Part shown: positions 1 to 15,090 of the stretch, in pieces | How positions within the stretch are numbered: position 1 is the stretch's first letter | Layout: the number at the start of each line of letters is the position of its first letter | Source: a virus | Taxonomy: Duplodnaviria > Heunggongvirae > Uroviricota > Caudoviricetes | Length of the DNA: 15,090 nucleotides | Direction: 5' to 3' (one strand) | IMG/VR virus record: IMGVR_UViG_2778261465_000004 | Coordinates: 1-15,090 of that record | Notes under the pieces: generated by a model | The model's database searches: none | What the model was told of the DNA's origin: nothing | The model's input: the letters and a program-made list of their open reading frames with translations, nothing else | Position numbers and translations under genes: made by a program

Positions 1-711
1 TTAGGCCTGTGTCCATATTACGTGGGTAGGATCAATCCGGTATTTTGATAATTGATGGCCCTGCAGGTTTTCGGCTTCACTCCATCTCGCGCCGGTGGCC
101 AGACATATTTTTGCAACCGTCAGCAGACTAGAGTTTTGAGAATCAGCACAGGCATCCAGCAGACGTTTAATTTCTTCCGGGGTCAGGAACGCCAATTCAC
201 TCTCAGCAATTTTAAATGTTGGCAGCCCGGCAAGCGGGTTGGGGGCTGACCAGTGGCCCAGCTTTTTCAGTGTACCAAAAACAGATGATAGATTGCGCTG
301 TTCAAGGTTTACCGTGCGGGGCTTAACGGGCGACATAAGCGTGCCATCTTCATTTCGTACTTCACCTTTTAACCGTGCTTCGCGGTATTTCGTAAAGTCA
401 CCGGCTGTCAGTTCTGAAGCGATGGGATCGCCTAGACCATTACAGATAATACTAAGTTTCGCCATGAGGCGCTTGGGGTCTGTGAGTGTTTGACCATACA
501 GGGAATACCACAGCTCAATTAATTCTGATAAATGTCGCCGATCTTCCTTTTCCCCCAGCCATGGTTTTTTGTTCACTTCTTCCATTGTGAAGCTTTCAAA
601 TGCAATAGCTTCGCCTTTGGTAGCAAATTGCTTACGCACGCGCTTACCATTGCGTCCATTGGGATAGCACTCACACAACCATTTTCCGTTCGGCTGTTTT
701 CTGATGGTCAT
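1..711 (-). CDS. int: Tyrosine integrase, P2/186 Int family; partial, C-terminal part runs off the left edge of the window
   Basis: ORF start ATG at 709-711. N-terminus GRNGKRVRKQFATKGEAIAFE and the LATGARWSEA arginine box resemble P2 Int as recalled. Start lies 3 nt from the cI stop (715-717), typical of a cI-int operon. Confidence 0.9.
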   Translation of the reverse strand: MTIRKQPNGKWLCECYPNGRNGKRVRKQFATKGEAIAFESFTMEEVNKKPWLGEKEDRRHLSELIELWYSLYGQTLTDPKRLMAKLSIICNGLGDPIASELTAGDFTKYREARLKGEVRNEDGTLMSPVKPRTVNLEQRNLSSVFGTLKKLGHWSAPNPLAGLPTFKIAESELAFLTPEEIKRLLDACADSQNSSLLTVAKICLATGARWSEAENLQGHQLSKYRIDPTHVIWTQA

Positions 712-714
712 AAG

Positions 715-1365
715 TTAGAGGTTCTTGATTACTTTGACTGCACGTCCTACGACTTCCACATCATCTACAGAACATTCAAATGAAGTGTCATCTTGGTTAA
801 CTACTATTTTGTTTCCAGGTATGCGCGCAATTTTGACGATGTTTTTCATACCGTCGATGTCTATGAGCCAAATTCCGTTACTAAGCTGTTTTGTTGATGT
901 ATCAACAATGTAATTGCCGTCGTTAGCTTTGACGTACAAACAATATTCGGCTTTTCCGGGTATCAAAGTCTGATCAAGGAAAACATCCCCCATCTCTTCG
1001 AGCGTTCCGTTCTCAATGGTTGCCTGCCTTACTGATGGGATAACTATCTTTGAAAGGGGGCGAACTATAGGTGAACTCTCGTTTTTGAACTTATTTTTTT
1101 CTTCTGTTTGAGGATACATTTCCCCTTGGCCCGTTGTCAGCCAAAGAAGAGAAATACCTGTTTCAAGGGCACATTGAATAACCCAGTCAGCAGGGAAGCT
1201 ATCACGTAACATCCTGTTTGCCATGGTGCTTTTTGATGCTTCGAGGTGTTCAACCAACGCTATCTGAGTGTTGAAACCATAGGCTGTCATCAGCCTTTTG
1301 ATGGTCTCTCTCCCTCCCGTATTTGCACCTGTACTAATCTTCAAGATGAACTCTCCATTTGACAA
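715..1365 (-). CDS. cI: CI-like lysogeny repressor (phage 186 CI type)
   Basis: 216-aa ORF. CALETGISLLWLTTGQGE and C-terminal WLIDIDG...IPGNK...FECSVDDVEVVGRAV blocks parallel 186 CI as recalled. The codon at 1363-1365 is TTG, so the true start may be TTG or an internal ATG (MTAYGF). Confidence 0.85.
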   Translation of the reverse strand: MSNGEFILKISTGANTGGRETIKRLMTAYGFNTQIALVEHLEASKSTMANRMLRDSFPADWVIQCALETGISLLWLTTGQGEMYPQTEEKNKFKNESSPIVRPLSKIVIPSVRQATIENGTLEEMGDVFLDQTLIPGKAEYCLYVKANDGNYIVDTSTKQLSNGIWLIDIDGMKNIVKIARIPGNKIVVNQDDTSFECSVDDVEVVGRAVKVIKNL

Positions 1366-1467
1366 TCCAATAACGAGATCGTATTTTTGTGTTTAACTTC
1401 TAATATGAGAGTTTAGAAGTTGGGGTTAAACATCATAAAACGAGCTTAAACCAAGAGATACTGCACT
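1366..1467. promoter_or_regulatory. Lysis-lysogeny switch region between cI and apl; contains a perfect 9-bp inverted repeat AACTTCTAA-N9-TTAGAAGTT (1395-1421), a candidate CI operator
   Basis: Inverted repeat read directly from the sequence; flanked by GTTTAAC (1391-1397) and GTTAAAC (1425-1431) motifs. In 186 the pR/pL promoters and CI operators occupy this position. Promoter hexamers not confidently assigned. Confidence 0.5.
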
Positions 1468-1710
1468 ATGAGCACAGATATTTCAATTCGTGTACCAAAA
1501 GAGATGGCTACGCCTGCTGAATTCGCTGAATGGGAAGGGATTTCCCGCGGGTCTGTTTACCAAAAAATTCACCATGGTCAACTCGCTAAGTACATGGTCA
1601 AGAAAGAAAAAAACAAAGGCCGCGTAAGCCTGCGTTATCTGATGTACAAAACTGATCAGGTCCGTGAATCCCTCGGTCATTCCAACTTCCGCGTCATTGT
1701 TGGTAAGTAA
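1468..1710 (+). CDS. apl: Apl/Cox-like excisionase / early repressor (small HTH protein)
   Basis: 80-aa ORF, first gene of the rightward early operon, directly opposite cI. Position and size match 186 apl / P2 cox. Sequence-level homology not verified. Confidence 0.6.
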   Translation: MSTDISIRVPKEMATPAEFAEWEGISRGSVYQKIHHGQLAKYMVKKEKNKGRVSLRYLMYKTDQVRESLGHSNFRVIVGK

Positions 1711-1742
1711 TTTCAATTATGGGAACTTTCTAAGGGAGCACC

Positions 1743-2252
1743 ATGTTTGATTACAAGATTTCCAAACATCCGCATTTTGATGAAGCCTGTAGAGCTTTTG
1801 CACTACGTCACAATATGGCGAAGCTAGCAGAACTCGCGGGAATGAACGTCCAGACGCTGCGTAACAAGCTGAACCCGGAACAACCGCATCAGCTCACTGC
1901 ACGAGATATCTGGCTACTTACCGATCTGACTGAAGATTCAACGCTGGTAGATGGTTTTCTGGCACAGATTCATTGTCTGCCATGTGTTCCGATTAATGAG
2001 GTGGCAAAAGAGAAACTACCGCATTACGTCATGAGTGCAACTGCAGAGATAGGGCGTGTCGCGGCTGGTGCGGTTTCTGGCGATGTAAAAACCAGTGCAG
2101 GCCGTCGTGATGCGATCAGCAGCATTAACTCTGTTACACGACTGATGGCGCTGGCTGCTGTTTCATTGCAGGCCCGTTTACAGGCTAATCCTGCGATGGC
2201 AAGTGCAGTTGATACCGTAACTGGTCTCGGTGCTTCATTCGGGTTGCTGTGA
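1743..2252 (+). CDS. cII: CII-like transcriptional activator (186 CII type)
   Basis: 169-aa ORF (same length as 186 CII) with AAGGGAG ribosome-binding site 4 nt upstream. Strings such as AGMNVQTLRNKLNPEQPHQ and LTEDSTLVDGFLAQIHCLPCVP match 186 CII as I recall it. Confidence 0.85.
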   Translation: MFDYKISKHPHFDEACRAFALRHNMAKLAELAGMNVQTLRNKLNPEQPHQLTARDIWLLTDLTEDSTLVDGFLAQIHCLPCVPINEVAKEKLPHYVMSATAEIGRVAAGAVSGDVKTSAGRRDAISSINSVTRLMALAAVSLQARLQANPAMASAVDTVTGLGASFGLL

Positions 2253-2259
2253 GGTGCTT

Positions 2260-2556
2260 ATGCTGACGAAAGAACCATCATTTGCATCGCTGCTGGTAAA
2301 GCAAAGCCCGGCAATGCACTACGGTCACGGCTGGATCATGGGTGAGGATGGAAAACGCTGGCATCCATGTCATTCACAAGACGAATTGCTGTCTGAATTG
2401 ACCACGAGGAAACAGAGAAAGTCAAAATGTATGCAGCGGAAGGTGAAGTGGTTTATCAGTTTCGTTACAGAGGGGAGAGTTATTCAGTACCTGAAGATGA
2501 TTTGCTCTGTTGTTATCCGTCGTTGTCGGGCGATGGCAGTTACTTTTTCACGCTAA
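2260..2556 (+). CDS. Hypothetical early protein (position of 186 fil); overlaps the next ORF in another frame
   Basis: ATG at 2260 just after the cII stop. The N-terminal ~56 aa look protein-like; the C-terminal part (Cys/Arg-rich) overlaps the 2427 ORF and may be read-through. Confidence 0.4.
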   Translation: MLTKEPSFASLLVKQSPAMHYGHGWIMGEDGKRWHPCHSQDELLSELTTRKQRKSKCMQRKVKWFISFVTEGRVIQYLKMICSVVIRRCRAMAVTFSR

Positions 2557-2651
2557 AGGATGGGACGTTTTTACGGGGAGAGCAGGTTAAAGAGACGATA
2601 CGAAAAAATGTATCTCCTCTTGAACGTTACCGTAATAACAAACAACGATAG
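2427..2651 (+). CDS. Hypothetical small early protein (position of 186 dhr)
   Basis: 74-aa ORF preceded by AGGAAACAGAGAAAG. Composition looks protein-like (MYAAEGEVVYQFRYRGESYSVPEDD...). Confidence 0.45.
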   Translation: MYAAEGEVVYQFRYRGESYSVPEDDLLCCYPSLSGDGSYFFTLKDGTFLRGEQVKETIRKNVSPLERYRNNKQR

Positions 2652-2673
2652 TTGCGTTTTGGGGATATGAATT

Positions 2674-3015
2674 ATGGCAATTAATTGCACTGCGGCGACT
2701 GTTCCATTAAGCCCCGGTGAACGCCTGAATGGACTTAATCACATTGCGGAGTTAAGGGCGAAAGTTTTTGGCCTGAATATTGAGTCAGAGCTTGAGCGGT
2801 TTATTAAAGATATGCGTGATTCACGGGATATTAATAGCGAACAAAATAAACGGGCACTGGCTGCCATATTCTTTATGGCAAAAATTCCAGCTGAACGTCA
2901 TAGCATCAGCATTAATGAGCTGACCACTGACGAAAAGCGGGAGTTGATTAAAGCAATGAATCATTTTCGTGCAGTGGTGAGCTTATTTCCCAGACGGCTA
3001 ACCATGCCGAATTAA
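2674..3015 (+). CDS. Hypothetical early protein
   Basis: 113-aa ORF with GGGGA ribosome-binding site 8 nt upstream; co-oriented in the early operon. Confidence 0.65.
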   Translation: MAINCTAATVPLSPGERLNGLNHIAELRAKVFGLNIESELERFIKDMRDSRDINSEQNKRALAAIFFMAKIPAERHSISINELTTDEKRELIKAMNHFRAVVSLFPRRLTMPN

Positions 3016-3082
3016 CCAACTAATGAAATTAATGGCGTAAACCCGCCAGGCATCCCTTTATCTAAATTCAGGAGAATTGATT

Positions 3083-3316
3083 ATGCGTAATATTGAAACC
3101 CTCACGACCAAAACCGGACCGGATGACGCAGGGCTTAATATTTTACTGACAGAGGCTCGTCTGGAAGAACGTCGAGCAAGGGCTGAAGCAATGGCAGCTC
3201 GCCTTGATAGTCTGGCGTGTCATATTACATCCCGCCAGCTAAACCACGTCGAAGCGGCAGAACTGCTGCGTGTGACTGCTGAAGCAATCCAGAACGAAGC
3301 GCAGGAGATCCACTAA
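3083..3316 (+). CDS. Hypothetical small helical protein
   Basis: AGGAGA ribosome-binding site at 3070-3075, ATG at 3083 (the track start at 3077 is TTG). Its stop overlaps the next start (TAATG at 3314-3318). Confidence 0.6.
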   Translation: MRNIETLTTKTGPDDAGLNILLTEARLEERRARAEAMAARLDSLACHITSRQLNHVEAAELLRVTAEAIQNEAQEIH

Positions 3317-3543
3317 TGGCTGATGCAATGGATCTCGTACAGCAGCGCGTTGAAGAAGAACGCCAGCGCCACATCCGTGCTGCCCGTGCCAAAACACCGG
3401 GCGTGTCTCGCGTGCTTTGCATTGAGTGTGAAGCGCCAATTCCGCCAGCACGCCGCCGCGCCATTCCGGGAGTGCAGCTTTGCATTACCTGTCAGGAAAT
3501 CGCAGAGCTGAAAGGTAAACATTACAACGGAGGTGCTGTATGA
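3316..3543 (+). CDS. TraR/DksA-family C4 zinc-finger protein (P2 Orf82-like)
   Basis: 75 aa with CIECEAP...CITCQE (Cys-x2-Cys ... Cys-x2-Cys) and basic RRRAIPG between them. Translationally coupled on both sides. Confidence 0.8.
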   Translation: MADAMDLVQQRVEEERQRHIRAARAKTPGVSRVLCIECEAPIPPARRRAIPGVQLCITCQEIAELKGKHYNGGAV

Positions 3544-4397
3544 GCACCATCCTGAAATGGGCGGGTAATAAAACCGCCATTATGTCCGAACTGAAAAAAC
3601 ACCTTCCTGCTGGCCCGCGACTGGTTGAACCTTTCGCGGGTTCTTGTGCTGTGATGATGGAGACGGATTACCCCAGCTATTTGGTTGCGGATATTAATCC
3701 TGATTTAATCAACCTCTATAAAAAGGTTGCCGCTGATTGTGAATCGTTTATATCTCGCGCCAGAGTTTTATTTGAGATCGCAAACAGGGAGGTGGCTTAT
3801 TACAACATAAGGCAGGAGTTTAATTACTCCACTGAAATTACTGATTTCATGAAAGCGGTATATTTCCTGTATCTCAATCGTCACGGTTACCGTGGTTTAT
3901 GTCGCTATAACAAGAGCGGGCATTTCAACATTCCCTACGGTAATTATAAAAATCCGTATTTCCCTGAAAAAGAAATTCGTGCATTTGCAGAAAAAGCCCA
4001 GCGGGCAACATTTATCTGCGCCAGCTTCGATGAAACGCTGGCAATGTTGCACGCGGGAGATGTGGTGTATTGCGATCCGCCGTATGACGGTACGTTTTCC
4101 GGCTATCACACTGATGGTTTCACTGAAGATGACCAGTATCACCTGGCATCCGTTCTTGAACATCGGTCATCAGAAGGACATCCAGTCATTGTTTCTAACA
4201 GTGACACATCCCTGATCCGTTCGCTGTATCGCAATTTTACTCACCACTATATCAAGGTAAAACGCAGCATCGGTGTGGCAGCTGGCGAGGGTAAATCAGC
4301 AACAGAAATCATTGCTGTTTCCGGGCCGTGCTGCTGGATGGGATTTGATTATTCGCGTGGCGTGGATAGTTCTGCCGTGTACGGAGTACGTGCATGA
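3540..4397 (+). CDS. dam: DNA adenine methyltransferase (Dam family, N6-adenine MTase)
   Basis: N-terminal KWAGNK and PFAGSCAV (AdoMet binding) plus catalytic DPPY motif (VYCDPPYDG). ATGA overlap with the upstream stop and with the A start. Confidence 0.9.
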
Positions 4398-6808
4398 CTC
4401 ATGCCGATATGAACAACTGCTGCGGCTTTAACGAGGCTGCCGCAGCATTCTCATGGAACAGCCCGAAAAAGGCCATTAACCCTTATCTGGACCCGGCGGA
4501 AGTTGCGCCGGTTTCTACGCTTTCAAACCTGATCACTCTGTACGCTGCCGATAACGAGCAGGAACAGTTGCGCCGCGAGGCACTGAGTGATCAGGTCTGG
4601 GAGCGTTATTTCTTTAATGAATCACGTGATCCTGTCCAGCGCGAAATGGAGCAGGATAAGCTCATTAGCCGGGCAAAGCTGGCGCATGAGCAGCAGCGTT
4701 TTAATTCAGACATGGTCATTCTGGCGGACGTCAACGCCCAGCCTTCCCATATCAGCAAGCCGCTGATGCAACGTATTGAATACTTCAGCAGCCTGGGCAG
4801 GCCAAAGGCTTATTCCCGCTATTTACGTGAGACGATTAAGCCATGTCTGGAACGACTGGAGCATGTACGCGACAGTCAGCTATCTGCATCTTTTCGCTTT
4901 ATGGCAAGCCATGAAGGGCTGGACGGCCTGCTGATCCTGCCTGAAATGAGTCAGGATCAGGTGAAACGCCTGTCCACCCTGGTAGCTGCGCATATGAGTA
5001 TGTGCCTTGATGCAGCTTGTGGTGATTTGTATGCCACCGATGACGTTAAGCCAGAAGAAATCCGCAAGACATGGGAAAAGGTGGCAGCGGAAACCCTGCG
5101 TCTGGATGTCATCCCACCTGCGTTTGAGCAACTCCGTCGGAAAAGAAACCGCCGTAAACCCGTGCCCTATGAACTCATTCCGGGTTCGCTGGCGCGTATG
5201 TTGTGCGCCGACTGGTGGTATCGGAAATTATGGAAGATGCGTTGCGAATGGCGGGAAGAGCAGTTGCGCGCTGTTTGCCTGGTCAGCAAAAAAGCATCTC
5301 CTTATGTCAGCTATGAAGCCGTGATGCATAAACGTGAGCAGCGCCGTAAGTCGCTGGAGTTTTTCCGTTCTCATGAACTGGTGAACGAAGACGGCGACAC
5401 GCTGGACATGGAGGATGTGGTAAACGCCAGCAGCAGCAACCCTGCGCATCGCCGCAATGAGATGATGGCCTGTGTTAAAGGTCTGGAGCTTATCGCGGAA
5501 ATGCGCGGTGACTGCGCCGTTTTCTACACTATCACCTGTCCGTCGCGTTTCCATTCCACGCTAAATAACGGCAGACCAAACCCGACCTGGACAAACGCGA
5601 CGGTAAGACAAAGCAGCGATTATCTGGTCGGCATGTTTGCTGCATTTCGTAAGGCGATGCACAAAGCCGGGTTGCGCTGGTATGGCGTGCGGGTGGCTGA
5701 GCCGCATCATGATGGCACAGTTCACTGGCACCTGTTGTGTTTCATGCGCAAAAAAGACCGCCGTGCCATCACTGCATTACTGCGTAAGTTTGCCATCCGT
5801 GAAGACCGCGAGGAGCTGGGCAATAACACTGGGCCGCGCTTTAAGTCTGAGTTGATTAACCCGCGCAAAGGAACGCCGACAAGCTACATCGCGAAATATA
5901 TCAGTAAGAACATTGACGGTCGTGGTCTGGCTGGCGAGATCAGCAAGGAAACGGGTAAATCTCTGCGTGATAACGCTGAATACGTGAATGCCTGGGCGTC
6001 TTTGCATCGTGTTCAGCAATTCCGCTTCTTTGGCATTCCGGGGCGTCAGGCTTACCGTGAACTGCGATTGTTGGCTGGTCAGGCGGCAAGGCAACAGGGG
6101 GACAAAAATGCAGGTGCGCCGGTACTGGATAACCCGCGTCTTGATGCCATTCTGGCTGCTGCTGATGCTGGTTGTTTTGCCACCTACATCATGAAGCAGG
6201 GCGGCGTACTGGTTCCCCGTAAATATCACCTCATCAGAACCGCTTATGAAATCAACGAAGAGCCGACCGCCTATGGCGATCACGGCATTCGTATTTATGG
6301 CATCTGGTCACCCATTGCAGAGGGCAAGATCTGCACTCATGCAGTGAAGTGGAAAATGGTTCGTAAAGCCGTTGACGTTCAGGAGGCGGCAGCCGACCAG
6401 GGCGCTTGCGCCCCTTGGACTCGTGGCAATAACTGTCCCCTTGCTGAAAATTTGAACCAACAAGGGAAAGACAAATCAGCTGATGGGGATACCAGGACGG
6501 ACATTACCCGCATGGATGACAAGGAGTTGCACGATTACCTGCACAGTATGAGCAAAAAAGAGCGCCGGGAACTGGCTGCAAGGTTACGCCTGGTGAAACC
6601 GAAACGGCGTAAAGACTACAAACAGCGAATTACAGACCATCAGCGACAGCAGCTCGTCTATGAACTGAAGTCCAGAGGATTTGATGGCAGCGAGAAAGAG
6701 GTCGATTTACTCCTTCGCGGCGGCAGTATTCCGTCAGGAGCAGGCCTGCGTATCTTCTATCGGAACCAGCGTTTGCAGGAAGATGATAAGTGGCGGAACC
6801 TGTATTAA
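4394..6808 (+). CDS. A: Rolling-circle replication initiator, P2 gpA family (HUH endonuclease)
   Basis: 804 aa. HUH-type motif VHWHLL (codons at 5723-5731) and paired tyrosines YIAKYISK (5885-5899), as in P2 A / phiX174 A-type initiators. Position after the early operon matches. Confidence 0.9.
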
Positions 6809-6900
6809 TTACGCGGGTTAACAATTCGTGCTCTTAATAATACCAGGCATTTCAGGCTGATGAACGTAAAAAAACGTTTTACATCAGTAAGATTATTATA

Positions 6901-6920
6901 TACTGTAAATATAAACAGTG
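6901..6920. promoter_or_regulatory. LexA box (SOS operator) TACTGTAAATATAAACAGTG upstream of the 6961 operon
   Basis: Perfect CTGT-N8-ACAG core (6903-6918) with an AT-rich spacer. A partial second site lies immediately downstream (ACAG at 6930-6933; left half GTGG). Candidate -35 TTTACA at 6878-6883. Confidence 0.7.
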
Positions 6921-6960
6921 GTTATATATACAGTATTACTTTGGTGTCATAGGAGGAAAG

Positions 6961-7149
6961 ATGCAGGACTATTTTTTGGAGTCTTTGAAGCTCCAGCGCA
7001 TTGATTTTTTTCTTAAGCTTGTAGCGGCTAGTGAGTGTAGTGATGAAGAGAAGGGGCTGGCTCTGCAGTGGGTTTCTGAATTGACTGATGAACTCATGGC
7101 AAAAATCAGAACCCACGAATACAACCGCTCAATGGATGTCATCAGCTGA
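6961..7149 (+). CDS. SOS-regulated small protein, possibly the antirepressor (Tum-like) module
   Basis: 62-aa ORF with AGGAGG ribosome-binding site 5 nt upstream, immediately downstream of the LexA box. Function inferred from position only. Confidence 0.6.
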   Translation: MQDYFLESLKLQRIDFFLKLVAASECSDEEKGLALQWVSELTDELMAKIRTHEYNRSMDVIS

Positions 7150-7159
7150 GGTGACCTTT

Positions 7160-7393
7160 ATGCGCATTGAAATAATGATCGATAAAGAGCAGAAGATTAG
7201 CCAGTCTACCCTGGACGCCCTTGAATCCGAGCTTTACCGCAATCTGCGCCCCCTGTATCCCAAAACGGTAATTCGCATCCGCAAAGGTAGCTCTAACGGT
7301 GTGGAACTGACCGGACTGCAACTGGACGAAGAAAGAAAACAAGTGATGAAGATTATGCAGAAGGTGTGGGAAGACGACAGCTGGCTGCATTAA
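7160..7393 (+). CDS. DinI-like protein
   Basis: 78 aa starting MRIEIMIDK and ending QKVWEDDSWLH, colinear with E. coli DinI (MRIEVTIAK...ETWESADDWF) as recalled. GAGGTGA ribosome-binding site 6 nt upstream. The longer track ORF from 7088 is rejected. Confidence 0.8.
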   Translation: MRIEIMIDKEQKISQSTLDALESELYRNLRPLYPKTVIRIRKGSSNGVELTGLQLDEERKQVMKIMQKVWEDDSWLH

Positions 7394-7552
7394 GAAAAGT
7401 TGCTGGCGTCTGAACTTGGTTCTGGCGTCAGCAAGGTTGAACAACGAGTACAGTGAGGCGTTAGGTGTGGCGTTTATTTGATGAGTGAACGCCCGTTCTG
7501 CGACAGGTTCGGAGATTAAGGTTGAAACTACGGGCAAAATACCATCTTTTTC

Positions 7553-7978
7553 CTACTTAATTGAGTCCAGTAACAAGTTACAGTTACTCTCATTGTAGAG
7601 AGAACGAGCAATTAGTGTTACCTGCTTTCCATTCATTCCCGGCTTATCCCATAACACAGCTTCTTGCGACGCCACAAATTCAGCATAATCAATTATGCGT
7701 TGTTCGTGATCTGGTTCCTCATAGCCAAAGTATGAGAGCGCATCGTTGTAAGCGTGGTAAGCTGCTTTCTGTAATATCTTGATATCGGCTGTAGGTACTT
7801 GCTCCGTGTAGCTAGGATCTAATTGTGTGCTACTGCCATAGAATGCACATGAAAGGTAAGATATTGATTTCTGTTGAGCTTTAGTTCCTTTCTCATAGTT
7901 TTTAGCTGTTACCGCCTGAACTGGGACGCTAACAAAGCTTGCAACCAGAATTAAAATTAATACGTAAAAGCTTTTCAT
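7553..7978 (-). CDS. Secreted/periplasmic protein of unknown function (cargo gene)
   Basis: 141 aa with classical signal peptide MKSFYVLILILVASFVSVPVQA (likely cleaved after VQA; no lipobox Cys). GAGGT ribosome-binding site 5 nt upstream. AT-rich relative to the phage backbone. Confidence 0.75.
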   Translation of the reverse strand: MKSFYVLILILVASFVSVPVQAVTAKNYEKGTKAQQKSISYLSCAFYGSSTQLDPSYTEQVPTADIKILQKAAYHAYNDALSYFGYEEPDHEQRIIDYAEFVASQEAVLWDKPGMNGKQVTLIARSLYNESNCNLLLDSIK

Positions 7979-8196
7979 TTTGACCTCAGCCGAAACGTTA
8001 GAGAGACTATCGAAATTTGTAAAACCCGTGGCGATTCAGTTTGAGATCCTCCCCCTTACATGATTTTTAATCAAATATATACTTTTGTAAGCATACCTGT
8101 TAACCGAATTATTTATTTTTAGAGATCTTCCGACATACTGATTATGCCCGCTGAGGAGTTCACCTTGCGTAAGGTCCGATTCGCTTTACTCGTCTG

Positions 8197-8297
8197 TGCA
8201 TGTCTATGCTGCATGAGATTGCATGATCGTTTGAGGATCGTTTTTGCTAAGGCCCGCCAGAACTGGCGGGCTTTTGCGTAGATCATGCACCTGCATG
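8197..8297. repeat. Cluster of five TGCATG/CATGCA motifs flanking a hairpin, just upstream of the cos-like motif
   Basis: TGCATG at 8197, 8210, 8220 and 8292; inverted copy CATGCA at 8284. Spacing of 10-13 bp between the first three. Confidence 0.4.
8252..8278 (+). terminator. Intrinsic terminator-like hairpin GCCCGCCAG-AA-CTGGCGGGC followed by TTTTGCG
   Basis: Perfect GC-rich stem followed by a T-run on the plus strand; sits in a GC-rich islet inside AT-rich cargo. Confidence 0.6.
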
Positions 8298-8320
8298 AAA
8301 ACCATTACATAAAGCGGGCA

Positions 8321-8339
8321 GGCGTGGCGGGGATACGAG
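8321..8339. other. Putative cos (cohesive end) remnant or variant
   Basis: GGCGTGGCGGGGATACGAG: the first 13 nt match the 19-nt cohesive end I recall for phage 186 (GGCGTGGCGGGGAAAGCAT; P2 GGCGAGGCGGGGAAAGCAC), the last 6 diverge. Location between the A/tum region and the portal fragment is where cos sits in P2/186 prophages. Confidence 0.35.
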
Positions 8340-8406
8340 CGCGCGCTTATTACTTTGATAGTACTCGGGTTATAATATGGATGACTATCTATCTCGGAGA
8401 ATGTAC

Positions 8407-10059
8407 ATGTCATTAGACTATATTAAAGAACAGTTGTCAGACTTTATTTCATCTGCAGAACCTGAGGTAATGGCTATTCAGGGTGAGTGGGGGATTGGGA
8501 AAACCTATACTTGGAATGCTTTCTTAAAGGAAAATAAAAATAAGATTGCATTTAATAGATATAGTTACGTCTCTCTTTTTGGTGTTAATTCATTGGACGC
8601 ATTAAAATACTCCATCTTTGAAAATACAATTACGAAAGATTTCATTGGAAACAAACCTAATTTAAAAACAGCAACACAAAATGCAAAGGGGCTTCTTGAA
8701 TCCTGCACTAGAAAGACCGCTCGTGTGTTAAAAGATACACCTTTTTTGAAAAATTTCACTACGACACTTGAGTCAATGTCATTTATGTCAATTACTAATG
8801 TTATTGTAGTCATAGATGACTTAGAAAGACGTGGTAAAAATTTAGAAGTGAAAGATGTCTTAGGGTTGGTTTCTTTATTGAAAGAACAAAAAAATTGTAA
8901 GGTGGTTCTTTTACTTAATAACGGGACAAGTGGTATGGATGACTACTCCACTTATAAAGAAAAGGTTATTGATAGAGAGATTACCTATAATCCTACTCCA
9001 GAAGAATGTGCAGTTATAGCATATAAAAATAATTCTGATGTTCATAAATTATTAAGCAAATACTCCATTTCCCTGGGTATTAAGAATATTAGGATACTGA
9101 AAAAAATAGAGCGGTTTTTGCTAGCCTTGTTACCTGGCATTAACGTTAATTTTGAAAAAATTGCAAATGAAGTCGCACACTCCTTAACTTTGTATTGTTG
9201 GAGTCATTACGCATTTACTCCAGATGGAGATGTACCATCATTGGAGTATATTAGAAATATGAGAAATATCTATATGCGTGATGAAAAAGAGGATGGAAAA
9301 GAAAAAAAATGGCTTAATACTTTGCTTATATATGATTATAAAAAAACAAACGAACTTGATGAAGTCCTTATAGACATGGTAAGGCATGGATATATTGATA
9401 TGAACAATTTCCAAAGGCAAGTAAGTCTAAGGAATGATGAACTTATCCGTGATAGTAAGCGAGGTTCACTGTTTGAAGCATGGAAGCTTTTCTATAATTC
9501 ATTTGAAGATAACCGAAATCAGGTTATTGATAATCTATATCAAGCGGTGGTTGGTGGGATAGAGTATGTAACTCCAAGTGACTTGGATAGTGTTGTCGGA
9601 CTGTATAGAGATTTAGGTGAAAATATTAAAGCAAGTGAATTAATAAGTAAATTTATTAATTACGGCAATGATGCTCTTAAGGAATATGTTCAATCTATTT
9701 ACATGAATGTTCATCCTATAAAAGATGCTGAGTTAAAGTCAAAAATCCAAGATTATTCTACTACTTTAAATCTGGATGGTTCTATAAAGGATGTTCTAAT
9801 AAAATTATCAAGTCAGAATGGTTGGTCTGATAGGCACGAGGAAATATTGGATGCTGCCTCAGAGGATGACTACTATGATTTATTTAAAAAAGTCATTCTT
9901 GATGGTGGTGATTCAATAATAGCTACTGCTCTTAAGTTTGGTGGGTATAGCAATGGTTCAGAAAGAATGAAACGCATCGGAGAAAAAGCGAGAAATGCTT
10001 TGATAAGAATTGGAAATGAGTCGAGCATTAATAAAATACGTGTTAGACGGTATTTGTAA
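8407..10059 (+). CDS. KAP-family P-loop NTPase, soluble (no predicted transmembrane insert); cargo gene, candidate anti-phage defence protein
   Basis: Walker A GEWGIGKT (GxWGxGKT KAP signature), Walker B VIVVIDDLERR (hhhhDDLxR), then VVLLLNN. Start chosen at the ATG 6 nt after GGAGA (8407); in-frame ATGs at 8377 and 8401 are alternatives. No long hydrophobic segment seen. Strongly AT-rich. Confidence 0.8.
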   Translation: MSLDYIKEQLSDFISSAEPEVMAIQGEWGIGKTYTWNAFLKENKNKIAFNRYSYVSLFGVNSLDALKYSIFENTITKDFIGNKPNLKTATQNAKGLLESCTRKTARVLKDTPFLKNFTTTLESMSFMSITNVIVVIDDLERRGKNLEVKDVLGLVSLLKEQKNCKVVLLLNNGTSGMDDYSTYKEKVIDREITYNPTPEECAVIAYKNNSDVHKLLSKYSISLGIKNIRILKKIERFLLALLPGINVNFEKIANEVAHSLTLYCWSHYAFTPDGDVPSLEYIRNMRNIYMRDEKEDGKEKKWLNTLLIYDYKKTNELDEVLIDMVRHGYIDMNNFQRQVSLRNDELIRDSKRGSLFEAWKLFYNSFEDNRNQVIDNLYQAVVGGIEYVTPSDLDSVVGLYRDLGENIKASELISKFINYGNDALKEYVQSIYMNVHPIKDAELKSKIQDYSTTLNLDGSIKDVLIKLSSQNGWSDRHEEILDAASEDDYYDLFKKVILDGGDSIIATALKFGGYSNGSERMKRIGEKARNALIRIGNESSINKIRVRRYL

Positions 10060-10062
10060 TTT

Positions 10063-10083
10063 GGGGGGATTTTCATCCCCCAC
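10063..10083. terminator. Stem-loop GGGGGAT-TTTC-ATCCCCC between convergent KAP gene and portal fragment
   Basis: 7-bp perfect stem read directly; no strong U-tract on either strand, so its terminator function is uncertain. Confidence 0.4.
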
Positions 10084-10092
10084 ACATTTTAT

Positions 10093-10491
10093 CTAATTCA
10101 ATGAATAATCTTTGAAGGCTATTATTTTTTTCTTTAGCCAAATATTAATTTCTACAAGTCTTTTTTGTAAAGGAGTTAACTCATTTCGCACAAAAACGCA
10201 ACTGGCTTTTTCTATATCCCCAAACCCCCCAACATTGTTTGGCATTATCCCCATCATCTGCGGCGGCACACGATGCGCCGCCATCATGTCATCCCGACTT
10301 ACGTTCTTGATGTTAAGAAATTCATCCTTCGCCGCGACTTCTGACAATGGGATGATCTGAAGCCCGTCTTTTTTGCCGTTAGGCGAGTACATAAACAGGT
10401 TGCGGAAGTTGCCTGGACCTTTGGCACTTTTCATCGCGTTGCGGAGGTTGTTCACATCCTCCTGATTCTGCGCGGCGTCGGTCATGTACAT
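10093..10491 (-). pseudogene. Q: 3' fragment of portal gene (P2 Q-like); N-terminal two-thirds deleted
   Basis: Leftward-reading ORF whose stop faces the cos-like site, as Q does in P2. Assigned as portal from orientation and position; no start context and no upstream late genes. Last ~30 codons are AT-rich, suggesting the cargo junction lies inside the 3' end. Confidence 0.5.
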
Positions 10492-10503
10492 GATGAAGCC
10501 TGC

Positions 10504-11532
10504 ATGGCGGTACTGCGCGGTGGACTGGCCGCCGCAGGCACGGTGCTGCGAGTACTGGCATCTGGTCCACTGGCGATGCTGCGCGTTGCCCTGTATGCCA
10601 TATCTGGTCTGTTAGGTGCTCTGCTCAGTCCGATAGGTCTTGTGGTTACTGCACTGGCGGGCGTGGCGCTGGTTGTCTGGAAATACTGGCAACCCATCAC
10701 CGCATTTCTCGGTGGCGTGGTGGAAGGATTCAAAGCGGCGGCAGGTCCCATCAGTGCAGCGTTCGAACCGCTTAAGCCCGTGTTCCAGTGGATTGGCGAC
10801 AAAGTGCAGGCGCTGTGGGGCTGGTTTACTGATCTGCTGACGCCCGTTAAGTCGACCTCTGCCGAACTGCAGAGCGCAGCGGCAATGGGGCGGCGATTCG
10901 GGGAGGCACTGGCGGAAGGGCTGAATATGGTCATGCATCCGCTGGACTCCCTGAAATCCGGCGTTTCCTGGTTGCTGGAGAAGCTCGGCATTGTCAGTAA
11001 AGAGGCCGCAAAGGCAAAACTGCCGGAAAGCGTGACGCGTCAGCAACCTGCGACGGTGAATGCAGACGGTAAAGTGATGATGCCATCGGGTGGTTTTCCA
11101 TCATGGGGATATGGCTTTGCGGGGATGTATGACAGCGGCGGGTATATCCCGCGCGGGCAGTTTGGCATCGTCGGTGAAAACGGGCCGGAAATTGTTAACG
11201 GCCCGGCAAATGTGACCAGCCGGAGAAATACAGCTGCACTGGCTGCCGTTGTTGCCGGAATGATGGGCGTTGCTGCCGCGCCAGCAGAGCTTCCACCGTT
11301 GCACCCTTTGGCACTTCCCGCGAAAGGTGGAGAAGCAATTGTGAGTCGCGCAGCCACTGTGCCGCTCGTTCAACGGATTGAGGCACCGACGCAGATCATC
11401 ATTCAGACGCAGCCAGGACAAAGTGCGCAGGATATTGCGCGGGAGGTGGCACGCCAGCTTGATGAACGTGAACGCAGGCTGAAGGCAAAAGCCAGGAGTA
11501 ACTACAGCGATCAGGGGGGATACGACGCATGA
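10504..11532 (+). pseudogene. T: 3' fragment of tail tape-measure gene (P2 T-like); N-terminal part deleted
   Basis: 342-aa frame ending 4 nt into gpU. Ala/Gly/Leu-rich hydrophobic segments typical of tape-measure C-termini. Frame is open upstream to 10345 with no ribosome-binding site; P2 T is far longer. Confidence 0.65.
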
Positions 11533-12014
11533 TGATGGTGCTGGGATTGTACGTGTTTATGCTGCGCACCGTTCCGTATCAGGAACTGCAGTATCAACGC
11601 AGCTGGCGACATGCGGCAAACAGTCGGGTAAACCGACGTCCGTCCACGCAGTTTCTGGGACCGGAAAACGACATGCTGACGCTTTCCGGTGTTCTTATGC
11701 CGGAAATAACAGGCGGCAGGCTGTCGTTGCTGGCACTGGAGCAGATGGCAGAACAGGGGAAAGCATGGCCCCTGATTGAAGGCAGCGGCACGATTTACGG
11801 CATGTATGTGATTGAGGGACTGAATCAGACTAAAACGGAGTTTTTCCGCGACGGTATGCCGCGCCGGATTGAGTTCACCCTGTCGCTCAAACGAGTGGAT
11901 GAATCCCTGTCCGATATGTTCGGTGATCTCAGTGCGCAACTGAATAATCTGCAGGACACGGCAACGTCTGCCTTAAGCGATATCAGTAAAACGGTGGGAG
12001 GGCTGCTGTCGTGA
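11529..12014 (+). CDS. U: Tail protein gpU
   Basis: 161 aa; MMMVLGLYVFMLRT..., LSGVLMPEITGG, AWPLIEGSGTIYGMYVIEG and FTLSLKRVDESL match P2 gpU as recalled. ATGA overlap with the T stop. Confidence 0.85.
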   Translation: MMMVLGLYVFMLRTVPYQELQYQRSWRHAANSRVNRRPSTQFLGPENDMLTLSGVLMPEITGGRLSLLALEQMAEQGKAWPLIEGSGTIYGMYVIEGLNQTKTEFFRDGMPRRIEFTLSLKRVDESLSDMFGDLSAQLNNLQDTATSALSDISKTVGGLLS

Positions 12015-13111
12015 ATTTCAGCTCTGAACTGCTTAACAAAGGCAACAAAACTCCCGCATTCAGCATCAGTATTGAGGGCAGGGATATCACCACTGTGCTG
12101 GATAACCGCCTGATGAGTTTGACGCTGACGGATAACCGGGGCTTTGAAGCGGACCAGCTTGATCTGGAGCTGGATGACGCTGACGGAAAAATCGTGCTGC
12201 CGCGCCGTGGTGCGGTTATTACGCTGGCGCTGGGCTGGAAGGGGCAGCCGCTTTTCCCGAAAGGGGCATTCACAGTGGACGAGATTGAACACACTGGCGC
12301 ACCGGACCGCCTGACTATCCGGGCGCGAAGTGCTGATTTTCGGGAAACGCTGAATACCCGCCGTGAAAAATCGTGGCATAAGACCACCGTCGGGGAAGTG
12401 GTGAAGGAAATAGCCGCGCGGCACAAGCTGAAGATGGCACTGGGTAAAGACCTGTCGGATAAGCCCGTGGAGCATATAGACCAGACTAATGAGAGTGACG
12501 GCAGTTTTCTGATGCGGCTGGCGCGACAGTACGGTGCCATCGCGTCGGTGAAAAATGGCAATCTGTTATTCATCCGGCAGGGGCAGGGCAAAAGCGCCAC
12601 TGGTAAACCTCTGCCAGTGATCACTATCACACGCAAGGACGGCGACAGTCACCGATTTACCCTGGCAGATCGCGGAGCCTACACGGGCGTAATTGCCAGC
12701 TGGTTGCATACCCGCGAACCTGCGAAGAAAGAAAGCACCACGGTGAAGCGTAAGCGCAGAACTAAGAAGCAGAAGAAAGAGCCAGAAGCGAAGCAGGGCG
12801 ATTACCTGGTGGGTACGGATGAAAACGTGCTGGTACTTAATCGCACTTATGCCAACCGGAGCAATGCCGAACGAGCGGCGAAAATGCAGTGGGAACGCCT
12901 GCAACGCGGCGTTGCGTCATTTTCGCTACAACTGGCAGAAGGGCGGGCAGATCTCTACACGGAAATGCCTGTGAAGGTCAGTGGTTTTAAACAGCCGATA
13001 GATGATGCGGAATGGACCATTACGACTCTGACACATACCGTCAGCCCGAATAACGGTTTTACAACCAGTATTGAACTCGAAGTGAAGATTGATGATCTTG
13101 AAATGGAATAA
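12011..13111 (+). CDS. D: Tail protein / late control protein gpD
   Basis: 366 aa, GTG start overlapping the U stop (GTGA), in the P2 gpD position between U and ogr. Confidence 0.85.
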   Translation: MNFSSELLNKGNKTPAFSISIEGRDITTVLDNRLMSLTLTDNRGFEADQLDLELDDADGKIVLPRRGAVITLALGWKGQPLFPKGAFTVDEIEHTGAPDRLTIRARSADFRETLNTRREKSWHKTTVGEVVKEIAARHKLKMALGKDLSDKPVEHIDQTNESDGSFLMRLARQYGAIASVKNGNLLFIRQGQGKSATGKPLPVITITRKDGDSHRFTLADRGAYTGVIASWLHTREPAKKESTTVKRKRRTKKQKKEPEAKQGDYLVGTDENVLVLNRTYANRSNAERAAKMQWERLQRGVASFSLQLAEGRADLYTEMPVKVSGFKQPIDDAEWTITTLTHTVSPNNGFTTSIELEVKIDDLEME

Positions 13112-13179
13112 AGTGTTCTCAATATTGATATTTTGTGTATCATTACAATGATTCTGATAGCAAAGGTAGGGATCTGGAT

Positions 13180-13398
13180 ATGATGAATTGTCCAAAGTGT
13201 GGTCATGCGGCACACACAAGGAGCAGTTTTCAAGTAACTGAAAGCACCAAAGAGCGTTACTGCCAGTGCCAAAATATTAACTGCGGGAGCACTTTTGTTA
13301 CTCATGAAACAGTGGTCCGGTTTATTGTGACACCCGCACTGATTGCTACTGCTCCTCCACATCCATTGCCAGGTGGTCAGGGGCATATGAATTTTTGA
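13180..13398 (+). CDS. ogr: Ogr/Delta-type zinc-finger late-gene transcriptional activator
   Basis: 72 aa from ATG 13180: MMNCPKCGHAAHTRSS...TKERYCQCQNINCGSTF...PHPLPGGQ parallels P2 Ogr (MFHCPLCQHAAHARTS...KERYHQCQNVNCSATF...PHPLPSGQ) as recalled. Confidence 0.85.
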   Translation: MMNCPKCGHAAHTRSSFQVTESTKERYCQCQNINCGSTFVTHETVVRFIVTPALIATAPPHPLPGGQGHMNF

Positions 13399-13403
13399 GA
13401 AAG

Positions 13404-13430
13404 AGAACCTGCTACGGCAGGTTTTTATTC
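13404..13430. terminator. Intrinsic terminator AACCTGC-TACG-GCAGGTT + TTTTTATT shared by convergent ogr (+) and the BRCT gene (-)
   Basis: Stem 13406-13412 / 13417-13423 followed by a T-run on the plus strand; the minus-strand gene's stop (13425-13427) lies inside the T-tract. Confidence 0.65.
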
Positions 13431-13907
13431 ATCTGGGATCTCACCCGTTTCAAGAAAATGTATAAAGCCAGGCTCATCTATGATGATTGTGCCTTTCATC
13501 CTGGCTGCCGATACTTTTGATGGGCCTGCATTGTAACCGCAACAGAGCATCTGAAGGCTTTGGGTTATAGAGGTTCTTACCGTTAATCCTTGTTCATTCG
13601 CCTTATCAACCAATCTTTCTTTATCTGCTTTCTTAAATCCGGTGAAACACACATCGAATGTATTTTTTTTCGGACCAGACTGCTTAGTGAGATGTGAGTA
13701 GCTTTCGGGGAGGAATGACGCGCATTCCTGAATGGCTTGTTCTGGTGAATCGTACTGTTTAAGAATGCGGTCTTTTCGGAAGGTTTTTATTCGATCGGTG
13801 TTCTTACAAATGCCCTGTATATGATTTTCGCTATAACTGATGCTCTGTATAGAGTGAACAGCGATACGACCATTTGCATTGATGTAAACAAAGTGAAGTT
13901 CTTCCAT
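13425..13907 (-). CDS. Small BRCT-domain protein with WYL-like N-terminal domain (cargo gene next to attR)
   Basis: C-terminal ~80 aa (FTGFKKADKERLVDKANEQGLTVRTS...GYNAGPSKVSAARMKGTIIIDEPGFIHFL) align by eye to the BRCT domain of NAD-dependent DNA ligase (LTGSLS...RDDAKARL...GAKVAGSVSKKTD...[24 protein letters not shown]). N-terminal ...HIQGICKNTDRIKTFRKDRIL resembles the C-terminal strand region of WYL domains (tentative). AGAGG ribosome-binding site 7 nt upstream. Confidence 0.75.
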   Translation of the reverse strand: MEELHFVYINANGRIAVHSIQSISYSENHIQGICKNTDRIKTFRKDRILKQYDSPEQAIQECASFLPESYSHLTKQSGPKKNTFDVCFTGFKKADKERLVDKANEQGLTVRTSITQSLQMLCCGYNAGPSKVSAARMKGTIIIDEPGFIHFLETGEIPDE

Positions 13908-13933
13908 GTGAAACCTCTTTGCATGATTTCAAG

Positions 13934-13972
13934 ATGGCGACAGGCAAGATGGACGCAAAAGTCTGTCGCCAT
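13934..13972. repeat. 10-bp perfect inverted repeat ATGGCGACAG-N19-CTGTCGCCAT with embedded AAGATGG direct repeat
   Basis: Arms at 13934-13943 and 13963-13972; AAGATGG at 13931-13937 and 13947-13953. Lies between the BRCT gene start and the ssrA 3' end. Confidence 0.5.
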
Positions 13973-13994
13973 TTTGCCGCCACTACCAAAGAAA

Positions 13995-14025
13995 AAGGGG
14001 CTACGCTTTCACGTAACCCCTTGAT
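13995..14025 (-). terminator. ssrA intrinsic terminator
   Basis: On the minus strand just after the tmRNA CCA end: AAGGGGTTACG-TGAAAG-CGTAGCCCCTT followed by TTTTCTTT. Confidence 0.6.
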
Positions 14026-14030
14026 TTATT

Positions 14031-14393
14031 TGGTGGAGCTGGCGGGAGTTGAACCCGCGTCCGAAATTCCTACATCCTCGGTACTACATGCTTAGTCAGT
14101 CTTTACATTCGCTTGCCAGCTGCGGACGGACACGCCACTAACAAACTAGCCTGATTAAGTTTTAACGCTTCAACCCCAGGCAGGGCTTCCACGCGATCTC
14201 TTTTGGGTTTGACCTCTCTTGATCCCCGTCCTAAGAGCGGAGGCTAGGGAGAGAGGGCTCTAAGCAGGTTATTAAGCTGCTAAAGCGTAGTTTTCGTCGT
14301 TTGCGACTATTTTTTGCGGCTTTTTACGAGGCCAACCGCCCCTCGGCATGCACCTTGGGTTTCGCAAATCCCGTCGAATCCAGAATCAGCCCC
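14031..14393 (-). ncRNA. ssrA: tmRNA (transfer-messenger RNA, SsrA), 363 nt
   Basis: Reverse complement reads GGGGCTGATTCTGGATTCGACGGGATTTGCGAAACCCAAGGTGCATGCCGAGGGGCGG...CGGGTTCAACTCCCGCCAGCTCCACCA, matching enterobacterial tmRNA across the tRNA-like ends. Confidence 0.95.
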
Positions 14394-14607
14394 AATGTGT
14401 AACGATAAGTATACCAGATTTATGAGCGCCATGACCAGCCTCAATGGCGTTATCGTTAAAGATTTAGCACCCATGTAGCCTGATTTTTATTCGATTAAGC
14501 AATGGGATGGCAACATTTTCGTCGGATGTGATAGCCAATAAGATGTTCATTCGCGCCGCCGGAGAGGGAGGCGCGGTGAGGAACTGGTCAATAATTGGAG
14601 TGCAGGT

Positions 14608-15090
14608 TTAACGGTGGGCGTTTTTCATGATACGCGCTTTATCCACCTGCCATTCGCGCTCTTTGATATCTGAACGTTTATCGTGCTGTTTCTTACCTTT
14701 GGCGACGCCGATTTTCACTTTGCACCAGGCATTTTTCCAGTACAGGGAGAGCGCCACTACGGTATAGCCTTCTCGATTGACGCGACCGTACAATGAGTCC
14801 AGTTCGCGCTGGTTGAGAAGTAACTTGCGGGTACGGGTAGGATCGCACACCACATGCGTGGAGGCCACTGCCATTGGCGTGATGTTTGCGCCAAACAGGA
14901 ACGCTTCTCCGTCACGCAGAAGGACATAGCTGTCGCTGATATTGGCTTTTCCTGCGCGCAGGGATTTAACTTCCCAGCCTTGCAGGGCAAGTCCCGCTTC
15001 GAACTCTTCTTCGATAAAGTATTCGTGACGGGCGCGCTTGTTAAGCGCGATGGTCGCTGAACCAGGTTTATGTGCTTTTTTCTTCGTCAT
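14608..15090 (-). CDS. smpB: SsrA-binding protein SmpB
   Basis: Complete 160-aa ORF ([53 protein letters not shown]...) matching E. coli SmpB as recalled; immediately upstream of ssrA on the same strand. Confidence 0.95.

Follow-up and report, generated by a model that had tools for sequence, protein, structure and literature searches.

Phage 186 carries tum (146 aa) after its replication gene A, where it is driven by the LexA-repressed promoter p95. The annotated p95 consists of the hexamers TTCACA and TACTGT separated by 18 nt, and the second of these forms the first six bases of the 186 LexA site. Both halves of Tum are fused in a single reading frame, which is followed by orf97. The C-terminal half (residues 71 to 145) is DinI-like and is also translated on its own as Tum95.5, starting at an internal GTG that has a separate ribosome-binding site; according to the 186 record, these internally initiated, truncated DinI-like forms of Tum “modulate SOS induction”. 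Tum itself binds the CI repressor directly (Shearwin 1998, as cited in Lemire 2011, PMC3121763). In Fels-2 and PSP3, tum is split by a stop codon, and the antirepressor activity of PSP3 resides in the upstream gene (Lemire 2011, PMC3121763). The PSP3 annotation names the two parts tumA (60 aa, “similar to 5' end 186 tum; UV induction of prophage”) and tumB (77 aa, “similar to dinI and 3' end of 186 tum”).

In Salmonella, the Fels-2 operon STM2726-2728 is mutagen-induced up to 14.8-fold, which places it among the strongest members of the LexA regulon. In E. coli HS, the Phollow study (Nat Microbiol 2025, PMC12055606) reports that an in-frame deletion of ECHS_RS04495 (“tum”) abolishes mitomycin C-induced lysis, and that lexA(Ind-) likewise abolishes it. 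In RefSeq, ECHS_RS04495 is a 189-bp “hypothetical protein” located directly 5' of a DinI-like gene.

[quoted passage not shown] In these operons, dinI comes first, so that the gene order is reversed. Non-polar deletions of the Gifsy dinI genes leave induction unchanged, and the same study documents trans-acting antirepressors for Gifsy and Fels-1 and reports that removing Fels-2 from LT2 has no effect on Gifsy-2 induction (Lemire 2011, PMC3121763). LexA control can also be exerted through a double operator. [quoted passage not shown]

Here, we analyze a 15,090-nt stretch of viral DNA (hereafter, the window), which we find to be a P2/186-like prophage of the Fels-2 type (Felsduovirus). Directly after gene A it carries a module that is already known, being a near-identical copy of the tum-dinI SOS operon of Fels-2 and of the HS prophage DuoHS. 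This module is very probably an SOS operon in which a LexA-repressed promoter drives a Tum/TumA antirepressor and a DinI-like protein.

Results

An SOS operon of the Fels-2 type

The window contains the following features relevant to the operon and its surroundings. LexA sites are scored by a heterology index (HI), which is described below.

1-711, - strand: integrase
715-1365, - strand: CI immunity repressor, 186-type (Pfam Phage_CI_repr, 1.5e-28; Phage_CI_C, 2.1e-30)
Between CI and gene A: Apl-like gene, then CII (PF06892), then Dam methylase
4394-6808: replication gene A, directly 5' of the SOS operon
6878-6883, + strand: putative -35 hexamer TTTACA of the SOS promoter, preceded by an A-tract (186 p95 counterpart)
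6901-6906, + strand: putative -10 hexamer TACTGT, inside LexA box 1 (by analogy with 186 p95)
6901-6920: LexA box 1, TACTGTAAATATAAACAGTG, the sole exact CTGT-N8-ACAG in the window
6916-6935: predicted LexA box 2, CAGTGGTTATATATACAGTA (HI 6.3), sharing 5 nt with box 1
6951-6956: AGGAGG, ribosome-binding site of the 62-aa gene
6961-7149, + strand: tum/tumA-type antirepressor gene, 62 aa, assigned by profile homology to the N-terminal part of 186 Tum
7148-7153: GAGGTG, ribosome-binding site of the DinI-like gene, overlapping the TGA of the 62-aa gene
7160-7393, + strand: tumB/DinI-like gene, 77 aa (Pfam PF06183)
7400-7434, + strand: hairpin after the DinI-like stop, with an 11-bp stem and without a U-run; a weak terminator candidate

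An initial annotation, made from the DNA letters, had described two tightly linked small genes with strong ribosome-binding sites. Its coordinates were right, and the two genes are separated by a gap of only 10 nt. The parallel that it drew with 186 also holds, given that p95, its LexA site, and tum likewise follow gene A. The same annotation had proposed a comparison with orf97 of 186; we found no orf97 homologue 3' of the operon.

Generic scans of the window returned neither a + strand promoter nor a terminator. The former result is explained by the -10 hexamer, since TACTGT is a poor match that such a scan misses. The hairpin at 7400-7434 is possible but unconvincing as an operon terminator, and the z-score for the whole segment is -1.28. 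Rfam found no RNA family at the operon; its sole match in the entire window is a tmRNA. Several other reading frames overlap the two genes. A 101-aa ORF (7088-7393) uses an upstream ATG in the same frame as the DinI-like gene, but relatives conserve and annotate the 77-aa form. The - strand ORFs at 6922-7116, 6969-7142, and 7142-7537 are shadows of the + strand frames, which are conserved and under purifying selection.

The module is closely matched in named phages and prophages. Over a 640-bp region, the window shares 97.3% identity with Fels-2, 97.8% with E. coli phage 813R9, and about 98% with the E. coli HS prophage, and in all three the module lies directly after gene A. Fels-2 (STM2728 and STM2726.1) and DuoHS (ECHS_RS04495 and ECHS_RS04500) have the same promoter, the same operator, and both genes, and the 62-aa protein is identical at 61 of 62 residues to both STM2728 and ECHS_RS04495. 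They differ from the window in carrying a third operon gene (STM2726 and ECHS_RS25360, respectively), which is missing here, and in their CI repressors. They are also intact, whereas the window prophage is internally deleted. The gene order shared with the HS prophage breaks off at the portal gene and resumes at the tape-measure gene, at about position 10505; this deletion removes roughly 17 kb comprising the head, lysis, and most tail genes. Since the portal-to-tape-measure genes have been lost, the host prophage is defective. Here its switch cannot yield phage and may be a relic. Among 5426 complete E. coli genomes, not one contains the deletion junction.

A predicted colicin-type double LexA operator

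To score LexA sites, we used an HI of approximate scale, trained on 27 E. coli sites; the training sites themselves span 1.4 to 9.8. The initial annotation had noted a near-consensus LexA box before the two genes, and this box (6901-6920) proves to be the best site in the 15-kb window, with an HI of 3.8. None of 200 shuffled windows reached this score (median best shuffle score, 12.3). At the sequence level, LexA control is thus indicated by the best box in the window, which overlaps the putative -10 hexamer as it does in p95. The -35 and -10 hexamers are spaced by 17 nt in the window, compared with 18 nt in 186. The A-tract and TTTACA are kept in most of the 33 related loci that make up our conservation set, which was obtained from one scan of species-representative genomes with the single 62-aa protein.

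A LexA box (HI, 0.8 to 7.2) occurs at the same place in 31 of these 33 loci, 20 to 77 nt 5' of the start codon. Across the related loci, the spacer and flanks of box 1 vary, while its CTG...CAG is retained.

The window has a second LexA box (6916-6935), an addition to what had been noted before. With an HI of 6.3, it is the second-best site in the window, and the third-best is far worse (12.8). The two boxes overlap in the five bases CAGTG, and in one half-site of box 2, GTG replaces the invariant CTG. A second box at +15 (HI, 5.6 to 9) is found in about 21 of the 33 loci, as in the window. In contrast, 186 and PSP3 each have a single LexA box, and in these phages and in the single-box loci the HI at position +15 exceeds 22. 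Two overlapping 20-nt boxes with an HI in the functional range define a double SOS operator, and positions 6901-6935 have exactly this form.

The 42 nt of the operator match about 1200 plasmid records, and the same operator is found on the ColE1-type Klebsiella plasmid NZ_CP031807.1, between a TTGACA element and a colicin-like bacteriocin gene that is accompanied by immunity and lysis genes. The plasmid operator TATACTGTATATAAAACCAGTGGTTATATGTACAGTATT and window positions 6899-6937 TATACTGTAAATATAAACAGTGGTTATATATACAGTATT are identical at 35 of 39 nt. The bacteriocin operator boxes score HI 3.1 and 7.9, against 3.8 and 6.3 for those of the window. By likeness to colicin operators, LexA would be expected to bind at box 2 as well. 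The arrangement of two overlapping 20-nt boxes is shared with the colicin type, although in the window it drives a prophage antirepressor, not a bacteriocin. We infer from these sequence comparisons that the Fels-2 clade may use a colicin-type double box to hold its antirepressor tightly off.

The two genes encode the halves of a split Tum

The 62-aa protein shows no similarity to 186 Tum by BLASTP. A profile built from 32 of its diverse relatives matches 186 Tum at residues 5 to 47 (33.9 bits; E 1.2e-12, for a single directed comparison), and an hhalign comparison with aligned relatives of the Tum N-terminus gives a probability of 96.6% (E 7e-10). Matches to PHROGs families support this independently: the 62-aa protein matches phrog_698 (3.6e-38), phrog_8554, and phrog_1993 (E 0.002), and 186 Tum matches phrog_698 (E 2.4e-5), phrog_8554, and phrog_1993. 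Judged by these profile comparisons, the 62-aa protein and the N-terminal part of 186 Tum are homologues. Its position agrees with this assignment. It lies directly 3' of gene A in an element with a 186-type CI, and the order of gene A followed by tum is common to 186, PSP3, Fels-2, HS, and the 33 genome loci.

An exhaustive HMMER search recovered 66 cluster representatives of the 62-aa family, down to 36% identity. D3, E7, R13, C26, W37, E40, L41, and L45 are near-invariant within the family. An AlphaFold2 model of the protein is a helical hairpin (pLDDT, 85.8) with helices at residues 2 to 23 and 28 to 61 and C26 in the turn. Foldseek searches of this hairpin against the PDB gave nothing significant, only generic helical matches (best E 1.1), and a profile search of PDB sequences with the 62-aa family gave no match. 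Pfam, NCBIfam, and PADLOC contain no model for the protein. The Gifsy antirepressors gave no match in the searches with the 62-aa family and are, as far as tested, unrelated in sequence.

The second protein belongs to the DinI family, as the initial annotation had proposed. It matches Pfam DinI (PF06183) over model positions 1 to 63 of 63, with an E of 6.6e-23 and 81.3 bits against a cut-off of 24.2. It also matches phrog_189, “RecA filament binding protein DinI”. In the alignment to 186 Tum and to E. coli DinI, which had been suggested as a check, the DinI-like protein is 41% identical to 186 Tum residues 71 to 145 (E 3e-24), and it matches E. coli DinI (PDB 1GHH and 7YWA; E 2.7e-6). E. coli chromosomal DinI has the same Pfam family and length, and shares the N-terminal MRIE and the C-terminal W-E-x-x-D-W helix; KVWEDDSW of the window protein aligns with ETWESADDW of E. 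coli DinI. The window protein is nevertheless a distant paralogue of E. coli DinI, nearer to the Tum C-terminus (41%). It scores 42.7 bits against the 111 required by the NCBIfam equivalog for chromosomal DinI (NF007893), and is thus a phage TumB-type paralogue, not dinI itself. A role for it in modulating host RecA, which the initial annotation had suggested, is plausible.

Because the two window proteins match the two halves of Tum, we conclude that the module is a split Tum. This bears out the split organization that had been suspected, with the 62-aa ORF corresponding to the N-terminal part, as profiles show, and the DinI-like ORF to the C-terminal part. PSP3 resembles the window in having a split tumA/tumB behind a LexA box after gene A, although its TumA belongs to another subfamily (it defines phrog_1993, as opposed to phrog_698 for the window) and is only about 22% identical. 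In 186, both halves are fused and orf97 follows, whereas the window is split and lacks orf97. Relatives of the 186 Tum N-terminus reach no more than 117 aa among the best 120, most being 63 to 90 aa, and several 63-aa relatives are named “Tum protein”. Thus, the split form seems to be the commoner one, and the fused Tum of 186 the exception.

The antirepressor gene is widespread and conserved

Of 5426 complete E. coli genomes, 1125 carry the module, and every copy is annotated “DinI-like family protein | hypothetical protein”. The 33 loci of the conservation set come from Escherichia, Citrobacter, Klebsiella, Enterobacter, Serratia, Pantoea, Erwinia, Tatumella, and other genera. Lack of the 62-aa ORF in related prophages had been named in the initial annotation as an observation that would count against the module; the ORF is carried by all 33 loci. 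Over a 46-codon core in 11 diverged loci, dN/dS is 0.03 to 0.11, with synonymous sites near saturation. The 62-aa gene is therefore real and strongly constrained.

A DinI-like gene follows 9 to 12 nt downstream in about 20 of the 33 loci. About 11 of the 33 have kept the LexA box and the 62-aa gene with no DinI-like gene within 8 kb. Thus, it is the small gene that consistently accompanies the LexA box, and the DinI-like gene is dispensable.

Conservation of the antirepressor far exceeds that of the CI repressors found alongside it. The window CI shares 61% identity with Fels-2 CI, 41% with HS CI, and 31% with 186 CI. Across the 33 loci, the antirepressor is 71 to 100% identical, compared with 38 to 71% for the N-terminal domain of CI and 26 to 58% for its C-terminal domain. 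Either the antirepressor recognizes a small conserved surface of CI, or antirepressor and repressor pairs have been uncoupled by recombination. Given that CI is only 41% and 61% identical to those of HS and Fels-2, against 98% for the antirepressor, cognate pairing in the window is an assumption of the mechanism outlined below.

Discussion

How the switch would operate

In an undamaged cell, LexA would occupy the double operator at 6901-6935, covering the -10 and start region of the promoter. DNA damage would activate RecA and lead to LexA self-cleavage, releasing the two-gene transcript. By analogy with 186 Tum, the Tum hairpin protein would then bind CI (715-1365) non-covalently and block its binding to operators; with CI off its operators, the early lytic promoter would open. 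The most likely role of TumB is to bind RecA filaments and adjust the SOS signal, without itself causing induction. With a double box, repression should be very tight and basal expression low, and derepression may come late. In this scheme, the binding of Tum to the window CI, the occupation of both boxes by LexA, and the role of the DinI-like protein are inferred from the related systems; the requirement for the 62-aa gene and for a cleavable LexA has been shown experimentally in the 98%-identical HS copy.

Three other accounts of the locus can be weighed against this one. A LexA-like site that is no more than a chance AT-rich palindrome, with the operon being constitutive or transcribed by read-through from gene A, would suit the AT-rich composition of the region and the failure of the generic scan to find a + strand promoter. 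Yet shuffled windows of this composition never attain the score of box 1 (0 of 200), the position of the box is conserved while its spacer and flanks diverge, and the architecture is that of the annotated 186 p95. Moreover, the Fels-2 copy is damage-induced and induction in HS is LexA-dependent (PMC12055606), which leaves a chance palindrome hardly credible. Very improbable, if slightly less so, is an exchange of roles in which the DinI-like protein is the inducer and the 62-aa ORF a leader or accessory peptide. Databases name the DinI-like gene only, with one phage record calling it “SOS operon TUM protein” and another “SOS induction modulator”, and the 186 record ascribes modulation of SOS induction to truncated, DinI-like Tum forms. 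However, removing just the 62-aa gene in frame is enough to abolish induction in HS (PMC12055606), and about a third of the related loci (11 of 33) pair the LexA box with the 62-aa gene and have no DinI-like gene nearby. The upstream gene of PSP3 is the reported antirepressor and non-polar dinI deletions in Gifsy are without effect on induction (PMC3121763), and the low dN/dS of the 62-aa core (0.03 to 0.11) is likewise at odds with an accessory peptide.

It is also possible that the module no longer serves self-induction, and is instead a relic, a trans-acting antirepressor of co-resident P2/186-like prophages, or a trigger of remnant replication or excision. The deletion of the portal-to-tape-measure region in the window prophage points in this direction, as does the conservation of the antirepressor (71 to 100%) relative to CI (26 to 71%), a pattern expected of a broadly acting protein; trans-acting antirepressors are, furthermore, known for Gifsy and Fels-1 (PMC3121763). 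Conversely, the module itself (both genes and the operator) is intact, as are CI, Apl, CII, and gene A, and all of them are almost identical to their counterparts in functional phages; the deletion could therefore just be of recent date. Its junction is absent from all 5426 complete E. coli genomes, and Gifsy-2 induction in LT2 is indifferent to the removal of Fels-2 (PMC3121763). We therefore regard a module with no part in self-induction as unlikely, although it is considerably more probable than either of the preceding alternatives, and retain the LexA-repressed tum-dinI operon acting on the CI of its own prophage as the preferred reading.

A broad-specificity antirepressor?

The near invariance of the antirepressor across divergent CI repressors invites a further, tentative proposal: that Tum of the Fels-2 type is a broad-specificity antirepressor, and that in this clade the double operator, which 186 and PSP3 lack, raises the damage threshold. 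We consider this possible, if doubtful. Because the antirepressor hardly varies while CI does, its contact site on CI would have to be a small conserved surface, possibly the CALETG..L.WL.TG segment in the DNA-binding domain. Neither the broad specificity nor the damage threshold was found stated in the literature examined. If the proposal is true, a broad Tum could cross-induce co-resident or incoming P2/186-like phages of other immunity types, and cross-induction would be possible even from a defective remnant such as the window prophage.

Consequences for annotation

The gain in biology from this locus is small, as split tum operons have been published for Fels-2 and PSP3, and a knockout of a near-identical gene already exists in HS. 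What remains of value is the gap in annotation, the double operator, and the finding that the antirepressor is conserved while the repressors diverge. Roughly one in five complete E. coli genomes carries the 62-aa gene, as do many other Enterobacterales. The gene makes such prophages SOS-inducible, yet is “hypothetical” in RefSeq and of “unknown function” in PHROGs, while its DinI-like neighbour is sometimes mislabelled Tum.

Operator and conservation of the SOS operon

The SOS operon is preceded by an operator (6901-6935) that, judged by its sequence, is a colicin-type double overlapping SOS box, made up of one box at 6901-6920 and a second at 6916-6935. Of 39 nt compared, 35 are identical in the operator that precedes a colicin-like bacteriocin operon carried by plasmid NZ_CP031807.1. 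This double SOS box is kept in approximately 21 of 33 related loci drawn from species-representative genomes, while phages 186 and PSP3 are without it, unlike the window.

We find that the 62-aa Tum/TumA-type antirepressor (6961-7149, + strand) is 71-100% identical to that of the window across these related loci (L010-L042), whereas the CI repressors, its presumed targets (715-1365, - strand, in the window), reach just 26-71%. In one locus (L010), Tum is 100% identical to the window's; the CI N-terminal domain is 69% identical and the C-terminal domain 28%. The best-conserved part of CI among the related loci is an N-terminal segment, ...WVIQCALETG.SL.WL.TG.G.

There is an annotation gap for the antirepressor across databases. 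It is labelled "hypothetical" in RefSeq and "unknown function" in PHROGs (phrog_698, 8554, 1993), and has no model in Pfam or NCBIfam. Furthermore, the label "SOS operon TUM protein" is sometimes given to the DinI-like gene instead.

Variable cargo slot

The stretch from the SOS operon to the portal gene includes a variable cargo region and holds the following features:

7553-7978, - strand: 141-aa ORF whose N-terminus resembles a signal peptide (MKSFYVLILILVASFVSVPVQA)
8144-8416, + strand: broken-ORF-like stretch reading ...AKARQNWRAFA*MHLHENHYIKRAGVAG...
8377-10059, + strand: KAP-family P-loop NTPase, 560 aa (Pfam PF07693, E 1.3e-8)

The NTPase gene occupies the slot, with the SOS operon on one side and the portal gene on the other, and its product is a hit to PDC-S49, which PADLOC lists as a candidate defence system (E 2.2e-25). 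The 141-aa ORF, also part of this region, is convergent with the SOS operon and had no match in Pfam and PADLOC searches.

At the sequence level, the 8144-8416 stretch resembles a disrupted version of an ORF of 62-84 aa (…DAQARQYWRAF…HENHYIKRAGVAG…), which is intact immediately 3' of tumA, the split N-terminal Tum gene, in two Pantoea/Erwinia loci (L035 and L039). Within the stretch, 149 bp (8198-8346) are 94% identical to E. coli HS intergenic DNA upstream of the cargo gene. One possibility is that the stretch marks a conserved edge of the cargo slot or acts as its promoter.

Internal deletion and probable integration site

The prophage is internally deleted, with a junction at ~10505 (within ~10093-11532) that was present in 0 of 5426 complete E. 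coli genomes. At the junction, a 132-aa portal fragment (- strand) is joined to a 342-aa C-terminal part of the tape-measure protein, so that ~17 kb present in the prophage of E. coli HS, with genes for head, lysis and tail, is lost here.

The gpD end carries three features:

13425-13907, - strand: 160-aa ORF, weakly similar to BRCT (E 0.002)
14031-14393, - strand: tmRNA (ssrA), tag ANDENYALAA
14608-15090, - strand: smpB

The tmRNA gene and smpB flank the prophage at this end, and their position points to integration at ssrA, which is the integration site of Fels-2 too. The 160-aa ORF is placed in between, and also matches PADLOC PDC-S48 (E 4e-7).

Follow-up and report, generated by a model that had tools for sequence, protein, structure and literature searches.

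A soluble KAP-family NTPase gene in the cargo slot of a P2-like prophage is a credible phage-defence candidate

The window is a 15,090-nucleotide stretch of DNA from a Caudoviricetes record (IMGVR_UViG_2778261465_000004). It holds part of a P2-like prophage that adjoins ssrA. The prophage is a defective remnant, since the portal gene Q breaks off near 10508, where it runs into the 3' part of the tape-measure gene T. A gene for a KAP-family NTPase sits between gpA and gpQ, which is the cos-to-portal slot. In P2 this gpA-cos-gpQ hotspot houses old/tin and many validated defence systems, so a first-pass annotation was right to place the gene in a P2 defence hotspot. The slot contains the following features.

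8322 to 8340, no strand: cos-like cohesive-end site GGCGTGGCGGGGATACGAG, left border of the cargo slot
8348 to 10162, plus strand: swappable cargo cassette made of the KAP gene, its own likely terminator and the divergent 3' end of Q, delimited by blastn breakpoints and GC content
8371 to 8376, plus strand: perfect -10 hexamer TATAAT, promoter-like, with a poor -35, read from the sequence
8394 to 8397, plus strand: GGAG Shine-Dalgarno, 9 nt ahead of the ATG at 8407, read from the sequence
8407 to 10059, plus strand: coding sequence of the KAP-family NTPase, 550 aa, WP_001726290.1 (the longest open reading frame, from 8377, gives 560 aa)
10062 to 10082, plus strand: stem-loop after the stop codon, 7 bp with 5 G-C pairs, -13 kcal/mol

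The cos-like site can be compared with P2 cosL, which reads GGCGAGGCGGGGAAAGCAC and then TGCGCGC. In Salmonella, Citrobacter, Pantoea and another Enterobacteriaceae genome the KAP gene is preceded by the same conserved cos stretch. The cassette is defined by comparison with L021, a prophage whose slot is occupied by a DUF4062 gene. Homology to it extends to 8347, and the blastn breakpoints are 8347 and 10163. The whole cassette has 33.0% GC against about 49-54% in its flanks. The KAP reading frame itself has 32.7%, compared with 53.0% for gpA and 54.4% for the right flank, which bears out the earlier description of AT-rich DNA. The upstream neighbour changes independently of the KAP gene (L001, L002 and L003 were compared). 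Since the cargo of the slot differs among prophages and the upstream neighbour swaps in this way, the gene stands alone, as had been claimed. It is a self-contained cassette with no conserved partner.

The reading frame from 8377 to 10059 is intact, with zero internal stops across 560 aa. The true start is probably the ATG at 8407, so of the 550-560 aa given before the lower figure is the better one. Four things argue for this start: a GGAG precedes it at 8394-8397, the TATAAT hexamer overlaps the first ATG (8377), RefSeq places the start at 8407, and homologue alignments begin at residue 11 of the 560-aa protein. That the hexamer is a promoter element can be inferred from its letters only, and a consensus promoter scan did not include it among its listed sites. 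The hairpin noted right after the stop is there. Its shuffle z-score is only -1.7. Each of 6 homologous cassettes has its own, different stem-loop directly 3' of the stop, so it is the position that is conserved. The stem-loop is likely a terminator common to the KAP gene and the convergent Q gene. Compared with an 80%-identical allele the KAP gene has an overall dN/dS of 0.13, which indicates purifying selection. A decayed P2 remnant beside ssrA thus retains an intact accessory gene under purifying selection, and this fits a host that keeps useful prophage cargo.

The KAP family of P-loop NTPases (Pfam PF07693) is said to have been described by Aravind et al. in 2004. The window protein can be divided as follows; in this list residue numbers refer to the 550-aa protein unless the 560-aa numbering is stated.

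8407 to 8997, plus strand: AAA+-type P-loop NTPase core, residues 1-197, with five strands, Walker A, Walker B and the sensor-1 Asn
8482 to 8505, plus strand: Walker A GEWGIGKT, residues 36-43 in the 560-aa numbering
8662 to 8787, plus strand: polar helical hairpin between Walker A and Walker B, residues 86-127
8803 to 8829, plus strand: Walker B with the KAP signature IVVIDDLER (IVVIDDLERR is residues 143-152 in the 560-aa numbering)
8998 to 9216, plus strand: helical lid domain, residues 198-270
9217 to 10056, plus strand: all-alpha C-terminal arm with a generic helical-repeat fold, a putative sensor, residues 271-550

Both KAP signatures are present, the Walker A GxxGxGK[ST] and the Walker B hhhhDDL[DE]R. 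Across 65 homologues the G, W, G, G, K and T of Walker A are invariant, and so is DDLER. The sensor-1 Asn is invariant among homologues too. The protein matches Pfam KAP_NTPase with E 1.3e-8 and 34.9 bits (cut-off 20), over residues 18-210 only. The KAP P-loop that was read from the sequence earlier is therefore confirmed. An extended alpha-helical region follows the NTPase, as it does in the KAP family.

There is no transmembrane segment. The top Kyte-Doolittle 19-residue window is 1.28, against a usual threshold of 1.6. Transmembrane helices within or beside the NTPase domain are typical for the KAP family, though not universal. Their lack does not bar membership because PifA of the F plasmid, a founding KAP member, which excludes phage T7, is also without them (PMC13001434). 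The first-pass annotation was correct that the transmembrane insert is missing, and went too far in setting the protein apart from KAP NTPases on that basis. The window protein is a soluble KAP-family NTPase, a conclusion well supported by these results. A hidden transmembrane or amphipathic anchor was considered and dropped: there is no hydrophobic window, the hydrophobic moment of the insert is only moderate, and the evidence points neither way. The polar hairpin occupies the position that transmembrane helices take in membrane KAP/YobI proteins. It is not hydrophobic, and its pLDDT falls below 50 at residues 94-119. It has an invariant R102 and is under relaxed constraint (dN/dS 0.32).

In an AlphaFold2 model (pLDDT 84) an AAA+-type ATPase is followed by a lid and then by generic helical repeats over about 280 residues. 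The folds nearest to this model are the AAA+ switch ATPases Cdc6/Orc1 and TnsC, and also MuB. Foldseek against the PDB gave weak AAA+ matches only (E about 1e-4, TM 0.2-0.3). A family-profile sequence search of the PDB gave nothing meaningful, with a best E of 0.15. No enzymatic effector fold was found in the predicted structure, be it a nuclease, protease, TIR or pore domain. The C-terminal region matches no known domain and is less conserved than the ATPase. The earlier reader had called this region an uncharacterised effector part. HMM and structure-prediction searches agree that it has no known domain, but the model suggests a sensor-like arm of generic helical repeats and not an effector. 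STAND/Avs-type antiviral NTPases, which also count among the structural neighbours, have a tripartite architecture with a distinct effector domain. In contrast to these, the window protein begins with its ATPase, has no N-terminal effector and ends in helical repeats only. An NB-ARC HMM scored 14.9 bits over residues 16-84 only, which is below its cut-off of 23.5. No beta-strand lies beyond residue 194, and hence a winged helix is not evident.

It is worth asking which known systems this protein resembles. The best PADLOC defence profile is PDC-S49 (E 2.2e-25, 87.5 bits), a single-gene PADLOC candidate for which experimental support was not found in the literature. Residues 16-445 align to profile positions 9-443 of 624, so the match takes in the NTPase and part of the helical region and leaves the last third or so of the profile unaligned. 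All 10 of the 10 family members tested match it, with only 70-100 bits. Judging from these alignments, the family of about 555 aa is probably a sister clade of PDC-S49 and not a core member. PADLOC at E<1 returned PDC-S49 and a weak PDC-S20 only. No validated system in PADLOC-DB v2 was matched at that threshold, for example Tmn, QatA, Avs, PD-T4/T7/lambda or the old/tin type.

PifA is like the window protein in being a KAP NTPase encoded by a single gene on a mobile element. The two share GxWGxGKT, hhhhDDL[DE]R and a Y..K(V/I)I segment, and IVVMDDLDR of PifA aligns with IVVIDDLER. However, PifA has 741 aa, the similarity is limited to the motifs, the C-terminal regions are unrelated, and PifA is described in the literature as acting at the membrane. 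Orthology to PifA was rejected, with a BLASTP E of 0.011, an hhalign probability of 23% and motif-only similarity.

Two further precedents are single-gene KAP systems. EF_KAP and three metagenomic KAP NTPases, from the RADS study (PLoS Biol 2026), are validated single-protein defences that protect unaided in a heterologous host, and defence of the EF_KAP type needs both Walker B and the C-terminal region (PMC13552941). EF_KAP reportedly does not act by abortive infection (PMC13552941). These four combine a KAP NTPase with about 300 residues that have no known domain, and their overall logic is the same. They differ in their Firmicutes origin and their location beside serine recombinases, and EF_KAP, compared by description only, differs in its predicted transmembrane helices. 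Reve is a single-gene system with an ATPase and a KAP P-loop, found in P4-satellite hotspots and validated against several phages (NAR 2026, PMC13586616). It is described as missed by both PADLOC and DefenseFinder (PMC13586616). Compared by description only, Reve shares with the window gene the single-gene KAP design and a cos-adjacent location in E. coli. Its hotspot is the sister one of the P2/P4 pair, in P4 and not in P2.

Tmn likewise couples a P-loop NTPase to a solenoid-like arm of helical repeats and lacks a separate effector. It senses through that arm, and infection raises its ATP turnover (PMC13001434). Unlike the window protein, Tmn carries two transmembrane helices within its P-loop domain and assembles into a decamer in the membrane, and it exports Mg2+. 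The two-helix insertion of Tmn/YobI is absent here, where the polar, low-confidence hairpin takes its place with no transmembrane segment. Both the KAP and the Tmn precedents that have been validated are membrane proteins, and the window protein is not one.

The word "novel" in the first-pass annotation overstates the case. Rousset 2022 lists the exact protein, WP_001726290, as KAP_NTPase in Table S5, the P2-hotspot catalogue. The protein also matches PHROG 4740 besides PDC-S49, and the single-gene KAP defences EF_KAP (PMC13552941) and Reve (PMC13586616) were validated in 2025-26. Locus type, domain family and concept have each been described in print before. Because the large family has already been catalogued by others, this is no new kind of system or category. 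Experiments on WP_001726290, WP_023147874 or phrog_4740 were not found in Rousset 2022, in the DefensePredictor paper and supplements, or in the full-text literature. What stands of the earlier interpretation is the soluble KAP cassette in a hotspot, the C-terminal region with no known domain, and defence as the leading hypothesis; its novelty and its effector part were overstated.

At 50% identity the family falls into more than 1000 clusters, nearly all of 550-600 aa. The gene is present in 128 of 5426 E. coli genomes. Homologues with 31-44% identity are patchy across phyla. They occupy the same slot in P2-like prophages of Salmonella, Citrobacter and Pantoea. One is in a lambdoid prophage beside an AbiJ-like PDC-S32 gene, others are in Burkholderia phages beside RelE, and another is on an E. 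coli plasmid of 109 kb with tail-fibre, DnaB and primase genes. At least three temperate-phage types thus carry the family, as does a plasmid with phage genes. At other loci the neighbours include the defence genes PDC-M02, DpdF, AriA, Dsr1 and PsyrT. Many of the genes next to homologues outside the Enterobacterales are housekeeping genes. Desulfuromusa and its relatives in the Desulfuromonadales carry a homologue of 33-35% identity at one syntenic chromosomal site. Up to 14 species-representative loci have this arrangement, in which the flanking genes are DUF2288, a UDG-superfamily gene, LysE and DUF2959. Since it is kept at one syntenic site, it looks like a vertically inherited gene and not a mobile defence gene.

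A partner gene was sought in several ways. A census covered 149 neighbouring genes of 49 loci, sampled from 60 loci outside the Desulfuromonadales, and found no Pfam or PADLOC family at more than 4 of them. When 758 neighbouring ORFs from 80 loci were clustered all against all, the only clusters came from the Desulfuromonadales synteny. No small upstream ORF is conserved across lineages, and the sole "conserved" peptide is the translated cos region.

We argue that anti-phage defence is the best hypothesis for this gene, and it is the genomic context that supports it. The gene lies in a recognised defence hotspot and is exchanged there like a cassette. It is a credible phage-defence candidate in a slot where P2 swaps anti-phage genes. 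From what can be read in the sequences we consider a defence role likely. The more specific proposal is a stand-alone P2-like accessory (moron) gene whose product, a soluble AAA+-type KAP switch NTPase, would protect the lysogen against other phages, and this we think fairly probable. If it is a defence gene, a very large cross-phylum family would join the emerging class of single-protein KAP NTPase immune systems. It would also offer a convenient soluble model for action without a recognisable effector, since the validated examples are membrane proteins whose mechanisms are mostly unknown.

One can picture other roles for the gene. It could serve the cell or the regulation of the phage outside immunity, either as an NTP-dependent assembly or chaperone factor or as a DNA-binding switch ATPase, to the benefit of phage or host. 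The syntenic homologue retained by up to 14 species of Desulfuromusa and its relatives would suit such a role, as would the housekeeping neighbours common in other phyla. The nearest folds, Cdc6/Orc1, TnsC and MuB, are DNA-loading switch ATPases, and about 1/4 of P2 hotspots hold non-defence cargo such as partition systems. However, in the Enterobacterales the gene acts as an AT-rich cassette that can be exchanged, in a slot where defence genes dominate, and it is rare in E. coli and patchy across phyla. A search of NCBIfam matched no housekeeping family either. We therefore regard a non-immune role as improbable. In another scenario the protein would be a sensor-only module that produces no output itself and stimulates other resident defence systems or host factors, or it would target plasmids or other mobile elements instead of phages. 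Tmn provides the model for this, as it synergises with ATP-sensitive systems, for example with Gabija via ATP turnover. QatA, a KAP NTPase that binds DNA and forms 7-8-mers, is partly dispensable in its own system, and no effector domain was found in the window protein. Yet no conserved system co-occurs in the neighbourhoods, and the validated single-gene KAP proteins protect a heterologous host alone. This scenario is more doubtful still.

The lack of an effector domain could also mean that the effector, or an antitoxin, is encoded next door. The candidate would be the 141-aa gene at 7553-7978 on the minus strand. It is the upstream neighbour of the KAP gene in the window and in L003, and one arrangement in Rousset Table S5 pairs the two. 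Against this the genes are divergent, and cos lies between them. An identical KAP gene is found without the 141-aa gene in L001, and the 80% allele adjoins an HSDR_N/S1 protein in its place. The 141-aa gene in turn is found with DUF4062, HIRAN or DUF262 cargo and no KAP gene, and across lineages neither a neighbour nor a small upstream ORF is conserved. A two-gene system is thus very improbable, and the stand-alone defence gene remains our preferred reading.

How might such a stand-alone defence protein work? Its architecture joins a conserved N-terminal ATPase and lid to a helical-repeat arm, which has about 280 residues and is more variable. The arm would recognise a phage protein or a cell state induced by the phage. 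Recognition would then license NTP-dependent oligomerisation of the ATPase, in the manner of Cdc6/ORC, TnsC, STAND and Tmn-type proteins. Because the protein has no nuclease, protease, TIR or pore domain, the output may be the assembly itself. It could sequester or remodel its target, assemble on nucleic acid, consume so much NTP that the infected cell stalls, or combine these. This output step is speculation, since no effector domain was found. In its boldest form the idea is that the family of about 555 aa is an effector-less and membrane-free immune ATPase whose assembly is the weapon. Once the arm senses a phage factor it would polymerise like Cdc6 or TnsC on phage DNA or a phage protein complex, or it would burn NTP. 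By either route infection would be stopped with no need of a nuclease, pore or signalling domain. We hold this form to be unlikely. If it were true, the stable syntenic homologue in Desulfuromusa would hint at a domesticated cellular use of the same switch.

The gene order of this P2-like prophage begins with integrase, CI, gpA, a DinI-like gene, a 141-aa gene and the KAP gene. It continues with a C-terminal fragment of gpQ, the 3' part of the tape-measure gene, gpU, gpD, an ogr-like gene, ssrA and smpB. The features used here are as follows.

4394-6808, replication protein gpA
7553-7978, minus strand, 141-aa gene in the gpA-to-cos slot (WP_000834899, phrog_7437)
8322-8340, cos-like cohesive-end site GGCGTGGCGGGGATACGAG upstream of the KAP gene (P2 cosL: GGCGAGGCGGGGAAAGCAC)
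8371-8376, perfect TATAAT overlapping the first ATG of the KAP ORF
8377-10059, plus strand, KAP ORF of 560 aa, uninterrupted in the sequence
10062-10082, stem-loop of 7 bp 3' of the KAP stop, from folding against shuffled sequence
10093-10491, minus strand, C-terminal fragment of portal gpQ
10504-11532, ORF that is the 3' part of the tape-measure gene, fused straight onto the truncated Q
13425-13907, minus strand, 160-aa ORF between the ogr-like gene and ssrA, matching phrog_2561 (labelled 'DNA ligase')
14031-14393, ssrA (tmRNA)
14608-15090, smpB, after ssrA

The gpA-gpQ hotspot of P2 was described by Rousset et al. (2022), and the cos-like site puts the KAP gene in its short cos-to-Q interval. 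This slot usually carries anti-phage genes. The cos site splits the hotspot into two slots. In L021, a near-identical remnant from another strain, a DUF4062 gene takes the place of KAP in the cos-to-Q slot, and homology breaks at 8347 and 10163 of the window; the gpA-to-cos slot is exchanged independently; and the 141-aa gene turns up with unrelated cargo (HIRAN, DUF262/DUF1524, DUF4062). We argue from these exchanges that KAP forms a self-contained cassette of its own. The family recurs specifically in the cos-to-Q slot of several enterobacterial genera at 44-100% identity, with homologues in P2-like prophages of Salmonella, Citrobacter, Pantoea and other Enterobacteriaceae.

A rival explanation, and a very unlikely one, is a two-gene system of KAP and its 141-aa neighbour. 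Rousset et al. (2022) catalogue the same arrangement as the window's (hypothetical + KAP_NTPase + WP_000834899 + DinI). Against this pairing, locus L001 has the identical KAP gene with another neighbour, and locus L002 has an allele of 80% identity beside an HSDR_N/S1 protein. The 141-aa gene has no Pfam or PADLOC match; it may be an independent small gene with an accessory or defence-related role. No KAP partner kept across lineages emerged when 758 neighbouring ORFs of 80 loci were clustered, and no small upstream ORF is conserved across lineages either. Among 149 immediate neighbours in 49 loci, sampled from 60 loci outside the Desulfuromonadales, no gene family occurs in more than 4 loci. 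The matches are integrases, P2 portal and terminase genes and many housekeeping genes, with scattered defence genes (DpdF, AriA, Dsr1, PsyrT, mad3). The first-pass annotation had the gene encoded alone in the P2 hotspot, and the swappable slot and lack of a lasting partner bear this out.

The hotspot holds other cargo. The L002 neighbour (6081-8732) encodes 883 aa. Its N-terminus is HSDR_N nuclease-like, it contains a P-loop, and its C-terminal domain is of the S1 RNA-binding type. PADLOC gives it only a weak mad3 match. In about 108 E. coli genomes it lies directly 5' of the KAP allele at 80% identity; it is possibly another hotspot system. L001 has a 203-aa hotspot gene (9173-9784) that RefSeq labels 'valyl-tRNA synthetase'. 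It has no Pfam or PADLOC match, and the label looks wrong.

The start of the KAP gene is probably the ATG at 8407, which gives 550 aa. This start is favoured because it has GGAG 9 nt upstream, the TATAAT overlaps the first ATG, RefSeq annotates 8407, and homologues align from residue 11 of the 560-aa form. GEWGIGKT (residues 36-43) and IVVIDDLERR (143-152), both numbered on the 560-aa form, accompany a Pfam KAP_NTPase match of 34.9 bits (E 1.3e-8, curated threshold 20 bits) that covers residues 18-210 only, so the proposed KAP P-loop protein is indeed one. NCBIfam has no model for it. The highest Kyte-Doolittle 19-residue window is 1.28, which means there is no transmembrane segment, as had been claimed. 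This absence had also been called atypical, but PifA likewise lacks transmembrane helices. Similarity between PifA and the KAP protein is limited to the motifs. The ORF is AT-rich as described (32.7% GC, against 53.0% in gpA and 54.4% in the right flank). The hairpin noticed after the stop shows only a modest gain over shuffled sequence on its own (z -1.7). However, 6 homologous cassettes each have their own different stem-loop at the same position, and we argue from this that it is a real terminator.

An AlphaFold2 model was built from 65 homologues (mean pLDDT 84.2; residue numbers from here on are those of the 550-aa protein). It predicts a five-stranded P-loop core (1-197), a helical lid (198-270) and an all-alpha arm (271-547). 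A polar helical hairpin lies between Walker A and Walker B (86-127), with pLDDT below 50 at 94-119. Invariant residues are concentrated in the ATPase (GEWGxGKT, RYSYVSLFG, IDDLER, LLLN, EKVID), and homologues share on average 71% pairwise identity in the core versus 50% in the arm. A comparison of the two E. coli alleles gives a dN/dS of 0.13 for the full protein (ATPase 0.10, arm 0.16, insert 0.32). Purifying selection acts along its entire length, and the arm and insert evolve faster.

Of 5426 complete E. coli genomes, 128 have the KAP gene, and in all of these it is chromosomal; two alleles were found (97-100% and about 80% identity). The exact protein is on 484 contigs. A word-indexed search found 871 relatives, and the best 120 of these are all full length (42-100% identity). 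With clusters drawn at 50% identity, an exhaustive HMMER search gave 3846 at E<=1e-3, of which 1046 reach E<=1e-30. Of the best 150 clusters, nearly all have a length of 550-600 aa and an end-to-end alignment, so the architecture is fixed. The distribution is patchy: members at 31-44% identity occur in Gamma-, Alpha- and Deltaproteobacteria, Cyanobacteria, Leptospira, Bacteroidota, Myxococcota, Nitrospinota and CPR bacteria.

Carriers are varied. A lambdoid prophage of Cronobacter has a homologue adjoining an AbiJ-like PDC-S32 gene in its accessory region, Burkholderia phages have one adjoining a RelE toxin gene, and small islets have one near integrase or AlpA genes or beside the candidate system PDC-M02. 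The E. coli plasmid NZ_CP031136.1 (L103) has a full-length member at 6980-8686 (28% identity). This 109-kb non-mobilizable plasmid has genes for tail fibre, a DnaB-like helicase, primase and DNA ligase, and is presumably a phage-plasmid. Homologues are also found on about 74 Klebsiella plasmids, and the listed ones are close to it in size.

By profile, motifs and helical tail the protein belongs with the KAP family; as a STAND NTPase it fails on profile and effector domain. No validated PADLOC family matches it, and PHROG 4740, of unknown function, does so over its full length. The match to PDC-S49 is partial (87.5 bits, profile positions 9-443 of 624), as it is for every family member tested (70-100 bits). 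We therefore regard it as a family that is sister to that unvalidated candidate. The claim of a novel defence protein stands only in part. Defence is reasonable, but Rousset et al. (2022) already list WP_001726290 as 'KAP_NTPase', with no KAP entry among the systems they tested, and Reve is a KAP system of the P4 hotspot. Our literature search found no experiment on WP_001726290. The gene is a new candidate of a known kind, not a novel system. The remaining interest is in its mechanism, since this KAP ATPase is soluble, very widespread and lacks a recognisable effector.

A non-immune role is another, less likely, rival explanation. At most 14 species-representative loci from Desulfuromusa and related Desulfuromonadales (L071-L102) are the exception to the shifting neighbourhoods, sharing one syntenic chromosomal site (DUF2288, a 228-aa UDG-superfamily gene, (LysE), KAP, DUF2959). 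Here the homologue (33-35% identity, about 8001-9662 in most loci) looks vertically inherited, unlike a mobile defence gene. The window gene encodes a stand-alone, selected, mobile-element-borne switch ATPase. The defence hypothesis has gained support from the gene's cassette behaviour, the several temperate-phage carriers, purifying selection and the precedents, and on this analysis a defence role is fairly probable.

Published relatives guide us on mechanism. In Tmn a helical-repeat arm does the sensing, and ATP turnover is raised (PMC13001434). EF_KAP needs both Walker B and an uncharacterised C-terminal region, and reportedly does not work through abortive infection (PMC13552941). QatA is a DNA-binding KAP NTPase that forms 7-8-mers (PMC13279940), and PifA excludes T7 at the membrane (PMC13001434). 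From these we infer that the protein would shield the lysogen against other phages. Binding of a phage protein or phage-induced signal to its variable helical arm would license NTP-dependent oligomerisation. The assembly could itself be the output, by sequestering or remodelling a target, possibly on nucleic acid, and/or NTP could be drained; any one of these specific outputs is unlikely to be the right one. A further, less likely rival has KAP as a sensor-only or synergy module; in its favour, the protein has no recognisable effector.

The match to intact relatives breaks off at 10508, within Q, so everything from mid-Q to mid-T is missing and, judged by its sequence, the prophage is a deletion remnant. 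Its KAP ORF is 100% identical to copies in intact prophages. The L021 remnant has a different deletion junction, with Q intact, P truncated and a T fragment that begins about 100 nt later. The window prophage adjoins ssrA, and the 160-aa ORF at 13425-13907 may be further cargo at this attachment end.

Follow-up and report, generated by a model that had tools for sequence, protein, structure and literature searches.

The window, that is, the whole stretch of 15,090 nucleotides that was analysed, carries prophage genes in the order int-CI-apl-CII-fil-...-dam-A-DinI-cargo-cos-KAP NTPase-portal ... T-U-D-ogr-attR, an order that is also found in two intact relatives bearing the same cargo, the EcPNK004 prophage at ssrA (NZ_CP071439.1; L010) and the O25b:H4 prophage at rcdA (NZ_CP015085.1; L001). 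The DNA of both relatives is 97-99.9% identical to that of the window on either side of the junction described below, and the EcPNK004 prophage has the same ssrA att core. Both, however, have a full late region of 18.7-19.8 kb and an intact integrase gene, whereas the window is without the late region and has an IS3 in int. The att core at the right end of the prophage (14030-14075) overlaps the 3' end of the tmRNA gene ssrA (14031-14393) and is, over its 46 bp, 100% identical to the partial ssrA copy at attL of the EcPNK004 prophage. This is a comparison of attR with the attL of that relative, the attL of the remnant itself lying beyond the IS3 and the end of the contig.

The first 34 nucleotides of the window (1-34) are a terminal inverted repeat of IS3 that interrupts the integrase gene, with the IS3/int boundary at 34/35. 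In 3,580 of 5,426 E. coli genomes, with a median of 3 copies per genome, they match at 100% the termini of IS3 elements with an annotated transposase, and all of the prophage alignments begin at window positions 34-38; past the window start, the source contig has only another 43 bp. The truncated integrase gene (35-711, minus strand) retains codons 1 to about 226 of 338. In BLASTP its product is 94% identical to residues 1-229 of a 338-residue integrase, after which the match stops, and its Pfam Int_N domain is complete, with only 46 residues of Phage_integrase. Missing, then, is most of the C-terminal half, the part in which integrases of this family have their catalytic residues. The first-pass annotation of this DNA had counted int, the switch, the replication genes and the cargo as retained; this holds for the switch, the replication genes and the cargo, which are intact, but not for int, which the IS3 has cut.

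A putative cos site (GGCGTGGCGGGGATACGAG, 8321-8339, plus strand) has 15 of 19 matches to the cos of 186, and its flanks can be aligned with the right and left ends of that phage when these are joined. A search with the P2 cos 19-mer, allowing up to 3 mismatches, had given no match, and the 186-type cos, at 4 mismatches, was found later. Between this site and the portal stop codon lies a cargo gene encoding a KAP-family P-loop NTPase (8377-10059, plus strand, with the start placed at 8407 by the gene caller), which matches Pfam KAP_NTPase, PHROG 4740 and the PADLOC candidate PDC-S49 (E=2e-25), and which adjoins a full-length portal gene in both of the intact relatives. It is a candidate anti-phage gene, the PADLOC match being a hint at the level of the family. 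The cargo and portal genes converge on a GC-rich hairpin (10062-10082), at which a terminator-like site is predicted; P2 and 186 have annotated terminators, tQ and tW, at the corresponding place, immediately after the stop codon of the portal gene, and the hairpin is likely a terminator. No promoter-like site was found between the hairpin and the tape-measure ORF.

Beyond the hairpin two gene fragments meet. The first of them (10093-10508, minus strand) is the 3' part of a portal gene homologous to P2 Q and 186 W, of whose 342 codons it keeps 137, together with the stop codon and 2 nt. The ORF that it contains (10093-10491) matches positions 209-339 of the 344 in the profile of PHROG 68, 'portal protein' (E=1e-63), gives a match to Pfam Phage_portal that is below threshold, and encodes a protein 100% identical to the C-terminus of the full-length portal, of 342 residues, of an intact prophage. 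At the DNA level, window positions 9800-10508 are 99.86% identical to positions 20001-20710 of the O25b:H4 prophage, whose portal CDS is located at 20295-21323, and the portal-side homology ends at the same position when the EcPNK004 prophage is used instead. The second fragment (10505-11532, plus strand) is the last third of a tape-measure gene, the homologue of P2 T and 186 G, and comprises codons 685-1025 of 1025. Its ORF (10504-11532) matches PHROG 5690 at positions 556-907 of 907 (E=4e-131), as well as several further tape-measure PHROGs, and the DNA of the fragment is 99.5% identical to O25b:H4 positions 39447-40474, the end of a CDS of 3078 bp (37397-40474), and 97.7% identical to the EcPNK004 prophage. 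Both the PHROG matches and the alignment to intact prophages bear out the first-pass reading of this place as a deletion junction that fuses the 3' fragments of a portal gene and a tape-measure gene: the minus-strand ORF is portal-derived, and the plus-strand ORF, which from its ATG at 10504 has 342 of 1025 codons, is a fragment and not a full-length gene.

Alignment to intact prophages, which had been proposed as a way of mapping the breakpoints and any microhomology, rendered both exactly. Portal-derived DNA reaches 10508 and tape-measure-derived DNA begins at 10505, the two sharing an exact microhomology of 4 bp, TGGC (10505-10508, plus strand), that is present in both parental sequences. 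The fragments directly abut, with zero spacer, so that the spacer of about 15 bp initially described between them was an error; the apparent gap of 12 bp between the two ORFs is due to where each ORF happens to have an ATG. Indeed, the ATG of the tape-measure ORF (10504-10506, plus strand) was made by the junction, as can be read from the sequence and the O25b:H4 coordinates. Its A is portal-side DNA and its TG belongs to the microhomology, and it stands in place of a tape-measure CTG (Leu684), with the reading frame kept. An extended imperfect homology is found at 10493-10508 (plus strand; portal side ATGAAGCCTGCATGGC versus tape-measure side ATGAATCCTC-TGGC), where the BLAST alignments of both parental segments overlap and where, with mismatches and a gap admitted, 12 bases match over 16 bp. 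The junction sequence is wholly explained by the two parental segments, without filler DNA, and the breakpoints are identical in three-way alignments against the intact prophages of O25b:H4 and EcPNK004.

Window positions 35-10508 and 10505-13109 align to the EcPNK004 prophage in order and orientation, with the ssrA/smpB flank (13963-15090) coming next, and colinearity across the junction holds for the O25b:H4 prophage as well. The DNA missing from the window amounts to 18,740 bp with respect to O25b:H4 and to 19,837 bp with respect to EcPNK004, in agreement with an earlier estimate of roughly 15-20 kb. Of the portal gene the 5' 60% was lost, and of the tape-measure gene two thirds; entirely gone are the two terminase genes, the genes for scaffold, capsid and head completion, the lysis cassette, the genes for baseplate, tail fibres, sheath and tube, and E/E'. 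The window contains no gene for terminase, scaffold, capsid, holin, lysin, baseplate, fibre, sheath or tube, and all of these lie inside the interval deleted relative to the two intact prophages. It had been stated in the first-pass annotation that terminase, capsid, lysis and most tail genes were absent and that the prophage could not make virions, and on both points it was right, the virion and lysis genes being gone. All four late promoters were lost with the deletion as well, those of P2 and 186 being located upstream of P/O, V and FI, all within the deleted interval. The other retained genes have lengths equal to those in intact prophages.

We are confident that the junction is the scar left when about 19 kb was lost, in a single illegitimate deletion, from a 186/P2-like (Peduoviridae) prophage integrated at the ssrA 3' end of an E. 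coli strain. The scar points to a microhomology-mediated deletion of the RecA-independent type, that is, to short-homology illegitimate recombination in the prophage state, by which the antisense strand of the portal gene, after about codon 205 from the 5' end of the gene, would have been joined to tape-measure codon 684 at TGGC. For random deletions in the O25b:H4 prophage, the probability of a microhomology of at least 4 bp is 1.8%, with a mean of 0.68 bp. A microhomology of 4 bp would also fit end joining at a double-strand break. For RecA-dependent recombination at least 20 bp of identity is commonly taken to be necessary, and homologous recombination of this kind was ruled out by an exact shared identity of 4 bp only. 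Two other candidates were also rejected: an IS-mediated deletion, because the junction is without IS sequence and the IS3 is 10 kb off, in int, and a deletion by the tail-fibre invertase, because the breakpoints are in the portal and tape-measure genes and not at crossover sites. In the comparison of the junction with the parental segments, no IS, recombinase site or long repeat was detected at the breakpoints. The IS3 in int is a second, independent hit, and it blocks excision too.

The exact fusion ORF was found in one assembly only, the draft NCBI assembly GCA_002485495.1. Megablast searches of 5,426 complete E. coli genomes with two junction-spanning queries found the junction in none of them, no match covering both sides; the first query also spanned the cargo, and the narrower second one (10300-10710) excludes a coverage artefact. 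Likewise, an exact 29-mer across the junction had no match in the GTDB species-representative genomes or in the JGI metagenome contigs. The deletion looks like a private and probably recent event. What the two fragments are, where they break off, the microhomology, how large the deletion is and which genes it took, the cut in int and the scarcity of the junction are all shown by the sequence comparisons, whereas the mechanism, the recency and the transcriptional silence of the fragments are inferred. The source is a draft assembly whose contig ends in a repeat, IS3, and a chimeric join in contig NNVC01000037.1, between two parts of one intact prophage or between two prophages, has to be considered. 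The exact identity of 4 bp at the junction (12 matching bases in the imperfect stretch of 16 bp) is, however, shorter than any assembler k-mer, and a graph mis-join is therefore not expected. Moreover, the two sides have the order and orientation of a simple deletion, and junctions of this kind also occur in genomes that are finished and complete, among them another portal-to-tape-measure fusion in strain H2. An assembly artefact is, on these grounds, very improbable.

The last 27 or so codons of the portal gene and its stop codon (10093-10176, minus strand) are AT-rich, with a GC content of 0.24 versus 0.50 at 10177-10508, as had already been noticed for the last 30 or so codons, and are part of an exchangeable cargo module. 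The DNA homology to a prophage with different cargo (L002) breaks at about 10175, the portal alignments of nine other-cargo prophages begin 40-100 nt inside the gene, and the C-terminal residues of the portal vary with the type of cargo and are still homologous. P2 and 186 lack cargo in the interval from cos to the portal gene, and the 3' end of their portal genes is of normal GC. The identical AT-rich end is present in the intact prophages of O25b:H4 and EcPNK004 and is therefore unconnected with the deletion. A non-homologous replacement of the portal 3' end was ruled out, since this end can be aligned with P2 Q and 186 W as far as the final few residues, in which all of the portals compared differ in length. 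It had been suggested that the insertion of cargo rebuilt the portal 3' end. The end does belong to the cargo module, but it encodes a C-terminus of full length, with homology to P2 Q and 186 W. With the boundary of the cos-proximal cargo hotspot inside the portal gene, each cassette brings its own AT-rich last 25 or so portal codons.

Retained on the plus strand beyond the tape-measure fragment are an intact gpU-type tail gene (11529-12014; Pfam Phage_P2_GpU, E=3e-44) of the length found in intact prophages, an intact gpD-type tail/late control D gene (12011-13111; Pfam Phage_GPD and PHROG 52), and a gene for an ogr/B-type late activator (13180-13398; Pfam Ogr_Delta, E=1.5e-20), annotated in relatives as a 219-bp ogr. 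The late promoters for this activator to act on in cis are all deleted, including the pF-type promoter of the tape-measure gene and the late promoter of the gpU-type gene, and the portal 3' fragment is a pseudogene whose late promoter has been deleted too. Because these promoters are gone, both fragments and the intact U and D genes would be promoterless relics, probably silent in transcription, and the scar itself would be without function. Read-through from the KAP-NTPase gene could transcribe T'-U-D.

The features retained could also be those of a helper-dependent 'mini-phage', replicated and packaged in a satellite-like manner by a co-resident or incoming P2-like helper. The cos-like site at 8321-8339 is kept, the A gene, with its internal origin, as well as CI, Apl, CII and ogr are intact, and the remnant extends for about 14 kb from int to attR, which is near satellite size. 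However, excision is impossible with int cut by IS3, every ORF is of ordinary P2/186 content, with no satellite-specific gene of the sid, psu, delta, epsilon or alpha primase type among them, and the junction, present in one assembly only, shows no sign of horizontal spread. We consider an element of this kind hardly credible.

At least 11 other E. coli genomes have independent and differing late-region deletions in prophages of the same 186/P2-like family at ssrA, the complete genomes with such a deleted prophage being those of F1005, MS20649, 1409, Z1323CEC0012, 98-3133, WS4437A-1, H2, E1433, NCTC9038, 300709 and KL53. Every junction in these genomes is distinct, the cargo genes differ, and int is intact in most. 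For 11 junctions the two BLAST alignments meet cleanly, and there they overlap by 0 to 7 bp, with a mean of about 3.5 bp versus a null mean of 0.68. The complete genome of strain H2 (L013) contains another fusion of a portal 3' end to a tape-measure 3' end, in which 396 nt of portal and 432 nt of tape-measure sequence remain, versus 416 and 1028 nt in the window. Three independent left breakpoints fall within 72 bp, a possible portal breakpoint cluster whose post-hoc probability, a back-of-envelope estimate from a biased sample, is roughly 0.03-0.05.

The first-pass annotation took the prophage for a domesticated element, that is, a deletion derivative kept by selection as a fixed immunity/defence island (CI immunity, the KAP NTPase and other cargo) and no longer able to kill its host. 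Domestication is reportedly the subject of a paper by Bobay et al. from 2014. CI, the Apl/CII switch, dam, the A replication gene, DinI, the candidate defence gene (PDC-S49), cos and ogr are all intact, as such a reading would have it, and in 12 of the 12 deleted ssrA prophages examined the late genes are lost and the early region and cargo are intact, although this sample is biased, two-thirds of the query being early region and hits having been joined only where the extra DNA that separated the pieces came to less than 8 kb. Intactness can, however, mean that there has been no time to decay, the flanks being 97-99.9% identical to intact prophages, and intact gene lengths are equally expected from a recent event. 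Survivorship alone, moreover, predicts deletions in the middle, i.e. in the late region, because loss of CI with replication or lysis genes kept would be lethal and a deletion into ssrA would be costly. The junction is private to one assembly, with no sign of vertical maintenance, and conservation of the same remnant by descent across strains was not found among the 5,426 E. coli genomes, the GTDB representatives or the JGI metagenomes. With the junction in 0 of 5,426 genomes, the fusion ORF in a single assembly and no further decay or fixation visible, the analysis rendered no positive evidence for domestication, which we regard as unlikely for this prophage. For the family, a wider idea would be that P2/186-like prophages at ssrA may repeatedly become immobile immunity/defence islands, with selection favouring independent late-region microhomology deletions because these would take away the potential for lethal lysis and leave CI immunity and the cos-proximal defence cargo in place; the scar in the window would then be a fresh instance. 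This idea is a tentative one, and we are doubtful about it.

A cryptic P2 remnant of E. coli K-12, made up of ogrK and a fragment of gpD, was reportedly described by Barreiro and Haggard-Ljungquist in J Bacteriol in 1992. That remnant is, like the one in the window, a P2-family prophage shrunk by deletion in which the attR-proximal D/ogr end is left, but it is reported to measure a few hundred bp, to have no early region and to lie at another att site, whereas the element in the window keeps its early region whole, and its cargo as well. Fels-2 and SopEPhi, P2-like phages of Salmonella integrated in ssrA (PMC3448106), likewise use the 3' end of this gene for attachment. These are intact, functional phages of another host, and the likeness noted here is that of the attachment site. 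Defective P2-like elements with conserved defence genes (bioRxiv 10.64898/2026.02.27.708500) and a gpA-cos-gpQ defence hotspot (Rousset et al. 2022, PMC9122126) have been described. Like those elements, the one in the window is defective and P2-like, with hotspot cargo near-identical to that of intact phages, and its cargo, as in the hotspot, is cos-proximal, between gpA and gpQ. The two are population surveys, whose accessible parts do not describe the junction, breakpoints or microhomology of the window.

The junction is thus a real but ordinary example of prophage decay in one sequenced strain. As regards annotation, the ORFs at 10093-10491 and 10504-11532 are to be treated as pseudogene fragments and the ATG at 10504 as an artefact of the junction, and the prophage is to be scored as defective and non-excisable. 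A temperate phage disarmed by one short-homology deletion of about 19 kb and by an IS3 in int is a well-resolved case that has small weight alone. Together, the many independent late-region deletions at ssrA constitute a natural series on the selective retention of defence and immunity modules.

The window takes in the right-hand side of an ssrA locus of E. coli that holds a 186/P2-like prophage, in which portal and tape-measure fragments form a deletion scar at 10093-11532. The leftward ORF at 10093-10491 matched PHROG 68 (portal; E=1e-63; profile positions 209-339/344) and the rightward ORF at 10504-11532 matched PHROG 5690 (E=4e-131; positions 556-907/907) and also several tape-measure PHROGs; such strong matches, far above chance, to only part of each profile show that both ORFs are 3' fragments. 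At the protein level, the portal fragment is 100% identical to the C-terminal part of a portal of 342 aa (full length), and its homology with P2 Q and 186 W is lost only in the last few residues, where portal lengths differ. When the window was aligned to the intact prophage that E. coli O25b:H4 carries at rcdA (L001), positions 9800-10508 corresponded to L001 20001-20710 (99.86% identity) and positions ~10505-11600 to L001 39447-40542 (99.5% identity), and exactly the same end points and the same TGGC microhomology were obtained with the intact prophage of EcPNK004 (L010), which lies at ssrA and carries the same KAP-NTPase cargo. The PHROG matches and alignments thus bear out the deletion junction proposed in the first-pass annotation, but not the ca. 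15 bp placed there between the fragments: portal-side identity extends through 10508 and tape-measure-side identity starts at 10505, so that there is no spacer, and the coordinates have been corrected. The junction falls within the 4-bp microhomology TGGC, inside an imperfect match (ATGAAGCCTGCATGGC vs ATGAATCCTC-TGGC). When 200,000 random deletions were simulated in L001, microhomology averaged 0.68 bp, and 4 bp was reached in only 1.8%. The scar is an instance of a well-known kind, the defective prophage made by illegitimate deletion.

Measured against L001 the missing DNA amounts to 18,740 bp, and against L010, where one more cargo gene stands between S and V, to 19,837 bp. As had been anticipated, terminase, capsid, lysis and most tail genes all lie within it. 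The portal gene has lost its 5' 613 nt and the tape-measure gene its first 683 codons; between them the deletion took both terminase subunits, the genes for scaffold, capsid and head completion, X, holin, lysozyme and lysA/B/C, R, S, V, W, J, I, H and G, the invertible fibre segment with its invertase, the sheath and tube genes, and E/E'. Judging by how P2 and 186 are annotated, the interval also takes in all the late promoters, which precede P/O, V and FI. The junction created an ATG (10504-10506) present in neither parent, its A being portal-side DNA and its TG microhomology, which opens the 342-codon tape-measure-fragment ORF and replaces Leu684 (CTG) in frame. Upstream of it on the + strand, a terminator-like hairpin (10062-10082) lies 3' of the KAP-NTPase gene, and no promoter-like site was found between this hairpin and the fragment. 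On the - strand, antisense tape-measure DNA continues the portal frame for 38 codons, none of them a start, so that the earliest start available is a Met within the portal sequence. Both fragments are probably silent pseudogenes, and U and D, which follow the scar and are intact, would be orphaned.

A cos-like site at 8321-8339 (GGCGTGGCGGGGATACGAG, with 186-like flanks) places the KAP-family NTPase gene (8377-10059) between cos and the portal stop codon, an interval of only ~170 bp in P2 and 186. The last 84 nt of the portal gene (10093-10176) have a GC content of 0.24, against 0.50 in the rest of the fragment and 0.33 in the adjoining cargo, whereas in P2 and 186, which lack such cargo, the value is normal (0.52-0.54). 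DNA homology to a deleted ssrA prophage with different cargo (L002) ends at about 10175; the portal genes of nine prophages with other cargo become homologous to that of L001 only 40-100 nt inside the gene, and their last 84 nt have a GC of 0.29-0.40. AT-rich last ~25 portal codons are also found at L002 15443-15526 and at the portal 3' ends of three further deleted prophages (L012, L015 and L016). The portal C-terminal ~22 residues vary with cargo type while their protein scaffold is conserved. The boundary of the cos-proximal cargo hotspot is thus inside the portal ORF, and the module inserted there supplies a portal 3' end of its own. The earlier suggestion that the cargo rebuilt this AT-rich end therefore holds in modified form; the feature is, however, unrelated to the deletion, being a property of the intact, presumably viable phages L001 and L010. 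Upstream of differing cos-proximal cargo, the 141-aa protein encoded at 7553-7978 (-) is conserved in several prophages (WP_000834899.1; L002, L010, L016); it has a signal-peptide-like N-terminus and belongs to PHROG 7437 (function unknown). To the right of the scar, gpU, gpD and ogr are followed by a gene for a 160-aa BRCT-domain protein (13425-13907, -; PHROG 2561; weak PADLOC PDC-S48 match), and then by attR, ssrA (14031-14393, -) and smpB, the last gene of the window. The ogr-attR position holds a reverse-transcriptase-domain gene in L010 and in strain H2 and a different gene in L003, another deleted prophage, so that it looks like a further variable cargo slot.

At the left end, positions 1-34 are an IS3 terminal repeat, which 3,580 genomes match at 100% in their annotated IS3 copies. 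The integrase ORF (35-711, -) can be aligned with a 338-aa homologue up to about residue 226-229 and no further, the IS3 end interrupting it at about codon 226; contrary to what had been supposed, int is therefore not retained. Since the draft contig ends 43 bp past the window start, the 3' portion of int and the prophage's attL lie out of view. The prophage has thus been disabled twice independently, by the late-region deletion and by IS3 in int. Further right come CI (715-1365, -), an apl/cox-type gene, CII, fil, several small early genes, dam (3540-4397), the A replication gene (4394-6808), a 62-aa gene, DinI and the 141-aa gene. Neither a 1.2-kb query nor a narrower 411-bp one avoiding variable cargo gave any match spanning the junction in 5,426 complete E. 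coli genomes, and a 29-mer across it found nothing in JGI metagenome contigs or in 185,579 species-representative genomes. One contig alone, NNVC01000037.1 (GCA_002485495.1), from which the window evidently derives, carries the exact 342-aa fusion ORF, and it is likewise the only one with the exact 236-aa truncated integrase. By these results the scar is private and probably recent. An assembly chimera is unlikely to have produced it, since the identity common to both sides is far below any assembler k-mer and scars of the same kind are present in finished genomes.

Such scars were found among ssrA prophages giving short joined matches to the whole window: 11 complete genomes carry different deletions, with at least 15 independent internal junctions among them besides the present one. 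Strain H2 has a second portal'::tape-measure' fusion (L013 10486-11309). The others are portal'::sheath' (Z1323CEC0012), portal'::fibre (98-3133), terminase'::tape-measure' (F1005), terminase'::tube' (WS4437A-1), terminase'::small-terminase' plus V'::ogr' (1409), DinI::E' (MS20649), scaffold'::tube/E region with its right breakpoint close to the tube-gene 3' end (E1433), scaffold'::E' plus a tape-measure' deletion extending right up to attR (300709, L016), scaffold'::D' (KL53) and three small deletions (NCTC9038). BLAST overlaps were 0-7 bp (mean about 3.5) at the 11 junctions with cleanly meeting alignments; most of the at least 15 junctions show overlaps of 2-7 bp. Three independent left breakpoints (H2, the present window and Z1323CEC0012) lie within 72 bp of the portal gene, at L001 20688, 20710 and 20759 (window ~10486-10557), with a post-hoc probability of about 0.03-0.05, a rough estimate from a biased sample. 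On the attL side of the ssrA locus, two strains carry a gene annotated as 'anti-phage dCTP deaminase' (L002 3241-4974; L015 242-1975), with ypjA on one side of it and the prophage integrase on the other.

The remnant had been regarded as a domesticated element, and its otherwise intact genes, of the same lengths as in intact prophages, the match of the KAP NTPase to the PADLOC defence candidate PDC-S49, and the retention of early region and cargo in all deleted ssrA prophages sampled would fit this. However, the flanks match intact phages at 97-99.9% identity and the junction was found a single time, so that intactness would be expected of a recent event in any case; the sample is skewed toward such retention by the query and joining rule; and survivorship favours middle deletions because CI loss would be lethal and ssrA loss costly. 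Domestication is therefore possible but unsupported; defective P2-like elements with conserved defence genes are described in a 2026 preprint (bioRxiv 10.64898/2026.02.27.708500), which leaves the same question undecided. It is also conceivable that the remnant, which retains cos, A, the switch and ogr, is a helper-dependent mini-phage, although int is broken, there is no satellite gene in it and no sign of spread. The variety of deletions in the 11 genomes, together with their short overlaps, shows that decay by short-homology deletion is recurrent in the 186/P2-like prophage family at ssrA, and the present scar is one more case of it.

What the first reader, a model, noticed from the sequence alone, without database searches (positions are those of the whole stretch)
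13425..13907. Small WYL-like plus BRCT two-domain protein between ogr and the attachment site
The C-terminal half reads as a BRCT domain (DNA-end or phosphopeptide binding, as in LigA); the N-terminal half has a WYL-like signature (RIKTFRKDRIL). WYL domains are ligand or nucleic-acid sensors common in defence-island regulators. A 160-aa fusion of these two domains, encoded convergently to ogr at the prophage edge, is not a combination I recognise. It could sense DNA damage or phage DNA and recruit or regulate other factors.
Basis: partly seen in the sequence, partly recalled or inferred. Interest (0 to 1): 0.65.

Follow-up and report, generated by a model that had tools for sequence, protein, structure and literature searches.

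The report
Prophage WYL–BRCT accessory protein, function unknown
This is a real 160-residue gene at the edge of a P2/186-like E. coli prophage that joins a WYL-type sensor domain to a DNA-ligase-type BRCT domain; its relatives sit directly behind the master repressor gene of many temperate phages, and nobody has yet shown what it does.

Summary
ORF 13425-13907 (-) encodes a 160-aa protein with an N-terminal WYL-type Sm-like barrel and a C-terminal BRCT domain of the LigA/RFC1 class. The BRCT 5'-phosphate pocket is intact: T89, G90, K96 and K131.

It is not a ligase or an exonuclease, as some records call it, because no catalytic domain is present. The architecture is already catalogued (PHROG 2561; RefSeq 'BRCT domain-containing protein'; one sentence in Makarova 2014), but I found no functional study.

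New here:
- **Accessory status.** Sister ssrA-integrating phages lack the gene.
- **Position.** In the circular phage map it lies downstream of cI-int, across attP.
- **Synteny.** Relatives in P2-like, lambda-like and other temperate phages sit immediately downstream of, and co-oriented with, the CI/LexA-type repressor.
- **Fusions.** About 29% of family representatives carry predicted transmembrane segments; others carry an unknown domain.
- **Non-prophage copies.** These lie beside Abi and type IV restriction genes.

Best reading (about 0.4): a non-enzymatic binder or sensor of 5'-phosphorylated DNA ends or junctions, made in lysogens, that acts in superinfection exclusion or abortive infection, by analogy with Rex. 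Main rival: a DNA-damage input to the lysis-lysogeny switch.

The parts
13425..13907 (-). CDS of the 160-aa WYL-BRCT protein (stop codon 13425-13427)
   Evidence: RefSeq WP_000391793.1 'BRCT domain-containing protein' at the same place in strain LF4-1
13752..13901 (-). WYL-type five-stranded Sm-like barrel, residues 3-52. Invariant Y8 and T42; motif K41-T-F-R-K-D-R-I-L49
13689..13745 (-). Two short helices (residues 55-73) packed after the barrel. They occupy the position of the WCX extension of WYL regulators
13656..13688 (-). Flexible linker, residues 74-84. It has the lowest pLDDT (about 68) and is variable in length across the family
13446..13655 (-). BRCT domain of the LigA/RFC1 class, residues 85-154. 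Phosphate-pocket residues T89, G90, K96, K131
   Evidence: yeast Rfc1 T166/G167/R174/K209 bind a 5' phosphate (PMC9359705) and align to these residues
13428..13451 (-). Conserved C-terminal tail E-T-G-E-I-P-D-E, residues 153-160
   Evidence: near-invariant T154, G155, E156; the same tail ends a LigA of Aquabacterium
13914..13919 (-). Ribosome-binding site AAGAGG, 6 nt before the ATG
   Evidence: read from the sequence; conserved purine-rich block in relatives
13399..13430 (.). Hairpin between the convergent ogr and WYL-BRCT genes; a likely shared terminator
13930..13983 (.). Repeats of TGGCG(G/A)CA: two direct copies at 13963-13983 and one inverted copy at 13934-13943. The same motif is found on both arms of attP in related phages, so these are probably integrase arm-type sites. 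They overlap the only space available for a promoter of this gene
   Evidence: inference for the Int-binding role
13995..14022 (-). Strong intrinsic terminator directly after ssrA, supplied by the phage attP arm. It stands between ssrA and the WYL-BRCT gene
14031..14393 (-). ssrA (tmRNA), the integration target. Same strand as the gene and upstream of it
13180..13398 (+). ogr/Delta-type late activator gene, convergent neighbour
1..1365 (-). int (1-711, cut by the window edge) and 186-type cI (715-1365). In the excised circular genome these lie upstream of the WYL-BRCT gene on the same strand, across attP

Best explanation
The gene is an accessory ('moron') gene of the lysogeny side of P2/186-like temperate phages. 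It encodes a small, non-enzymatic, two-domain protein: a WYL-type ligand-sensing barrel tethered by a flexible linker to a LigA/RFC1-class BRCT domain that keeps the pocket for a terminal 5' phosphate. The proposed mechanism has three steps. First, the protein is made in lysogens. Second, it recognises a phosphate-bearing nucleic-acid structure, most likely a 5'-phosphorylated DNA end, nick or ss/dsDNA junction, as found on incoming or replicating foreign DNA. Third, it excludes or aborts superinfection, either by occupying that structure or by signalling to a partner. This is functionally analogous to lambda RexA, which is also encoded just behind cI. In many relatives the same module is fused to transmembrane segments, giving a one-chain version of sensor plus membrane element. 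SHOWN: domain identities, pocket conservation, accessory status, conserved position behind the repressor, membrane and other fusions, and defence-island neighbours. INFERRED: the ligand, expression in lysogens, and the exclusion outcome.
For: Domains. Phosphate pocket: T89, G90 and K131 are invariant and K96 is at least 90% conserved in 41 homologues. They align with yeast Rfc1 T166/G167/R174/K209, which bind a 5' phosphate in cryo-EM structures (PMC9359705). No catalytic domain: the ligase and exonuclease models match only through their BRCT ends. Accessory gene: sister ssrA-integrating Peduoviridae (RE2010, SEN8, a Gegavirus) have only 47-73 aa ORFs at this site, and GC is 0.415 against 0.53-0.57 in the tail genes. 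Lysogeny-module position: in phages Cartapus and vB_YpM_MLG42 the order on one strand is cI, int, attP, this gene. In Xenorhabdus it is CI, gene, Int with 34- and 2-nt gaps. In Mannheimia phage PHL101 the CI-like repressor is followed by the gene after 3 nt. Vibrio phage PV94 and Burkholderia phages are similar. In 51 species genomes, all 15 CI/LexA-like genes found within 4 kb lie upstream on the same strand and none lies elsewhere. Five of six fused variants looked up lie directly behind an HTH-Peptidase_S24 repressor. Autonomy and a defence flavour: other copies lie between AbiGi-like and AbiTii genes (L015), beside Mrr (L027, L059) or beside McrB_N-HNH (L038), and next to SAM_4-type tyrosine recombinases (L017, L022). 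Cargo downstream of the gene in the cI-int interval includes a KAP NTPase, DUF4209 and bPH-SHOCT. Membrane link: 43 of the best 150 family representatives have predicted transmembrane segments. WYL precedent: WYL domains sense ssDNA in CapW, DriD and PafBC (PMC11662680).
Against: The window protein has no effector or membrane segment and no obvious partner gene beside it. It is neutral overall (pI 6.95), and the BRCT half is acidic (pI 5.3), which is unusual for a DNA binder. The two arginines that flank the WYL triplet and contact ssDNA in CapW are absent (E27-N28-H29-I30-Q31-G32), and the canonical Arg of strand 2 is H18 here. No sigma-70-like promoter was found in the 88 bp between the ssrA terminator and the ATG, so expression in the integrated state is unproven. 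No validated defence model matches; only the BRCT end of the PADLOC candidate PDC-S48 does. Position behind cI is also what a switch regulator would show. No experimental paper was found.
Confidence: 0.4

Rival explanations
1. Switch modulator. The protein senses DNA damage (ssDNA gaps with a 5'-phosphorylated junction) independently of LexA. It then tunes prophage induction by acting on the repressor, or on RecA loading at gaps.
For: The strictly conserved position directly behind repressors of several types, often with gaps of 3-34 nt that suggest operon coupling (78-83). WYL domains of DriD, PafBC and CapW are ssDNA damage sensors. A 2026 preprint notes, from genomics only, that cI and BRCT modules replace quorum-sensing modules in Roseobacter prophages and calls them DNA-damage regulators (10.64898/2026.07.02.736140).
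Against: Closely related phages do without the gene. It accompanies both cleavable S24 repressors and 186-type CI, which has no peptidase domain, so a single repressor-directed mechanism is unlikely. This prophage already has a LexA box (6903-6918) in front of a small ORF plus a DinI-like gene. Copies exist with no repressor nearby, in defence islands. Membrane-anchored variants are hard to fit with a chromosome-damage sensor.
Confidence: 0.25
2. DNA-metabolism helper or LigA mimic. A free LigA-type BRCT module marks nicks or ends for the host ligase, or competes with the ligase's own BRCT. It would act on sealing of phage cos ends or on repair in the lysogen.
For: The BRCT is closest to the LigA and RFC1 BRCT domains. 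Bona fide LigA proteins of Aquabacterium and Roseateles carry a very similar BRCT, one of them with the ETGEIP tail. T5-like phages have a separate BRCT-bearing ligase subunit B (PDB 9hu3_B; Eps7).
Against: No ligase subunit A or other DNA-metabolism gene lies beside it. The gene sits in the lysogeny module, not among replication genes. All 28 isolated phages with a full-length homologue are 31-47 kb, and the five whose surroundings were inspected carry lysogeny genes (cI-type repressor and/or integrase) next to the gene. The match to E. coli LigA's own BRCT is weak (E 0.07-0.08).
Confidence: 0.12
3. Small-molecule binder. Both domains bind phosphate-bearing nucleotides rather than DNA, for example immune second messengers or ADP-ribose derivatives. 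The protein would act as a sponge or as a nucleotide-gated adaptor.
For: There is no catalytic domain. The protein is neutral to acidic. The WYL domain was proposed as a sensor of negatively charged ligands, including nucleotides (PMC4012209). The ssDNA-contact arginines are missing.
Against: No association with cyclase, TIR or other signal-producing genes was seen in any neighbourhood examined. The pocket residues match those of the DNA-end-binding BRCT class.
Confidence: 0.08
4. The database labels are right: it is a DNA ligase (PHROG 2561, RefSeq phage records) or an exonuclease (phage Cartapus).
For: Annotations.
Against: The protein has only 160 residues. LigA models align only at positions 548-650 of 652 and the DEDDh exonuclease model only at 229-307 of 331, which are the BRCT ends. 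No adenylation or exonuclease domain is present.
Confidence: 0.01

Closest known systems
wHTH-WYL-WCX transcription regulators (DriD, PafBC, CapW, BrxR)
   Different: There is no HTH and no WCX domain. The barrel starts at residue 3 and is followed by two helices and a BRCT domain. The W-Y-L triplet is H-I-Q and its flanking ssDNA-contact arginines are absent. The protein cannot act as a DNA-sequence-specific regulator on its own.
Single BRCT domains of the LigA / RFC1 / PARP1 class
   Same: Same fold, best sequence matches, and the T-G ... R/K ... K phosphate pocket is conserved.
   Different: Here the BRCT is not an appendage of an enzyme or clamp loader; it makes up half of a 160-aa protein. 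The N-terminal helix that strengthens DNA binding in RFC1 is replaced by a flexible linker, and the domain is acidic overall.
Lambda RexA/RexB and other exclusion genes co-transcribed with the repressor
   Same: The same place in the genome: immediately behind the repressor gene and co-oriented with it. The architecture is comparable, with a soluble nucleic-acid-binding protein and a membrane element in fused relatives. The Rex comparison rests on established knowledge, not on a tool result.
   Different: No sequence or fold relationship was found. No exclusion phenotype is known. In this E. coli phage the gene is separated from cI-int by attP once the phage is integrated.
Coliphage 186 Tum / DinI-type SOS antirepressor module
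   Same: Both are accessory genes of 186-like phages linked to DNA damage.
   Different: There is no homology. This prophage carries its own LexA-box plus DinI-like unit at 6903-7393, and the WYL-BRCT gene has no LexA box.
PADLOC candidate PDC-S48 and PHROG 36782
   Same: PDC-S48 shares the BRCT end (E 4e-7; up to 2.7e-13 in relatives). PHROG 36782 (407 aa) contains the whole WYL-BRCT module at its N-terminus (E 1.6e-27).
   Different: Both are longer proteins with further, unannotated regions, and neither has a known function.
Subunit B of the split NAD-dependent ligase of T5-like phages (PR1, PDB 9hu3_B; Eps7)
   Same: A small phage protein carrying a LigA-type BRCT.
   Different: Only the BRCT aligns. 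There is no subunit A gene here, and the N-terminal domain is different.

Membership tests
WYL domain (Pfam PF13280) | Five-stranded Sm-like/SH3-like barrel | tested here: met
WYL domain (Pfam PF13280) | Profile match at the curated threshold | tested here: inconclusive
   The window protein alone gives no Pfam WYL hit (PADLOC WYL E 0.041). Homologues pass (22.8-28.6 bits against a 21.8 cut-off). The family profile hits PafC and PafBC at E 1e-5 and 5.7e-5.
WYL domain (Pfam PF13280) | Signature motifs: the W-Y-L triplet and the C-terminal R-x-F-R-x-D-R-I | tested here: inconclusive
   K41-TFRKDRIL is present and conserved. The triplet is H29-I30-Q31 (Y/H, I/L/F, Q/E/S in relatives).
WYL domain (Pfam PF13280) | Conserved ssDNA-contact residues of CapW/DriD (S144, R164, R168, R184 in R. 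leguminosarum CapW) | tested here: not met
   The arginines flanking the triplet are N28 and G32 here. Only the last Arg has a likely equivalent (R44). The ligand is therefore open.
BRCT domain, LigA/RFC1/PARP1 subclass | BRCT fold | tested here: met
BRCT domain, LigA/RFC1/PARP1 subclass | Profile match at the curated threshold | tested here: inconclusive
   The window protein scores 18.6 bits against a 21.3 cut-off. Homologues score up to 54 bits. The family profile hits LigA (1dgs) and RFC1 (2ebu, 7tfh) at E about 6e-5.
BRCT domain, LigA/RFC1/PARP1 subclass | Phosphate-binding pocket T-G ... R/K ... K | tested here: met
   T89, G90, K96 and K131 align with Rfc1 T166, G167, R174 and K209.
BRCT domain, LigA/RFC1/PARP1 subclass | Binding of 5'-phosphorylated DNA ends | not testable with these tools
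   This needs EMSA or fluorescence polarisation with 5'-P against 5'-OH substrates.
NAD-dependent DNA ligase LigA (label 'DNA ligase') | Adenylation (nucleotidyltransferase) domain with the catalytic lysine, plus OB, Zn and HhH domains | tested here: not met
   Only positions 548-650 of 652 of TIGR00575 align. The protein is 160 aa with two non-catalytic domains.
DEDDh exonuclease (label 'putative exonuclease') | DnaQ-like exonuclease domain | tested here: not met
   Only positions 229-307 of 331 of NF004719, the BRCT end, align.
wHTH-WYL-WCX regulators | N-terminal winged HTH and C-terminal WCX domain | tested here: not met
   There is no HTH hit, and the barrel begins at residue 3. One distant relative (P0248) has a weak HTH_31 hit.
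Validated anti-phage defence systems (PADLOC-DB 2.0) | Full-length match to a model of a validated system | tested here: not met
   Only the BRCT end of candidate PDC-S48 matches, plus weak WYL and SspE hits.
Repressor-operon exclusion genes (Rex-like, by position) | Immediately downstream of, and co-oriented with, the prophage repressor gene | tested here: met
   Met for relatives. For this phage it is met only in the circular map, across attP.
Repressor-operon exclusion genes (Rex-like, by position) | An exclusion or abortive-infection phenotype | not testable with these tools
   This needs phage challenge assays.

The most novel reading that the evidence does not exclude
WYL-BRCT modules define a widespread, unstudied class of prophage 'immunity-operon' proteins. 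They would read a physical feature of foreign or damaged DNA (a 5'-phosphorylated end or ss/ds junction) with two tethered nucleic-acid-sensing domains. The output would go either through a fused membrane segment (abortive infection or entry block) or, in the free 160-aa form, through direct capping of the DNA or contact with the switch proteins. That would be a new sensor logic for superinfection exclusion, found in P2-like, lambda-like and possibly Mu-like (one repressor with a Mu-type HTH) temperate phages.
Probability: 0.3. Interest if true: 0.7.

Novelty: new variant of a known kind. Interest (0 to 1): 0.5.

Why it matters
Genes transcribed with a prophage repressor are the ones a lysogen actually expresses, and several (rexAB, sieB, old, tin) founded whole areas of phage-defence research. 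This family is large: 862 clusters at E<=1e-10. It keeps the same place behind the repressor in very different temperate phages, and it is present in about 3% of complete E. coli genomes, yet it is labelled 'DNA ligase', 'exonuclease' or 'hypothetical'. If it recognises 5'-phosphorylated DNA ends or junctions, it would give a simple, testable example of structure-based (not sequence-based) recognition of invading or damaged DNA. It would also explain the membrane-tethered variants. At the least, the ligase and exonuclease annotations should be corrected.

Tried and rejected
- **Ligase and exonuclease labels.** Rejected, because only the BRCT ends of those models align.
- **LexA control of the gene.** Rejected. 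The only CTGT-N8-ACAG box in the window is at 6903-6918, far from the gene.
- **Simple read-through from ssrA as the expression route.** Doubtful, because a 12-bp-stem terminator lies between them. No sigma-70-like promoter was found either, so expression remains open.
- **The 14-nt inverted repeat upstream (13930-13976) as an operator.** More likely these are integrase arm-type repeats, since the same TGGCG(G/A)CA motif occurs on both arms of attP in phages Cartapus and MLG42.
- **First N-terminal profile (A2) against the PDB.** It gave only chance hits. A profile including more canonical relatives (A4) was needed.
- **IMG/VR scan.** It returned almost only near-identical prophage edges and added little.
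- **Foldseek against AFDB50.** The library was not available. BFVD gave mostly LigA BRCT hits plus one 162-aa Vibrio phage protein.
- **Literature searches on BRCT with P2-like, prophage, anti-phage, superinfection, lysogen or defence systems.** They found no functional study. There were only two passing mentions.
- **Adjacent membrane protein as a constant partner of the free form.** It is seen in some loci (L008, L010, L023, L026, PV94) but not consistently, and not in this window.

Full report
**1. What is at the coordinates**

The minus strand of 13425-13907 holds a 160-codon ORF. It has an ATG start, an AAGAGG ribosome-binding site 6 nt upstream, and a TGA stop.

The surrounding genes identify the window as E. 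coli DNA carrying a P2/186-like prophage in ssrA:
- gpU, gpD and ogr on the plus strand;
- then this ORF, convergent with ogr;
- then tmRNA (14031-14393, minus) and smpB.

RefSeq annotates the identical protein (WP_000391793.1) as 'BRCT domain-containing protein'. The 1-kb stretch containing the gene is found in 171 of 5426 complete E. coli genomes.

The ORF is a real gene. It matches PHROG 2561 end to end (E 2.4e-76). A first search gave 112 homologues. An exhaustive profile search gave 2419 clusters at E<=1e-3, 862 at E<=1e-10 and 189 at E<=1e-30.

**2. The two domains**

*BRCT.* Pfam BRCT scores 18.6 bits, just below the 21.3 cut-off. Other evidence is stronger:
- A profile of 41 homologues hits the BRCT domains of Thermus LigA and of human and yeast RFC1 in the PDB (E about 6e-5).
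- Relatives pass the Pfam threshold, with scores up to 54 bits.

In yeast Rfc1, T166, G167, R174 and K209 form the site for a terminal 5' phosphate (PMC9359705). In the HMMER alignment these residues fall on T89, G90, K96 and K131. Three of those are invariant and one is at least 90% conserved in the family. The BRCT therefore belongs to the DNA-end-binding LigA/RFC1/PARP1 class and keeps its phosphate pocket.

*WYL.* The window sequence alone gives no Pfam WYL hit. The case rests on the family and the structure:
- 7 of 29 family N-termini hit Pfam WYL, and several relatives exceed the gathering score.
- A profile including those relatives hits PafC and PafBC in the PDB (E 1e-5 and 5.7e-5).

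The eponymous triplet is H-I-Q here.

One caveat matters. The two arginines that flank the triplet and contact ssDNA in CapW (PMC11662680) are N28 and G32 here. The canonical strand-2 arginine is H18. The fold is WYL, but the ligand cannot be assumed to be ssDNA.

The two domains are joined by a low-confidence linker (residues 74-84). The overall pTM is 0.51, consistent with independent, tethered domains. Nothing else is present: no HTH, no WCX, no enzyme domain and no membrane segment.

**3. Genomic setting**

The gene is accessory. Sister ssrA-integrating Peduoviridae (Felsduovirus RE2010 and SEN8, and a Klebsiella Gegavirus) have only 47-73 aa ORFs between ogr and attP. The gene's GC content is 0.415, against 0.53-0.57 in the tail genes.

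The 'prophage edge' description hides a more telling fact. In the phage genomes of Escherichia phage Cartapus and Yersinia phage vB_YpM_MLG42 (genus Elveevirus), the order on one strand is cI, int, (a RES-domain cargo gene in Cartapus), attP, this gene.

In other phages the gene lies on the repressor side of attP:

| Phage or host | Arrangement |
|---|---|
| Xenorhabdus prophage | CI(186-type), gene, Int; gaps of 34 and 2 nt |
| Mannheimia phage PHL101 | CI-like repressor, then the gene after 3 nt |
| Vibrio phage PV94 | HTH protein, gene, one ORF, integrase |
| Burkholderia P2-like phages | XRE regulator, one ORF, gene |
| Serratia prophage | HTH, Flk_N protein, gene, Int |

Broader counts agree with this pattern:
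- Among 51 loci from one-genome-per-species data, an iterated local profile found 15 CI/LexA-like genes within 4 kb. All 15 lie upstream on the same strand (11 adjacent, 4 one gene away) and none lies elsewhere.
- Six more loci are of the ogr/ssrA-edge type.
- All 28 isolated phages with a full-length homologue are 31-47 kb. The five whose surroundings were inspected carry lysogeny genes (cI-type repressor and/or integrase) next to the gene.

**4. Family architecture**

Of the 150 best representative clusters, 90 are free modules of 210 aa or fewer. Forty-three carry predicted transmembrane segments, mostly N-terminal.

Another recurrent partner is an unannotated domain of about 200 aa with an F-x-E-G-D-x-F-Y motif. 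It is either fused on one side or the other, or encoded next door. PHROG 36782 probably represents that fusion.

I looked up the contigs of six fused variants. Five (P0221, P0196, P0202, P0121, P0138) lie immediately behind an HTH-Peptidase_S24 repressor, with a divergent Cro or CII gene. The repressor linkage therefore holds across fusion types and phage types.

Outside prophages, copies lie in the following places:
- between AbiGi-like and AbiTii genes (L015);
- convergent with Mrr-type restriction genes (L027, L059);
- next to a McrB_N-HNH gene (L038);
- next to SAM_4-type tyrosine recombinases (L017, L022).

In the cI-int interval of P2-like prophages, the genes that follow it are variable cargo: a KAP NTPase, DUF4209 and bPH-SHOCT.

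**5. Expression signals in the window**

Directly after ssrA there is a strong terminator (13995-14022, minus strand). It is part of the phage-derived attP arm.

Two direct copies of TGGCG(G/A)CA follow (13963-13983), with an inverted copy at 13934-13943. The same motif occurs on the other arm of attP in Cartapus and MLG42, so these are probably integrase arm sites (inference).

No sigma-70-like promoter passed the scan in the remaining space, and the gene has no LexA box. How the gene is transcribed in the integrated state is therefore unknown. This is the weakest link of any lysogen-function model for this particular phage.

**6. Mechanism**

*Shown.* The protein is a non-enzymatic pair of tethered sensor or binding domains. 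One of them has an intact 5'-phosphate pocket. It is encoded by an accessory gene whose conserved home is the transcription unit of the prophage repressor. Relatives carry membrane-tethered and domain-X fusions and have defence-island neighbours.

*Inferred.* The protein is made in lysogens. It recognises 5'-phosphorylated DNA ends, nicks or ss/ds junctions on incoming or replicating foreign DNA. It then blocks or reports them, giving superinfection exclusion or abortive infection. This parallels lambda RexA/RexB in gene position and in the pairing of a soluble sensor with a membrane element. That comparison rests on established knowledge of lambda, not on homology. I put this at about 0.4.

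*Main rival (0.25).* A LexA-independent DNA-damage input to the lysis-lysogeny switch.
- In favour: the tight coupling to repressor genes, the WYL precedents, and a genomic remark in a 2026 preprint.
- Against: sister phages lack the gene, and it accompanies both cleavable and non-cleavable repressors. This prophage already has a LexA box plus a DinI-like unit. Repressor-free copies exist in defence islands, and membrane-anchored forms are hard to fit.

*Lesser rivals.* A LigA-related helper or mimic (0.12); a nucleotide binder or sponge (0.08); and the literal 'ligase' or 'exonuclease' labels (0.01, refuted by domain content).

**7. Comparison with what is known, and novelty**

The WYL+BRCT combination was listed in a single sentence by Makarova et al. 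2014. The family is catalogued as PHROG 2561, so the architecture is not new.

It is not a member of the wHTH-WYL-WCX regulators, because it has no HTH or WCX. It is not a ligase or an exonuclease, and it matches no validated defence system in PADLOC.

As far as my searches could tell, the following have not been described or tested:
- the conserved placement behind prophage repressors across many phage types;
- the reading of the ogr/att position as the same neighbourhood across attP;
- the intact phosphate pocket;
- the frequent membrane fusions.

I rate it a new variant of a known kind (WYL-type sensors in phage and defence biology), with moderate interest (0.5).

Noticed in passing
window 10093-11532: The prophage is a deletion derivative. 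A 132-aa portal-protein fragment (10093-10491, minus) abuts the last 342 codons of the tape-measure gene (10504-11532, plus). The capsid, lysis and most tail genes that lie between Q and T in P2-like phages are therefore missing. In strain LF4-1 the tape-measure CDS is 3078 bp.
   Followed up: partly
window 8377-10059 (+): A 560-aa KAP-family P-loop NTPase gene lies in the variable cargo position between the replication and DinI genes and the portal gene (the old/tin position of P2). A related KAP NTPase is cargo next to the WYL-BRCT gene in Brenneria and Hafnia prophages (L023, L026). It is a candidate defence gene.
   Followed up: partly
window 6903-7393: This is the only perfect LexA box in the window (CTGTAAATATAAACAG, 6903-6918). 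It precedes a 40-codon ORF (6962-7084), which is followed in the same frame, after a TGA and one codon, by a 101-aa DinI-like ORF (7088-7393). Together they resemble the 146-aa Tum of phage 186, split by a stop. Related phages are annotated with two genes here, so the split may be natural.
   Followed up: partly
window 7553-7978 (-): A 141-aa ORF with an N-terminal hydrophobic signal-like segment and no Pfam match lies between the DinI-like gene and the KAP NTPase gene.
   Followed up: no
window 13930-13983; L053 and L054 attP regions: The motif TGGCG(G/A)CA is repeated on both arms of attP of ssrA-integrating Elveevirus phages. The window has two direct copies and one inverted copy just upstream of the WYL-BRCT start codon. 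These are probably integrase arm-type sites, and they overlap whatever promoter the gene has.
   Followed up: partly
L011, L013, L017, L033; proteins P0113, P0121, P0152, P0163, P0167, P0175, P0180: An unannotated domain of about 200 aa (motifs F-V-D-G-Y-A-A-G-W and F-x-E-G-D-x-F-Y) is repeatedly fused to either end of the WYL-BRCT module, or encoded next to it. It has no Pfam or PADLOC match.
   Followed up: partly
L039 (Aquabacterium MAG) and L046 (Roseateles paludis): LigA proteins of 843 and 883 aa have a long insertion before a C-terminal BRCT that is 42-45% identical to the phage family's BRCT. In L039 it includes the F-V-E-T-G-E-I-P tail. This suggests exchange of the BRCT between host ligases and the phage module.
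   Followed up: no
L021 6601-7206 (+): The gene just downstream of a WYL-BRCT homologue encodes a 201-aa protein that starts with another WYL-like barrel (R-R-T-F-K-L-A-N-I-L), followed by an unrelated C-terminal region. PHROG 6785 (396 aa) also matches only the N-terminal barrel of the window protein.
   Followed up: no
L053 5596-6801 (phage Cartapus): Cartapus carries a RES-domain (NAD+-binding toxin-like) gene between int and attP that the window prophage lacks. The int-attP interval is therefore a second cargo site in this phage genus.
   Followed up: no
L055 4317-4955 and L153 2215-2964: In Serratia and Burkholderia P2-like prophages, a tail-anchored membrane protein (Flk_N family in Serratia) is inserted between the repressor gene and the WYL-BRCT gene. 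This may be a split counterpart of the membrane-fused variants.
   Followed up: partly
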